Assembly (NCBI GenBank): GCA_963771175.1
Contig: CAVYSY010000032.1
Coordinates: 352,001 to 416,000, forward strand
DNA from: an uncultured delta proteobacterium
GTDB lineage: Bacteria; Myxococcota; Myxococcia; Myxococcales; Myxococcaceae
Direction of reading: 5' to 3'
DNA: 64,000 bases
This document shows positions 1 to 64,000 of the stretch, one piece after another. The number at the start of each line of letters is the position of its first letter. The first letter of the stretch is position 1. Below the pieces are notes generated by a model. That model was not told the origin of the DNA, did no database searches, and saw nothing but the letters and a program-made list of their open reading frames with translations. A program made the position numbers and the translations under genes.

Positions 1-228
1 CTTCACGCCGAAGGACAGGTCGAGCTCGTTCTCCTCCTCGAACTTGTGCTTCTGGGCGTCCGTGAGGATGGAGTAGCAGAGCTGCTTGGTCTCCACCGGG
101 GTGAGCTGGGCCGTCTTGAGCGGCACCAGCTCGCCGTCCACGCGGAGCTGGGGCGGGGAGCCGGTGGTGATGTGGAGGTCGGAAGCGCCCTTCTCGACCA
201 TCGCCTTGAGCAGCTGGTGCAGATTCAC
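1..228 (-). CDS. pilT: Type IV pilus retraction ATPase PilT, 5' part (runs off window edge)
   Basis: Manual translation from GTG at 228: MNLHQLLKAMVEKGASDLHITTGSPPQLRVDGELVPL..., the PilT N-terminus; directly downstream of pilB. Confidence 0.93.
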   Translation of the reverse strand, partial: MNLHQLLKAMVEKGASDLHITTGSPPQLRVDGELVPLKTAQLTPVETKQLCYSILTDAQKHKFEEENELDLSFGVK

Positions 229-272
229 GAAAACCGTCCTTCGGGTAGGTGGGGGATGCCGGGGGAGTGGGG

Positions 273-1976
<1,704 letters not shown>

Positions 1977-2166
1977 TTTCAGAGGCCTCGAGCGTTGAAA
2001 AGGCTGAACGGCGCCCACCGCGTGACGACGCGAGAGGACACCACAAAAGATGCGCGAACGTACGAGCGCATGAGATGCTCGGATTAAAGGAAGCGACACA
2101 CAACCCTGTCAAGGCACCGTGTGGGGCCCGCTCTCCCGGCAACCCGTTGAATCCACTCGGAAAATT

Positions 2167-3093
2167 TCAGTCGGACGCCCGGGCGATCACCGTGCGAGCA
2201 GCCTCGACGTCCCTCTTGATCTGCCCCACGAGCTCCGCCACGGAGCCAAAACGGCGCTCGGCGCGCAGCCGCTCCAGGAACTGCACCCGCAGCTCCTTGC
2301 CGTAGAGATCACCACTGAAGTCCAGCAGGTGGGCCTCGATGGTGACCTCGTTCACCCCGAAGGTGGGTTTGACACCGATGTTGGCCACTCCGGGGTGCCA
2401 GGTCGCCCCGGACTCCCCCCCGAAGCGGACGCGGATGGCGTACACGCCGGCGGCGGGCCGCAGCTCGTTCTGGGTGTCCACGTTGGCGGTGGGAATGCCG
2501 ATGCTCCGGCCCCGACCCTGGCCGGTGACGACGGTGCCGTCCAGATCGAAAGGCCGCCCCAGCAACCGCTGCGCGGCACTCACCCGGCCCTCGAGGATGT
2601 ACTCGCGCACCTTGGAGGAGGAGGCCACCACGCCGTCGACGGTGACAGGGGGCACCACGTGCACCTGGGCCCCTCGGGCGGCGGCGGCCTCGCGCAGGGT
2701 GTCGGCGGTGCCGGCACGCGCGGCGCCGTAGGTGAAGTCGTAGCCCACCACGATGTGGCGCGCGCCCAGCACGTCCAGCAGCGAGGCCTCGAAGTCGCGC
2801 GGCGAGTGGCGGGCGTACTCCAGCGTGAAGGGCTGCACCACGGCCGCGTCCAGGCCGCAGTCCTCGAAGAGCTCCAGCTTGCGCGGCAGCAAGGTGATCA
2901 GCTTGGGGGCCAGCTCCGGCTGGAGCACCTTGCCCGGGTGGGGCTGGAAGGTGAGCGCGGCGGCGGGAGGGCCGTGGCGCCGGGCCTCGGCGAAGAGGGC
3001 CTGGTGACCCAGGTGGACACCATCGAAGTTGCCCAGCGCGAGCGCACAGCCGGCCAGCTCCCGCGCTTCCGTGACTCCATGGAAGACCTTCAT
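2167..3093 (-). CDS. ribF: Bifunctional riboflavin kinase/FAD synthetase
   Basis: GNFDGVHLGHQ, SSSKVR, GRSIGIPTAN, NIGVKPTF, EAHLLDF motifs. Confidence 0.96.
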   Translation of the reverse strand: MKVFHGVTEARELAGCALALGNFDGVHLGHQALFAEARRHGPPAAALTFQPHPGKVLQPELAPKLITLLPRKLELFEDCGLDAAVVQPFTLEYARHSPRDFEASLLDVLGARHIVVGYDFTYGAARAGTADTLREAAAARGAQVHVVPPVTVDGVVASSSKVREYILEGRVSAAQRLLGRPFDLDGTVVTGQGRGRSIGIPTANVDTQNELRPAAGVYAIRVRFGGESGATWHPGVANIGVKPTFGVNEVTIEAHLLDFSGDLYGKELRVQFLERLRAERRFGSVAELVGQIKRDVEAARTVIARASD

Positions 3094-3184
3094 GGGGCGC
3101 CGGTATAGCGCCAAAACCATCGCTTTGCCCTGGCCAGACCGCCCCGGCCCGTGAGAAGAGGCGCTCCAGCGTCACCCATCCGTC

Positions 3185-3805
3185 ATGCCTCGCCCCCGCC
3201 TCCTCCCTGAACCCGTCGGCCTGCACCTGGCCTCCCTCGAAGCCCCGCCCGACTGGGACGCGGAGTTCGGCTTCTCCGGCCCCCTGGAGCTGGAGATCGG
3301 CTCCGGTGCCGGCGGCCACGCCCTGGAGTACTGCCGCCGCCACCCCGAGGTGCGCTTCGTCGCCTTCGAGTGGCGCAAGAAGTACGCGCGCGACACCCTG
3401 GACCGTGGCCACAAGATGGGCCTGCGCAACCTGCGCGTGCTCGAGGCGGACGCCCGCTTCGTGGTGCCGCGCATCTTCGCCCCCAACTCGCTGGACACCA
3501 TCCACCTCCAGTTCCCCGACCCCTGGTGGAAGCGCGCCCACTACAAGCGAGCCGTCATCCAGCCCGAGTTCGCCAGGCTGCTGCTGGACCGGCTCAAGCC
3601 CGGGGGCCTGTTCGACATGCGCACGGACGTCCAGGACCGGGGCGTGTCCATGCTCGCCATCCTCGAGGACGCCGGCTTCGTCAACCCGCTCGGCAAGGGT
3701 GTGTTCCATCCTTATGACCCCGAGGAAGTTCCCTCCACGCGAGAGCGGCGATACCTGGCCAGCGGCGAGCCCGTGTACCGCGCCCGCCTGCGCAAGCCCG
3801 CCTGA
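3185..3805 (+). CDS. trmB: tRNA (guanine-N7)-methyltransferase
   Basis: LELEIGSGAG SAM motif and FPDPWWKRAH motif. Confidence 0.9.
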   Translation: MPRPRLLPEPVGLHLASLEAPPDWDAEFGFSGPLELEIGSGAGGHALEYCRRHPEVRFVAFEWRKKYARDTLDRGHKMGLRNLRVLEADARFVVPRIFAPNSLDTIHLQFPDPWWKRAHYKRAVIQPEFARLLLDRLKPGGLFDMRTDVQDRGVSMLAILEDAGFVNPLGKGVFHPYDPEEVPSTRERRYLASGEPVYRARLRKPA

Positions 3806-3837
3806 GGAGCCGCCGGGCCGGGGGTGACTTGGCAGTC

Positions 3838-4978
3838 ATGCCGCATCCGGGGAAGAATCAGCCTTCCCCAAAGGTCCCGGGGCACGGGGTGGATGGCAGC
3901 AACATGGCGGATGGCTCGAGCAAGAAGATGGTGGAGACGCCCCGCCGCGTCGCGTCCGCGAACCTCCTCGCGGATCGCACCATCCTGCTCGTCGATGACG
4001 AGCCGGCCAACATCCGCCACGTGCGAGAGGGGCTGGCCGCTCACGGCTACCGCTTCCGCGAGGCCTACGACGGCACCGAGGCGCTGCGCTCCCTGCGCGA
4101 AGTGAGGCCGGACCTCATCATCATGGACGTGGAGATGCCGCGGCTGGGCGGGGTGGAGGTGTGCCGCATCATCAAGGCCAATGGCGGCGAGGGCGGCTTC
4201 GGCTTCATCCCCGTCATCCTCGTGACGGCGCGGCAGGCCGCGGGCAAGGTGGAGGGCCTGGAGCTGGGGGCGGACGACTACCTGGTCAAACCCTTCGACA
4301 TGCTGGAGCTGTCCGCGCGCGTGAAGTCCATGCTGCGCCTCAAGGTGCTGCAGGACGCGGTGGTGGAGAAGAACCGCGAGCTGGACCACAAGAACCGCGA
4401 GCTGGACCGGGCCAACAGGGAGCTGGCCCAGAAGCGCGAGGAGCTGCTGGCCCTCACCCGCACGGACGCGCTCACCGGCCTCAACAACCGCCGCTACTTC
4501 GAGGAGCGTCTGACCGAGGAGTTCGCCCGCTCCACGCGCTACCGCTCGCCGCTGTCGCTGGTGATGATGGACATCGACCACTTCAAGCGGATCAACGACA
4601 CCTACGGGCACCCCTTCGGCGACGAGGTGCTGCGCCGGGTGGCCCAGACGGTGCGCGGAAAAGCTGCGGGAGGTGGACTTCGTGGCGCGCTACGGTGGCG
4701 AGGAGCTCATCGCCCTGCTGCCCGAGACGGGGCCCAAGGAGGCACTCGGGGCGTGCGAGCGCGTGCGCGAGGCCATCGCCGCCATCCAACTGGAGCACCG
4801 CGCCCCGGACGGCACGCGCAAGCCCGTGCAGGTCACCGCCTCGCTCGGAGTGGCCAACATGCCCTCCAAGAGCCTGCTGTCCGTGGACGAGCTGCTGCGA
4901 GCGGCGGATACCTGCCTCTACGAGGCCAAGGCGGCCGGCCGCAACTGCGTCCGCCAATACCAGGAGCCCCCAGAGTGA
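3838..4978 (+). CDS. Response-regulator diguanylate cyclase (REC-coiled coil-GGDEF), one frameshift near 4660
   Basis: REC domain (LLVDDE, IIMDVEMP, KPF); DALTGLNNRR and DIDHFKRIND in one frame; removing one A at ~4659-4662 joins LREVDFVARYGGEEL (RxxD I-site plus GGEEL). Confidence 0.9.
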
Positions 4979-5013
4979 CACTGCCCCTTGGCGAGCGCGG
5001 ATCTTTGGCCTAC

Positions 5014-5442
5014 ATGGCAAGAACCATGCGCCTGCTGCCCGCGATGTCGCTCCTCCTGCTGCTCCTGCTGGGACTCGGCGGTTGCAACCGACCCAGCTAC
5101 GACACGCCGGTGAAGGCCTACCAGACCTTCCACCGGGCGGTGCAGCGGCGAGAAGCCAAGATTGCTTATGGCTCCCTTTCGAAAACCACCCAGGATGCCC
5201 TCCAGGCCCGGGCCCAGACGGTGGCCCAGGCTTCCGGAGGCGCGGTGAAGGCAGATCCGGTAGCCTTGTTCTTCGCGAATGTTCCTCCGCCCGCCGATGT
5301 TACGGAGGTCACTCTCTTGAGCGAGGAAGGAGATGTAGCCAAGGTGAGCGTGGTTTCCTCGACCGGAAAGAGTCAGGTCCGGATGGTTCGTGAACCGTCC
5401 GGATGGAAGGTAGACCTTACGGAGTCCCTCCAGCAGCCGTGA
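5014..5442 (+). CDS. Hypothetical lipoprotein
   Basis: Hydrophobic signal ending LGGC lipobox; own ATG after the cyclase stop codon. Confidence 0.75.
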   Translation: MARTMRLLPAMSLLLLLLLGLGGCNRPSYDTPVKAYQTFHRAVQRREAKIAYGSLSKTTQDALQARAQTVAQASGGAVKADPVALFFANVPPPADVTEVTLLSEEGDVAKVSVVSSTGKSQVRMVREPSGWKVDLTESLQQP

Positions 5443-5488
5443 GAACAGGCCTCCCCCAGGCCGCTCGCGCATCAGGTAGCCTACAAAC

Positions 5489-6733
5489 GTGAACGATCGG
5501 AAGACACGGCGGATTGCCCCCGCAGTCGAGGTCATCCGGCGCCCGGCCGCCACTCCTGGCACCCCCGCGCCAACCCCGACGCCTGCGGCGTCCGTTTCCC
5601 CCCGGCCTACGCCAACTCCCACCCCACGGCCCGCCCCCGTGCCGACACCGACGTCCACCGCGGCGCCGAGCCCGTCGGTTCCCGTGATGCCCCGGCCCAC
5701 GCCCCGGCCCACGCCGACGGCTCCGGTATCCCCGACGGCTCCGGTGGCCGCCACGGCACCGGTGTCCCCGGCGGCCCCCGCTTCCACGGCTCCCGTGGCG
5801 CCACGCCCGATGTCCCCCTCCCCCACCGCGCCGAGGCCCGGCCCCTTCGCCGGTCGTACGCCAGGGGCGGGCTCGATGGGCCGGCCCGGGGGTGGATTCG
5901 GACGTCCGCGGACGCCTCGCCCGCCTCCGACTCCCGAGCAGATCCTCGCGCTCGCCGTCAAGGAGCACGTGCCTGCCCGCATCGCCAAGGGCGACCTCGA
6001 GGGCAAGATGAAGTGCCGGGTGTGGCGCAAGCTGCACGCCGAGGAGGCCAAGCGGTTCGATCAGGTGTACGACCTGATGGCCAAGAACCCGGGGCTGTCC
6101 CTGCCGGACGGCTTCGGTGTGCTGCAGAGCGGCCTGTCCGTGGCCGACTTCCTCGCACGCAAGGAGCGCACCCAGCGCAAGGCCGCCGTGAAGCAGGCCC
6201 GCGGCGAGGTGGATGACTCCTCGGTGAGCGCCTTCATCAACGGACTGTTGGAGTCGAAGACCGAGCTGGCCGTCGTGCTGGGCGAGCGCACCGTGCTCGA
6301 CACCCTGTCCACTGTGGAGCCCATCTCCTTCCTGCTCACCCGCAGCGGGCGACTGGAGAAGCTCCAGGTCGTCATGCTCACGCGCAGGTCGGACTGGGAT
6401 CTGCTCACGCCCCAGCTCGAGCGAGACCCGAAGCTGGCCCAGAAGCCCGCCAACGTCGCGCGTCAGCCGGACAAGCGCCCGTTCTCGGATCCCCGGCCCT
6501 TCCTCGACCACCAGGGCGAGCGCGTGCGGCTCACGCTGCGCAACGGCATCCAGTTCGAATCGACGCTGCGCGTGGTGGGACGCTTCGACCTCATCCTCGG
6601 TGAGGACGGACACGAGCTGTTCATCCCCCTGCACGCCCTGGTGCGCTTCTCCGCGGCGGATACCTCGGAGGAGATGGACATGGAAGACACGGACATGGAT
6701 ATGTCCGACGACGAGACCGAGCAGAACGCCTAG
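5489..6733 (+). CDS. Hypothetical protein, Pro/Thr-rich N-terminus and C-terminal Hfq/Sm-like domain(s)
   Basis: 414-aa ORF with myxobacterial codon bias; C-terminal PFLDHQGERVRLTLRNGIQFESTLRVVGRFDLIL...LFIPLHAL resembles Hfq Sm1/Sm2. Confidence 0.7.
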   Translation: MNDRKTRRIAPAVEVIRRPAATPGTPAPTPTPAASVSPRPTPTPTPRPAPVPTPTSTAAPSPSVPVMPRPTPRPTPTAPVSPTAPVAATAPVSPAAPASTAPVAPRPMSPSPTAPRPGPFAGRTPGAGSMGRPGGGFGRPRTPRPPPTPEQILALAVKEHVPARIAKGDLEGKMKCRVWRKLHAEEAKRFDQVYDLMAKNPGLSLPDGFGVLQSGLSVADFLARKERTQRKAAVKQARGEVDDSSVSAFINGLLESKTELAVVLGERTVLDTLSTVEPISFLLTRSGRLEKLQVVMLTRRSDWDLLTPQLERDPKLAQKPANVARQPDKRPFSDPRPFLDHQGERVRLTLRNGIQFESTLRVVGRFDLILGEDGHELFIPLHALVRFSAADTSEEMDMEDTDMDMSDDETEQNA

Positions 6734-6748
6734 CCGCGAGGAACGCCG

Positions 6749-7183
6749 ATGACCTCCTTTGTCTCCCGAATCATCAAGCCCTTGCTGGCGCTCACCCTGG
6801 CGGCCGCGGTGCTGAGTTCCGCACAGGGCTGCTCCAAGGACCCGAAGCCGGCGGAGCCCTCCGCCCCAGCCGCCGCTGCCCCGGCCGCCGCCGCCCAGCC
6901 GGCGAAGCCCGGTGAGCCGCGCACCATCGCGCTCTCCGTCACCGAGAAGGGCTACGAGCCGAGCCCCATCACCCTCAAGCAGGGCGAGCCCGTGAAGCTG
7001 GTGCTGACCCGCACCACGGACCACACCTGCGCGACGGAGATCGTCCTCGACGAGTACGGCATCAACACGAAGCTGCCCCTCAACCAGCCGGTGGAGGTGT
7101 CCTTCACCCCCGACAAGACGGGCAAGCTCGTCTACGGCTGCGCGATGGGGAAGATGATCAGCGGCGTGTTCATGGTGGAGTAG
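6749..7183 (+). CDS. Cupredoxin-domain lipoprotein (CupA-like)
   Basis: Lipobox AQGC; GYEPSPITLKQGEPVKL, TCATEIV and YGCAMGKMISG cupredoxin motifs. Confidence 0.85.
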   Translation: MTSFVSRIIKPLLALTLAAAVLSSAQGCSKDPKPAEPSAPAAAAPAAAAQPAKPGEPRTIALSVTEKGYEPSPITLKQGEPVKLVLTRTTDHTCATEIVLDEYGINTKLPLNQPVEVSFTPDKTGKLVYGCAMGKMISGVFMVE

Positions 7184-7241
7184 CACCGCCGCACAGAGGG
7201 GGCCGGCCACACCCGCGCGGTGTGGAGGCCCCCTTCGTGTA

Positions 7242-8816
7242 TCAATCCCTCGGCCCCTGGTAGACGACCTCCTCCGAGAGGGGCGCATCCGCCGGCAGCG
7301 GGCACGAGATGGGTTGGGCCAGCTTCGCGGCGCGGTGGCGCGCGAGGTGGAAGGCCGGCCAGCCCCCCGGCATCGGCTTGGAGAAGCCGCAGAACATGTT
7401 CCGGACGTTCCACGCGAGCACGCTCTCGGGCGCCTGGGCCATGGCGGCGAGCTCCGGCGCGGCGTCCTCGGACAGAGACAGCACCATGTAGGCCTCGTCC
7501 AGCCCGTGGCCATTCTCGGAGCGCTCGAGGTTGCCGCGCGCGATGAAGGCGTCCGGGTTGAGCACGTTGAGCGCGGCGAGGAAGCCGAGCGCCCCCACGA
7601 AGGCACCGAGGGCGAAGCGCTCCGGGCGCCACCACAGCGTCACCGCGCGCCACGCGAGCACCCCGGCCAGGGCCACCATGAAGACGTGCGTGTACACGCG
7701 CAGGTGCGTGTAGCCGTAGACGGACTCGTAGAGCGCCATGCGCTTCACCGCCGAGGCCAGGATGAGCAGTACCAGACCCACCATCGCCGAGCACGCCGCC
7801 CGGAAGGCGGTGAGCTGCCCCTGGCCCTGGAGCCGCGTCCAGCGCGCCAGCGCCATGCTGAGGCCCAGCGTCATCATCGACACCGTGAGCAGCTCGAAGA
7901 AGCCTCGGCGGGCGTACTCGGCGTAGGTGAGGCCCGAGGGCAGGCGCGCCTCGCCGAAGAGGAAGGCGAGCTGGATGGCGGCGAAGCCCAGGAAGAGCAG
8001 GTCCACCAGGCCCAGGAGCGTGAGGCTCTCGGTGAAGCCCAGGCGGGCCACGGCCGGAGCCACCTCCGTCTCACCGGCCTCGCTGCCATGGCGGCGCCGC
8101 CGCAGCGCGTGGGCGAGCAGGCCGAGCGCCGCGAACGCACCAGCACCGATGAACACCAGCCGCGCGACGGTGTCCAGGAACGACAGGCCCAGGTCGAAGG
8201 ACAGCACCCGCGCCACCGCGTTCTCGAAGACCGCGTCCGCCGAGGCGAGCAGCGCGGTGAAGATGAACAGCACGGGCACGGCGAGCAGCGCTCCGCGCAG
8301 TACGGGCATCAGCTTCGGCACCTGCTTGCGGGCCGCGGACAGGTCCACTTCCGAGTACACCACTCCCGGAGGGAGGATGGCGGCACGGACGAACGTCCCG
8401 AGCGCGGTGAACGGGTAGCTCCACAGCCCGAGCCGCTCCACGCGCCCGGCCGCCCAGAAGTGGGTGACGAGCAGCAGCAGGAAGCCCGAGGCGAGCACGT
8501 TGAGCGTGGTGAGGAAGGGGCTCGCGCGCACGAAGACCATGCCGGAGAAGAACATCAGCGGCACGAGCAGCCAGGAGTTGGGACTGGCCCGCTGCCAGCC
8601 CTCGCGGCCTCCCAGGGCGAGCAGCGCCGTGAGGAAGAGCACGACGAACAGCGGGAACGACAGGCCGAGCGCGGGCCCATCGAAGAGCACCTCGGCGCAG
8701 AGGCCCAGCCCGAGCGCCGCGAGCAACGTCGCGCGAGGCCGGCGCAGCCGGGGAACGGCGGGTGCGGAGGGCGCTTCGACAGTGGGGGTCGGGAAGCCAG
8801 TGGCGGTGATCGTCAT
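7242..8816 (-). CDS. DUF4173/DUF4153-type polytopic membrane protein
   Basis: Multiple TM segments; LLASADAVF, TYAEYARRGFFEL, YESVYGYTHLR, LNPDAFIA motifs. Confidence 0.8.
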   Translation of the reverse strand: MTITATGFPTPTVEAPSAPAVPRLRRPRATLLAALGLGLCAEVLFDGPALGLSFPLFVVLFLTALLALGGREGWQRASPNSWLLVPLMFFSGMVFVRASPFLTTLNVLASGFLLLLVTHFWAAGRVERLGLWSYPFTALGTFVRAAILPPGVVYSEVDLSAARKQVPKLMPVLRGALLAVPVLFIFTALLASADAVFENAVARVLSFDLGLSFLDTVARLVFIGAGAFAALGLLAHALRRRRHGSEAGETEVAPAVARLGFTESLTLLGLVDLLFLGFAAIQLAFLFGEARLPSGLTYAEYARRGFFELLTVSMMTLGLSMALARWTRLQGQGQLTAFRAACSAMVGLVLLILASAVKRMALYESVYGYTHLRVYTHVFMVALAGVLAWRAVTLWWRPERFALGAFVGALGFLAALNVLNPDAFIARGNLERSENGHGLDEAYMVLSLSEDAAPELAAMAQAPESVLAWNVRNMFCGFSKPMPGGWPAFHLARHRAAKLAQPISCPLPADAPLSEEVVYQGPRD

Positions 8817-8851
8817 ACGGGACTCCGAGAGCGCGAGTTCGCGCGGTGCAG

Positions 8852-8867
8852 TGCAAGGTTGGGCCCA
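8852..8867 (-). promoter_or_regulatory. Candidate sigma54 (-24/-12) promoter for the membrane protein gene
   Basis: Minus strand TGGGCCCAACCTTGCA = GG-N10-GC with TTGCA, ~36 nt upstream of ATG 8816. Confidence 0.45.
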
Positions 8868-9128
8868 TCCAGGGCGCTGGCGAGGGCCCGCACGCCGAAC
8901 GGTCGGTTCGCGGCACCGAGCGGTCGCGAGGTGACTCCGCGTCCAGTACCCGATACCGACGTCCCGCCTCGGGCGTGTCCGGGTCGCCACGGCTGCGGCC
9001 GGTGAACCGCACACCCGCCCCGCGTGAAATCCGCGGCGCGATTCACTGCTCGTCTGTTCCGTCCCGACCCCGGACGCCCCGTTTCTCGGCATGACGCTCG
9101 AAGGCGGTTAGGCTGCGCCCTCTTCCCC

Positions 9129-12083
9129 ATGGGCGGCGCGGCGGAGCTCTTCAACCGACATGTATTCCTGGACCTCGAGACGACGGGGTTGGATCCGCGC
9201 GTCGACGAGGTCATCGAGTTCGGCGCCCTCTTCGTCGAGAACGGTCAGGTGGTGGACCGCTACGTCCACTTCTTCGCCGCCTCGCGCCCCCTGGCCCTCA
9301 CCATCCGCCGGCTCACGGGCATCGAGGACTCGATGCTCGCTGGCATGCCCCGGCTCGCGGACAAGGTGCCCGAGCTGCGCAAGAAGCTCGCCGGCTGGAC
9401 GGTGGTGGCCCACAACGCCTCCTTCGAGAAGGGCTTCCTCCCGGAGCTGCTCGGCCCCATCCGCGCCCCGGTGCTCGACTCGTGCGAGCTGATGCACTAC
9501 CTGCACCCGGAGCTCTCCAGCCACTCGCTGGAGTCCCTGCTCCGCTGGGCCGGCAAGGGCCCTCGCTCGCGGCACCGCGCCATGACGGACTGCGAGGCCA
9601 CCCACGCCGTGCTCGTCCACGCGATGGAGGGCTGCATCCGCGACGGGCGCGCCGAGGACCTCGCCGACCTGCTGGAGACGTTGGATCCACGCGCCGCGCT
9701 GCGGCTGGCGCAGATTGAAGCCGGTGAGTCCGGGCTGGAGCTGGACCTGGAGGGAGATGTCGACCCGGAGGCGAGGCCCCTCGTCTCGCTGCTCACCGGG
9801 CTGTGGAAGCTGTGCCGGGCGAGCCCCGCCGCGCTGAAGCTGGAGGCCACGGGTTTCCTCCCCGGCCGCCCCGAGCGCCTGCGGCTCAACGGCACGAAGC
9901 CACCTCCCGAGCCGGATGAGAGCACCCCCGTGCTGCCCGTGCGCGCCGAGGAGGTGTCGGCGCTGCTCGGCCCCGGCGGTGCCCTGGAGCGCGCCCAGGA
10001 GGGCTTCGCCGCCCGCCCCGCGCAGCTCGAGATGGCCCAGGCCGTGGCGAACACGCTGTCCGACGGTGGGCAGCTCGCGGTGGAGGCCGGCACGGGCACG
10101 GGCAAGTCGCTCGCGTATCTGGCGCCCGCGGCCCTCTTCGCCGCTCGCAACGGGCGCAAGGTGGGCGTGGCTCCCCACACCAAGACGCTGCAGGACCAGC
10201 TCATCGAGAAGGACCTGCCCCGCCTGCACCGCGCCACCGGCGGCGCCTTCTCGTACACGCTCCTCAAGGGCCAGACGAACTACCTCTGCCGCCGCCGCGC
10301 GCTGGACGTCACCCGCGTGGAGCCCGGCATGAGCCACGCCGCCCGCGCTCCCCGGGCCTACCTGCGCGCCCTGATGCGCCGCAGCCTGGATGGAGACCTC
10401 GACCGGCTGAGCCACTGGTTCCGCGATCGCTTCCCCGTGCTCATCGCCCTGGCGCCAGCGGTGCGCTCGGAGGCGGCCACCACGCTCGGCGAGCGCTGCC
10501 CGCACTTCCACCGGTGCTACTACCACTCGGCGGTGGCCCAGGCGCGAGACGCGGACGTGCTCGTCATCAACCAGTCGCTCGCCTTCGCGTGGCCCCAGCG
10601 CTACCCGAAGATGGAGCACCTGGTGCTCGACGAGGCGCACGAGGTGGAGGACGTGGCCACCACCGCGCTCTCCTCGGAGCTGTCGGACTTCGCCTTCAGC
10701 CGGCTCACCGAGCGGCTCCACGGACGCGACGGGCGGCGCGGTCTCTTCGCTGAATTGCGACGGGCCCTCTTCGCCTCGCGGCGCGCGGAGGCTCGCGTGC
10801 TGATGAGCGAGATTGAAAGCGCCCTGCTCTCGGTGGGCTCTGCCGTGCGGGGGCTGGGCGAGCGCGTGGTGGCCCTGTGCGAGCCGGCCTCCGCGAGTGC
10901 CTCCGAGGACGCGGACGAGACCGCCTACGCGCCGGAGCTGCGCATCACCGCCGAGGTGCGGGCCTCTCCCGCGTGGGAGCCGGTGCGCGAGGGCCTGCTG
11001 GACGTGCGCGAGTGCATCCAGTCGCTGCACAAGCTGCTCACGGTGGGGCTGCCGGAGATATTGCCGGACCTGGCGGTGAAGATTCCGCCGCTGGAGCGAG
11101 AGCTGGCGGGGGCCGTCGCGGAGGTGCTGGAGCTGACGACGCTCGCGTCCGAGCTGTCCGACGAGCCGGCGGAGGGCCGGTGCTACGCGGCCACGGCGGT
11201 GCCTCGCAAGCAGCGCTGGAGCCTGAGCGCGCAGCCGGTGAACGTGGCGGCCTACGTGTCGCGGGACTTCGCGCAGCACAAGCGGTCGCTGGTGCTGGCC
11301 TCGGCCACGCTGAGCACGGGCACCGAGCGGATGCCGTACGTGCTCGGGCGGCTGGGGTTGGACGGGCGCAACGAGGGCATCCCCGCGCCCCGGATGCTGC
11401 GCGCGCCCACGCCCTTTGATTTGCGCAAGCAGGCGCTGGTGGTACTGGTGACGGACGCTCCGCGCGCGCACGAGGAGGCGTTCATCGACTGGGCCGCGAC
11501 GCGCGTGTCGGGGCTGGCGCAGGTGATGGGCGGGCGGGTGCTGGGGCTGTTCGCCTCGACGCGGCGGATGGAGCGCGTGGGCGACCAGGTGAAGGCGCGG
11601 CTGGAGCCGCAGGGCATCGAGGTGATGCGGCAGTCGCGCGGGCACGGACGCTCGCTGGCGGCGCGGCAGGAGAAGGACACCGGCACGGTGCTGCTGGGGA
11701 CGAAGAGCTTCTGGCAGGGCGTGGACATCCCCGGCCGGGGCGTGGGCTGCGTCTTCATCGACAAGCTGCCGCTGGAGCCCGCCAGCCGCCCGCTGGTGGC
11801 CGCGCGCGAGGAGCCCCTGGCTCGTGGAGGCAACGCGCACCTGGGCTTCCTCCACTACCGGCTCCCCCGCGCGCTGCTGATGCTGCGCCAGGGCGTGGGC
11901 CGGCTCATCCGCTCGCACGGGGATCGGGGCGTGGTCGTCATCGCCGACCCCGGCCATCCCAGCTACCGGCAACTGCTGCTGGACGCGCTCGCCGGCTACC
12001 GCGTGGAGCTGCTCCCCTGGTCCGAGGCCCGCGTGCGCATCTACGCCGCCATCGAGGAGATGGGGCTCATCCGCAGGGCCTGA
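9129..12083 (+). CDS. dinG: DEDDh 3'-5' exonuclease fused to DinG-family helicase
   Basis: FLDLETTG, AHNASF, HRAMTD exonuclease motifs; AGTGTGKS, DEAH, LASATL, FWQGVD, QGVGRLIR helicase motifs. Confidence 0.9.
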   Translation: MGGAAELFNRHVFLDLETTGLDPRVDEVIEFGALFVENGQVVDRYVHFFAASRPLALTIRRLTGIEDSMLAGMPRLADKVPELRKKLAGWTVVAHNASFEKGFLPELLGPIRAPVLDSCELMHYLHPELSSHSLESLLRWAGKGPRSRHRAMTDCEATHAVLVHAMEGCIRDGRAEDLADLLETLDPRAALRLAQIEAGESGLELDLEGDVDPEARPLVSLLTGLWKLCRASPAALKLEATGFLPGRPERLRLNGTKPPPEPDESTPVLPVRAEEVSALLGPGGALERAQEGFAARPAQLEMAQAVANTLSDGGQLAVEAGTGTGKSLAYLAPAALFAARNGRKVGVAPHTKTLQDQLIEKDLPRLHRATGGAFSYTLLKGQTNYLCRRRALDVTRVEPGMSHAARAPRAYLRALMRRSLDGDLDRLSHWFRDRFPVLIALAPAVRSEAATTLGERCPHFHRCYYHSAVAQARDADVLVINQSLAFAWPQRYPKMEHLVLDEAHEVEDVATTALSSELSDFAFSRLTERLHGRDGRRGLFAELRRALFASRRAEARVLMSEIESALLSVGSAVRGLGERVVALCEPASASASEDADETAYAPELRITAEVRASPAWEPVREGLLDVRECIQSLHKLLTVGLPEILPDLAVKIPPLERELAGAVAEVLELTTLASELSDEPAEGRCYAATAVPRKQRWSLSAQPVNVAAYVSRDFAQHKRSLVLASATLSTGTERMPYVLGRLGLDGRNEGIPAPRMLRAPTPFDLRKQALVVLVTDAPRAHEEAFIDWAATRVSGLAQVMGGRVLGLFASTRRMERVGDQVKARLEPQGIEVMRQSRGHGRSLAARQEKDTGTVLLGTKSFWQGVDIPGRGVGCVFIDKLPLEPASRPLVAAREEPLARGGNAHLGFLHYRLPRALLMLRQGVGRLIRSHGDRGVVVIADPGHPSYRQLLLDALAGYRVELLPWSEARVRIYAAIEEMGLIRRA

Positions 12084-12169
12084 GTCAGGCCGAGCCCTGT
12101 TGTGGCTCCTCCAGAGCTACGAACCTGCTTCAGGAAGCTACCACCCGGCGCGGAGGACTTCGGGCCAGC

Positions 12170-12916
12170 TCACGTTTCCCACTCGAACGTGTCCGCCGCC
12201 TCCTCGATGATGCGGGGCGCCAGCACCTTGAGCAGGTCCTCGGGCTTCGCTCCCGACGCCTGCACCTCCACATCTCCCAGCAGCGCCTGGTCCGGATAGC
12301 CGATGCACACCATCCGCACCACCAGGCCTCCTTCTTCCGTGGGCTGGATCTCCGCCGTCACCCGGAAGCCGGAGATGCCGTGCTTGCGCAGCACCCCCTT
12401 CGCCGCCGCCTTGCTCTCCTTCGCCGGGGCCAGCATCGCGCCCATCTGCGCCAGCTTCCGCCGCATCCGGGCCTCGGTGACCTTCACCACCTCCGGCCGC
12501 AGCTTGCCCGTCTTGTCCTTCACCCCACCGAGCTGCACGTAGACCTTCGGGGGGAGTGCCTTCAGCGCCTGGAGCGTCTCGATGGACGCCTTGATGGCCG
12601 TCTGCGCCGCCGCGTCCGTCTCGCTCTTGCGGGCCTTCAAGCACTCCAGCCCGGCCACTTCCTTCAGCTTCCCCAGCGCCTGGGCCGCCGCCGCGCGCAC
12701 CTGCTCGCTCGGGTCCTTCAGCCCGTCGCACAGCGGCTTGAGTGCCTCTGGATCATCCGAGGACCCCAGGCCCTGTGCGGCCTGGGAGCGCAACCGCGGC
12801 TCCTGCCCCTGACCGAGCTGTTTGCTCAGCGAGGCGATCCGGGAATCCACCTGGGCCAGCACAGCACCAGGCAGGGTGAGCAGGACGAGGGCGAGCAGCG
12901 AGAACGGGCTCCGCAT
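12170..12916 (-). CDS. Secreted HEAT/PBS-lyase repeat protein (paralog 1)
   Basis: Signal peptide; LCDGLKDPSEQVRAAAAQALGKL HEAT repeat. Confidence 0.85.
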   Translation of the reverse strand: MRSPFSLLALVLLTLPGAVLAQVDSRIASLSKQLGQGQEPRLRSQAAQGLGSSDDPEALKPLCDGLKDPSEQVRAAAAQALGKLKEVAGLECLKARKSETDAAAQTAIKASIETLQALKALPPKVYVQLGGVKDKTGKLRPEVVKVTEARMRRKLAQMGAMLAPAKESKAAAKGVLRKHGISGFRVTAEIQPTEEGGLVVRMVCIGYPDQALLGDVEVQASGAKPEDLLKVLAPRIIEEAADTFEWET

Positions 12917-12981
12917 TCAGGGGACGAATCCTAGCCTGGACCGTGGCGAGAAACGCACGCCTCCGGGCATGGCGCGCCGCG

Positions 12982-13722
12982 CTACTTCCACTGGAACGAG
13001 CTCGAGACCTCCTCGATGGACTCGGGCGCCAGGGCCGCGAGCAACTCCCCCGGCTCCGCCCCGGCGGCATGAACCTGCACGGTCCCGAGGAGCTGCTTTC
13101 CCGGGTAGCGCACCCACATCACCGACAGCTTCAGCCCGCCTTCGGGCCCGGGGCGAATCTCACCCACCAGCCTGTAGCCCTGAATCTTATGCTTGCGCAG
13201 CACCCCCTTGGCCGCCGCCTCGCTCTCCTTCTCCGGAGCCAGCCACGCCCCCTTCTGGGCCAGCTTCCGCCGCATCCGGGCCTCGGTGGACTTCACCAGT
13301 TCCGGAGACACCGTCCCCGTCGTGTCCTTCACCCCTTCGAGCCTCACATACACGCGGGGGGGCCGTGCCTTCAGCGCCCGCAGCCGCTCAAGCGCCGACC
13401 CAAGGGCCGCCTGCGCCGCCGCGTCCGTCTCCTCCTTCAGGGCCTCCAGGCACTCCAGCCCGGCCACCTCCCCCAGCTTCCCCAGCGCCTCGGCCGCCGC
13501 CGCCCGGACCTCCCCGCCCGGGTCCTTCAGCCCCTCGCACAGGGGCCCGAGCGCCTCCGGGTCCTCCGATTCCCCCAGGACGCGGGCCGCCTGGAGGCGG
13601 TGCTCGGGGGCGGCACCCTGCCGCAGCGTCCTCCCGAGGGAGACGGTCTGCGGGTCTGTCTGGGCCAGGACGCCTGCAGGGAGGGCAAGCAGGAGGAGGA
13701 CAAGGTGGGATGGGGAGCGCAT
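12982..13722 (-). CDS. Secreted HEAT/PBS-lyase repeat protein (paralog 2, tandem duplicate)
   Basis: Collinear similarity with 12170-12916 (LCEGLKDPGGEVRAAAAEALGKL; EARMRRKLAQ; AAAKGVLRKH). Confidence 0.85.
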   Translation of the reverse strand: MRSPSHLVLLLLALPAGVLAQTDPQTVSLGRTLRQGAAPEHRLQAARVLGESEDPEALGPLCEGLKDPGGEVRAAAAEALGKLGEVAGLECLEALKEETDAAAQAALGSALERLRALKARPPRVYVRLEGVKDTTGTVSPELVKSTEARMRRKLAQKGAWLAPEKESEAAAKGVLRKHKIQGYRLVGEIRPGPEGGLKLSVMWVRYPGKQLLGTVQVHAAGAEPGELLAALAPESIEEVSSSFQWK

Positions 13723-13794
13723 GTCAGGCGGTCGATCCTAGCCCGGTCCACAAGAAACGCAGCGCACCCACCACTTGTGGCATATACCCTCACC

Positions 13795-16497
13795 ATGTCC
13801 TCTGTCCTGTCCGCCTCCCAGATTCGCGAGGCGTTCCTCAAGTTCTTCGAGGAGCGCGGCCACCGCCGTGTGGCGTCGTCGTCCCTCGTCCCCCAGAACG
13901 ACCCCACCCTGCTGTTCACCAACGCAGGCATGGTCCAGTTCAAGGACGTCTTCACCGGCCGCGAGAAGCGCGACTACTCGCGCGCCACCACCTCGCAGAA
14001 GTGCGTGCGCGCCGGTGGCAAGCACAACGACCTCGACAACGTGGGCTACACCGCGCGCCACCACACGTTCTTCGAGATGCTCGGCAACTTCTCCTTCGGC
14101 GACTACTTCAAGGCCGACGCCATCGCGTACGGCTGGGAGTTCGTGACGAAGACGCTCGGGCTCGACACGAAGCGGCTCGCCGTCACCGTGTTCAACGGCG
14201 AGGGCGGCATCCCCTGGGACGAGGAGGCCTTCGAGCTGTGGGCGAAGCAGGGCGTGCCCCGCGAGAGCATCTACAAGCTCGGCCTCAAGGACAACTTCTG
14301 GGCCATGGGCGACACCGGCCCGTGCGGCCCGTGCTCCGAAATCCACTACCACCAGGGCGACGACATCCCCTGCGCCGAGGTGGCCGCGGGCCAGCCCTGC
14401 AAGGGCGTGGCGTGCGACTGCGACCGGTGGCTGGAAATCTGGAACCTCGTGTTCATGCAGTTCGAGCGCAAGGAGAAGGACGCGCCGCTCATCCCCCTGC
14501 CCAAGCCGTCCATCGACACGGGCGCGGGCCTGGAGCGCATCGCCTCCGTCGTGCAGGGCAAGCGCTCCAATTACGACACGGACCTGTTCCAGAACATCCT
14601 CGCCAAGGTGAGCGAGCTGGTGGGCAAGCCCTACACCCAGGAGGGCGGGGCCTCCATGCGCGTCGTGGCGGACCACAGCCGCGCGGCCGCGTTCCTCATC
14701 TCCGACGGCGTGCAGCCCTCCAACGAGGGGCGCGGCTACGTCCTGCGCCGCATCATGCGCCGCGCCATCCGCCACGGCTCGCTGCTGGGGTTGGACGAGG
14801 TCTTCTTCTCCAAGGTCGTGGACCGCGTCATCGAGCTCATGGGCGACGCCTACCCCGAGCTGCGCGAGAGCCGCACCTTCGCGCTCGAGGTCTGCAAGCA
14901 CGAGGAGGAGAGCTTCCGCCGCACGCTCAACCGCGGCCTGAAGCTCATCGACGAGGAAGTGGCCCGGATGAAGCAGTCCGGGGAGAAGGTCCTCTCCGGC
15001 GAGAAGGTCTGGGAGCTCCACGGCACCTACGGCTTCCCGTGGGATCTCACGGAGATCATCCTCAAGGAGCGCGGCTTCGAGGCCGACATCAAGGGCTACG
15101 AGAAGCTCAAGAAGGAGGAGGCCGAGAAGGGCACGGACGAGGGCGGCGTCACCAAGGACAAGGCCATCGCCACCGTCCACCTCAAGCTCCTGGAGCGGCT
15201 GGGCCCCACCCAGTTCCTCGGCTACGACGGCGAGGGTCACGAGGGCGAGGGCTCCGTGCGCGCCATCATCAACAAGGGTGGCGTCGAGCTGACCGAGGCC
15301 ACCGCGGGTGACGAGGTGGAGCTGGTGCTCGACCGCACGCCCTTCTACGGCGAGTCCGGCGGCCAGCAGGGCGACACGGGCCGCATCGTGGGCCACGGCG
15401 GCAAGTCGGTGGCGCAGGTGGAGGACGCGCAGCGCCCGGTGTCGGGCCTCATCGTCCACAAGGTGAAGGTGACCCAGGGCACCTTCAAGGTGGGCGACAT
15501 GGTGCAGGCCGGCGTGGACGGCCAGCGCCGCTCGTCCATCCGCGCCAACCACTCGGCCACGCACCTGCTGCACAAGGCGCTCAAGATGGAGCTGGGCGAG
15601 CACGTCAAGCAGGCCGGCTCCGTGGTGGCGCCGGACTACCTGCGCTTCGACTTCTCGCACTTCGCGCCCATGACGCACGAGCAGCTCGACCAGGTGGAGG
15701 ACATCGTCAACACCTGGGTGCGCGAGAACACCGAGGCGCAGACGCGCGTCATGAACCTGGACGACGCGAAGAAGTCCGGCGCCGTCGCCATGTTCGGCGA
15801 GAAGTACGGCGAGACGGTGCGCGTCGTCACCGTGCACCCCCAGTCCACCGAGCTGTGCGGCGGCACCCACGTGCGACGCAGCGGTGACATCGGGCTCTTC
15901 AAAGTCGTCAGCGAGGCCGGCGTGGCCTCGGGCGTGCGGCGCATCACCGCCGTCACCGGCGTGGGCGCGCTCCAGTACGTGCGCGACACCGAGCGCGAGC
16001 TGAAGAAGGCCGCCGAGCTGCTGAAGACCTCTCCCAAGGATCTGGTCAAGCGCGTCGAGGCCACGCAGAAGCGCGTGAAGGAGCTGGAGCGCAAGGTCGA
16101 GGAGGTGGCCGTCAAGGCGCAGGCCGGCTCCAGCAAGGACCTGATGGAGCAGGCGCGCGACATCAACGGCATGAAGGTGCTCGCCACGCGGATGGACCCG
16201 GCGGACCCCAACGTGTTCCGCGGGCTGGCGGACCAGCTGCGCGACCGCATCAAGTCCGGCGTCATCGCCATCGGCGGCGAGAAGGACGGCAAGGTGGTCC
16301 TGCTCGTGGCGGCCACCAAGGACGTGGTGGCCAAGGGCATCCACGCCGGCAACCTGCTGCGCGACATGGCCAAGGAGGTCAACGGCCGTGGCGGTGGCAA
16401 GCCGGACCTGGCCCAGGGCGGCGGCGAGGACCCCTCGCGCATCCCCGCGGCCTTCGACAAGCTGTACGAGCTGGTGAAGGGGACCACCCTCGCATGA
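13795..16497 (+). CDS. alaS: Alanine--tRNA ligase
   Basis: LLFTNAGMVQFK, RHHTFFEMLGNFSFGDYFK, GPCGPCSEI, DTGAGLER, NHSATHLLH, ELCGGTH, GGGKPDLAQ. Confidence 0.99.
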   Translation: MSSVLSASQIREAFLKFFEERGHRRVASSSLVPQNDPTLLFTNAGMVQFKDVFTGREKRDYSRATTSQKCVRAGGKHNDLDNVGYTARHHTFFEMLGNFSFGDYFKADAIAYGWEFVTKTLGLDTKRLAVTVFNGEGGIPWDEEAFELWAKQGVPRESIYKLGLKDNFWAMGDTGPCGPCSEIHYHQGDDIPCAEVAAGQPCKGVACDCDRWLEIWNLVFMQFERKEKDAPLIPLPKPSIDTGAGLERIASVVQGKRSNYDTDLFQNILAKVSELVGKPYTQEGGASMRVVADHSRAAAFLISDGVQPSNEGRGYVLRRIMRRAIRHGSLLGLDEVFFSKVVDRVIELMGDAYPELRESRTFALEVCKHEEESFRRTLNRGLKLIDEEVARMKQSGEKVLSGEKVWELHGTYGFPWDLTEIILKERGFEADIKGYEKLKKEEAEKGTDEGGVTKDKAIATVHLKLLERLGPTQFLGYDGEGHEGEGSVRAIINKGGVELTEATAGDEVELVLDRTPFYGESGGQQGDTGRIVGHGGKSVAQVEDAQRPVSGLIVHKVKVTQGTFKVGDMVQAGVDGQRRSSIRANHSATHLLHKALKMELGEHVKQAGSVVAPDYLRFDFSHFAPMTHEQLDQVEDIVNTWVRENTEAQTRVMNLDDAKKSGAVAMFGEKYGETVRVVTVHPQSTELCGGTHVRRSGDIGLFKVVSEAGVASGVRRITAVTGVGALQYVRDTERELKKAAELLKTSPKDLVKRVEATQKRVKELERKVEEVAVKAQAGSSKDLMEQARDINGMKVLATRMDPADPNVFRGLADQLRDRIKSGVIAIGGEKDGKVVLLVAATKDVVAKGIHAGNLLRDMAKEVNGRGGGKPDLAQGGGEDPSRIPAAFDKLYELVKGTTLA

Positions 16498-17134
16498 GCC
16501 CGTACGCCCGTGGCCTCGCGGCGCTTCTCTGCTCGGCGGCCCTCCTCGGGGGCTGCAAGAAGGAGGAGCCCGCGCCCGACGAGGACCGCACCCTGGCGAA
16601 GCTGCGCCAGGAGGTGGATCGCGTGAACCAGGGGGGGCGACCTCCGGCCCTCCCGAGGCCGCCGAGTCCACCGACCCCAACGCGCGCCTCGCCGGGCTGG
16701 CCGCGGGCCATGAAGAGGACCGGGCGAAGCAGCTCACCCCGCCCGGCTCCAATGACACCGTGCACGTGGACTCGTTCGCCGTGAAGCTCACCAACCTGGA
16801 GTCGCTGCACTCGCTGCGCGGCACCGGCAAGGTGAGCCTCACCACCGACGAGCTCTTCGTCCGCGCGGAGCTCATCGTCCAGAACGTCGGCGCACAGTCC
16901 GAGCATCTCGCGCTCTCGGAGGCGAAACTGGTGGACGCCGAAGGCAAGGAGTACCCCATCGCTCGCGACGCCCAGACCCTCGCCGGCACGCGCAAGCTGG
17001 ACCGCACCTGGGAGAAGGGCCAGAGAGACTCGTACGTCCTCCTCTTCGAAGTGCCCCCGTCCGCTATCGCTCCCGAGCTGACCCTCGTGCTGCCCGCGAG
17101 CAGCAGCACGGCCACTCGCATCCCCCTGCAATGA
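16494..17134 (+). CDS. Lipoprotein with Ig-like (DUF4352-like) domain; frameshift in G run 16631-16637
   Basis: Lipobox LLGGC; adding one G joins the two ORF halves (..VNQGGATSGPPE..NDTVHVDSFAVK..LLFEVP); ATGA overlap with alaS. Confidence 0.75.
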
Positions 17135-17160
17135 GCTCCTTCGGGCGGCGGTGACGGACA

Positions 17161-20138
17161 GTGACGGTCGAGCCCAAGCTCCTCCCGCTGCGCATCCGTC
17201 TTCCGTACGCCACGGAGGAGGAGTTCATCGAGAAGTACGGCGCCAACGTCGCGCGCGGGGGCCTCTTCATCGCCACGCGCTCGCCCAAGCCCGAGGGCAC
17301 GGGGCTCTCCTTCGAGTTGGTGCTGGTGGACGGCGGGCGCCTGCTGCGCGGCGAGGGCGTGGTGGTGAAGGCCCAGCCCGAGGGCCCTCGCGCCGGAATG
17401 ACCGTGCGCTTCGTGCGCCTCGATGCCTTCAGCAAGGCGCTCATCGACCGCATCGTGAGCCGCAGGAGCCAGCTCAAGGAGGGCACGGCTGAGCCTGGTG
17501 CCGCGCCCACGCCCGGGCCGGAGCAGACGCCGGCGGTACTCACCGAGGGAGCGACGACAGGCAAGCGCGGGCGCCCCGTCATCTCGGCGGAGGCGCTTCG
17601 CAAGCAGGTGGCGATGTCCGCATCCCAACCCACCGCTCCCGTCGCGCCGAAGCCGACAGCCCCCGCCCCTCCAGAGCAAGGCGTCCCGGTCGCACGCAAG
17701 CCGGCCGCCCCCGCTGCTCCGCCTCGGGCCGTTGCCGTCCCGCCCGCGCCCAACCCGGCCGCGCCAGCGCCAGTGGCTCCCGCCGCGCCCCAGCAGGCCG
17801 CCACCCGCGCGCAGCAGCCGGCGGCCAAGGCTCCAGCTCGGCCGTCGGCCCCGCCCGCCTCGAAACCGGCCGCGGCCCCTCCGCCAGCGCCGGCGAAGCC
17901 TCCCGTCACCGCCGAGCAGCAGGCTCCGGCCACACCACGGCCGCCCCTCGCGGCGCCACCGGAGAGAACCCCGGTCGTGCCTCCCGTGGCGCAGGCGGTC
18001 CCCACCGAGCCCTGGCAGGGAGCGCCCTCCGCGCCAGAACCCGCGAGCCCCCCCGCTCCGACGGAGCGCCCCGTCACGGTGGCACCCGAGCGCACCACGC
18101 CCGAGGTGCCCCCGCGCCCCACGACCCAGGACCTCATCGCCAACGCCGTCCTGGAGCATCTCGACCCCGGCGCACCGGAGTCCTCCCCGAGCGACTTCGG
18201 GGAGCCCGAGTCACTCGACCTCGTCGTCCCCGAGCCTCCCGCGCCCCCGGCACCAGCACGAACAGCGCCCGCTCCGACGGAGCCGCCCGCTCTCGTGACT
18301 CCGGAGCCCCCGCGCCCGCCCCGGTGGAGCAGCCCGTCACCGCGACGCCGCCACCATCCGCTCCCGTCACGGCGGAGCCCGCCCCCGCCCCGACCGCTCG
18401 TGAGGCACCTTCCCCCATCGAGCCTCGCGAGCGCCCCTCGGCACTCCCGGAGGTCGCCCGCGACGTTCCTCCCATCCCCGAGGAGCCCCGCCGCCCCTCC
18501 CCCGAGCTCAAGGGGCGCCGCCGCGCCATCCTCGACGTGCCCGTGACCCCTCCCGTGACGGCCACGCACCCCGAGGTGGTGCTCGGCATCGATCTCGGGA
18601 CCTCGCAGGCCCGCGTCGCCGTCCACCACCAGGGCACGCTCCGGCTCGTTCCCCTCGGTGAGGCCCAATCCCTCCCCTCGCTCGTGGCGGTGGACGAGAC
18701 GGGTCAGCTCCTCGTGGGCGCCGCCGCCAGGGCCGAGGCCGGGCGCAATCCGCGCCATGCCGCCCTCGGGCTCCGCCGCTTCCTCGGGCTGCGCGCCCGC
18801 TCGCCCCTGGTGCGCGCGTTCGGCGGGCCCCTGCCCTTCCCCATCGCCGCTGGCCCCCATGGCGACATCAGCGTCGAGCTGCGCGGTGGGGGCATCCTCC
18901 TCCCCGAGCTCGCGGCCCGGCTCCTGCGCGAGCTCAAGTCCGCCTCCAGCACCTTCCTCGGCCACGAGGCCACGCGGGCCGTCCTCTGCGTCCCCGCCCA
19001 CTTCGATGACCGCCAGCGCGCCGCCATGCGCGAGGCGGGCGCGCTCGCCGGGCTCAACGTCCTGCGCCTCCTCAGCGCCCCCTCGGCCGCGGCGCTCGCC
19101 TTCGGCCATGAGCGGGGGCTCGCCCGCAAGCGCATCCTCGTGGTGGAGATCGGCGGCGGCGGCCTCGATGTGTCCGTCGTGCAGCTCACCGGCGACGACC
19201 TCGAGGTCATCACCACCGGGGGCGACCCCACCGTGGGCGGCCTGGACTTCGACGCACGCGTCGCCGAGGCGCTCGCCAGTGAGCTCCAGGCCCAGGGTGT
19301 CCCGCGCCCCGAGCACCCGTTCGACTGGGCCCCGCTGCTCGCCGCCGCCGAGGCCGCCAAGGTGGCCCTCAGCGAGCAGGAGCAGGTCTCAGTCCCTCTG
19401 CCTGGTGGCCTGCCCGCGCTCACCCTCGACCGCGAGCGCCTGGAGGCCCTCACCGCGGACCTCGTGCAGCGCATCACCCTCGTGGTCCGCCAGGTGCTCG
19501 AGTCCAGCGCGCTCACGCCACAGGGGCTCGACGAGGTGCTCCTCCTCGGAGGCCAGGGCCGCTCGCCCCTGGTGCGCCGCCGGCTGGAGGAGAGCCTGGG
19601 CGTGCCCGTGCGCGCGGACGTGGAGTCCACCCACTCGGCGGCGCTCGGCGCGGCGCTGCTGGGCCGGGGCCTCCTCGACGCCGAGGCGGGCAAGCCCGGC
19701 GCCACCGTCTCCGAGGTGCTCTCCGTCCCCATCGGCGTGGCCGAGCGCGGGGGCACGCTGCGCCGCGTCTTCGAGCGCAACACCCGCCTCCCCGCGGAGA
19801 AGACGCTCGTGCTCCCCGTCACGCCGGGGCCGCTCTCGCTCGCCCTCTTCCAGGGGCCCTCGTCGGTGGCGGCGGAGAACGAGTATCTCGGCACGCTCGC
19901 GTTCTCCATCGAGCGCCCCGGCGAGGCCGAGGTCCACTTCAGCCTCTCGCAGGACGGGACGCTCTCGCTCGCCGCCACGCTGCCGGGCGTGAAGCGCCAC
20001 CCGGTCACCCTGGCCGCGGACATGCCCGAGGACGCGGAGCTGGAGGCCGTCATCGCCCGCTCGCCGCTGGAGGGCGAGCCCGAGACGCGTCCGGGCGGGC
20101 TCCTCTCCGGTCTGCGCAAGCTCTTCGGGCGCCGCTAG
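17161..20138 (+). CDS. Myxococcal TIGR02266/PilZ-like domain + Pro-rich linker + Hsp70-like domain; frameshift in C run ~18307-18311
   Basis: EFIEKYGANVARGGLFIAT...GEGVV...GMTVRF N-terminus; GIDLGTS, VPAHFDDRQR, GGLDFD, VLLLGG in the C-terminal half. Confidence 0.85.
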
Positions 20139-20263
20139 CGGGGAGCTTCGCATCGGGTTGCGTCGAGGGCGTGGGTGCCATCTACTTGCCCCGCCGAGAG
20201 GCGGGCTGCAGTCTCAGTCCCTCCCGTCCTACATCTCGCAGCCTCATCGGCATCGTGGTGGCC

Positions 20264-21397
20264 ATGATTGATGAAGCTCGACTGCCCCTGGTCCTGAAGC
20301 GATTCGCCTGCCTGGCGGGTGTCGCCGTTGCGCTCTGGGGATGCACCGCGGTGAGCGCCGCGCGCAAGGGTCAGAAGCAGAGCCCTCCCCAGCACCTGCG
20401 CGACACGGGGCTGTACCGCGACTTCGGCCAGTACGAGGTCGCCTCGCGCAACCTGGAGTACTCGCCTCAGTATCCGGTCTGGATGGATGGAGCCACCAGG
20501 CGGCGCTGGCTCTATCTGCCTTCGGGGAAGTCCATCGACGCCTCCCGCCCGGACGCCTGGGTGTTCCCGGTGGGAGCGAAGCTCTGGCAGGAGCTCTCCT
20601 TTGGCGGACGCCGGGTCGAGACGCGCTACCTGGAGCGGCAGCGGGACGGCACCTGGTCGTATGCCTCGTATGCGTGGAGCGAGGACCAGCGCGAGGCGGT
20701 GCTCGTCTCCGACAAGGGCCAGCGGGGCACGTTCGAGCTCGGCGCGGGCCTCTCGCACGACATCCCGAGCGTCTCCGATTGCAAGGTCTGCCACGAAGGG
20801 CAGCGCACGGAGGTGCTTGGCTTCAGCGCGCTCCAACTCTCCTCGGATCGGGACCCGGGGGCGCTCCACGCGGAGCCTCTACCCGCGCCCGGGGTGGAGC
20901 TCGGCTGGCTCGCGCGGCGCGGCCTGCTCAAGCGCCTCCCTCGAGCGCTGCTGAGCACGCCACCGCGGATCTCCGCCGCGACCCCCACGGAGCGCGCGGC
21001 CCTGGGCTACCTCCATGGCAACTGCGGCCATTGTCATAACGATGACGGCCCGCTGTCCGGGTTGGGGTTGTCACTCCGGCACTCCCTGGGCGATGACCCC
21101 CAGGCTCCCGAGCGCGCCCTCCAGAGCGCGTGGGGGCAGCGGACCCGCACCAGGGCGCCAGGATTGACGCAGGACGCCGTGCTGCGGATAGCCCCAGGAC
21201 ACCCTGAGACGAGTGTGATTGCTCAACGGATGGCATCTCGACACCCGGGACTCCAGATGCCCCCCTTGGGAACCGTCGTCGTGGACGAGGCCTCACGTGC
21301 CTTGATATCCCGTTGGATCGCGGAGGGGCCCTCGTCCGCAACGATGCACGAGCCCTCCGGCGGTTCTCCTGGCGCAACCTCGAAGGAGGGGCAATGA
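20264..21397 (+). CDS. Diheme c-type cytochrome lipoprotein (SO2930-like)
   Basis: Lipobox LWGC; YPVWMDGATRRRW, FPVG, CKVCH and CGHCH heme motifs, QMPPLG. Confidence 0.75.
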   Translation: MIDEARLPLVLKRFACLAGVAVALWGCTAVSAARKGQKQSPPQHLRDTGLYRDFGQYEVASRNLEYSPQYPVWMDGATRRRWLYLPSGKSIDASRPDAWVFPVGAKLWQELSFGGRRVETRYLERQRDGTWSYASYAWSEDQREAVLVSDKGQRGTFELGAGLSHDIPSVSDCKVCHEGQRTEVLGFSALQLSSDRDPGALHAEPLPAPGVELGWLARRGLLKRLPRALLSTPPRISAATPTERAALGYLHGNCGHCHNDDGPLSGLGLSLRHSLGDDPQAPERALQSAWGQRTRTRAPGLTQDAVLRIAPGHPETSVIAQRMASRHPGLQMPPLGTVVVDEASRALISRWIAEGPSSATMHEPSGGSPGATSKEGQ

Positions 21398-22071
21398 AGT
21401 CAAGTCGTCTGCTGATGCTGATGGCCGTGGTCGCCGTGAACGTCCCCGTCGTCGCCATGGCGCAGGGCACTCCGAAGGCTGCCAAGCCGACCAAGCCGGC
21501 CAAGCCGAGCAAGGCCGTCGCGCGTGGCGAGTATCTGGTGCGCATCACCGGCTGCAATGACTGCCATACCCCGTTCGCGATGGGGCCTCAGGGTCCGGCG
21601 CCGGATATGTCGCGGATGCTCTCGGGTCATCCCGAGACGATGAAGCTGCCGCCGCCGCCGGCGGCGCAGGGCCCGTGGATCGCGGCCTCGTCCGCCACCA
21701 ACACGGCCTGGGCGGGTCCCTGGGGCGTGAGCTACGCGATCAACCTCACGCCGGACGAGACGGGCATGGGGACCTGGACGGAGAAGATGTTCATCGATGC
21801 GATGCGGACCGGCAAGCACATGGGCCGGGGCCGGCCCATCCTCCCGCCGATGCCCTGGGGGAACGTGGCGGCGATGACGGATGAGGACCTCAAGTCCGTC
21901 TACGCCTACCTGAAGAGCATCCCCGCCATCAAGAACGCGACCCCCGAGCCGACGCCGCCCGCGGGTGGAGTGCCTCCGGGTGGTGCCGTGGGCCCGACGG
22001 GCCCCAGTGGGCCGCCGGCGGGCAAGGCCGCCACCGGTGGGCAGCAGCAGGCGCCCGGTCAGAACAAGTAG
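21394..22071 (+). CDS. Periplasmic c-type cytochrome
   Basis: Signal peptide; RGEYLV..GCNDCHTP; NLTPD.TG; PPMPW axial Met; ATGA overlap with upstream gene. Confidence 0.88.
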   Translation: MKSSRLLMLMAVVAVNVPVVAMAQGTPKAAKPTKPAKPSKAVARGEYLVRITGCNDCHTPFAMGPQGPAPDMSRMLSGHPETMKLPPPPAAQGPWIAASSATNTAWAGPWGVSYAINLTPDETGMGTWTEKMFIDAMRTGKHMGRGRPILPPMPWGNVAAMTDEDLKSVYAYLKSIPAIKNATPEPTPPAGGVPPGGAVGPTGPSGPPAGKAATGGQQQAPGQNK

Positions 22072-22087
22072 TCCCAACCCGAGCACC

Positions 22088-22183
22088 GCTCGGGGCATGA
22101 AGAAGTCCAGGTCACCCTGGGCTCATGCCCCGAGCACTCCATGCCCCGACACGCTCCCCGAAATGGGGAACGTCTCGGGGCAT
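22088..22183. terminator. Two adjacent hairpins between convergent genes
   Basis: GCTCGGGGCATGA...TCATGCCCCGAGC (22088-22135) and ATGCCCCGA...TCGGGGCAT (22141-22183). Confidence 0.55.
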
Positions 22184-22187
22184 TCGA

Positions 22188-22961
22188 CTACTGGATGCTC
22201 TTGAAGTCGCTGAGGACGAAGTCGTACGCGTTCTCGTCCGCGTCGTACGTGGCCTTGAAGCTGGTGGGGTGCAGCGTCGCGCGACCAAAGCTCTTGGGCT
22301 GCGGCACCGGCAGGGTGAAGCTCTCCTTCTTCTCCATCTGGGCCTTGGTGATCATCGGCTCGATGAAGGTGAGCTTCCCGTTGTAGAAGCCGGAGAGCAT
22401 CACCTTGTCGAACAGGCCCTCCTTGAAGACGCCGGGGGAAGTGAACTCCGAGGCGGGCAGGGCGTGGTAGCCCATGTTCGGGATGCAGAACGGCTTGGGG
22501 TCCGTGTCCGGAGGAACGGCCGGGAACCAGCCATCGGGCACGATGGCCGGGTCGGCCTGCGTGCCGTTGGTGCAGTCCACGGCGGCCACCGTGGCCTTGT
22601 CCACCATGTAGAAGTGGAAGTCGAAGTGCGGCGCCATGTAGCGCGCCGGCTCGTGCCCACCCGGCATCCAGTCGAACTCGAAGTGGTTGATGGACGTCGT
22701 CTCGCTGACCTGCTTCGGGAAGTCGGCGGTGAAGATGACCGGGTGGTCATGCGTGCTACCCGAGGAGCCCGCGTTCTGGATGGAGGCGAACGGAATGGTG
22801 AAGCCCACCTCCGCGACCGCGCCCTTGTCGTCGAGCTTCGCCCAGGTGGTCACCTTGGCACCGTTGAAGTCAACCGCCTGCCCCTCGAGCTTGTCGTCAC
22901 CACAGCCGACGAGAGCGGTTGCCAGGAGAGTGCCGAGCACTGCGGTCTGCATCTTGTTCAT
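22188..22961 (-). CDS. DUF5602/TTHB210-like lipoprotein
   Basis: Lipobox LVGC; INHFEFDWMPGGHEPARYMAPHFDFHFY, PNMGYH, GFYNGKLTFIEPMIT. Confidence 0.75.
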   Translation of the reverse strand: MNKMQTAVLGTLLATALVGCGDDKLEGQAVDFNGAKVTTWAKLDDKGAVAEVGFTIPFASIQNAGSSGSTHDHPVIFTADFPKQVSETTSINHFEFDWMPGGHEPARYMAPHFDFHFYMVDKATVAAVDCTNGTQADPAIVPDGWFPAVPPDTDPKPFCIPNMGYHALPASEFTSPGVFKEGLFDKVMLSGFYNGKLTFIEPMITKAQMEKKESFTLPVPQPKSFGRATLHPTSFKATYDADENAYDFVLSDFKSIQ

Positions 22962-23268
22962 CACGATTATCTGCCTCCAGAGTTGTGCCTCCATCGCGGC
23001 GCTCCCAATTCCTTGCATGCAAACTCGGGAGTCCGTGACGGCGCTTGAAAAGTCGCGAACTGTACACTCTGGAGGAGAGACTGCAACTCACGGGGCTTAC
23101 GGCGATTTCTCACTTCCGCTGCCTCATGCGCATCGAGGACGCAGACCCGGTGAACTTTTCTGCCATGGCTGAAGCCCCATGAGTGACGTTACGGGATGTT
23201 GGCAGCCTGGGCTTGCACCCACTCGGCCAGTGCTCTGGCCTGTGGCTCGTCTCATGCGCGGAAACGAA

Positions 23269-23300
23269 GACGCCCGGGAACCATGGGGCTCCCGGGCGTC
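23269..23300 (-). terminator. Intrinsic terminator downstream of M4 peptidase gene
   Basis: 11-bp stem GACGCCCGGGA/TCCCGGGCGTC followed on the minus strand by TTCGTTTC. Confidence 0.6.
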
Positions 23301-23336
23301 AGGACTTCTAGGCTTCAGCGCTGCTTCGGTGGAGGG

Positions 23337-25589
23337 CTAGTACGTGCCCTTCATCGTCACGTTGGTGTACGCGCTGTAGCCGCGCGAGCAGGCGTACCAG
23401 GTACCGGCGCTCGGAGCGCTGATGGTGCAGCTCTCCGTGTTGCCGGAGAGGTACGGGCGGCAGTTGTAGCTGCTGGTCGTCGGAGCGGAGCCGAACTTCA
23501 CGTACAGGTCCGCGTCACCCGTGGTGCCCGTCTTGCCCGTCTGGTTGAAGACCACCGAGGTCGTCCCGGCCGGCACGACCAGCGTGTTGCAGGTCCACGA
23601 GGCCGAGGCGCCCGAGTACTGGGCCGACTCGACGCCGTTGCTCAGCGTGCCACCACCACCACCACCACCCGTGGAGTACGAGCCCTTCAGGCTCATGCCC
23701 GAGGCGGCCGAGTAGCCGTAGATCTTCACGTAGTAGGTGCCGGTGCTCGGCGTGGCGAAGGTGCAGGTCTCCGTGTTGCCGGAGGCGTACGGACGGCAGT
23801 CATACGAGGAGCTGGTCGGCTCGGCGCCGAACTTCACGTACATGTCGCCGTCACCCGTGCCACCGCTCAGGTTGAACGCCAGGCTGCTGGAGCCCGCCGG
23901 CACGGCCAGCGTGTAGGTGCAGCTCCAGGTGCTGGTGTCCGCGGAGATGTTGGTGACGGTCACGCCGTTGGAGAGCGCGACCGGCGTGGTGCAGGCCGGG
24001 GGAGGCGGCGTGCCGCTGCCCACGTTCACCGCCTGCCAGGCCGCCGTCACGGACGCGACTTCCGCCGTGGTGTAGCCGAGCGCCGTCGCGGCCTGCTCGG
24101 AGTACGTCTTCGCCTGGGCGAAGGTGGTGGAGGCCGTCATGTAGTCCACGTTGGCCTTGTAGAAGACGGCGCCGGCCTTCGCCACGCCGATGCCCGTCAC
24201 GTTGACGGTGCTCTTGCCGCGCGGGTGCGTGCCGCCCTTGGAGAGCAGCGTGAAGGCCAGGTTGGCGATGCCGGAGCTGTAGTGCACGTCCTTGCTGCCA
24301 GCGCTGCTCGACCAGAAGTCGAGCGAGGCACCGTCCGCGGCCGGGTCGTACATGTAGCGGAGCGCATCACCCGGGGTGGCGGGGGTCCAGATGTCGTCGC
24401 CGACCATGAACACCGCGTTGGTGGTGGCCCAGGTGCCCGAGGCGTAGCTCTCGCAGTAGGCGCCGAAGATGTCGCTCATCGCCTCGTTGAGGCCGCCGGA
24501 CTCACCCGAGTAGGTGAGGTTGGACTCGCGCTCGGTCACCGCGTGGGTGAGCTCGTGCGTGGTCACGTCCGCGGACAGACCGAGCATGCCCGAGTCCGTC
24601 CCGTTGCCATCGCCGTACACCATCTGGGTGCCGTCCCAGTAGGCGTTCACGTAGTTGCTGCTGTAGTGCACCGTGCTGATGAGCGTGGCGCCCGCGTTGT
24701 CGAACGAGTCGCGGCCGAAGTTGTTCTTGTAGCAGTTGTACGTGCCACCCAGCTTGTCGTAGTTGCCGTCGACGTGGGCGTCGCCCGTGGCCGCCTGGCC
24801 CTCGGAGCGCTTGAGCGTACCCGGGGTGGAGGAGCCGTTGTTGGCGCTGTACACCTTGCGGTTGAGCGCGGTGTGGATGTCCGTGTCGCGGCCGAGGACG
24901 GAGCCATCGCGCGCGCTCACGAAGACGTGGTCACGGATGGGCAGCTCCAGGCTCTCGCCCGTCACCAGCACCTCGTAGGCGAGCTGGAGGCCGCCCTCGG
25001 TGCGGTAGTAGACGAGCTGCGCGCTCTCGGCGGTCAGGCCCGAGCCCTTGGTGTTGCGCAGGGCGGCCGTGGTGGCGCCCTCGCGGGAGATGCGCGCGTT
25101 GGCCGAGACGTTCGCACCGTCGCGGGCCGTGCCGTTCACCGCGAAGATGCGGCCGGTCTCGTCCACGTGCACGACGAGCTCCTCGCCGAACACCGGCAGC
25201 CCGTTCTTCATCTGGGCATAGCGGATGTGGGTGATGCCCTGCTCGTCCACGCGAGTGCTCTTCGCCACCAGGTCCGCGGTCTGAAGGCGGAAGATGGGGG
25301 CGATGCGGGTGAGCGAGTCGCCCATGAGAGCGCTCGTGTCACGGGCGGCCATGCCGCGCAGCGACTGGCCCACGGAGCCGAAGTCACCACGCACGAAGTA
25401 GGGCACCTCGTCCAGGTGCTTGCCGAGGACCTCGGCGCCGGGAATGGCGCTCAGCGCGGCCTTCACATCAGAAGTGGACAGGGTGCCGACGTCGGCGCTC
25501 TCCGTCAGCGCCTCGTTCGACTCCTCCACACCGCACGCCGCCAGGGGCAGGGCGAGGAGAGCAGCAGCCAGGAAACGATTGCGAACCAA
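23337..25589 (-). CDS. M4 (thermolysin-like) metalloprotease lipoprotein with propeptide and two PPC domains
   Basis: LAAC lipobox; NAYWDG, HELTH (HExxH), GGLNEAMSD, DVHYSSG; two GDxDxYVKFG..P..YxCRPY.SGNTE PPC repeats. Confidence 0.95.
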   Translation of the reverse strand: MVRNRFLAAALLALPLAACGVEESNEALTESADVGTLSTSDVKAALSAIPGAEVLGKHLDEVPYFVRGDFGSVGQSLRGMAARDTSALMGDSLTRIAPIFRLQTADLVAKSTRVDEQGITHIRYAQMKNGLPVFGEELVVHVDETGRIFAVNGTARDGANVSANARISREGATTAALRNTKGSGLTAESAQLVYYRTEGGLQLAYEVLVTGESLELPIRDHVFVSARDGSVLGRDTDIHTALNRKVYSANNGSSTPGTLKRSEGQAATGDAHVDGNYDKLGGTYNCYKNNFGRDSFDNAGATLISTVHYSSNYVNAYWDGTQMVYGDGNGTDSGMLGLSADVTTHELTHAVTERESNLTYSGESGGLNEAMSDIFGAYCESYASGTWATTNAVFMVGDDIWTPATPGDALRYMYDPAADGASLDFWSSSAGSKDVHYSSGIANLAFTLLSKGGTHPRGKSTVNVTGIGVAKAGAVFYKANVDYMTASTTFAQAKTYSEQAATALGYTTAEVASVTAAWQAVNVGSGTPPPPACTTPVALSNGVTVTNISADTSTWSCTYTLAVPAGSSSLAFNLSGGTGDGDMYVKFGAEPTSSSYDCRPYASGNTETCTFATPSTGTYYVKIYGYSAASGMSLKGSYSTGGGGGGGTLSNGVESAQYSGASASWTCNTLVVPAGTTSVVFNQTGKTGTTGDADLYVKFGSAPTTSSYNCRPYLSGNTESCTISAPSAGTWYACSRGYSAYTNVTMKGTY

Positions 25590-25646
25590 GGGGGGAACCT
25601 CCTGCTGGCCGGTGACGGGGATGCCACCGCAGCCGCTCGTGGCTTT

Positions 25647-25662
25647 AGCAGGATGCGTGCCA
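25647..25662 (-). promoter_or_regulatory. Sigma54 promoter for M4 peptidase
   Basis: Minus strand TGGCACGCATCCTGCT, one mismatch from consensus TGGCACG-N4-TTGCW, ~58 nt upstream of the start. Confidence 0.75.
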
Positions 25663-25749
25663 TTCCATAAAGGCCCGTAATTCCATCTAACACCTGCTTA
25701 CGCGACGGGCCCACTGGTGCATGGGGGTCGCAAGCAGCTGCGTACGTCA

Positions 25750-25834
25750 TGTCTCGATTCTTGACATACCCCGAGCCAAGGGTGCGGAAGAACAGACACT
25801 TTGGCGCTCGGACCCACTGTCCTGATTCAGGACA
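25750..25834. promoter_or_regulatory. Two palindromic candidate activator (bEBP) sites
   Basis: TGTCtcGATTCttGACA (25750-25766) and TGTCctGATTCagGACA (25818-25834), ~90-170 nt upstream of the sigma54 site. Confidence 0.55.
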
Positions 25835-26129
25835 CCCTGGAGGAGGAGTCGGGTCATTTTATACCCAAGCGCCCTCCGAAAACCTTCTGGTCCGCAGGGA
25901 AGGGCTCGGGAATTCCATTCATTCCAGGTTTCAGGCCGCCTTCGCACCCGGGTGGGCTGACGCTCTACTCGCCCCCGCCGTCCCGGGTAGGCCGAGAGAC
26001 CGGGCGAGAGCCCTGCGTCCTGTCCGAGTCGGGAACGAGCACCTGGGCTGAAACAGGCCCTGGTCCTTCTCATTCCGGACGAATGACCAGATTTCGCCCA
26101 GCAGACATCCGAAGTGACGGGAGGATGCG

Positions 26130-26762
26130 ATGAAGGTTCGTTCGTGGATGGATGGTTTCGCGGTGATGACCCTGATCACCGCCGGGTCGGCGTTCGCGGC
26201 CATCGATGCCTCGCGGGTCGACGATGATATCAACTTCGATGAGGAGAAGACGAAAGTCGGCCTGGACGCGCAAGTGGGCGCGGGCGGCTTCACCGGAATC
26301 GGGGGGGATCTGACAGCACCGGGCGGGATGCTCGGAATCGCCGCGACTGCCCAGCCCTGGCGCAACCTCGGCCTCGAGGCGGGCTTCGAGGGCCAGCGAC
26401 TCCCCATCGACGATGATCGCGTCGGGGACGAACAGGCCCTGTACCGCTACAACGTCGACGTGATGGCCAAGGCCGGTCCGCCCCTGTTCAACGATGTGCT
26501 GCGTCCGTTCGTGGGAGCGGGCCTGGGCCTCAGCTACCTCAACGTCACCGACGACGCGGATACCCTCTACCGCAACGACTTCGTCGAGGAGCTGGGGGGC
26601 TCGGCCGGCGTGGACGTCCAGATCGGCCCGAGCATCTCCGCCGGAGCACGCGCCACGTACCTGATCCTCCTCGGCACGGAGTTCGCGGACCCGGCCACCG
26701 GGACCGGTGAGACCGGCGGCAACCTGTTGAACTTCGCCGCGACCGTGGGTGGCCGCTTCTAG
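26130..26762 (+). CDS. Small outer-membrane beta-barrel protein (OmpA/OmpW-like)
   Basis: Signal peptide, amphipathic strands (LRPFVGAGLGLSYL), C-terminal Phe (VGGRF). Confidence 0.82.
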   Translation: MKVRSWMDGFAVMTLITAGSAFAAIDASRVDDDINFDEEKTKVGLDAQVGAGGFTGIGGDLTAPGGMLGIAATAQPWRNLGLEAGFEGQRLPIDDDRVGDEQALYRYNVDVMAKAGPPLFNDVLRPFVGAGLGLSYLNVTDDADTLYRNDFVEELGGSAGVDVQIGPSISAGARATYLILLGTEFADPATGTGETGGNLLNFAATVGGRF

Positions 26763-26846
26763 CCAATCCCAGGTCGAGTCCCGAAGGAGTCGAGCCCCGT
26801 CGCGCCTCTCGTGAAGAGAGGGGCGGCGGGGCTTCTCCGTGCGTCC

Positions 26847-26993
26847 ATGGCGGAGGAGGAGCAGGTGCTGCTACACAAGCGCCACGCGCACTCCTCCGAC
26901 AAGAAGCTGATGGCCCTGGAAGGGAGCAACCTCTCCGACATCGCTCCGGACCAGGACCTCTCCCAGTGGCTGGTGAGCTCTTTGCAGCCGTAG
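26847..26993 (+). pseudogene. Short ORF, possible gene remnant
   Basis: 48 codons with strong G/C third-position bias but no recognisable domain. Confidence 0.3.
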
Positions 26994-27008
26994 TAAAAAT
27001 TTTGCTAC
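26990..27008. promoter_or_regulatory. AT-rich near-palindrome upstream of the multiheme cytochrome operon
   Basis: GTAGTAAAA-A-TTTTGCTAC (8/9 inverted match) in an unusually AT-rich patch. Confidence 0.45.
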
Positions 27009-27087
27009 ATTCTCTTATTACCACACGCCTTAAACTACGATGCACAATCCTCATCCCTCTCACAGTCCGCCTGGTGGTGTAGTGCCG

Positions 27088-29007
27088 ATGATTCGATCCC
27101 CCCTGGTTCGTGGCGCACTCTGTGCACTCCTGCTGTCAACGTTGGGCTGTAACCTGCTGAAGACCTCCGACTCGGAGAACGTGCCAGGCCGCGGCGCCCG
27201 CGCTTTCGACCCGTACCGGTCGTCCAACTCGGGTGCCATCCGCCTGTCTCTGCAGTGGTACAACGGCTGTGCCGTGATGCCGACGGGCCAGGCGGTGCCG
27301 AAGAACTCCGCACCCATCCCCTACCCCGACACGTGCCCCAGCCCCGTGGCCATTGACGGCTTCCCGCCGTATGTGCCGCCGGGGCAGATGCAGCTGGTGA
27401 CCGGCACCGACTACTTCCTCAACCAGATCACGGTGACGGACGCCCTCGTCAACGCCCACACCGACTTCGGGAAGCCGACGGAGCCGCTGCTCTGGATCAC
27501 GAAGCAGTCACGCTTCAAGAGTCTGGACTGGAGCGGCGCGGGCCTGGCTCAGGATGAGTGGATCTTCCAGTCCGGGGTTCCCGGAGTCTCCCAGGACCGG
27601 TGGCACCGCGTGGTCCTCTTCGACAATGGCGCCTGGCGGCGCGTCAAGGGCGACACCTTCAAGGTGGAGGTCCTGGACTCGGAGGGCACGGTGCGCGGCA
27701 CGCCGGTCGAGTACTCCCGCCAGGAGTTCCTCGCGGAGTCGCCGTACGCCGGGCACTCGCACTTCGGCTGGCGCATCGAGAACCTCAATCCTCCGCGCTA
27801 TCCTGGGGACCCGGAGGCTCACCCCCTGTCGGAGATTCCGGGCTGGCCTCCGCAGGCGCCGGTGTACCGGACCACCGCGCGGTTGGATCTCGTCGGCAGC
27901 ACCAACCCCTTCAAGACCTTCCGCGTCCCCGATTTGAAGGGAGAGGGTGCCGTGCGGGTGACCTGGAGCCAGATGCCCAACGAGCCGTTCTACTTCCCGG
28001 TGACGTTCGTGTCCGAGAAGGAGCTGCCGCCCACCTGCTTTGATGCGGCCGGCAACGCCAATACCCCGTGCGGCTTCGGTATCGATCCCAACCTCAACTT
28101 CGTCGCGCCGCAGAACGGCAAGTTCTACCAGCCAGGCGAGACGCTGAACGCCTTCGTCGACGTGCGTGACGGAAACGGCGTCCGGTTGCACGCGCCGGAC
28201 CTGATGCCCAGCGGAGTCGAGGTGACGTCCAACCAGGCCAACGGCATGCTCTATCCGAACCTGCCCTGGATCGATCGCACGCTGGAGCTGGACATGCTCC
28301 CCGTCGTCAACATCGCTGGGCCGCTCCACAAGATGTACAGCCGCAGCAACCCGAAGGAAGCCTCCCCCTACTACACGCTGGGGTACTCCTACGCGCTGCC
28401 CAGCGAGACGTCGACCACGCCGCTGAACCCCGCCGAGTTCGGCCAGAAGTGGGCCACGCGCTTCGGGACGCAGCTGCCGGCCAACGCCGAGCCCGGTACG
28501 TACGTGGCGCTCATCAAGTTCCACCGCTACTTCGGCGGTGAGCGCGTGGCCAAGACCAAGCCCTACTTCTTCCAGGTTGGCACGGAGCAGCGGACCACCT
28601 ACCCGGGCCGGGTCGGCAACTGCCAGATCTGCCACCGCGGCGTGCTCTCGCTGGACAACCTGCGCCACGGCTTGTCGGTGGACCACGTGGAGGCCTGCAG
28701 GACGTGCCACCAGTACGAGACCACCAACGGCGGCAGCGTGATGGAGAACATCCACAAGATCCACATGCGCTCGCCCAAGTTCCCGGAGGCCAAGAACGAC
28801 TGCACCATGTGCCACCTCACGCGCGAGAGCGCCACGCGCCCGAGCCTCTACGCGTGCGGCACGTGTCACCCCTCGGCGCACGGGACGGAGTTCTTCGCGT
28901 CCAAGTTCGTCACCGGGACCGAGCCGAGCCGTTATGGCAACTGCGCCCAGCAGTGCCATGGTGAGGCGGACTCGTTGCCCAAGCTCCACATCCTCCCTGC
29001 CCAATGA
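27088..29007 (+). CDS. Pentaheme c-type cytochrome lipoprotein, MtrC/OmcA-like heme module
   Basis: Lipobox TLGC; CQICH, CRTCH, CTMCH, CGTCH, CAQQCH; IHKIH and FP..KNDCxxCH spacing typical of MtrC/OmcA heme domains. Confidence 0.82.
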   Translation: MIRSPLVRGALCALLLSTLGCNLLKTSDSENVPGRGARAFDPYRSSNSGAIRLSLQWYNGCAVMPTGQAVPKNSAPIPYPDTCPSPVAIDGFPPYVPPGQMQLVTGTDYFLNQITVTDALVNAHTDFGKPTEPLLWITKQSRFKSLDWSGAGLAQDEWIFQSGVPGVSQDRWHRVVLFDNGAWRRVKGDTFKVEVLDSEGTVRGTPVEYSRQEFLAESPYAGHSHFGWRIENLNPPRYPGDPEAHPLSEIPGWPPQAPVYRTTARLDLVGSTNPFKTFRVPDLKGEGAVRVTWSQMPNEPFYFPVTFVSEKELPPTCFDAAGNANTPCGFGIDPNLNFVAPQNGKFYQPGETLNAFVDVRDGNGVRLHAPDLMPSGVEVTSNQANGMLYPNLPWIDRTLELDMLPVVNIAGPLHKMYSRSNPKEASPYYTLGYSYALPSETSTTPLNPAEFGQKWATRFGTQLPANAEPGTYVALIKFHRYFGGERVAKTKPYFFQVGTEQRTTYPGRVGNCQICHRGVLSLDNLRHGLSVDHVEACRTCHQYETTNGGSVMENIHKIHMRSPKFPEAKNDCTMCHLTRESATRPSLYACGTCHPSAHGTEFFASKFVTGTEPSRYGNCAQQCHGEADSLPKLHILPAQ

Positions 29008-30077
29008 GAGGCCCTTTCGTCATGACTCGTCATCTTCGATACGCAGCACTCATGGGCGCCTGTCTGCTGGGGATGGGCTGTGAGGAGACTCCCCCCCCGG
29101 GTCTGTCCGAGTTCGTCCCGGAAGCGCAGTACGTCGCCCCGGGCAGCTTCAGCCTGCACACCCGCATCTCCGGTCTGGCGTGGGACCCCGAGGCGTACTT
29201 CATGACCCTCGCCGCATGCGGGCCCACCTGCCCCATGCCGCCGTTCCTGTCCGAGGGCCTCCCGCTGTTCCAGCACGCGGCGGTGCAAAACGCCGCCATC
29301 TCCGCCTTTGATCCGCTCACCCAGACGACCACGGGTGACGCGACGACGACGGATGGGGTGGGCATCTGGGTCCTGCCTCAGGTCCCCAGCCGCGCCACCG
29401 CGCCGTACTTCATCCTCGCGGAGGCGCAGGGCTCCCTGCCCTCGGCGGTGGCCGGCCCGCCGCTGCCCAACGTGCCTTCCGCTCCGTACCTGCGGACCCT
29501 GACGCTGCGCCCCATCACCACCGTCGCCGGTATGTGCCTGTCCATGGAGGCCGTCCACATCAGCTCCCAGGGCATTCTGGAGGCGGTCGCCAAGTACCTG
29601 TCGTCCAAGGGCACGTCCACGCTCGTGTCGGACCTGGTGAACCCCACCCGGTATCACTCCGTGACCGTCCTGGGCCTCTTCCACGGGGGCAACGGCGCGA
29701 ATCGAGCCCCCGCGGATCAGATCGCCGTCGAGTCCTCCGTGGGGCAGGTGTACCACATCAACTGGGCGCCTCCCGGGAGCGATTCGGACCCGCTGCGCTC
29801 CTCGCGTGGCTTCATCGTCACGGAGTCCCAGAAGACGCCGGTGGGCTTCGCCGTGGTGCTGGTCCCCGCGACGTTGCCTCGTCCGGAGAAGATCACCTAC
29901 ACGGTGAAGGACACGAAGGAGGATGACGTGGCGCGCCGGCCTTGGTTCTACCCGCCCATCTCCGCGCCGCCCCAGTCGGGAGTCATCACCTTCATTGGTG
30001 CGCAGATGGGCTACCAGCCGCCGTCCATTCCGATCTTCCAGCTGCCACCGCCGCCCACCGCCTGCGTTCCCATGTAG
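29004..30077 (+). CDS. Hypothetical Pro-rich lipoprotein (start may be 29022)
   Basis: ATGA overlap with cytochrome stop; lipobox GMGC. Confidence 0.75.
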   Translation: MRGPFVMTRHLRYAALMGACLLGMGCEETPPPGLSEFVPEAQYVAPGSFSLHTRISGLAWDPEAYFMTLAACGPTCPMPPFLSEGLPLFQHAAVQNAAISAFDPLTQTTTGDATTTDGVGIWVLPQVPSRATAPYFILAEAQGSLPSAVAGPPLPNVPSAPYLRTLTLRPITTVAGMCLSMEAVHISSQGILEAVAKYLSSKGTSTLVSDLVNPTRYHSVTVLGLFHGGNGANRAPADQIAVESSVGQVYHINWAPPGSDSDPLRSSRGFIVTESQKTPVGFAVVLVPATLPRPEKITYTVKDTKEDDVARRPWFYPPISAPPQSGVITFIGAQMGYQPPSIPIFQLPPPPTACVPM

Positions 30078-30086
30078 TCGGATGAA

Positions 30087-30112
30087 GTGAGGGGGAGCCA
30101 GCTCCCCCTCAC
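30087..30112. repeat. Perfect 12-bp inverted repeat upstream of patB-like gene
   Basis: GTGAGGGGGAGC-CA-GCTCCCCCTCAC. Confidence 0.6.
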
Positions 30113-30126
30113 CCCAGGCCCAAGAC

Positions 30127-31287
30127 ATGGCTCACGACTTCGACCAGCTCCTCGACCGCGGAAACAGCGACAGCCTCAAGTGGCGCAAGTACGGGGCGGA
30201 CGTCCTGCCCATGTGGGTCGCGGACATGGACTTCCGCTCCCCGGAGCCGGTGATCCACGCCCTGCGCGAGCGCATCGAGCAGGGGGTCTTTGGCTATCCC
30301 CACGAGCCCCAGCCCGGGCTCGTGGAGAGCGTCACCGCATATCTCCTGGAGCACCATGGCTGGCGGGTGTCGCCCGAGGCCATCGTGCTCCTCCCCGGGC
30401 TCATCCCGGGCTTCAATGTCGCCTGCCGGGCCGTCACGCAGCCCGGGGATGGAGTCCTGGTCCAGGTGCCGGCGTATCCGCCCCTGCTCCAGTGCCCGAA
30501 GAACGCCGGGCTCAGCCTGGACGCGGTGCGCCTGGTGCGGGGCTCCAGCGGCGCATACGAGCTCGACTGGGACTCCTTCCAGGGAGCGCTCCACCCACGC
30601 TCGCGCGTGCTGCTCCTGTGCAATCCCCACAATCCCCTGGGGCGCGTCTTCCGGCGGGAGGAGCTCACCCGCATGGCCGAGACCTGCCTGCGGAACGATC
30701 TGATCATCGTCTCCGATGAGATCCACTGCGATCTGGTGTTCGGTGGCCACACGCACACCTGCATCGCCACGCTCGGCCCGGAGGTGGAGGCGCGCACCAT
30801 CACCCTCATGTCTCCGAGCAAGACCTTCAACATCGCCGGACTCAAGATGGCGTTCGCGGTCATCCCGAACGCCGCGCTCCGGGAACGGTTCCTCGCGGCG
30901 CGCGTGGACATGCTGCCGTCCCCCAACATCCTCGGAGGGGTGGCGATGCAGGCCGCCTACCGGGAGGGCCAGCCGTGGCTCCGCGAGCTACGGGAGTACC
31001 TGGAGGCCAACCGCGACTTCCTCGTGGACTTCGTGCGCCGGTACTTCCCCGGTGTCCGCATGGTGGCGCCCGAGGGGACGTACCTGGCCTGGCTGGACTG
31101 CCGCGAAGCGGAGCTTCCGGGGAACGCCACCGCCTTCTTCCTCGAGCACGCGCGTGTGGCGCTCAGCCCCGGGGAGAGCTTTGGCCCGGGCGGAGAGGGC
31201 TGCGTCCGGCTCAACTTCGGCTGCCCGCGGGCGCTGCTGAGCGAGGGGCTGGAGCGAATGCGCCAGGCGCTGGAGCGGCGGCGCTGA
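30127..31287 (+). CDS. PatB/MalY-family PLP-dependent C-S lyase
   Basis: SLKW, LPMWVADMDF, LLCNPHNP, SDEIHCD, SPSKTFN (PLP Lys), EGTYLAWLD, VRLNFG. Confidence 0.93.
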   Translation: MAHDFDQLLDRGNSDSLKWRKYGADVLPMWVADMDFRSPEPVIHALRERIEQGVFGYPHEPQPGLVESVTAYLLEHHGWRVSPEAIVLLPGLIPGFNVACRAVTQPGDGVLVQVPAYPPLLQCPKNAGLSLDAVRLVRGSSGAYELDWDSFQGALHPRSRVLLLCNPHNPLGRVFRREELTRMAETCLRNDLIIVSDEIHCDLVFGGHTHTCIATLGPEVEARTITLMSPSKTFNIAGLKMAFAVIPNAALRERFLAARVDMLPSPNILGGVAMQAAYREGQPWLRELREYLEANRDFLVDFVRRYFPGVRMVAPEGTYLAWLDCREAELPGNATAFFLEHARVALSPGESFGPGGEGCVRLNFGCPRALLSEGLERMRQALERRR

Positions 31288-31295
31288 GCGGGACG

Positions 31296-31321
31296 CCGGG
31301 CGCCTCCCAAGAGGCGCCCGG
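31296..31321. terminator. Hairpin between convergent C-S lyase and methyltransferase genes
   Basis: CCGGGCGCCTC-CCAA-GAGGCGCCCGG followed by ACCGTTTT. Confidence 0.6.
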
Positions 31322-31330
31322 ACCGTTTTC

Positions 31331-31997
31331 TCAGGAGCCTGTCCCGGGCGTGAGCAGCCAGGCGCTCTCGGACGTCGAGAATGCGGTTGGTCGGAGGACC
31401 GACCACTTCCTCGCCACGGCCGACCAGCTCGAGGTGGAACCTGTCCCCCCACTTCTGCTGGACCTCCTCGGGAGGAATCGAGAAGGGAGGGCCAGGGAAG
31501 GTGCTGCTCTCGTAGGCCACGCTGAGCAGCAGCCCGCTGGTGCTGGGGGCCAGCAGTTCGCGCTTCATGTGCTGGACATAGCGCTCGCGCATCGCCGGGG
31601 GCAGGGCGATCAATGAGGCCCGATCGTAGAAGGCGGCCAGGGGCCCGGTCTGAGCGGTGCTCAGCTCGAAGAAATCGCCCTCATAGAGGGTGATGGGCTG
31701 GTCCTTGGCGCGGTGGACCCGGAAGCGGCCTTCGGTGACCGGCTCGGCGGCGGCGAGGCGGTTCTCGGAGAAGAAGGCCTTACAGGCGATCCCGCTGAGC
31801 TCGACGCCCACCACTTTGTAGCCCTGAGCCGCCAGCCACAGCATGTCCACGGACTTGCCACACAGGGGCACGAAGACCGTCGCCCCTCGAGCGACCCCCA
31901 GCCGCCCGAAGTTCGCGCTGAGGAACGTCTCGACCTCGGGCTGGTGGAAGCTGGTCTGCCCCATCTGCCAACGCTCGTGCCAGAACTGACTCTCCAT
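31331..31997 (-). CDS. Thiopurine S-methyltransferase (TPMT) family; one-base indel near 31382
   Basis: FWHERW, VFVPLCGKSVDM, GVELS, GDFF, YDRASLIALP, GPPF; removing one base gives ...RFSTSESAWLLTPGTGS* ending at 31331. Confidence 0.9.
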
Positions 31998-32034
31998 GCC
32001 GTGCTGTCTCCCGTGGTGCCGCACCTCGCGCCCT

Positions 32035-33222
32035 TCAGCGGATGAGGTTGCGTTGAGTCTCGTCGCGGTGCTTCTTGAGGTAGTGCGTGAAGGGCGTGCC
32101 GCCCGTGCCCTGCTCACCCTGCGAGGAGCCCTGCTCGCGGGCTGGCTGGATGATATAGCGGGCCGTCATTTCCATGTGCTTCTGCCGGAAGATGCCCAGC
32201 AGCTCGAGGCAGGTGTTGTAGGCCTCCACGAGCTCGGGTGAGCGGTGCGACAGGATGTACTCCCGGAGCGAGGGCCCTTGCTCCATGGCCTCGAGGAAGG
32301 CCAGGTGCGCGGGAGGAATGTAGCGGCGCAGCTCCAGCAGGTACCGGTGCAGCGTGTCCTCCGAGGAGTGCCGCACTCCCAGCACCGCGTCGAGCAGCGG
32401 CAGGATCATGCTCTGCGCCGCGCTCGCCCCCGCGAACGGCTGCGGCTGGCCCCCGAGCTCCTCCACTCCCTCGTACACCACCGGCATCTCGAGGAAGCCG
32501 TGGAGGAAGGGCTGGATGCGGCTGAAGAAGATGGACGGCTCGCAGCGCTCCGTCATCCGCAGCATCACGCGCTCCGTCTCCCGCTGGGCCTCGGCGATGA
32601 GCAGCAGTTGCGACAGGAGCAGCTCGGGCGTGTCCGCCACCACCGCTTCCCGCGCGGCCGCCGCGGCCGAGATGATGGGCTCGGCCTGGGCTTCGATGTT
32701 CACGTGCACGAGGATGAACCAGGACTCGTCCAGTCCCCCCAGGAACGTCTGAAGCACCATCAGGTTCCCCAGCGCGATGGGGCCCTGGGGATCAATCCGC
32801 CGCCAGTTGTTCAGCGCGTGCGAGCTGTACGCGAGCACCGGCGGACGCCCCAGCCGCTTCGCCACCTGCATCCAGGGCACCGCCACGCTGCGCGGGAAGC
32901 TCAGCTGCGGCTGCTGCCGCCCCTTCTCCCATACCGCCGCATGCCCGAAGAAGGACAGCAGCATCATGGCCCGCTCCAGGTGCCGAGGCTCCTCCAGCAG
33001 TCGGGGTTCCAGCAGTGGCAGCCGCGCGATGTGCTCGCGAGCCCTCCCGGCGGCCAGCAGGCCCGGCAGCTCACTGCCCAGCTCGTCCCAGGGCGCGAAG
33101 GCCTCGGGTAGCCGGAGGCAGGGATCCTCCTCGGGCAGAAAGCCTCGCCTGGGAAAGGGCAGGCTCTGGAGGGAGAGCCCCTCCGCACCCGGTCCACACG
33201 CCATCTTCGTGCGTTGCTCCAC
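32035..33222 (-). CDS. Indoleamine 2,3-dioxygenase / PrnB-like heme enzyme
   Basis: RGFLP, LGRPPVLAY..NW, DESWFILVH, GASAAQS, FRQKH (proximal His), GTGGT loop. Confidence 0.9.
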   Translation of the reverse strand: MEQRTKMACGPGAEGLSLQSLPFPRRGFLPEEDPCLRLPEAFAPWDELGSELPGLLAAGRAREHIARLPLLEPRLLEEPRHLERAMMLLSFFGHAAVWEKGRQQPQLSFPRSVAVPWMQVAKRLGRPPVLAYSSHALNNWRRIDPQGPIALGNLMVLQTFLGGLDESWFILVHVNIEAQAEPIISAAAAAREAVVADTPELLLSQLLLIAEAQRETERVMLRMTERCEPSIFFSRIQPFLHGFLEMPVVYEGVEELGGQPQPFAGASAAQSMILPLLDAVLGVRHSSEDTLHRYLLELRRYIPPAHLAFLEAMEQGPSLREYILSHRSPELVEAYNTCLELLGIFRQKHMEMTARYIIQPAREQGSSQGEQGTGGTPFTHYLKKHRDETQRNLIR

Positions 33223-33279
33223 TTCGCGACCCCTTGGGTGCGCACCTGGGGCAGGCTGCCCCCGGCGCTCGGCTTGATT

Positions 33280-34123
33280 CTATTCGGGGCTGGGCCGCTG
33301 GAACTCGCTCAGCATCTCCTGGAGCATGCTCACGCACTCTGGGGTCAGCTGGGCCTGGTTGCGCGCGATGAAACCCTTCAGCTCCACGCACCCCTCCTGC
33401 TGGAACCGGCTCAGGTAGGACTGAACGAACTCCTTGCGATCATTGAGGAAGGCGATGTCCGGCCGCACCATGTTGCGAATCACCAGCAGCGAAGGAGAAG
33501 CGCGCAGCGGATGCCAGCTCGGGTTGCGAAGGCCCGTCTTCACGTTGGTGGGGAAGAACTCGCCCAGCATGAGCGCATGCTTCACGAAGGAGGGCTTGAG
33601 CCGCTCGTGGAGATTGCTGATGAACTCCGGCTCCAGAGACTGGCGGCAGCCCGGTGAAGATCACCACGATGGTCTTGAACTGCCCCTGGCTGAATTCAGT
33701 CGGCGCCATCTCCAGGAAGTGATTGCGCAACAGGTGGAACGTCCGCTCCACCTCGTCCAGGCGCAGGTGCGCCTCATGTTGCAGCGTCAGGTGATACAGC
33801 CGGCGCTGGATGGACTTCTCCACCCAGGGGCACACCGAGCCCGTGCGCCCCAGATCCGGGTGAGGCCGGGTCAGGAAGTCGCGAGACCACTGCGCCACGA
33901 CCCTCAGGTACTCCATCTCCGTCGCGGAGCATCCCTCGAGCAGCGCGCCCTCCTCCAGGTTCAGCACATCCAGTGCCTGATACAGCGTCGGTAGCGCTTG
34001 CTCCGCGGGCTCCGCCGGGCTTTCCCGTAGAAGCCTGAGTTGCTCCGCGCCGTTTCGCACCGAATCGGAAACAGGCTGCCGAGTCGTGCTGTCGCTGGGA
34101 CATGGCAAAGGTAGAGGCTGCAT
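33280..34123 (-). CDS. DUF6875-like protein; frameshift near 33640
   Basis: W.RDFLTRPHPDLGRTGSVCPWV in one frame; LHERLKPSFV..LMLGEFFP..GLRNP.WHPLRASP..VIRNMV..D in the other; GGAGG RBS before ATG 34123. Confidence 0.7.
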
Positions 34124-34207
34124 CAACGGCACCTCCCGCACGAAGCGTGATCAAGGTGGGTTCAGAGGGAACAGCTCTTTCTCTGACTCCAAGAGTAGGG
34201 GAAGAAC

Positions 34208-34223
34208 ATTGTTACATAACAAT
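34208..34223. promoter_or_regulatory. Perfect palindrome in AT-rich promoter region of the DUF6875-IDO-TPMT unit
   Basis: ATTGTTA-CA-TAACAAT within the AT-rich 34170-34260 stretch. Confidence 0.6.
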
Positions 34224-34330
34224 ACGAGAAAAAATAGGTTTGGTGAAAAACTCCTCCGAAGGCGCAACTCCGCCCTTCTGAGACATTCTTGTCCCAGCGG
34301 CTCACGGCGGAGCAGAGCGGGGCCGCGCGC

Positions 34331-34984
34331 CTAACGCAGCTCGTCGAGCCAGGCGCGGAAGAGGGCCTTGCCCCCAGCGACGGCGGCGCGCACCTCGCGC
34401 TGCGGCCAGCTTTCGACGGTGGCGCCCAGCCCGCGACCGGCGCCGTAGGCGACCAGTTCGGGCATCTCCGGGTGGAACTGCACCGTCCAGCGATGTCTGG
34501 GATAGCGGAGCGCTTGGAGTCCCGCCGCGTCCTCCGCCCAGACGGTGGCCCCGGCGGGCACACCCACCACATGCTCGGAGTGCATGTGCATGACCCAACC
34601 CGTGAAGTCCGGGAGTCCCGGCAGCTGGAGCGGGTGTACCCCGACCTGGGGATGGGACATCTTCACCACGCGGGAGCCCAGCACACGGGCCAGGAGCTGA
34701 TGGCCACCGCAGATGCCCAGCAGCGGCACGTCCTGCCAGGTGCCCATCCACTCGCCCAGCCGCAGCCGCCACGGCTCGGTGTCGTTGGCCGAGCCCGCGC
34801 TGCCGCCCACCACCACGCCGGCGTAGCTCCTCGGGTCGGGCAGCGGCTCGCAGGTGGCATCCACCACGTGCACCTCATGACCCAGCTCCGCGAACAGCGG
34901 TGGGACCTGCAGCCGCTCGTCCGGCAGCGCGGAGCGGCGCGGGTGATCATGAGACATGATCTGCGACAGGTAGAGGACTCGCAC
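34331..34984 (-). CDS. Stand-alone class I glutamine amidotransferase-like hydrolase
   Basis: GVVVGGS, LGICGGHQ (Cys nucleophile), VQFHPE (His-Glu). Confidence 0.88.
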   Translation of the reverse strand: MRVLYLSQIMSHDHPRRSALPDERLQVPPLFAELGHEVHVVDATCEPLPDPRSYAGVVVGGSAGSANDTEPWRLRLGEWMGTWQDVPLLGICGGHQLLARVLGSRVVKMSHPQVGVHPLQLPGLPDFTGWVMHMHSEHVVGVPAGATVWAEDAAGLQALRYPRHRWTVQFHPEMPELVAYGAGRGLGATVESWPQREVRAAVAGGKALFRAWLDELR

Positions 34985-35010
34985 GCCCGCTCGAGTGTAG
35001 CGGCGTCGTC

Positions 35011-36267
35011 CTAGCCGGACAAGACCGCCCCGGGCCACGGCGCCTCCGTGGGCGAGGCCAGATGGGGCATCACCTCCTCGGCGAAGTAGCGCATCTGCGA
35101 GACGACGTCCTCATGGTCCTTGGCGAACTCGAACCAGAGCATGAGGCGATCCTCCGGGTGGAAGCCCCGGGGATCTCCGGATGAGAGCTGCTCGCGCACC
35201 CTCGCCGCATCCCCCACCAGCACACGCGCCATGAGATCCTCCTTGCGGGGAATGTTCACCGTGCCACGCATGCCCTCGATGTAGACGTCCAGCCCGCGAG
35301 ACGCCATGGCCTCGGCCTTCTTGCAATCCTTGTCGATGAAGATGAGCGAGGTGCGAGGCATGCGGCTGCGGTGCCACAGGCGGCCCCCGGCGAGGCTGCG
35401 CTCTCGCATCTCGGCATGAACGGCGTCCAGCACGGCCGGTGGCGTGACAGAGAGGCTGAAGAGGTCCAGATCCGCGTGGCGCAGGCCGAGCTCCCGCGCG
35501 AGTGGATCCATCGAGCCCAGCACGAAGCGGCAGAACGCGGAGGCGTTGGCGGGCAGGGCCGGGACGAGCCGGAGAGGCTCGAAGACCCAGCGCGGCTGGT
35601 AGCGCAGGCGCTCCGGCGAGGAGCCTGCTCGCGGCGGCAGCTGCTTCACCTCGGCCTGGAAGCGGCTCCAGGCGGCCTCGGTGGGGAAGCACTCCCGGGT
35701 GAAGGCATGAGGCGTCACGTCCTCCGAGCCGAGCACCTCCCCATTGCTCAACCGCAGGAAGATCTCCAGGGCCTCCAGGAAGATGAAGCGTTTGTAGTGC
35801 TCCCAGAGCAGCTCCTCCTCGCGATCCCGGGGGACGATGCCAAAGGGCTTGTTGATGTAGGGGAAGCGCCCGCTGGCGACACCGATGTGCAGCTTGCGAG
35901 GCGTCTCCCGGAGACTGTTGAGGAAGGCGAGGGCGCGGATGCGGTCCGCGGCGGCAATGGGCCCCCCGTTGCCGCCGACGATGTTGTAGATGGCCGTCCC
36001 GAAGCCGATGCGCCGGGTGCGCTCGAACACCTGTTGGGCCAGCTGGGGGCTGTCGTTGTTCAGCCCCACCTCCCCCACGTAATAGGGGACGACCGGCTCC
36101 TTGTGACGCTTCTGGACCTCACTGGAGAAGTGGGATTCGGCCGTCCACCAGGTGCCGAACCCGAGCTCGTCGGCGACGACGGCCTGCGCGAAGAACTCCT
36201 GGAACGTCTGCCTCTCGGACTGCTCCCAGGAGAAGGTCCCCAGGGAATGGAACACGTCAAAGTACAT
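35011..36267 (-). CDS. Luciferase-like (LLM class) flavin-dependent monooxygenase
   Basis: ADELGFGTWWTAESHF, TRRIGFGTA, LVGDAARVREQL, MRYFAEEVMP; GGAGG RBS. Confidence 0.85.
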   Translation of the reverse strand: MYFDVFHSLGTFSWEQSERQTFQEFFAQAVVADELGFGTWWTAESHFSSEVQKRHKEPVVPYYVGEVGLNNDSPQLAQQVFERTRRIGFGTAIYNIVGGNGGPIAAADRIRALAFLNSLRETPRKLHIGVASGRFPYINKPFGIVPRDREEELLWEHYKRFIFLEALEIFLRLSNGEVLGSEDVTPHAFTRECFPTEAAWSRFQAEVKQLPPRAGSSPERLRYQPRWVFEPLRLVPALPANASAFCRFVLGSMDPLARELGLRHADLDLFSLSVTPPAVLDAVHAEMRERSLAGGRLWHRSRMPRTSLIFIDKDCKKAEAMASRGLDVYIEGMRGTVNIPRKEDLMARVLVGDAARVREQLSSGDPRGFHPEDRLMLWFEFAKDHEDVVSQMRYFAEEVMPHLASPTEAPWPGAVLSG

Positions 36268-36305
36268 GCGAACCTCCTGCCCGCGCGGCCATCGACACCG
36301 GGAGC

Positions 36306-37010
36306 TCACTCGATCACGGTGACGGGCAGTGCTGTCTCCCGGACTCCCACCTCGGTTCGCTCCACGCGCCAGGCCTGGGCCTTCTCTCGCGAGGAAATGG
36401 TGTGGGAGAGCTGGGTGCCGATGAAGTGGAACCCCACGCCATCATCGGCGGCGAGCCCTCCCGGCAGGCCCTCGGCGATGAAGCGGTGGTAGGCCGGCCG
36501 GCGCGCCGGCTCGGAGTCATAGTGGGGGCACAGCGTGCCCGGCAGCAGCCCCAGCCCATTGTGGAAGGAGGAGAGCGACCCCAGTGAGTCCGTGAGTCCA
36601 CCCTCGAACCAGCACATGGCTCCGGCGCTCATCCCGCACAGCAGCACGCCCTGCTCCCAGGCCTCCTTGAGCACCGCGTCCAGCCCGTGCAGCCGCCAGA
36701 GCGCGAGCATGTTGAGCGTATTGCCCGGACCGACGAAGACGGCATCCTGCCGGAGGATGAGCTCGCGCAGCTCCTCCTTGCCCCGGCTGAAGAGCGACAG
36801 GTGCGTGGGCTGGCAGCGGCTGGCCGGGTAGGCCTGGTAGAAGCGGACGATGAAGTCGGCCGCATCCCCGCTCGCCGTGGGGATGAAGCACACGCGCCTC
36901 CGGGTGTTCTCCAGGAGCCCCAGCAGGTAGTTGTCCAGGCGCGGGTTGCCCGGCTCCATCAGGAAGCCGCCCCCGCTCAGGGCCACGATCTGTCGTGCCT
37001 CCATTGCCAT
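36306..37010 (-). CDS. Peptidase E (S51) family
   Basis: FIPTASGD, GxGNT, GMSAGA (Ser nucleophile), CPHY (His). Confidence 0.9.
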   Translation of the reverse strand: MAMEARQIVALSGGGFLMEPGNPRLDNYLLGLLENTRRRVCFIPTASGDAADFIVRFYQAYPASRCQPTHLSLFSRGKEELRELILRQDAVFVGPGNTLNMLALWRLHGLDAVLKEAWEQGVLLCGMSAGAMCWFEGGLTDSLGSLSSFHNGLGLLPGTLCPHYDSEPARRPAYHRFIAEGLPGGLAADDGVGFHFIGTQLSHTISSREKAQAWRVERTEVGVRETALPVTVIE

Positions 37011-37127
37011 GTCCTCTCCTTCCGGCCCCACTATAGCAGCGAGCCGCGGCGACTCCTGGGCCCTGGACAGCCCTGGCGGGGAAGGGCAACCTCCGCGCTC
37101 CTTCCACCCCCCACGAGGACATCAAGC

Positions 37128-37745
37128 ATGAAGGTCTACAACAATCCCTTCTCGGGTTCCGGATTCAAGATCACCGCCGTCATCCACGAGCTGGGTCTGA
37201 GCAACGTGGAGGTCATCACCGTTGACCTGGCCAAGGGCCAGCACCAGGAGCCCTGGTTCCGGGCCATCAACCCCAACGCCAAGGTCCCCGCGCTGGTGGA
37301 CGGGGATTTCGTCCTCTGGGAGTCCAACGCGATCATCACCTACCTGGGCGCGCTGGTGCCGGAGCGCGGGCTGATGCCGACCGACGCGCGCGGCATGGCC
37401 GAGGTGCAGAAGTGGCTGCACTGGCAGTCCTTCGCCTTCTACAACGACACCTTCAAGGTCATCTGGAACACCTACTACCAGAAGCTCTTTGGCCACCCGA
37501 AGGACGAGAAGGTGCTCGCCGAGGGCCGGGAGCTGGTGGAGCGTGATCTCAAGGTGCTCGAGGAGTCACTGAAGGACCGCGAGTACCTGACGGGCAAGCT
37601 CTCCGTCGCCGACTTCGCGATCGCCTCGAACCTGCTGGTGCGCGACATGGCGGGCATCGACCTCAAGCCCTTCCCCCACGTGAAGGCCTGGGTCGAGCGC
37701 ATGGAGGCCCGCCCGAGCATGCAGAAGGCCCGGCCGCCGGTGTAG
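37128..37745 (+). CDS. Glutathione S-transferase family protein
   Basis: INPNAKVPALVD, LWESNAIITYL, LSVADFA, FPHVKAWVERM..RPS. Confidence 0.93.
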   Translation: MKVYNNPFSGSGFKITAVIHELGLSNVEVITVDLAKGQHQEPWFRAINPNAKVPALVDGDFVLWESNAIITYLGALVPERGLMPTDARGMAEVQKWLHWQSFAFYNDTFKVIWNTYYQKLFGHPKDEKVLAEGRELVERDLKVLEESLKDREYLTGKLSVADFAIASNLLVRDMAGIDLKPFPHVKAWVERMEARPSMQKARPPV

Positions 37746-37766
37746 GCGCCTCAGTCCAGGCTCCAA

Positions 37767-37788
37767 GCCCCCTGCTTCGGCAGGGGGC
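37767..37788. terminator. Hairpin between convergent GST and gshA
   Basis: GCCCCCTGC-TTCG-GCAGGGGGC (UUCG loop). Confidence 0.6.
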
Positions 37789-37838
37789 CATTCAGCACAC
37801 AGGGCTCATCCCTTGGAGCCGACTGTGCGGACACTCCA

Positions 37839-39176
37839 TCAAAGCGCGAAACGCGCGAGCAGCGCCTCGGGGCGGGGATCCTTCTCCCACGCCTCCAGCA
37901 CAGCCTGAGCGGGCGAGCGGCCAGATGCGGCCACCTCGGCGAGCGGATCCACCAGGGGGGCATCCTCCCGATCCAGTCGCTCCAGACCCCGGCGCGCGAT
38001 GGCCACCATCTCCCCGGCCAGCCGGTGGATTTCATGGTTGCCGAGCTTGCCGGCCAGCCCCTGCCGACGAGCGGTGTCGTGGAAGGCCTGGTGCTCCTCG
38101 AAGGACAGGCGGGGCAGGAGCCGCTCGGCCTCCTCCATGGCCCCCCGATCGTACAGCAGCCCGCGCCACAGCGCCGCGAGCGCGCCCGTCATCGGCGCCG
38201 ACACGCAATCCGCGCCGCGCACCTCGAGGACCTTCTTCAGTCGCACCTCGGGGAAGAGCGTGGAGAGATGATCCGTCCAGTCGCTCATGTCGGCGGGGCT
38301 GCCCTCGAAGCCCTGCTGGATGAACTGGCGGAAGGTCATCTTCGGGCGGAGGTACTCCTCGCCCCGGCGCAGGAAGAGGATGGGGGCGTCCAGGGCCCAA
38401 TCCACGTAGGCGCGGTAGGAGAAGGAGCCATCGAAGAAGGAGCGCAGGTAGCCGCAGCGCGTGGGGTCCACCTCATCCCAGACGCGGTTGCGGAAGGACA
38501 GGTAGCCCGAGGGCTTGCCATCGACGAGCGGGCTGTTGGCGTAGAGGGCGTTCATGAGCGGCGATAGCCGCGCCACCAGCACCGTCTTGCGCACACAGTC
38601 GGCCTCGTCCTCCCAGTCGAGGGAGACCTGACCGGTGGCGGTCATCAACATCATGTTGAGCGCCAGCCGGCCACGCTCGGGGAGGCTCTGGCGCATGGCC
38701 AGGTAGCGCGTCTTGGGCATCCACGGCATGTCCGCGGGCGTCACGAAGGGCCGGTAGCCCAGGGCCACCAGTCGCAGCCCGAGCGGCTCGGCGGCGGCCT
38801 TCACCTCGGCCAGGTGGGCCAGGTTCTCCGCGTGGGCCTCGCGCGCGGTGCGGAAGGGCGAGCCCGAGAGTTCCAACTGCCCGCCCGGCTCCAGGGAGAT
38901 GGTGAGCATGCCCTTCTGCAGGGCGATGACGGGCGACTGCGGCGTCTCCCGGAAGGGCGTGTAGCCGGCGGGGGCGATGCGCTCCAGCAGCGCGCCAATC
39001 CCCGAGGGCCCCTCGTAGGGCACGGGACGCGCGACCTGGACGGGGTACACGAACTTCTCGTGCTCGAGCCCGAGCCGGTGTTGGGACCGGGGCTTCTCGG
39101 CGGACCGGAAACCGGCCAACAGCATGTCGAGGGAGGTGATGGGCTCGGAGGCGTCGCGTTGGAGATCGAGGGACAT
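37839..39176 (-). CDS. gshA: Glutamate--cysteine ligase (plant/alphaproteobacterial type)
   Basis: LGLEHEKF, SLEPGGQLELSG, WMPKTRY, QVSLD, ANSP, HLSTLFPEVRLK..LEVRGAD. Confidence 0.93.
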   Translation of the reverse strand: MSLDLQRDASEPITSLDMLLAGFRSAEKPRSQHRLGLEHEKFVYPVQVARPVPYEGPSGIGALLERIAPAGYTPFRETPQSPVIALQKGMLTISLEPGGQLELSGSPFRTAREAHAENLAHLAEVKAAAEPLGLRLVALGYRPFVTPADMPWMPKTRYLAMRQSLPERGRLALNMMLMTATGQVSLDWEDEADCVRKTVLVARLSPLMNALYANSPLVDGKPSGYLSFRNRVWDEVDPTRCGYLRSFFDGSFSYRAYVDWALDAPILFLRRGEEYLRPKMTFRQFIQQGFEGSPADMSDWTDHLSTLFPEVRLKKVLEVRGADCVSAPMTGALAALWRGLLYDRGAMEEAERLLPRLSFEEHQAFHDTARRQGLAGKLGNHEIHRLAGEMVAIARRGLERLDREDAPLVDPLAEVAASGRSPAQAVLEAWEKDPRPEALLARFAL

Positions 39177-39236
39177 GTCGGGCCCCTTTATAACCGCCAT
39201 TGACCCCGTCGCCGTCATTTGCGCATCGTCCCGAGG

Positions 39237-40046
39237 ATGACCCACCCCTCGCCGGTGCCCACCTTCTCCGCCCGGTCCGGTCCGTCGGACTTCTTTCAAG
39301 GGCTCGCCCTGCTGGGCAGGGCCTGGGGCCTCATCTTCCGCTCGCCTCGGCTGCTGGGCATGTCCGCCCTCTGTGCGGTCGTCACCCTGGTGGCCCTGGG
39401 AGGCCTCTTCGCCCTCCTCTGGACGTACACGCCGCAGCTCCTGGGGTGGCTGTGGACCCTCCCCGAGGCCTGGTATGGCCGCATCCTCTGGTACATCGTC
39501 CTGGCGCTGATGTTCCTCGTGCTGCTGGTGGTGGGGGCCAACGTCACCCTGCCCCTGGTGCTGGCCCCGCTGCAGGATCCCCTGTCGGAGATCACCGAGG
39601 AGCTGTGCGGGGACTTCTCGCCGCCCCCCTTCCGGCTCGGCCCCTTCCTCCGGAGCCTGGTCACCAGCGTGGCGCACACCCTGGCGCGCGTCTTCTTCCT
39701 GCTGTTGGGACTGGCCGTGCTCTTCCCACTCAACCTGGTGCCGGTGGCGGGCAACGTACTCTGGACGGTGCTGGGGACCGTGTGGACGATGCTCTGGTTG
39801 GCTGGCGAGCATCTGGCCGCGCCCATGACACGCCACGGGTATCCCTTCGCCGAGGTCCGTCGGGTGCTGGGTCAGCGCTGGCTGCTCTGCCTGGGCTTCG
39901 GGGTGGGCGTCTACGTCCTGCTCTGGATTCCCATCCTCAACACCTTCTTCCTCCCGGTGGCCGTGGTTGGCGGCACGCTCCTCTACCGGGGGCTGCGTGC
40001 CGTGGGGAACGTTCCTCCCCCTCCCTCCCTGGCCCTCGGGAAATAA
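39237..40046 (+). CDS. EI24/CysZ-like membrane protein
   Basis: Multiple TMs; APLQDPLSE and IPILNTFFLPVAVVGGT motifs. Confidence 0.8.
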   Translation: MTHPSPVPTFSARSGPSDFFQGLALLGRAWGLIFRSPRLLGMSALCAVVTLVALGGLFALLWTYTPQLLGWLWTLPEAWYGRILWYIVLALMFLVLLVVGANVTLPLVLAPLQDPLSEITEELCGDFSPPPFRLGPFLRSLVTSVAHTLARVFFLLLGLAVLFPLNLVPVAGNVLWTVLGTVWTMLWLAGEHLAAPMTRHGYPFAEVRRVLGQRWLLCLGFGVGVYVLLWIPILNTFFLPVAVVGGTLLYRGLRAVGNVPPPPSLALGK

Positions 40047-40270
40047 TCCGCCCGGCCGGTTGTCTCGTTCCAGTGGACCTGAGGCGGGAACGCGGCGAGC
40101 CTTCGTGGCGTTCTCCAACGCTGCGAGAAGACAGCGGCTTGAAGCACCGGGAGTCCGTGATTAGGCTTGCCCGGTCGCTCCCGGCGCCTGCTCTTCTCTT
40201 CATCTGCTCGGATTTATTGAGTTTTTCACGCATCACCCCCGGGGTCTTCCAACCCCATCCTGGATGAACC

Positions 40271-43200
40271 ATGCCGCGACTTTTTCGCCGGATCACCGCC
40301 GTCGCCGTCCTCCTTGGCGCCTGGGCCCTCGTCGGGAATGACCGGGCGCCGCTCCCCCTGACGCTCGGCGCGGCGGAGGCCGGCCAGGGCAGCTCGGACT
40401 CCACCCGTATCGCCGGCGAGAAGGGGCAGCACGACCTCTCCTCCCTGCGCGTCTTCACGAAGGTCATCCTCTACGTGAAGGACAACTACGTCGACCCCAA
40501 GCGCGTGAAGCCCAAGGAGATGATGATCTCCGCGCTGGAGTACGTGGAGAAGAGCGTCCCGGACGTGCTCGTGGACGGCAGCGCCGAGACGGGCAAGCTC
40601 CACGTCAACGTCAACGGCCAGAAGCGCGACTTCGACATCAGCCACGTCGACTCGCTGTGGAAGATGTCCTTCACGCTCAAGGACGTCTTCGACTTCGTGA
40701 ACAAGAACATGCGTCCCCTGGACGACACCCGCGACGTCGAGTACGCGGCCGTCAACGGGATGCTCTCCACGTTGGATCCGCACTCGGTGCTGCTGCGCCC
40801 GGAGATCTACCGGGAGATGAAGCTGTCCACCAAGGGTGAGTTCGGCGGCCTGGGCTTCGTCATCCAGATGCGCGAGGGCAACCTCACCGTGGTCAAGGTG
40901 CTGCCCAAGACGCCGGCCTACCGCGCGGGCATCCAGAAGGACGATCAGATCAAGCGCATTGGCGAGGAGTCCACCGTCAACATGGACCTCAACGAGGCCG
41001 TGTCGAAGCTGCGTGGCGCCGTGGACAGCCGCGTCTCCATCACCGTGGAGCGCAAGGGCTGGGACAAGCCGCACAACATGACGCTCAGCCGCGCGATGAT
41101 CTCCATCGAGAGCGTGCAGTCCAAGCTGCTCGCGGGGAACGTGGGCTACGTGCGCCTGAAGAACTTCCAGGGCAACACCACGAGGGACCTCCAGGCGGCC
41201 CTCTCCGAGATGCGCCGTCAGACCGAGAGCCAAGGGCGGGCTCAAGGGCGTGGTGCTGGACCTGCGCGGCAACCCGGGCGGCCTGCTCGAGCAGGCCATC
41301 CAGGTGTCGGACACCTTCGTCTCCAGCGGCACCATCGTCTCGACGGTGGGCCTGTCGGACAAGCTGCGCGAGGAGAAGCGCGCCCGTCCGGACGAGGGCG
41401 AGGACGCCTACCCCATCGCCGTGCTGGTGAACGCGGGCAGCGCCTCGGCCTCGGAGATCGTCGCCGGCGCGCTCAAGAACCTCAACCGCGCCGTCATCAT
41501 CGGCCGCCAGACGTTCGGCAAGGGCAGCGTGCAGGTGCTGTACGACTTCCCGGACGACAGCGCCCTCAAGCTGACCATCGCCAAGTACCTCACCCCGGGC
41601 GACGTCTCCATCCAGGAGGTCGGCATCGTCCCGGACATCGAGCTGGTGCCCGCGGCCGTCACCGACGAGCGCGTGCACGTGTTCGCCCCGCGCAAGACGA
41701 TCGGCGAGGCGGACCTGGATCAGCACTTCGGCAACCCCAACTCGGACTCCGTGGCCAAGAAGCGCGAGGACGTGCTCGGCCGCGAGAAGCCGCTGGAGTC
41801 GCTCAAGTACCTCAAGCTGGACGAGAAGCAGCAGCAGGCGGCCCAGGCCAAGAAGGACGAGGCCGCCAAGGGTCCCGAGGTGGCCAGCAAGGCGGAGAAG
41901 AGCCCGCTGCTGGACGTGGAGTCGGTGGGCTCCGGCGAGGAGCTGGACGACCAGATGGACGCCGAGAGCCAGGACGAGGTGAAGGAGGACTTCGAGGTGC
42001 AGTTCGCCCGCGACTTCGTCCTCCAGGTGCCCCTCACCGAGCGGCGCGCCATGCTGCAGAAGGGCAAGGCCTTCGTGGAGCAGAAGCGCCGCGAGGAGGA
42101 GCAGCGCATCAACGCCGCCATCAGCGCGCTCGACGTGGACTGGAGCGCGGGCCCCACGCCCAAGGACGTGAAGCTCGCCGCCACCTTCACCCCCAGCGCC
42201 GACCAGCGCATCACCGCGGGCGAGACGTTCGACCTGGCCGTCACCGCCGAGAACAAGGGCACCGAGGCCCTCAAGCGCGTGCGCGCCTGGACGGAGAGCG
42301 ACAACTACTACCTCGACCGCCGCGAGTTCCTCTTCGGCAGCCTCGCTCCGGGTGAGAAGAAGACGTGGAAGGTGAAGGTCAAGCTGCCCAAGGACCTGAC
42401 CTCCCGCCGCGACGAGGTGACGGTGAAGTTCCACGACGACAACGGGGCCCTGCCCACCACGGTCGTCAGCGAGCTGAGCTTCGCCGAGCTGCCGCGTCCC
42501 GCCTTCGCCTTCAACTGGCAGGTCGTCGACAACTGCGAGGCCTGCAACGGCGACGGCGTCGCGCAGCGCGGCGAGGACCTCACCCTGGTGCTGGACGTGA
42601 CGAACACCGGCACGGGCAAGGCGCTCGACTCGTTCGCGCAGATCAAGAATGTCGGCGACCCGAACATCTTCATCGAGAAGGGCCGCTTCAAGCTGGGCGA
42701 GATGGCCCCGGGCGAGACGAAGACGGCGCGCTTCCAGCTCGAGGTGAAGAAGGGCTTCCGCGAGGAGAGCTTCCCGCTGAAGCTGGCCATCGTCGACGAG
42801 CCGCTCGAGGAGTTCGCCATGGAGAAGCTGCAGCTCCCGGTGACGGACGCCCCGGTGGCGAAGTTCGAGCCGAAGAAGGGCCTGGTGAAGCTCTCGGAGA
42901 AGGCCGAGCTGCTGGCCTCGCCGCAGCAGGACGGCGTGGTGCTGGCGAAGCTCTCCCGTCCGGTGCTGCTCAACACCGAGGCCTCGGCCAAGGGCTTCTA
43001 CCGGGTGGAGCTGGACAAGGACCGGTTCGCCTTCGTGCGCGCCCAGGATGCCCGCGACGCTCGCGGCAAGCCCTCGCCCGCCAAGGACATCTCCTTCGTG
43101 GCCCGCCGCTCGCCGCCGGACATCAAGCTCGACGTGGACGCCAGCCAGGGTGGCCTGGTGGCCAATGGCGACAAGTTCACCCTCTCCGGAGAGGTGAGCG

Positions 43201-43487
43201 ACGTCACCGGCCTGCTGGACATGTACGTCCTGGTGAACGACCAGAAGGTGTACTTCCAGGGAGTGGACGCGAACGCCAAGCAGGGCGAGCCGCGCAAGCT
43301 CAAGTTCACCACCGAGTTCTCCCTCAAGGAGGGCAACAACAGCGTCCTGGTGGTGGCGCGCGAGAGCACCGAGTTCGCCAGCCGTCGCACGCTGGTGATC
43401 CGCCGCCGTCCCGCCGAGGTGGCCCAGAAGGTGACGCCGCCCGCGGCGGCCACGGCCACCAAGCCGACCAAGTCGGCGGCGCCGTAG
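40271..43487 (+). CDS. Large S41A (CtpA-like) PDZ serine protease with C-terminal Ig-like domains; frameshift near 41228
   Basis: LDPHS, GEFGGLG PDZ; DLRGNPGG, SASASEIV, TFGKGSVQ after a one-base shift. Confidence 0.92.
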
Positions 43488-43516
43488 CGAAGTAGCACGG
43501 CTGCTCGGCTGCCTTC

Positions 43517-43569
43517 CGGGCGGCTTTCGTCGGGGCGCTCCTGCCCCCTCGGAAGCCGCCCGTTTTATT
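43517..43569 (+). terminator. Intrinsic terminator
   Basis: CGGGCGGCTT...AAGCCGCCCG followed by TTTTATT. Confidence 0.6.
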
Positions 43570-43648
43570 GACGATTTCCTCGCTCACACGCTAGCGTCCG
43601 CCCGTTGGCGCCGTTCGCCGGACGTGCGCCTGGGAGGCGGTACTCAGG

Positions 43649-44584
43649 ATGCGGACGTTCAGCCGTTGGATGGCCCTCGCGGTGCTGGTGTGCGGCCCCG
43701 CCGCGTACGCGGATCGCAACGATCTCCAGATCACCCAGTTCGGGAACCCGAACCCGTTCGAGAGTGAGGGCTCGACCACGCCCTCGGTCAACTTCAACCC
43801 CGCGGCCAACGGCGACTTCCGCGCCTTCGCCCGCACCTTCGCCGCGGCCCTCACCTCGGCGAACCTGATGCCGCCGGAGACGCTGGGACACGCGGGCTTC
43901 GCCGTCAACGCGGAGCTCGGCGTCATCTCCCTGCCCTCCTCGGTGCGCCTCCCCACGGAGCGGCCGCAGACGGAGTCGCTGCTGCTGCCCTCGGTGCACT
44001 TCCGCAAGGGCCTGCCCTTCTCCCTGGAGCTGGGCGCGCGCGTGGGCTGGGTGGACCGCAGCCGCCTGTTCGCCGGCACCGGCGAGCTGAAGTGGGCCGT
44101 CAACGAGGGCTTCACCTGGCTGCCGGACATCGGCGTGCGCGCGCACGTGACGCGCCTGATGGGCAACAACGACTTCAACCTGACGGCGGCCGGCCTGGAC
44201 ATCGGCGTGGGCAAGCAGTTCCCGCTCGGCGGCATGGTGACGCTCACCCCCTACGGCGGCCTCGACCTGGTGGGCGTGATGGCCAACACGGACACGCTCG
44301 ACTTCGACCAGGCTCGCACGCTCGGCAGCACGCTCAACTCCGCCGACCCGTACGCCGGCCTGAAGAACACCGGCGTCTACGAGGAGGTGAAGTTGACCGA
44401 GAACGTCAACAAGCGCTTCTACGGCGGCGTGCGCTTCATCGGCGGCGCGCTGCAGCTCGGCGCCGAGGTGTCCCTCACCCAGCAGGGCCCCATCCCGGTG
44501 ACCAATGCCCAGACGGGCGAGACGGCGGATCGCTCCCTGCCCGCGGTGCTGGCCTTCAGCACCACGCTCGGCCTGGACTTCTAG
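43649..44584 (+). CDS. Hypothetical outer-membrane beta-barrel protein
   Basis: Signal peptide, amphipathic strands, terminal LGLDF. Confidence 0.7.
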   Translation: MRTFSRWMALAVLVCGPAAYADRNDLQITQFGNPNPFESEGSTTPSVNFNPAANGDFRAFARTFAAALTSANLMPPETLGHAGFAVNAELGVISLPSSVRLPTERPQTESLLLPSVHFRKGLPFSLELGARVGWVDRSRLFAGTGELKWAVNEGFTWLPDIGVRAHVTRLMGNNDFNLTAAGLDIGVGKQFPLGGMVTLTPYGGLDLVGVMANTDTLDFDQARTLGSTLNSADPYAGLKNTGVYEEVKLTENVNKRFYGGVRFIGGALQLGAEVSLTQQGPIPVTNAQTGETADRSLPAVLAFSTTLGLDF

Positions 44585-45309
44585 GCCGCCTGGCCGTGCA
44601 GGGCCTCGCGCAGGGCGCGGGGCTTGTTGGTGATGAGGTAGGAGACGCCCATCCGCTCCAGCTCCCGGGCGCGCTCCGCGTCGTCCACCGTCCACACCGC
44701 CACGCGCAGGCCCCGGCGGTGCCAGTCCTCCACGCGCTCGGGGGTGCACTGCCCGTAATACGGGTGCACCGAGTGCGACGAGACGAGCGGGTTCACCAGG
44801 TACGCCTGCGGCCCCCAGGGCTTGTCCGGGTCGATGAGGAAGCCGCGGCGCAGTGAGGGCGCGGCGGCCGCCATTCGGAAGAGGCACAGCGGGTTGAAGC
44901 TGGAGATGACCACCCGCTCGCCCAGCTCGCGGCGTGTGACGATCTCCGCCACCTTCTGGGAGAGGCCGCCGTCGTCGAAGTGGTCGCACTTCAGCTCGAT
45001 GTTGATGAGGAAGTGCGAGGGCAGCGCGTCCAGCACCTCCTCCAGCAGGGGGATGCGAGCGGGCGCGAAGCCGAGCCGGCTGCCCACGTCCGCCTGCTTC
45101 AGCTTCCACCAGGACGTGGTGCGCACGTCCCAGGGCAGGCCGGCGAGCCGCTCCAGGTGCTCGTCATGGCACACCACCACCTCGCCGGAGCCGCACACCA
45201 TGGCGTCCAGCTCCACACCATCGGCCCCCTGGGCCACGGCCTCCTGGAAGGCGGCGAGGGTGTTCTCCGGAGCGTCGGCGCTGGCACCACGGTGAGCGAG
45301 CAGAAGCAT
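44581..45309 (-). CDS. Glycerophosphodiester phosphodiesterase
   Basis: AHRGAS..APENTL, VELD, CHD, NIELK, VWTVD, ITNKP. Confidence 0.93.
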   Translation of the reverse strand: MLLLAHRGASADAPENTLAAFQEAVAQGADGVELDAMVCGSGEVVVCHDEHLERLAGLPWDVRTTSWWKLKQADVGSRLGFAPARIPLLEEVLDALPSHFLINIELKCDHFDDGGLSQKVAEIVTRRELGERVVISSFNPLCLFRMAAAAPSLRRGFLIDPDKPWGPQAYLVNPLVSSHSVHPYYGQCTPERVEDWHRRGLRVAVWTVDDAERARELERMGVSYLITNKPRALREALHGQAA

Positions 45310-45418
45310 GCTCCCAGTGTGCGACAGGCCGGCCCGGCGGGCGAGCGTCCCGAGCGGGGCCGTCCGGGGGGTGACAGGCGGCTTGCCTCACCCGGGGCTT
45401 TGCTGCACTGTGCGCCGC

Positions 45419-45649
45419 ATGCTGGGGCTGCGAACCGGAGAGATCCTCTTCATTGGCTTCATCCTCGTGGTGGTGTTCTCCGCCGCTCGGATGGGACAGC
45501 TCGGCAATGCCGTGGGCCGGTTCGTCTACTCGTTCAAGAAGGCCGCCAAGGGGCAGGACTTCGTGGACGTGAAGCCCCTGCCCCGCTCCAAGCGCGGCCA
45601 GGACGTCATCGACGTCGACACGAACGACTCCGACTCCCGGCGCAGCTAG
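45419..45649 (+). CDS. tatA: Twin-arginine translocase TatA/E-family subunit
   Basis: GEILFIGFILVVVFSAARMGQLGNAVG.FVYSFKK single TM plus amphipathic helix. Confidence 0.7.
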   Translation: MLGLRTGEILFIGFILVVVFSAARMGQLGNAVGRFVYSFKKAAKGQDFVDVKPLPRSKRGQDVIDVDTNDSDSRRS

Positions 45650-46405
45650 CGTTCCCCGGCGCTGCCCGCTCCGGCCAGCAGGCGTGAGGCCTGCTCGCGC
45701 AGCGAGGGGTGCACCGAGGTGTCCCCGGCCAGCTCCTCCAGGTCGCTCGCGTTGAGCAGGGGGACGATCTTCACCCCCACCTCGGGCGGCAGGTACGGGT
45801 TGAAGACGAGCGCGCGGCGCACCGCGTGGCGCGAGAACCAGCGCGACGACTTCCAGATCTCCACCAGCGGCTCCGGGTCGGGCCGGGCGGCGCGCGGCCA
45901 TGCGCACCACCAGGTCCTCGGTGAGGCGGGGGTTGATGAGCGCGTTGCGCACCACCGGGGGGTTGCTCACCGTGGCCAGCCGCGAGAGCACGTCCGGATC
46001 CCTCGTGAGCCGGGCCTGCTGCTTGAGATGCCCCAGCGACTGGGTGAAGGCCTTGGCGTCCGCCTTGGCCGCCGCGCCCTCGTCCAGCTCCTTGCGGGCT
46101 GGCGCCGTCGCGAAGAGGTCCGCCACCGACTGCAGGGACTGCACCTCGGCCATGCGGCGCAGCGAGTCCGCGTAGGGAATGCTCTCGGCCTCCAGGCCCA
46201 GCGCCGCCACGAAGGCCGAGAGGACGCAGGTGGCCGGCTCCCAGCCCTCGCGGGCGAGGAAGATGAGCTCGTGGAGGAGCTCGTTGGCGTCCAGCGGATC
46301 CCGCTTGGCGAGCTCGCGCGCGGCGGCCTTGCGGACGATCTCCGCACTGCCGCTCAGCGCGTGGAGCCGCCGGACGACGGTCTTGGCCTCCTCACGGCTG
46401 GCCAT
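45646..46405 (-). CDS. Hypothetical alpha-helical repeat protein; frameshift near 45880
   Basis: MASREEAK start; VRNALINPRLTEDLVVRMAARRP joins EIWKSSRW..VRRALVFNPY. Confidence 0.7.
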
Positions 46406-48775
46406 TGCCGCCGTGCCCTCCGGCGTCCCTCCGGCGGCGCTCTCGGCCTGCGGTTCGAGCGTCACCTCGAGCCGGAAGCCGCCCAGGTCCGAGGGGTACT
46501 CGTAGAAGACGAGCGACGAAGGGCGCCCGCGCCCCCGGAGCCACCTCCGTGGCGGCGGCGTCCAGCCGGGTGCGCAGCGCGGCGGCCTCCTCGGGCTTCT
46601 GGAGCGAGTAGAGCTCCTCGGGCGAGGGCACGGCGCCCGCGAGCCCCTCCGCGCGACTTCACCCGCTGCTCGCCGTCGTACAGCGCGACGCGCGCCTTCA
46701 CCCGGACGGGGGCGGTGCCACGGTTCTCCACCTCGCCGCGGACGAAGAAGAGCGGGTGGCCGTCGCGGGTCTCGTAGAGACCGTTGGACAGGTCCTTCGC
46801 CACCAGGGGACGGGTGGGCGACACCAGCTCCCGCATGCTTCGCGGGCGACAGGGCGGACAGCTCCAACTGGCCGTCGTTGAGCCAGGCGCCGCCCACCGC
46901 GACGAGGCCCACCACCAGCACCGCGGCCACCACGAGCTGCGCGGCCACCGCGGCCAGACGCTGCACGAGGCGCGGACCCTGGCCGTCGGAAGCTCTTTCT
47001 TCTTCTTCGCGGGCTCCGCGGGCGCGGCGGCGATCACCGGCGGCGCGGTCGTCGGCGTCATCGACGGCAGGTCGGGAGGATCTCCCGGCTCGGAGGCGCC
47101 TCCCCCGGCCCCGGGAAGTCCGGAAGGGGGAACGGATTGCGCTCCGTCTGTGCTTCCGCTCGGGCGACGGGCGTCGCCGGGAGCGTCTGCGTGGCACCCC
47201 AGTCCGGGATGCCCGACGGTGCGGCCTGCTGAGGCGCACCCCAGTCCGGGATGCCCGACGGCGCGGCCTGCTGGGGCGCACCCCAGTCCGGAATGCCCGA
47301 CGGCGCGGCCTGCTGAGGCGCACCCCAGTCCGGGATGCCCGACGGCGCGGGGCTCGGAGCCGGAGCAGCGGACGCCGGAGGCAATGCGGCCACGGGGTCG
47401 AACGACATGAACGGGTTGTTCCCGTCGAGGCCCTCCATCTCCCCCGAGTCCGGCACGGGCGCGGAACTCCGGGCAGCGGGAGCCGGAGGCAGTGCGGCCA
47501 CGGGGTCGAACGACATGAACGGGTTGTTCCCGTCGAGGCCCTCCATCTCCCCCGAGGCCGGCACCGGCACGGGCGCGGGCTCCGGGACGGAGGCAGCGTG
47601 GGCGTGGCCGCCATCGTCGGCGCGGCATCCGGCGGCAGCGAGAACGGGTCGTCCTCCTCGAAGGAGACCGGCGCGCTGCTCCGAGGCATGACGGGCGCGG
47701 GCACGGGGCTCCGGGCCGGCGGCAGCGTGGGCGTAGCCGGCACCGTCGGCGCGGCGTCGAACGAGACGAACGGGTTGTTGCCCTCGAGCCCCTCCATCTC
47801 CTCCGAGTCCGGAAGCGGAATGGGCGCGGCGCTCCGGGCCGGCGGCAGCGAGGGCGTGGCCGGCACCGGGTCTTCCGGAGGCAGCGCGAACGGATCATTC
47901 TCCTCGAAGGAGACCGGTGCGCTGCTCCGAGGCGGGACGGGCGCGGGCTTCGGAGGCGGGGCCGTGGGCGCGGGCTTCGGAGCCGGCGCGGCGCTCCGAG
48001 CCGGGACCTGGACTGGAACCGGAGCGGGCTTCGGAGCCGGAGCCGGTGGGGCACTCCGGGCGGGCACGGGCTTGGGAGCCGGAGCCGCGGCCTTCGGAGC
48101 CACCTCGGACGAGGCGAACGGATCGTTCTCGTCGAAGGACAGCGACAGCGAGGGACCCGCCGCGGGTCTGGCCGGGGCCGCCGGCTTCGCCTGGACCGGG
48201 CCGAGCGCGAGGGCGCCCGCGGGATTGTTGGGGACGGGGGCCTTGGCGGAGAGCTGGAGCGCCTGGGCGGGAGTGGGGGTGTTCTCGCCGATGAACTCCA
48301 TCAGCGGATCCAGATCGATCGTCGCCGGAGTCTTCGGAGACTCCGTCGAGGAGACCCGCGGCAGCGAGGTCGGCCCGGAGGGAACACCCCCTCTGGGCGC
48401 GGCGATGCCCGGCACCGAGGGCGCCGCCGGGGCGCTACCTGGAGCACCCAGGAGCGAATCGATCGGAGAGGGCCCGGGCGGACGGCCCGCTGCCTTGCCC
48501 GTGGGCGTACCGCCCCAGGGGACGCCGGGAGCGGCGGGCGCGGAGGACCGGGGGGCCTCGAGGGGCGTGCCCGCTCGAGGGGTAGCCGGGGGCTTCGCGA
48601 CGGCAGCCGCCTCGACGGGAGGCACGGCCGGAGCCGGCGCGGAGGACGCAGCGTCCTCACGAGCAACCCGGAAGGTGTGCTGACACTTGGTGCAGCGGAC
48701 CTTGACCCCCTTGTCGGTCACCTTCTCGTCGGGGATCTTGAACCGCGTCTGGCACTGTTCACACTTGACGATCAT
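46392..48775 (-). CDS. MJ0042-type zinc-ribbon / Pro-rich repeat / TM / DUF3426-like protein; several indels, 3' end uncertain
   Basis: MIVKCEQCQTRFKIPDEKV...VRCTKCQHTF; long repeat linker; TM helix; LFFVRGEVENRG C-terminal domain in a shifted frame. Confidence 0.78.
47194..47350 (-). repeat. Intragenic 42-bp tandem repeat, ~3.7 copies (AAPSGIPDWGAPQQ)
   Basis: GCACCCCAGTCCGG(G/A)ATGCCCGACGG unit starts at 47194, 47236, 47278 and 47320. Confidence 0.9.
47375..47570 (-). repeat. Intragenic 108-bp-period duplication (GEMEGLDGNNPFMSFDPVAALPP)
   Basis: AACGACATGAACGGGTTGTTCCCGTCGAGG at 47401 and 47509; a diverged third copy near 47760-47810. Confidence 0.85.
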
Positions 48776-48935
48776 TCAGGGCTCGGCCGGTCCGGGAGTA
48801 TAGGCGCAGAGGGGCCCCACCGCGAGCGTGCCTCCACCCGGCTTGCTCGCCCCCACCCCCTCTGCTACAGGCGTTCGAGCGCCGTTCACCAGTGTGCGAT
48901 AGTTCGACAGCACCGACGCGGGCGGAGAACGAGAC

Positions 48936-49598
48936 ATGAGCGAGCCCGAGCAGGCAGGCGTCCCGGGCAAGGAGCCCAAGGTCATCAAGCGCTACACGAA
49001 CCGCAAGCTCTACGACACCGTCGAGAGCCGGTACGTCACGCTCGATGAGATCGCCGAGATGATCAAGGAGGGCGTGGAGGTCCGGATCGTCGACAACCGC
49101 ACCAAGGAGGACCTCACCTCGGTCACGCTCGCGCAGATCATCTTCGAGGAGGAGAAGAAGCAGAACCAGATGCCGCTCGCGGTGCTGCGGGAGATCATCC
49201 GCCACCCGGGCGAGTCGCCTGACCGACTTCATCCAGAAGGAGGTCACCCCGCGCGTGGCCTCCATCCGCGAGGAGGCCGAGTCGCCGCCTGGACAAGCTG
49301 CTGCGGCGCGAGGACAGGGCGAGCGGGCACGCCCGAGAGGCCGCACCGCCCGCCGAGCAGCCGACCGAGGGGCGTCCGCCAGCGCGGCCAGCGGCCGCTG
49401 GCGGCCCGGCGGAGCTGCTCAAGGCGAGCCAGCGCGCGCTCGAGGACTGGCAGCGGCGCATCGACGAGCGGGTGAAGCACGTGGTGGAGAACCTCACGGG
49501 CAACCTGCCCGGCGCTGGGCCGCGACATGCAGGTCGCTGACCCAGCGGCTCGAGGAGCTCGAGAAGAAGCTCGACGAGCTGGAGAAGAGCAGGAGTAA
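48936..49598 (+). CDS. PhaR-like (PHA/PHB accumulation regulator) DNA-binding protein; several indels
   Basis: VIKRYTNRKLYDT..SRYVTL..I...EDLTSVTLAQII; coiled-coil C-terminus. Confidence 0.85.
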
Positions 49599-49603
49599 TC
49601 CAG

Positions 49604-49638
49604 CGCCCTCTCCCGCTCGGGAGAGGGCGGGTGAGGGC
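49604..49638. repeat. REP-like palindrome between convergent genes
   Basis: CGCCCTCTCCC-GCTC-GGGAGAGGGCG followed by GGTGAGGG. Confidence 0.55.
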
Positions 49639-49681
49639 CTCCGCCGCCCTCGCCGCTCGCCATCACCCGCGAGCCGCCCCG

Positions 49682-50487
49682 CTACGCCACGCGGGGCGCC
49701 TTCTTGCCGCGCTTCTTCGCGCTCCCGCCGTAGATCTCCGCGGCGATGGCCGCGAGCATCTGCGCGCCGGGCTCCTGGGGGCGTACTCCCAGATGGTCTT
49801 CCCGTGGCTCTGCGCCTCGTCCACCTTGACGTTGTAGCCGAGCGGCGTGGCCGCGAGGCGACCGGGAAGTAGGCCTTCAGCCGCTCGAGGATGGCGGTGG
49901 CGAGCGCCGTGCGCCGGTAGAGCGTGGGCACCACCTTGGTGATGCGCAGGTCGGGGCGCCCCTCGGTCTCGGCGACCTGGCGCACGGTGTCGGCCACCTC
50001 GGCGCAGCCATCGAGCGCGAAGTACGTCAGGCGCCACGGGCACCACCACCTCGGTGGCGGCGACGAGGATGTTGCGCGTGGTGAGGCCCATCGACGGAGG
50101 CGCGTCGAAGACGATGACGTCGTAGCCGGCGGCCTCGGCGGGCGCGAGCCGCTCCGCGAGCCGGTGCGCGCGGCGCTCGTGATTCGCGCCACGACGAGGG
50201 GGAAGTCCGCCATCTCCTTGTAGGCGGGCAGGACGTACAGGCCCTCGACGGCGGAGGGCTGCACCACGTCCTCCAGGCGCACGCTCGGGTCGGTGAGCAG
50301 GTGGAAGACGTTGCGAGGCAGCGTGCGCACGTCCAGGCCCAGCGACTTGCCCGCGTGGCCCTGGGTGTCCAGGTCCACCAGGAGCACCCGCAGCCCGCGC
50401 GTCTCGCGCGAGCCACGCGGCGGTGTTCACCGCCAGCGTCGTCTTGCAGGTGCCGCCCTTCTCGTTGATGAAGGCGATGCGCCGCAT
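49682..50487 (-). CDS. ParA/Soj family ATPase; several indels
   Basis: NEKGGTCKTT, LLVDLDTQGH, DAPPSMG, VKVDEAQSHGKTIWEY spread over frames. Confidence 0.85.
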
Positions 50488-50495
50488 GGGCGGCC

Positions 50496-50811
50496 CTACT
50501 TCGACTTCCGGGACGAGGACACCGTCGTCACCAGCGTGTCCACCTTCGACTCGACCGAGGACGAGCAGCCGCTCCAGGTCGTCCACCTTGTTGCGCAGCT
50601 GCTCCACGTCCGCGGTGGAGGGCAGGTTCATGGCCGACAGCGCCGAGCGCAGCGCGCTGTCCAGCGTCCCCTTGGCGGCGAGCGAGCGGCACACCAGCGT
50701 CTGGACCGTCGTCACGAACTTCTCGTTGGAGAGCAGCTGCTGCGCCAGCTTGCCGACGCGCTCCTCGCCGGTCTCGACGAGCTTCTTCATCACGGGGTTG
50801 TTCTTGAGCAT
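50496..50811 (-). CDS. Small phasin/PhaE-C-terminus-like coiled-coil protein; one indel
   Basis: ALSAMNLPSTADVEQLRNKVDDLE motif. Confidence 0.6.
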
Positions 50812-50973
50812 GGAAGGTCCGTGATCGCGTCGCCGAGAAAGTGCGCGCACTGTCGGGAGGGCCAACGCGCGAACTCTGGAAGGGACGCGACGCGACGTGT
50901 CAAGCGGTGGAATCAAGACGCGATAGAGCGCGTTGACACCCCGGGGGGCCGTCCTTACGGTTCGCCGCTCCCG

Positions 50974-51896
50974 ATGGCCGGCCTGTCTCGACAAGACGCC
51001 TGTGGATCGTCTCCGGCAAGGGCGGCGTGGGCAAGAGCACCGTCGCCGCGGCGCTGGCGCTGGCGCTCGGCGCGCGCCGGAAGACGCACGCTGGTGTGCG
51101 AGGTGAACACGCAGGAGCGCATCAGCCGCTTCCTGGGGCATGAGCCCGTGGGCCCCGAGGTGCAGCATGCTGGAGGACGAACCTGTGGGCGGTGAACGTG
51201 CGCCCCCAGGAGTCCATGCGCGAGTACGCGCTGATGGTGCTGCGCTTCGAGACGCTCTACAAGACGGTCTTCGAGAACCGGTGGTGCGCTACTTCCTGCG
51301 CTTCATCCCCTCGCTGCAGGAGCTGGTGCTGCTGGGGAAGATCCTCTTCCACGCTGCAGGAGAAGCGGCCGGACGGGCAGGCCGCTGTACGACACCGTCG
51401 TGATGGACGCGCCGGCCACCGGCCACGCCATCACCTTCCTGCGGGTGCCGCAGGTGCTGCTGGAGACGGTGCCGCCCGGGCCCATGACCCGGGAGGCGCT
51501 CGAAGATGCGCGACCTCCTGGTGGACCCGGCGACGTCACGGCGGCGGTGCTGGTGTCCTGCCCGAGGAGATGCCGGTGAACGAGACGCTGGAGCTGCACG
51601 CGGCGCTGCGCGACCAGGTGCGGATGCGCACCGACGCGGCGGTGCTCAACACGGCCTTCCCCGAGCGCTTCACCGAGGACGACCTGGAGGCGCTGGCGGA
51701 CCACCCGGAGCTGCTGCGCGCTGGCGCGGGCGCACCATGACCGCGCGGCGCAGACGGTGCTCGCGGGATGAAGCTGGAGCGCAACCTGCACGTGCCGGTG
51801 TACCCGGTGCCGCGCCTCTTCACGCCGAGCTTCGGGCGCGAGGCCATCGAGCAGGTGGCGGCGAGCCTCGGACGAGCTGGTGCGGGGACGGCATGA
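50974..51896 (+). CDS. ArsA/Get3-family ATPase subunit 1; many indels
   Basis: [37 protein letters not shown]. Confidence 0.82.
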
Positions 51897-53047
51897 GCAC
51901 GAACCCGCTCTCCCGGCCGCTGGCCGACGAAGCGCATCCTCATCTGCGTGGGCTCGGGCGGCGTGGGCAAGACGACCGTGGCCGCCGACGCTCGCGCTGC
52001 GCGCGGCGGTGGACGGGCGCTCGGCCATCGTGTGCACCATCGACCCGGCGAAGCGGCTGGCCAACTCGCCTGGGCCTCTCCGCGCTGGGCAACGTCGAGG
52101 CGCGAGTGCCCGACGTCCGCGCTGGAGCCGCGGGGCTGAAGCCGCGCGGCCGCGCTCCACGCGATGATGCTGGACATGAAGCAGACGTGGGACGACCTCA
52201 TCACCCGGTACGCCCCACCGGACAAGCGCGAGCGCATCCTCTACAACCGCTTCTACCAGTCGCTCTCCAGCGCCCTCGCGGGCAGCCAGGAGTACATCGC
52301 GATGGAGAAGCTGTGGGAGCTGCGCAACCGGCGCGACTACGAGCTGATCGTGCTCGACACGCCGCCCACGGCGCACGCGCTGGACTTCCTCGAGGCGCCC
52401 AACCGGGTGCTGGACTTCCTCGACAACGAGGCGGCCAAGTGGCTGCTCACCCCGGCGCTCGCGGCGGGGAAGTTCGGCCTGTCGCTCTTCAACCTGGGCG
52501 GCAGCTACGTGGCGAAGACGCTCTCCAAGTTCACCGGCACGGAGACGCTGCAGGAGCTGTCCGGCTTCATGCTCGCCATCGCCTCGATGAACGAGAGCTT
52601 CCGGGAGCGCGCGCGCGGGGTGCGCGAGCTGCTCGAGGCGAAGCAGACGGGCTTCGTGCTGGTGACGAGCCCGGGCCGCGGAGCGGCTGGACGAGGCGAT
52701 GCACTTCCACACGGCTGCTGCAGCAGAACCGGATGGAGGTGGTGGCGGTGGTGGTGAACCGCGTGCACCCGATGCCGCGGCCCGGAGCTGTGGGAGGAGG
52801 CGAAGGGCCTGACTCCCACCCGGCGCGCGAAGGTGGAGGAGACGCTGCGGGAGCTGACGCTGCTGGCGGAGCAGGACGCGCAGGGCATCGCCCAGCTGCG
52901 CGGCGGCCGGCGGCCGGGACGCCGCTCGTCCAGGTGCCGCGCTTCGAGCTGGACGTGCACGACGTCGGCGCGCTGTGGCGCACGGGACGCTACCTGATGG
53001 GAGACGAAATGATTCCCACGCCTCCCCCCGCGCTCCCCCAGGGGTGA
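51893..53047 (+). CDS. ArsA/Get3-family ATPase subunit 2 (AgmR-like); many indels
   Basis: GSGGVGKTT, TIDPAKRLA, GSQEYIAMEKL, DTPPTAHALDFL, VVNRVH; ATGA overlap. Confidence 0.85.
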   Translation: MSTNPLSRPLADEAHPHLRGLGRRGQDDRGRRRSRCARRWTGARPSCAPSTRRSGWPTRLGLSALGNVEARVPDVRAGAAGLKPRGRAPRDDAGHEADVGRPHHPVRPTGQARAHPLQPLLPVALQRPRGQPGVHRDGEAVGAAQPARLRADRARHAAHGARAGLPRGAQPGAGLPRQRGGQVAAHPGARGGEVRPVALQPGRQLRGEDALQVHRHGDAAGAVRLHARHRLDERELPGARARGARAARGEADGLRAGDEPGPRSGWTRRCTSTRLLQQNRMEVVAVVVNRVHPMPRPGAVGGGEGPDSHPAREGGGDAAGADAAGGAGRAGHRPAARRPAAGTPLVQVPRFELDVHDVGALWRTGRYLMGDEMIPTPPPALPQG

Positions 53048-53050
53048 GCC

Positions 53051-53545
53051 TCAGGAGTCACGGCACAACCTGTCCACCCGGTTGAGCAGCGTGGGGATGC
53101 GCGAGGGCCCGTGCATCCTCCGGACGCAGTCCGCGGCGGCACTCGCGTCCACGCCCACCGCCGTGACGAACAGCGGCCGCTGGCTCTGCCCGCGCAGCAC
53201 GGGCACGGCGAACGGACTGGCTTGGAACGCCGTCTTGGCCACGCCGATGACCGGGACTCGCCGCCCCAGCGCCTCGTACAGGTGCGCCCCGAGCCCCGGC
53301 TTCTCCTCTCCGAGCCACACGTACCCGTCGATGACGACCGTCTCCAGCGGCTCCCGCACCTCGGCGAGCACCTTCAGCAGGTGGGGCAATTCGCGGCGGT
53401 AGAACTGTCCGGGCTCATAGGGCTCGGCGGGGGGACCGCGCACCACCACGTGCGAGGCCTCGGCGGCATCGTCCCACTCGCGGAACAGCACACAGGCGGC
53501 CACGGTGACCTCGGACCGATAGTCCACATCCAGGCAGACCCGCAT
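53051..53545 (-). CDS. Endonuclease V-like protein
   Basis: LDVDY, YEPGQFYRRELP, VIDGY, GLGAHL, VIGVAKT, RIPTLL..D. Confidence 0.88.
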   Translation of the reverse strand: MRVCLDVDYRSEVTVAACVLFREWDDAAEASHVVVRGPPAEPYEPGQFYRRELPHLLKVLAEVREPLETVVIDGYVWLGEEKPGLGAHLYEALGRRVPVIGVAKTAFQASPFAVPVLRGQSQRPLFVTAVGVDASAAADCVRRMHGPSRIPTLLNRVDRLCRDS

Positions 53546-53706
53546 CGTCTTTCCTCCAACCCCTCCATGCTCGCCCACTTGCCGGGTGGCAGACCATTCG
53601 GGCGGGAAATCCCGGCCGAGGTTAAGCTGGACCCGCCAGGGAACTCCGGGACAGCACCTGCTGTCTTGGAGGCTGGAAACCGAGCTTCGGACCGGAGGAC
53701 ACATCT

Positions 53707-54837
53707 ATGTCGGCCACTTGGCGCAGGTGGGTGTTGGTGGGAGTTCTGGGCCTGGTGGGGTGTCGGACGACAGGCACGGCGGTGCGCGAGCCGCAGGCCG
53801 GGTCACCCAGGCAGGAGGTCCAGTTCGAACCGGTGACGGTGACGGCGGACCTGGAGCTGTCGTCACTCAACGACGAGGAGCTGTTCGCGGGCGGCACGTC
53901 GGCCTTCGCGGCCAACGACTTCGCCAAGGCGGCGCGCTACTTCGGGCGGCTGGCGGACTTCCACCCCGACAGCCAGCACCGGCGCTCGGCGCTCTACAAC
54001 GCGGGGCTCGCGCACGAGCGGCTGGAGCAGTGGGAGGACGCGGCGCATGCGCTTCTCCGAGCTGGCCGACGCGCAGACAGGCACGGGCGACGCGCTGGAT
54101 GCGGCCTACCGCCTCGGCGGAGACGCACTACCACCTGGAGCGCTTCGAGGACGCCGCGAAGGTGCTGAGGCACCATCGCCGAGCGGACGGACCTGCCGGT
54201 GGGCAAGCGCATGGAGGCCCAGGTGCAGCAGGGCGTGTGCGAGCTGGAGTCCGGGCAGCCGGAGAAGGCCGAGGCCACGCTGCAGAAGGCCGTCACCGCG
54301 TACGAGGGGCTCGAGGACAAGGACGAGGTGGAGGACTACTTCCCGGCGCAGGCGCACTTCTTCCGCGGGGAGATCTACCGGCTGTACTACGAGGCGGTGA
54401 AGCTGGACCCGGCGAAGGGCAGCGACACGCTGGCGAACGACCTCAACTACAAGGCCGAGCTGCTGCTGTCGGCGCAGGGCCACTACCTGCGCTCCATCCG
54501 GGTGGGCAACGGCCACTGGGCGACGGCGGCCGGTTCTCAGATTGGCGCGCTCTACGAGAACCTGTACGAGCACCTGGTGAACTCGCCGGCGCCGGCCGAG
54601 CTGGACGCGGAGGAGGCGCAGGTCTACCGCGAGGAGCTGCGCAAGAAGGTGCGGGTGCTGCTCACCAAGTCCATCAACATCTACGAGCGCACGCTGGAGG
54701 CGGCCGAGCGCATCGGCTCGCAGAACACCTTCGTGGACCGGACGCGCGAGAGCCTGGAGAAGATGAAGCGGCTGCTGCTGGCGGACACGGACGCGGCGCC
54801 GACTCCCGAGCCCGCGCAGGCCAATCCGCACTCCTGA
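53707..54837 (+). CDS. TPR-repeat lipoprotein; indels at ~54045-54175
   Basis: Lipobox LVGC; ALYNAGLAHE and AQAHFFRGEIY TPR-like helices. Confidence 0.8.
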
Positions 54838-54964
54838 GCCGGGCCCCTGCCCTCTCGCTCGGGAGGGGAGCGGCCCTCATGGAGCTGCCCTCCCGGGCCA
54901 TCGCCCCCGGGCTCGCCTCTCGCCAGATTCCGGAAGACCCCGGCGGCGAGGGACGTGAGCCCGG

Positions 54965-55507
54965 ATGAACAAGCTGGAAAGAGCCTTCGAGAAGCTCCTC
55001 TGGGCCAGCCGCTTCGTCATGCTGGGCGGCGTCGTCTTCAGCGCGCTGATGGCGCTGGGGGCCTTCTACATGGCGACGGTGGACGCCCTCTCGTTGCCGG
55101 GGCTGCTGCGCGACTACACGGGCACGGCGGTCGGAGGCGAGCAGCGGTCGCTCCTGCGCGCCAAGGCCCTCACGATGATCGTCAAGTCGGTGGACGGCTA
55201 CATCATCACCGCCATCCTCCTCATCTTCTCGCTGGGATTGTACGAGTTCTTCATCGGCAAGCTGGAGACGGCGCATGAATCGCCCCTCGCCCCTCGCCTG
55301 CTCCACATGGGGGGCCTGGAAGATCTCAAGGAGCGCATCGCCAAGCTGCTCGTGCTGGTGCTCGTCATCGAGTTCTTCCAGCGCGCCCTGCTCCTGGATT
55401 ACGACCAGCCGCTCGACCTCGTCTACATGGCGCTGGGCATCGTCCTCATCGGGGTGACGCTCTTCCTGGGCAAACTCACGTCCCGCGGCGCCCCCGGAGC
55501 GCACTGA
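54965..55507 (+). CDS. YqhA (UPF0114) family membrane protein
   Basis: LWASR, VDGYII..LLIFSLGLYEFFI, LEDLKERI. Confidence 0.85.
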   Translation: MNKLERAFEKLLWASRFVMLGGVVFSALMALGAFYMATVDALSLPGLLRDYTGTAVGGEQRSLLRAKALTMIVKSVDGYIITAILLIFSLGLYEFFIGKLETAHESPLAPRLLHMGGLEDLKERIAKLLVLVLVIEFFQRALLLDYDQPLDLVYMALGIVLIGVTLFLGKLTSRGAPGAH

Positions 55508-55553
55508 CCCCCTGGGACAGTACCGGGGTGAAGGTCTACGCTCCACGCCGCCC

Positions 55554-56747
55554 ATGGAGCCCATCTTCACGCCCGAGCAGCTCGCGGAAATCAAGGCCTA
55601 CCACCTGCCCCACTACGTCTGGAGCGGGGTGAGCCCCTTCCTCTACCTGGGCGTCCTGGGACTCATCCTGGGCGTGCTCGTGCGGCCCATCCACCACCGC
55701 GCCGAGGCCTGCGCGGACTGGCTGTCCCAGCGGCTCGCGTTCCTGCGGACGGCGCCGGTCAGCCGCGCCTTCTTCAAGGCCATGGACCTGCTCTGGGGCG
55801 AGTCCGGCTGGGGCACCGCGCTGCTCTTCGCGCTCTTCGTGGACCTCTTCATCACGGTCCTCTACCTCCCGGCGAACATCTACTTCGGCTACGTGCTGGA
55901 GCATCAGTACGGCATGTCCGCGTACACCCCGCTCCGCTACGCGCTGGACGAGCTCAAGGACATCTCGCTGGAGGCACTCGCCACCTCGACGCTGGTGCTC
56001 GGCCTGTACGGACTGGCCCGGCGGGTGAAGCGCTGGTGGCTCGTGCTGGGAGTCCCCTCGGCGCTGCTGCTGCTGGTGGCCTCGGCGCTCGACCCGTACC
56101 GCAGCCGGGTCTTCTTCGACCAGGAGCCCCTGGAGCAGGGCCCCGTGCGCGAGCGCATCACCGCGCTGATGGCGCGAGCGGACATCTCCTTCGCGGACGT
56201 GCTGGTGGAGAAGACGTCCGTGGCGAGCAAGCGCGTGCAGGCCTACTTCGCGGGCCAGGGCCCTACCCGCACCATCGTGCTCAACGACACCATGCTCCGC
56301 GAGTTCTCACCGGAGGAGATCCTCGCCGCCGTCGCGCACGAGGCGGGTCACGTCCACGAGTCGAAGTGGCCGGGGCGCATCGCCTCGTCGCTGGCGCTGG
56401 TGGCGCTCCTCTTCGTCATCGACCGGCTGCTGCGGCAGGCCGCGGCTCGGGGGTGGTTCGGCACCACGCGCTTCGCGGACATCCGCACCCTCCCGCTGCT
56501 GTGGCTGCTCATCTTCCTCATCTTCTCCCTGAGCGGCCCTGTCTCCGCGGCCTTCTCGCGCGAGCGCGAGCTCGAGGCCGACCGCTACGCCCTGCGGCTC
56601 ACCCAGGACCCCACCGCCTTCCGCCGCATGCTGGTGAAGGCCACCCGGGTGAACAAGATGGACCCCGAGCCGCCTCGCTGGCTCGTCCTCAAGGGCTACA
56701 CCCACCCGCCCATGGGCGAGCGCCTCGCCGCCCTGCCTCCTCCCTGA
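55554..56747 (+). CDS. M48 (Ste24-like) membrane zinc protease (AgmM-like)
   Basis: QAYFAG, IVLNDT, AHEAGH, ELEADRYA, THPPMGER. Confidence 0.92.
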   Translation: MEPIFTPEQLAEIKAYHLPHYVWSGVSPFLYLGVLGLILGVLVRPIHHRAEACADWLSQRLAFLRTAPVSRAFFKAMDLLWGESGWGTALLFALFVDLFITVLYLPANIYFGYVLEHQYGMSAYTPLRYALDELKDISLEALATSTLVLGLYGLARRVKRWWLVLGVPSALLLLVASALDPYRSRVFFDQEPLEQGPVRERITALMARADISFADVLVEKTSVASKRVQAYFAGQGPTRTIVLNDTMLREFSPEEILAAVAHEAGHVHESKWPGRIASSLALVALLFVIDRLLRQAAARGWFGTTRFADIRTLPLLWLLIFLIFSLSGPVSAAFSRERELEADRYALRLTQDPTAFRRMLVKATRVNKMDPEPPRWLVLKGYTHPPMGERLAALPPP

Positions 56748-56867
56748 AAAAGAGTGTCGGCGGGCGGGCCCCCATGTCAGGCCCACCCGCCGACGCCCCC
56801 GCCAGACCGCCTGTCGCCCCCGACAGTCCCCTCTCAGCGGCCCGGCGGCTCCCACGCGCCCCCGGGA

Positions 56868-57383
56868 CTACGCCCGGGGCTGCTCCGTCTTCATCTTCTC
56901 CACCGCCGCCAGCGCGATGGCCTTCACCAGTGCCTTCGCCCGTCGGCCCGCCGACGTCTCCCCGTTCGGGTCCGCCTCCACCGCGTTCGCGATGTCCGTG
57001 AAGCCCTGCCGGTTGCCCTGCCGCAGGTACAGCTCGCCGCGGTTCGTCAGCGCCACCGGGTTGCGCGGGTCCCTCTCCAGCGCCGCGCTGTACTCGGTGA
57101 TGGCGTCCTGCAGCCGTCCCAGCTTCTGGTACACCGTGCCCAGCGCCGCTCGGCTCGCCGAGTCCTTCGGGTTCCCCTCCACCAGCCCCTCGAAGAGGAT
57201 GCGCGCCTCCTCGTAGCGCCCCGCTCCCGCCAGGTCACACCCCACCTGCGCGATCGCCTTCGCCTCCTCGAAGGTCATCCCCTCCACCTCCGCCCACGTC
57301 AGCTCCCCTCGCACGAACGCCTTCAGCTTCTCCGTCGTCGCCGTATCCATCGCCGCTCCCTCGTACTTGATGACCCGTCCCAT
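56868..57383 (-). CDS. TPR protein, SycD/LcrH class II chaperone-like (start may be 57350)
   Basis: TWAEVEGMT lead-in followed by three TPRs (GRYEEARILFEGL..NPKD; ALGTVYQKLG; NRGELYL). Confidence 0.75.
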   Translation of the reverse strand: MGRVIKYEGAAMDTATTEKLKAFVRGELTWAEVEGMTFEEAKAIAQVGCDLAGAGRYEEARILFEGLVEGNPKDSASRAALGTVYQKLGRLQDAITEYSAALERDPRNPVALTNRGELYLRQGNRQGFTDIANAVEADPNGETSAGRRAKALVKAIALAAVEKMKTEQPRA

Positions 57384-57390
57384 CGCCGCC

Positions 57391-58542
57391 TCACGCGCTC
57401 CGCATGTTGGAGAGGGCCGTCTTCGCCATCTCGTTGAACTTCATGGACAGCGTGCTCATCATCTCGAACATCGTCTTGCGCTTCTCGATGAGCTTCTGGA
57501 GCCGCAGGTTGATGCGCTCGATGTTCCGGTCCGCATCCGCGGCCTTCTTCTCGTTGCCCTTGTCATTGGAGATGCCGGCCTTCGCGTCCTGAGCCGCCGC
57601 GAGGTCATCCATCGTCTTGAGGATGTCGTCGTCCATCCTCTCCGTGAGGGCCATGAGGATGGCCTCGATCTTCTCCTCGAGGCTCATGCTGGGGTCGTTG
57701 ATGATGCCCTTGACGCTCGAGCTGGCCGAGCCACCCGTGGACGGCGGCGGCTTCGTCGGCTCCTCGGGCCGCGTGCTGCCAACCGGCGGCTGCGTCCCCA
57801 CGCCGGTACCGGGCGGCGGCGTCATGGGCGCCCCCGAACCCGGGCTCTCGGGCCTCCCGTACTGGGCGAAGTCCGCCTTCACCTTGAGGATCTCGCTCTT
57901 GATGTTGTTCAGGGTGATGCGGTCGTTGTTCGAGACATCCTTGACGAGATTCCCCAGGCCGTTCCCCAGGAGGAGCGCGGAATCGAGCCGCTCGAAGTAG
58001 CCCGGGTTGTCCACGAGGAAGCGGGCCGCGTCGCGCAGCCCCGGCGACATGCGCGAGTCGTTCGAGATGCGCTTCAGGTCATCCAGGGAGATGGACCCGT
58101 CCAGCTTCCCGTCCGTCGCGTCGAGCATGTTGAAGTTCTGCTCAGAGCTTCTGCAGCGCATCGAGGTAGCCCACCATCTTCGGGTCGAGCTGGCTGCCCC
58201 CGGTGACGGGACTGGCCTCGTGGGGGCCACTCGTCTCCACCGGCGAGGCCCCGTGCTCCCGGGGCTTCGGCTTCGCATAGCCCTCGCAGGCCTGGCTCTC
58301 GTCCTTCGGCATCTTGTACTCGGTGACGGCCGGCGGGTTCTTGCTCAGCTCCTGCGCGAGCCCCATCGCGCCATCGGCCGCCAGCATCACGTTGCCCGTC
58401 GCCGCTCCCACCACCGTCTTGATGGCGTTGGTCACCACCGGCGGCAGTCCCAGCGCGTTGCCCGCCGCGTCGAACAGCGCGCCCCCGACAGCAGGTTCGT
58501 CACTCCGCCCAGCGCACTCCCCAATCCCTTCAGAAAGTCCAT
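57391..58542 (-). CDS. Hypothetical protein with T3SS translocator/filament-like motifs; indels near 58490 and 58144
   Basis: Three ORF pieces join into ~383 aa from MDFLKGLG; DGKLDGSISLDDL..AARFLVDNP..FERLD; C-terminus LRLQKLIEKR..MFEMMS..K..MAK.ALSNMR. Confidence 0.65.
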
Positions 58543-58614
58543 GCTCAGGTCCCCCGCGCGGCCGGGAGGCTCCGTGCCTCCGATGTGCCGCGCCGTGTTC
58601 CGCGCCCGACGCAT

Positions 58615-58630
58615 TGCAGCGGCGATGCCG
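58615..58630 (-). promoter_or_regulatory. Candidate sigma54 promoter for the 58542 operon
   Basis: Minus strand CGGCATCGCCGCTGCA = GG-N10-GC, ~73 nt upstream of ATG. Confidence 0.4.
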
Positions 58631-58753
58631 ACCCTCGGCCCCGGCACAACTCCAACGAATCCCAGTGGGTTAGCCCGCTCACCGGGCGAGCACGGTCCTG
58701 CCCCACGGACGGTGCGGTCCACGCAGGGGGATTGCGGTTAGATTCCGCCGCTC

Positions 58754-59212
58754 ATGCGAACCCTGGGCCTCGACTTCGGCACCAAGACCATCGGCGTCGC
58801 CGTCTCGGATGGGCTGGGCCTCACCGCCCAGACCGTCACCACCATCCGCCGCACCAGCCTCAAGGCGGACCTCGCCGCCCTCGGGGAGCTGGTGCGCGAA
58901 TACGAGGCCGAGTGCTTCGTCGTCGGGCTGCCCCTCAACATGGATGGCTCCGAGGGCCCCCGCGCCGAGTCCACCCGCAAGTTCGCGGACACCCTCACCC
59001 AGGCCCTCGGCCTGCCGGTGGAGCTATGGGACGAGCGCCTGTCCACCGTGGCCGCCCAGCGCACCCTGCTCGAGGCGGACCTGTCCCGCGCCAAGCGCCG
59101 CGAGGTCATCGACCAGATGGCCGCGCAGTTCATCCTCCAGGGCTGGCTCGATGCCCGACGCCCCGCGTCCTCGGAGGAGTTCCATGCCGACGATTACGAC
59201 CCGGAGACGTAA
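58754..59212 (+). CDS. ruvX: Holliday junction resolvase-like / pre-16S rRNA nuclease RuvX (YqgF)
   Basis: LGLDFGTKTIGVAVSD, VVGLPLNMDG, WDERLST, IDQMAA. Confidence 0.95.
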   Translation: MRTLGLDFGTKTIGVAVSDGLGLTAQTVTTIRRTSLKADLAALGELVREYEAECFVVGLPLNMDGSEGPRAESTRKFADTLTQALGLPVELWDERLSTVAAQRTLLEADLSRAKRREVIDQMAAQFILQGWLDARRPASSEEFHADDYDPET

Positions 59213-60287
59213 GTGAAGAAAGTCCTCCTCGCCCTGCTCGTGCTCGGCGTGCTCGCGGCGCGCCGCCGCGGGCGGCTGGTACCTCCGCCGCGAGCAGAAG
59301 ATCACCTCCTTCGCGGCCACCCCCGTCACGCTGCCCCAGGAGGGCGTCACCGTGAGCGTGCCCAACGGCACCGGCCCGAAGGCACTCGCGCGGCTGCTCG
59401 CGGACGCGGGCATCGTCACCGACCCGGAGCTGCTCTACCTCTACATCCGCCGCGAGCAGGCCGGCCCCCGGCTCAAGGCCGGTGAGTACCTCTTCGAGGG
59501 CACCCTCACCCCCGCCCAGGTGGTGGAGCAGCTCGCCTCCGGCAAGGTGAAGGTCTACCGCTTCACCGTCCCCGAGGGACTGCGCGTCGAGGAGATCCTC
59601 CCCATCGTCGCCAATTCGGAGCTGAAGCTGGACCTCCAGCGGATGGAGCAGCTCGCGACGGACCCCAACTTCCTGCGCAAGGCCGGCGTGCCCACCATCT
59701 CCATCGAGGGCTTCCTCTACCCGGACACGTACACCTTCACCCGCGGCGCCTCCGAGGAGAAGGTGCTGACGAAGATGGTGGAGCGCTCGCTGGAGGAGTA
59801 CCGGAAGGCGGACGCGCAGCGGAAGAGCGGCGTGAAGCTCTCCTTGCTGGAGACGTTCACCCTGGCCTCCATCGTGGAGAAGGAGACGGGCCAGCCCCAG
59901 GAGCGGCCCCGCATCTCGTGCGTCTTCCACAACCGGCTGCGCCAGGGCATCAAGCTGCAGACGGACCCCACGGTCATCTACGCCATGAAGCTGCTGCGTG
60001 GGGTGTACTCCAAGAACATCAAGAAGAAGGACCTGGAGACGCCGCACCCGTACAACACGTACACCACCCCGGGGTTGCCACCGGGGCCCATCGCCAGCCC
60101 GGGTGCCGCCGCCCTCCAGGCCGCCCTCCATCCGCTTGACTGCGACGACCTCTTCTTCGTGTCGCGCAACGATGGCACCCACATCTTCTGCCCCACCCTG
60201 GACTGCCACGAAGCGGCGGTGCGGCAGTGGCAGGTGGAGTTCTTCCGCAAGCAGCGCCGGCAGCAGCGGACGGGCGGCGCGAACTAG
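59213..60287 (+). CDS. mltG: Endolytic transglycosylase MltG (YceG); indel near 59260
   Basis: KAGEY, VPEG, EGFLYPDTY, LASIVEKE, NRL..LQTDPT, YNTY..GLPPGPI. Confidence 0.93.
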
Positions 60288-60447
60288 CCCCACCCGTTCG
60301 GCCCTCGGGCCACCGTGATGTCGCTCGGAGCCTCCGCCAACCCGACGGTCGAGGCAGGGCAACACGCGGAGGGACGCTCTCTCTTCGAGCCAGGGTGTCC
60401 ACTTTAGGGAGGCAGGGAAAACAACCCCTTCTTCCACGAGGTGGATC

Positions 60448-61402
60448 ATGGCGACGGCGATTGCAGGAGAGAGCGGGAGTGGGCTTCCTGTCAGGCCCTC
60501 CGGTGAAGGTGAGCTGGGGCTCCATCTTCGCCGGGACGGTGAGCGCACTGGGTCTGTGGGTGCTGCTCTATGCGCTGGGCCTCGCGCTGGGGCTGTCCTC
60601 CATCAATCCGCAGGACGTCGGCAGCGCGAAATCCTCCGGCGTCTTCACCGGCATCTGGGGCATCATCTCCCCGCTGATCGCCCTCTTCGTCGGCGGCATC
60701 GTGGCCGGACGTGGCTCGGGAGCCCAGACAAAGGCGAGCGGCGGCATCCACGGCCTCGTGATGTGGGGCCTCACCACGCTGGTGGGACTGTGGCTGATGG
60801 GCAACCTGCTGTCCGCCCTGGCGGGCGGGCTGTTCTCCGTGGGCAAGACGGCCGTCCAGGCAGCCGGTTCGGCGGTGGCGGTGGGGGCCTCCCAGGCCGG
60901 AGGCGTGGGTCAGGCCGCCCAGAGCTTCGGGCTCGATGCCGATGATGCCCTGCGCCCCATCAACGAGCGCCTGCGCGCCGAGGGCAAGCCTCCCGTGACG
61001 GCGGAGCAGATCCAGGCCGCGACCCGCGACGTGGTGCAGACGGCGGTCCGGGAGGGACGCCTCGACCGGCAGCTCCTCGTGAACTCCATCGCCGAGAAGA
61101 CGGCCCTGTCCCGCGCGGACGCCGAGGACGTGGCGAGCCGGGTGGAGTCCCAGTTCAATGCCTTCAAGGCCCAGGCGGGACAGATGGCCCAGCAGGTGCA
61201 GACGGGCGCGCTCAAGGCCGCGGATGTCACCGGCAAGGCGCTCTGGGGCATCTTCGGCGCCCTCTTCCTGGGGCTCATCTCCGCCATCCTCGGGGCCACG
61301 GTGGGCGTGAGCAAACGCCAGCGCATCTACGCCGAGGGCGCGGTCGTGACGACTCCGCCGGAGGGTGGCGTGCCTCCCCCGCGCCGCGAGGTGTACCCGT
61401 AG
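60448..61402 (+). CDS. Hypothetical membrane protein; indel near 60466
   Basis: GAGGTGG RBS and ATG 60448; removing one G joins MATAIA to ERAGVGF..VSWGSIFAG..HGLVMWG TM segments. Confidence 0.75.
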
Positions 61403-61631
61403 GCGCCCTCCCCGAGGGAACCCAGGCCGCGCCCAACAACCTCGCAGCTCGGGCGTTCCCCGCCATCCCGGCCGAGACCCGGGCCGGGATGCGGCCGGGC
61501 GTCCATCACGCCCGGTATGCCCCCACGTACAGCCGTCCCCATCGTGACGCTTGGATGCCGGTCCCGCCAGCGTCCAGCGACGAAGGCACGTGACGAGGCA
61601 TTCCCACGCAACCACGCAATAGGAGGCAGCC

Positions 61632-62357
61632 ATGTTCCAGCGCAGTCAGTTGAAGGAAGGGATGACGGTCCGCAGCTTCGACGGCGAGAAACTCGGCAAG
61701 GTGTTTGCCCTGGGAGATGACGCGTTCCACATCGAGAAGGGGCTCTTCTTCCCGAAGGACTATCTCGTCCGGTACGCCGAGATCTCCGACATCCGCGATG
61801 GGGAGATCATCCTCATGCACGGCCGCGAGAGCCTGCTAAAGCTGTCCTCCGAGGCGAGGTATGGGGCCACGGAGGGACTCGGGACGACCGCCGGGTACGA
61901 CACGACCAGCGGAATCGGAACGAGCACGGCGGCCGCGGGTGAGGTAGCCATCCCGGTGCACAAGGAGGAGCTGGACGTCACCAAGCGGGAGGTACAGGCC
62001 GGTGAGGTGAGCATCCACAAGGACGTGGTGGTGGAGGAGGAGACCGTCACCGTCCCCGTGCGCCGCGAGCGCGTGCGCGTGGAGCGCCGCGACATCAACC
62101 CGGACCGGCCCGCGATGAACGCCTCCTTCCAGGAGGAGACGGTGACGGTCCCCCTGCGCGCCGAGGAGGTCGACATCAACAAGCGCGCGGTGGTGGACGA
62201 GGAGGTCATCATCCACAAGGACGAGATCGAAGAGGAACGCCGGGTCGCGGAGCCACTGCGGCGCGAGGAGGTGGACATCCGCACATCCGGCGTGGACGAG
62301 GACAAGCGCTCGCTGAACCTCAACCCCGATGAGGATCCCACCCGGCGCCGCTCGTAA
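61632..62357 (+). CDS. YsnF/AvaK (DUF2382) protein with N-terminal PRC-barrel-like domain
   Basis: GMTVRSFDGEKLGKV; IPVHKEELDVTKR..GEV; VPLRAEEV..K; AGGAGG RBS. Confidence 0.88.
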   Translation: MFQRSQLKEGMTVRSFDGEKLGKVFALGDDAFHIEKGLFFPKDYLVRYAEISDIRDGEIILMHGRESLLKLSSEARYGATEGLGTTAGYDTTSGIGTSTAAAGEVAIPVHKEELDVTKREVQAGEVSIHKDVVVEEETVTVPVRRERVRVERRDINPDRPAMNASFQEETVTVPLRAEEVDINKRAVVDEEVIIHKDEIEEERRVAEPLRREEVDIRTSGVDEDKRSLNLNPDEDPTRRRS

Positions 62358-62781
62358 TACCTGGGCCCGGGGAGTGCTCGGCGGGGGTGCCGCATGGCTC
62401 CTCGCCAGCCTCTTCCCCTTCCCGGGGATGCCATTAGAATCGTACGCTTCTGGTGACTGAACTCATGATGCCCCTCTACCCAGCTCCGATGAAGTCCGGT
62501 ACGCGCTGGGCCGTGGTGCGCCGAGTCCTGCTCGCCCACGGCGGGGCAACTGCCTCGCTTGAGTTCCGCGCCGCCCGCCCCCAGCTCTAGACCCCGGCGA
62601 GCGGCGTCCCGTCCCCATCCGAGAGCTGACCAGGAACGCTCCCGCGTAGCCCCTGTCCTGCTCGCCCGCGCGAGCTGACACGCACGCCGGTCCACATGCG
62701 CCCTGCCCCTCGGCGCTCTCCTTGTCCCCCTCGATTGACCCCCGGCCGCAGCGCGGCCACTGCACCATGAGGAACACCGCA

Positions 62782-63198
62782 ATGACCCAAGAGCGACGCA
62801 TCATCGTCACGGAGACCGACCTCGAGCGCCTCCAGCGAACAATCGAGCAGCACGGCGGTGGGCGCAACGCCGAGCTGGCCGAGCTGCTGGAGCAGGAGCT
62901 GGCCCGGGCCGACGTGACGAGTGCCCAGGACGTCCCCCCAGACGTGGTGACGATGAACAGCACCGTCGTCTTCGAAGACGAGGACACGGGCTCGCGCCGG
63001 GAGGTCACGCTCTGCTACCCACGGGATGCACGCAGCGACGAGGGCCGCATCTCCGTGCTCGCGCCCATCGGAAGCGCCCTCATCGGTCTGTCCGTGGGCC
63101 AGTCCATCCAGTGGCCGGTCCCGGGCGGACGCACCAAGACGCTCCGCATCGTGGCCGTGCCGTACCAACCGGAGGCCGCGGGGCACTTCCACCTTTGA
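62782..63198 (+). CDS. rnk: Regulator of nucleoside diphosphate kinase (GreA/B C-terminal family)
   Basis: DLERL, ELARA, VVTMNS, ISVLAPIGSALIG. Confidence 0.92.
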   Translation: MTQERRIIVTETDLERLQRTIEQHGGGRNAELAELLEQELARADVTSAQDVPPDVVTMNSTVVFEDEDTGSRREVTLCYPRDARSDEGRISVLAPIGSALIGLSVGQSIQWPVPGGRTKTLRIVAVPYQPEAAGHFHL

Positions 63199-63672
63199 CG
63201 TGAGCGGCGCTTCCGCGCGGCTGCCTGAAGGCCTGACGGAGGCGCCGTGTGCTACGGGGTCCTCGGACGCTCGCGCACGACCTCACGCAGCGTGAGCCGA
63301 GCGGATGCGCTGGTACGTCTCCAACGGCAGATGCGCCAGCTGCTTTCAGGCAGTTGGACTGACTTCCACGCTATAAGTGTTGAGACTCTCGGGGCGCCGC
63401 ATTCCGGGCGGGGGCAACGCACGAGCCAGGCCAGTCCGAGCATCTGTCAGGTTCAATACCTGGCCGATCGCCCCTCGGCGGGCCTGGCGTTTTTCTACAG
63501 TCAGAAACCGGAAGGACCTACCCGCCATGAACCCGCCTCCTCCCCACGGTCCCCGCGCTGCTTCTCCCTGGGAGGGACAGGAGGCGGGCCTCCGCATCCT
63601 CGATGAGGCGCGCGCGGCCCAGCGGAACGCCATGGGGCCGCCACGACGGCCTCCGGGCCAGGGAGCGCCCTT

Positions 63673-64000
63673 GTGAGCTCCGATACCCACCTGACGGAGT
63701 CCTCCCCCCCCACGCTGGCGGACGTGCTGGAGGCGCGGCACGAGGAGCTCATCGACCGCTGGACCAAGCGGCTTCGCGAGGGGCTCAGACCCGAGGGCCT
63801 GACGCAGGTCGAGCTGGAGGACCACATCGGCGACTACCTGTGGCAGATGGCCGCGGTGCTGCGCCAGCAGAAGACCAGTGGGGAGGTCTCGGTGCCCGAG
63901 TGGAGCCCCGTGGCCCGGGAGCACGGGAGCCAGCGCCTGCGCATCGGCTTCGACGTCCAGTCGCTGGTGCGTGAGTACCACGTGCTGCGCGAGTGCATCC
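63673..64000 (+). CDS. RsbRD N-terminal-domain signalling protein (likely sensor kinase), 5' part
   Basis: Manual translation from GTG: LADVLEARHEELIDRW..LEDHI..EHGSQRLRIGFDVQSLVREYHVLRECI; runs off window. Confidence 0.78.
   Translation, partial: MSSDTHLTESSPPTLADVLEARHEELIDRWTKRLREGLRPEGLTQVELEDHIGDYLWQMAAVLRQQKTSGEVSVPEWSPVAREHGSQRLRIGFDVQSLVREYHVLRECI

Follow-up and report, generated by a model that had tools for sequence, protein, structure and literature searches.

A possible new bacterial pathway to a sulfur-containing tryptophan product at a locus of a Hyalangium-like myxobacterium

In the fungal gliotoxin pathway and the plant glucosinolate and camalexin pathways, sulfur is installed in the order glutathione S-transferase (GST), gamma-glutamyl removal, dipeptidase, PLP-dependent C-S lyase and, optionally, S-methylation. 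In the lincomycin pathway of bacteria, S-methylation is carried out by LmbG. The available parts of its descriptions report that a mycothiol conjugate is processed by an amidase and then by the PLP enzyme LmbF, which generates a thiol by beta-elimination (PMC5518657, PMC11794154). Biosynthesis of tropodithietic acid and roseobacticides involves, in the accessible text, PatB, which makes S-thiocysteine, the GST-like TdaB and the FMN enzyme TdaF (PMC7497051). The accessible portion of a 2025 preprint renames DUF6875 as 'cytochrome P422', a family of thiolate-heme tryptophan N1/C6/C7-hydroxylases whose genes often adjoin those of tryptophan dioxygenases (bioRxiv 10.64898/2025.12.11.692455). According to the same portion, members that hydroxylate N1 enable C-S bonds to form by a thio-Michael reaction, and P422 together with TDO provides a route to 3-hydroxykynurenine that bypasses kynurenine monooxygenase (bioRxiv 10.64898/2025.12.11.692455).

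Pfam and NCBIfam profile searches of a 64-kb window (the whole stretch of DNA that was analysed) identified, between positions 30127 and 39176, all eight enzyme families named in the initial annotation together with glutamate-cysteine ligase. Along with sequence matches in the PDB, they uphold the earlier family assignments apart from the PepE and PrnB labels. The features are as follows.

30127..31287, + strand: PatB-family PLP-dependent C-S beta-lyase, 386 aa, its own unit, convergent with TPMT (class I/II aminotransferase Pfam, E 2.6e-42)
31296..31321, no strand: GC-rich hairpin of 11 pairs (10 G-C) with a T-run on the + strand, between convergent PatB and TPMT
31331..31997, - strand: TPMT-family S-methyltransferase, about 222 aa if read through (PF05724, E 5.4e-57)
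32035..33204, - strand: indoleamine 2,3-dioxygenase (IDO), 389 aa, full length (PF01231, E 3.8e-97, profile positions 10-411 of 412)
33280..34123, - strand: DUF6875 / cytochrome P422 heme tryptophan hydroxylase, 280 aa if read through (Pfam match in two frames)
34124..34330, - strand: AT-rich spacer, 207 nt, with a drop in GC and a perfect palindrome, ATTGTTA-TG-TAACAAT, at 34208-34223
34331..34957, - strand: stand-alone class-I glutamine-amidotransferase-like (GATase) hydrolase, 208 aa (PF00117, E 3.5e-15)
35011..36267, - strand: divergent luciferase-like (LLM) flavin monooxygenase, 418 aa (PF00296, E 6.7e-11)
36306..37010, - strand: peptidase S51 family hydrolase, 234 aa (PF03575, E 6.6e-45)
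37128..37745, + strand: GST, 205 aa, divergent from S51 across 117 nt (GST_N, GST_C)
37839..39176, - strand: GCS2-family (plant/alphaproteobacterial-type) glutamate-cysteine ligase (GshA), 445 aa, convergent with GST (PF04107, E 5.9e-58)
39219..40046, + strand: CysZ-type sulfate transporter, just outside the locus, divergent from GCS2 (PF07264, E 7e-30)

The genes had been described as eight contiguous enzyme genes; the families lie where they were placed, but on both strands and in at least five transcription units, comprising PatB (+), P422-IDO-TPMT (-), S51-LLM-GATase (-), GST (+) and GCS2 (-). The strong hairpin at 31296-31321, the 207-nt AT-rich spacer, the 117-nt gap and a 93-nt gap part these genes, which are not a single unit. 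The hairpin, which adjoins the out-of-frame stop of the TPMT gene (31331-31333), is a predicted terminator of the convergent PatB and TPMT genes. P422, IDO and TPMT share a strand, with gaps of 75 nt and then 37 nt, behind their own palindrome-bearing leader, a probable promoter/operator of the unit as judged from its sequence. The palindrome matches once in the 64-kb window (0.01 expected by chance), and a search of the whole window found it before no other unit. Directly upstream is the second same-strand unit, with S51 as its first gene, and both inner units are flanked by PatB, GST, GshA and CysZ. Within each unit, co-transcription is suggested by short distances between the genes and by GGAGG sequences that resemble Shine-Dalgarno sites ahead of P422, LLM and S51. 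As the initial annotation had held, neither NRPS nor PKS was found in the window (Pfam and further scans); kynurenine formamidase, kynureninase, ferredoxin and reductase were likewise absent from it. The rest of the window is housekeeping (alaS, ribF, dinG, ruvX, greA).

The P422 gene is directly upstream of the full-length IDO gene, and two tryptophan-oxidising heme enzymes appear to be encoded side by side. The DUF6875 Pfam match is split (profile positions 2-88 in the open reading frame at 33440-34141 and 108-170 in that at 33280-33585), and tblastn with the intact homologues P0241 and P0245 places one extra base at about 33644-33651. The translation carries RTGSVCP, HERLK, MLGEF and RNMVRPDIAF (family: RxGxVCP, HxxxK, MxGxF and RxMxxxDxxF); all four motif regions are locatable, one only partly, and the SBR2 Asp is replaced by Ser. 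The neighbouring protein, previously 'IDO/PrnB-like', is a true IDO that matches human IDO2 at 234 bits and IDO1 at about 196-200 bits, and the PrnB label was dropped. Its proximal His, in FRQKHMEM, aligns to the IDO2 His and is conserved without exception in the 41 homologues aligned; the protein is 78% identical to one from Hyalangium rubrum. The tryptophan scaffold proposed earlier gains independent support from the DUF6875 family, which the accessible preprint text describes as heme tryptophan hydroxylases co-localising with tryptophan dioxygenases.

TPMT falls just below the cut-off of the bacterial thiopurine/Se/Te methyltransferase equivalog (TIGR03840; 219.5 versus 223.2 bits, profile positions 188-213 missing) and aligns to 1pjz (137.6 bits) through the SAM-binding region; the solved relatives found in the PDB are S-, thiol or halide methyltransferases. 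Its frame is lost between 31369 and 31392 through a one-base frameshift. P0249, the nearest representative (63% identical, 220 aa), ends ...ERAWLLTPLHGS..., and the window encodes ESAWLLTPGTGS followed by a stop in another frame, the only one in which its tail matches P0249. A 386-aa open reading frame running antisense into PatB was discarded as an artefact of this frameshift. PatB itself scores 452 bits against TIGR04350 (NCBIfam cut-off 340) and matches 5z0q (341 bits), PatB 6qp3 (306 bits) and the cysteine-S-conjugate beta-lyase 9k71 (294 bits), as well as kynurenine aminotransferases (80-88 bits). The catalytic motifs, reported as intact, are visible in the translations (SPSK in PatB, GMSAGA in S51, GICGGHQ and FHPE in GATase, which we take to be the motifs of these families), but the TPMT and DUF6875 genes each contain a one-base frameshift.

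The protein labelled peptidase E is not a PepE orthologue, an identity that we rejected, but a distant S51 member, scoring 30 bits against the NCBIfam PepE model (cut-off 156) and 20-23 bits against S51 members in the PDB. We know of no S51 enzyme that cleaves Cys-Gly. The GATase, which had been likened to plant GGP1, is no closer to GGP1 (29.5 bits) than to GMP synthase (36.4 bits), and scores 16.9 bits against Peptidase_C26 (cut-off 20.5). LLM had no NCBIfam match and no PDB match by sequence; the top Foldseek matches of its AF2 model (pLDDT 89.7), with identities of 12-19%, were RslO1 (7bip), an Enhygromyxa luciferase (8cbb) and SsuD/MsuD, and SfnG was also matched. Among flanking genes, the nearest solved structure to GST is maize GST III (105 bits), GCS2 scores 373 bits against TIGR01436 (cut-off 463) and 156 bits against the EgtA model, and CysZ scores 72 bits against NF003433 (cut-off 140). 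Family membership and adjacency alone tie GST, GATase, S51 and PatB to a putative trimming of glutathione conjugates. Each sulfur-insertion step has a candidate, as had been proposed; S51 is not PepE, and the GATase is not specifically GGP1-like.

Homologues of IDO and LLM (76-90% identity) occur on equal-sized contigs in three close relatives (contig sizes 174966, from Hyalangium rubrum, 23619 and 9860), joined in two of the three by DUF6875. In H. minutum, LLM (60%) and DUF6875 (70%) homologues are on one 1.04-Mb contig, and no H. minutum IDO is among the 120 IDO matches listed. Within 10 kb, the remaining 11 proteins of the locus are missing from all 80 distant IDO loci (40-52% identity), suggesting that the association of IDO with its partners is recent and narrow. 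No contig size is common to an LLM or DUF6875 match and the clade of IDOs that are 69-72% identical (P0009-P0016). Co-occurrence in other genomes, suggested earlier as a check, is thus shown only for IDO, LLM and DUF6875 and only in the Hyalangium-like group, and synteny among near relatives may reflect only kinship.

As the best explanation, we tentatively favor a small-molecule locus confined to one lineage, with which a Hyalangium-like myxobacterium would oxidise free tryptophan and S-methylate a thiol of the resulting compound. A possible sequence is oxidation of tryptophan by P422 and IDO, addition of a thiol from a glutathione-type or cysteine donor, trimming of the conjugate and S-methylation by TPMT. 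P422 would hydroxylate position N1, C6 or C7 of the indole; IDO would then open the pyrrole ring to (hydroxy)formylkynurenine, or LLM would oxidise further, either route giving an electrophile (N-hydroxyindole or o-aminophenol/quinone-imine). The thiol added might be glutathione, via the divergent GST, with gamma-Glu-Cys or cysteine/S-thiocysteine supplied by PatB as equally possible donors. The GATase-like cysteine hydrolase would remove gamma-glutamate and the S51 serine hydrolase glycine, PatB would cleave the resulting cysteine conjugate and so release a free thiol, and TPMT would form the methyl thioether.

This sulfur-tryptophan reading is supported by the near-cut-off TPMT match and the S-, thiol or halide methyltransferases among its solved relatives, by the PatB matches to solved cysteine-S-conjugate beta-lyases (about 294-341 bits), by a full-length IDO with its proximal His, by the locatable P422 motif regions and by the contigs shared among relatives (IDO and LLM in three, DUF6875 in two). 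The P422 biochemistry, dioxygenase association and C-S bond formation in the accessible preprint text also argue for it, as does related logic in the available descriptions of lincomycin and tropodithietic acid. Moreover, we infer that chance clustering of gshA, patB and tpm, normally single-copy, with GST within 9 kb is unlikely. Against this reading are the separate units of PatB, GST and GshA, which may be housekeeping genes and are set off by hairpins and gaps, and the unrepeated P422-leader palindrome; the partnerless distant IDO loci (0 of 80) and the 69-72% clade; the distance of S51 from PepE and the lack of a specific GGP1 likeness in the GATase; the formamidase, kynureninase, ferredoxin and reductase missing from the window; and the TPMT and P422 frameshifts.

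Nearly equal to it, and likewise doubtful, is a tryptophan pathway that involves no sulfur and whose neighbours are bystanders. P422 (e.g., a C7-hydroxylase) and IDO would give 3-hydroxy-N-formylkynurenine, the GATase-like or S51 amide hydrolase would deformylate it, LLM would oxidise further and the methyltransferase would cap a hydroxyl or other nucleophile. In a quinolobactin-like version, the PatB-type aminotransferase-fold enzyme would cyclise 3-hydroxykynurenine, giving a quinoline of the xanthurenate type; GST, GshA and CysZ, and PatB in all other versions, would be ordinary sulfur housekeeping flanking by chance. The accessible preprint text already describes P422 and a dioxygenase yielding 3-hydroxykynurenine (bioRxiv 10.64898/2025.12.11.692455), and PatB matches kynurenine aminotransferases (80-88 bits), but kynureninase is absent from the window. 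Two hydrolases could replace the missing canonical formamidase, although two peptidase-type enzymes exceed the need of deformylation. The sulfur genes on the flanks belong to units of their own in an otherwise housekeeping window, and co-conservation is seen for IDO, LLM and DUF6875 only; however, gshA, patB, GST and cysZ around the operon would probably require coincidence, and the methyltransferase nearly qualifies as a thiopurine/Se/Te S-methyltransferase with solved relatives acting on thiols or halides.

Four frameshifts were verified in 64 kb. Two are inside the 2.8-kb P422-IDO-TPMT unit, neither in a long homopolymer, as would fit a real arrangement in a decaying or silent locus, with true mutations that sever the P422 heme domain from its substrate-binding regions and deprive TPMT of its C-terminus. 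Such decay is improbable: a REC-GGDEF gene (~4653-4672) and a PDZ/S41 CtpA-type protease gene (~41212-41232) are also split, breaks in coding signal hint at further shifts near 45.9 kb and 50.4 kb, P422 and TPMT keep high GC3, motifs and homologue-like sequence on either side of each single shift, and relatives hold intact orthologues. Given similar breaks in unrelated genes, both frameshifts are most likely assembly indels. Thiol-dependent detoxification or sulfur salvage, rather than biosynthesis, appears very unlikely. GST would conjugate an electrophile (possibly an oxidised indole), GATase and S51 would degrade glutathione or conjugates, PatB and TPMT would complete a 'thiomethyl shunt', LLM would scavenge sulfur like sulfonate monooxygenases, and CysZ and GshA would belong to the same sulfur economy. 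Sulfur-related families on both flanks and the cysteine-S-conjugate beta-lyase matches of PatB fit this, yet this reading gives no account of why P422 and IDO form a dedicated pair that shares a unit with TPMT, and we identified neither a regulator of sulfur starvation nor a transporter for these substrates. The modelled LLM fold may point to SsuD, MsuD and SfnG, but this likeness is at fold level (12-19% identity), and RslO1 and luciferase match equally well or better.

The locus resembles modules of P422 and tryptophan dioxygenase, such as AcmE/TDO of actinomycin, in having a DUF6875 gene beside a heme tryptophan dioxygenase, which implies a route from hydroxytryptophan to hydroxy-formylkynurenine here. 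As far as P422/TDO modules are described in the accessible text, the locus differs in having IDO (PF01231) and not TDO, in lacking NRPS, kynureninase and formamidase, in its partners (TPMT, S51, LLM and GATase), in the SBR2 Ser and in its frameshifted gene. Relative to gliotoxin and glucosinolate/camalexin, the window holds a candidate for every step, and plant GGP1, a class-I GATase-like peptidase, is among the PDB matches of its GATase; however, S51 takes the place of an M19-type dipeptidase, the methyltransferase is TPMT-type, the genes span at least five units and the steps are putative. Lincomycin, in its available descriptions, shares trimming of a bacterial low-molecular-weight thiol conjugate to a cysteine conjugate, PLP cleavage and S-methylation, but involves mycothiol/ergothioneine, an actinomycete, a sugar scaffold and non-orthologous enzymes. 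In the accessible account of tropodithietic acid, a Gram-negative PatB, a GST-fold enzyme and a flavoenzyme put sulfur on an oxidised ring, and roseobacticides bear thiomethyl groups, as proposed for the product here; that pathway differs in its phenylacetate-derived tropone scaffold, in PatB acting before and not after conjugation, and in being described without gamma-glutamyl/dipeptide trimming or tryptophan enzymes. The initial annotation knew of no described bacterial cluster with this composition; the logic itself has bacterial precedents, lincomycin and tropodithietic acid relying on related logic with other thiols. A partly accessible source describes a compound with an S-methylated, oxidised six-membered ring from Hyalangium, the genus to which the closest named relatives belong; this serves as a lead only. 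Taken as a whole, the locus may encode a novel bacterial pathway that yields a tryptophan metabolite carrying sulfur.

The window is 65–76% G+C, and raw ORF lists are crowded as a consequence, with 108 ORFs of at least 80 aa between 22 and 46 kb. Coding frames were chosen via third-position GC and then checked against Pfam and NCBIfam. These two profile collections recovered every one of the enzyme families that the initial annotation had named, each at its coordinates, with CysZ as a further neighbor:

30127–31287, plus strand, PatB-type PLP C-S lyase
31331–31997, minus strand, thiopurine-type S-methyltransferase (TPMT)
32035–33204, minus strand, indoleamine 2,3-dioxygenase (IDO)
33280–34123, minus strand, DUF6875 protein
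34331–34957, minus strand, class-I GATase-like protein (GATase)
35011–36267, minus strand, luciferase-like flavin monooxygenase (LLM)
36306–37010, minus strand, Peptidase_S51 protein (S51)
37128–37745, plus strand, GST
37839–39176, minus strand, GCS2-type glutamate-cysteine ligase (GshA)
39219–40046, plus strand, CysZ

A 386-aa ORF that lies over PatB is an artefact of read-through; its antisense frame has wobble positions in common with that of PatB.

The initial annotation had treated the contiguous genes as one cluster. Strands, hairpins and gaps instead divide them into at least five units. PatB is a lone unit with a hairpin on either side. DUF6875, IDO, and TPMT follow one another with gaps of 75 and 37 nt, and S51, LLM, and GATase with gaps of 38 and 53 nt. 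GST and S51 are divergent, with 117 nt between them, while GshA and GST are convergent. The two minus-strand units are parted by a 207-nt AT-rich spacer that carries a perfect 7+2+7 palindrome (ATTGTTA-TG-TAACAAT, 34208–34223), which occurs once in the window versus 0.01 occurrences expected by chance. The palindrome lies in the AT-rich leader of the DUF6875-IDO-TPMT unit and is a candidate operator for a regulator, and no regulator gene lies adjacent to it. Its single occurrence in the window rejects the idea of an operator common to several units. An Rfam search of 29–41 kb returned zero matches, and a sigma-70 promoter scan, which is uninformative for a myxobacterium, returned 0 sites.

Elsewhere the window holds ordinary chromosomal genes (alaS, ribF, trmB-like, dinG-like, ruvX, yceG, greA, a thermolysin-type protease, and a multiheme cytochrome module). 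Directly upstream of PatB, 26130–30077 encodes an outer-membrane beta-barrel protein, a cytochrome (655 aa, lipoprotein-like, four CxxCH motifs, weak MtrC/OmcA similarity), and a 357-aa protein without a family match, which together resemble a porin-cytochrome module, here in a myxobacterium. Pfam matches across the whole window include no NRPS, PKS, kynureninase, kynurenine formamidase, or ferredoxin. The absence of NRPS and PKS agrees with the initial annotation, and the formamidase and kynureninase that adjoin the dioxygenase in a canonical kynurenine operon are both missing from these matches.

The DUF6875 family was renamed cytochrome P422 in a December 2025 preprint (10.64898/2025.12.11.692455). 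The preprint describes P422s as heme enzymes with a thiolate ligand. Their reported activity is hydroxylation of free L-Trp at N1, C6, or C7, or formation of a C-S bond during the biosynthesis of thienodolin; members that hydroxylate N1 are also reported to support the making of C-S bonds by thio-Michael addition. Genes for TDO and kynureninase often adjoin those for P422, and C7-hydroxylation followed by a dioxygenase yields 3-hydroxykynurenine without kynurenine monooxygenase (10.64898/2025.12.11.692455). A 2026 JACS paper likewise reports a C7-hydroxylation role for a DUF6875 protein (PMC13307353).

In the window, two ORFs match the DUF6875 Pfam model (PF21780) with 78.4 and 67.7 bits versus a cut-off of 24.5, jointly spanning profile positions 2–88 and 108–170 of 178. 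When motif definitions are taken from the preprint (10.64898/2025.12.11.692455), the gene carries RxGxVCP, HxxxK, MxGxF, and RxMxxxDxxF. The heme-binding motif with its axial Cys is present in the N-terminal part as GRTGSVCPW. Among the substrate-binding motif regions (SBR), SBR1, Rx(M/L)xxxDxxF, is present as RNMVRPDIAF and SBR3, MxGxF, as MLGEF; in SBR2, Dxx(Q/H)xxxK, HERLK is kept and Ser stands in place of the Asp (SNLHERLK), which is also the case in close homologs. The P422 literature and these motifs together lend independent support to the tryptophan scaffold put forward in the initial annotation. Because of this reported chemistry and the motifs in the gene, P422 is the likeliest activating oxidase, rather than LLM or IDO alone.

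The P422 frame is broken by one extra base at ~33644–33651 (minus strand ...CTGCCGCCAGTCT...), as located by tblastn with the intact homologs P0241 and P0245, so that no uninterrupted frame joins the heme-binding half to the substrate-binding half. TPMT is broken near its end. The nearest cluster representative (P0249, 220 aa, 63% identical) ends ...LLERAWLLTPLHGSTLPY, whereas the window gene's tail encodes ESAWLLTPGTGS and then reaches a stop at 31331–31333 in another frame, with a strong hairpin directly beyond (31296–31321). An HMM test of the tail in two frames gave zero matches, and the frame was settled instead by the comparison with P0249.

Elsewhere in the window, single-base frameshifts split a REC-GGDEF gene (~4653–4672) and a PDZ/S41 (CtpA-type) protease gene (~41212–41232). 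Since frameshifts thus occur outside the P422-IDO-TPMT locus as well, the P422 and TPMT breaks are read as probable assembly indels, and the assembly probably carries an indel error about every 8–15 kb. Pseudogenisation of the locus through real frameshifts would fit the location of two of the four verified frameshifts inside the 2.8-kb P422-IDO-TPMT unit and the fact that none of the four lies in a long homopolymer; with the REC-GGDEF and PDZ/S41 genes also split, we consider it quite unlikely. Coding-signal segmentation suggested further breaks near 45.9 kb (~45890) and 50.4 kb (~50407), where a zinc-ribbon ORF of 1203 aa and a ParA-like gene would be affected; the region at 49.5–52.1 kb is messy. 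The 1203-aa ORF (45164–48775, minus strand) has an N-terminal zinc-ribbon domain and is otherwise mostly low-complexity, high-GC sequence, and its 3′ 735 nt are without coding signal and overlap a GDPD gene.

TPMT scored 219.5 bits against the model for bacterial thiopurine/Se/Te S-methyltransferases (TIGR03840), below the cut-off of 223.2. Models matched only up to position 187–196, and the frameshift in the tail leaves TIGR03840 positions 188–213 without a match; this outcome would probably change with the gene read through. The SAM-binding core aligned to the solved structure 1pjz (137.6 bits, query residues 18–193), and solved relatives of TPMT are thiol or halide methyltransferases. Several TPMT-family representatives (P0250–P0253, P0264, P0273, and P0342) are 450–700 aa long with two or three TPMT-like stretches, that is, tandem or fused domains.

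The dioxygenase, described initially as IDO/PrnB-like, proved to be a full-length IDO. It matched PF01231 with 326 bits over profile positions 10–411 of 412 and human IDO2 with 234 bits, and its proximal heme His, in FRQKHMEM, aligned with that of IDO2 and was invariant in 41 of 41 sequences. The IDO part of the description is thereby upheld, and a PrnB-like heme enzyme is ruled out.

PatB scored 452 bits against TIGR04350 (cut-off 340) and 294–341 bits against solved PatB and cysteine-S-conjugate beta-lyases (5z0q, 6qp3, and 9k71); these profile and structure-database matches identify it as a genuine C-S lyase of the PatB family. The GST is closest to phi-class and Ure2p-type GSTs, and GshA is a GCS2 of the plant/alphaproteobacterial type that scores under the NCBIfam equivalog cut-off.

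Assignments of the two hydrolases had to be loosened. The protein called peptidase E is a distant S51 member: it matched the Pfam S51 superfamily strongly (153.7 bits) and reached 30.1 bits against the dipeptidase PepE model NF003642, where the cut-off is 156, and 20–23 bits against solved S51 enzymes. The GATase has Cys and His-x-Glu motifs but resembles plant GGP1 (9k7i, 29.5 bits) no more than it does GMP synthase (36.4 bits), and it reached 16.9 bits against the peptidase C26 model PF07722 (cut-off 20.5). LLM had neither an NCBIfam match nor a PDB match by sequence, matched luciferase profiles weakly, and fell in Atlas clusters labelled only “LLM”. Foldseek with its confident AF2 model (pLDDT 89.7) retrieved RslO1, a myxobacterial luciferase, and SsuD/MsuD at 12–19% identity, all of a generic FMN-monooxygenase fold. 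On the strength of this model, LLM is predicted to be an FMN-type monooxygenase of a divergent subfamily, and the fold gives no clue to its substrate.

Bacterial IDO homologs are widespread (1314 matches in a protein search; 585 confirmed genome matches). A genome scan with an IDO alignment listed 80 loci from many phyla at 40–52% identity, with Hyalangium-type loci not among them. When 11 other window proteins were searched by tblastn (E ≤ 1e-5, within 10 kb), none of the 80 distant IDO loci carried any, a result that bears only on deep conservation. These homologs stand alone in Chloroflexota, Acidobacteriota, Bdellovibrionota, Coxiellaceae, Binatia, and others. We also applied Pfam to 60 immediate flanking ORFs, from 174 candidates, in 30 of 35 full-length IDO loci. 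The flanks were variable and comprised unrelated genes, with no kynurenine genes or window cluster families among the 60 ORFs; a Cys/Met PLP enzyme lay upstream of IDO in two of the 30 loci. A Peptidase M50 gene follows IDO in four of the 30 and an aldehyde dehydrogenase gene precedes it in three, all in Acidobacteriota. Since the distant loci are without partners and their flanking genes are unrelated, the association with partner genes is not a long-standing trait of bacterial IDOs.

Among close relatives, the best named homologs of IDO, LLM, and DUF6875, the three proteins compared, are from Hyalangium rubrum and H. minutum, which marks the source of the window as a Hyalangium-like myxobacterium. 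Matches to IDO (76–78%) and LLM (82–90%) fall on contigs of 174,966 bp (H. rubrum), 23,619 bp, and 9,860 bp, and DUF6875 matches fall on the first two, where an equal size in bp stands in for contig identity and does not prove it. An IDO clade at 69–72% identity has no contig size in common with LLM or DUF6875 matches. H. minutum carries LLM (60%) and DUF6875 (70%) homologs on one 1.04-Mb contig, and no H. minutum IDO is among the 120 IDO matches listed. By this measure, co-occurrence is seen for IDO and LLM in three close relatives, with DUF6875 in two of these, and does not extend to the 80 distant loci. In a protein search of a plasmid collection, DUF6875 matches were found on Rhizobium symbiosis plasmids (64 records; 34–35% identity for the 20 listed), IDO matches on 10 plasmids, and an LLM match only on Streptomyces clavuligerus pCLA1 (40% identity, unrelated neighbors). 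No window-like context surrounded the DUF6875 or IDO matches in the two plasmid regions inspected. DUF6875 occurs on 42 Rhizobium plasmids of the collection; on Rhizobium etli p42d (6869–11843) the gene adjoins a YbaK/EbsC gene, with an LLM oxidoreductase and nodD2/nodD3 ~3 kb away.

Gene content, gene order, and motifs are our observations, and from these we infer each chemical step. In a refined form of the initially proposed pathway, which we hold, tentatively, as the likeliest of several possibilities, tryptophan would be hydroxylated by P422, and IDO and/or LLM would produce an electrophile. A thiol would then be joined to it, be it glutathione (via GST), gamma-Glu-Cys, or cysteine or S-thiocysteine supplied by PatB. 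The GATase-like and S51 hydrolases would trim the conjugate, PatB would release the thiol, and TPMT would methylate it. The genes patB, gshA, and tpm are normally single-copy. The best arguments for sulfur chemistry are that these three, together with GST and cysZ, surround the P422-IDO-TPMT operon and that, within that unit, IDO is followed after 37 nt by a methyltransferase of the thiol type. A stricter version, a bacterial-family analog of the eukaryotic glutathione-conjugate route in a Gram-negative bacterium, is in our judgement unlikely. Here, P422 and IDO would convert free tryptophan to an electrophile, either an N-hydroxyindole or an aminophenol/quinone-imine, and GST would attach glutathione from the adjacent GshA. 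The GATase-like cysteine hydrolase and the S51 serine peptidase would trim the conjugate (an activity that would be new for S51), and PatB would free the thiol for methylation by TPMT. This route would end in a methylthio-indole, methylthio-kynurenine, or methylthio-quinone metabolite, which may be akin to the S-methyl quinone chemistry described from Hyalangium.

The main rival, a sulfur-free, hydroxykynurenine-type pathway that we regard as somewhat unlikely, would make bystanders of the sulfur genes that the preferred pathway employs. Its GATase-like or S51 hydrolase would substitute for a formamidase, in keeping with the window's lack of a kynurenine formamidase. In a quinolobactin-like variant PatB would act as an aminotransferase, for which its 80–88-bit matches to kynurenine aminotransferases speak. 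That the genes merely form a detoxification or sulfur-salvage neighborhood appears improbable.

Bacterial IDO genes usually stand alone among unrelated neighbors; that of the window is set among defined enzymes, one of them a tryptophan hydroxylase of a newly recognized kind. If the sulfur-inserting pathway is correct, the locus would represent a Gram-negative glutathione-type route of sulfur insertion and S-methylation built from GATase-like, S51, PatB, and TPMT parts, would add a new function to those of S51 and stand-alone GATase-like proteins, and would provide a genome-mining signature for methylthio aromatic metabolites made without NRPS or PKS. Were the sulfur-free pathway correct, the locus would still be a new P422/IDO variant of hydroxykynurenine chemistry.

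The logic of conjugating, trimming, cleaving, and methylating is known in fungi and plants. No description of the window's gene combination was found in the literature searched, in line with the initial remark that no described bacterial cluster of such composition is known. Bacterial precedent for the logic is reported for lincomycin, with mycothiol (PMC5518657; PMC11794154), and in tropodithietic acid sulfur is reported to be installed by PatB and a GST-fold enzyme (PMC7497051). Hyaladione is reported as an S-methyl quinone from Hyalangium minutum, and by analogy it is tempting to see a compound of this type as the product class of the locus. The pairing of P422 with a dioxygenase has itself been described already, there with TDO, whereas the dioxygenase of the window is an IDO.
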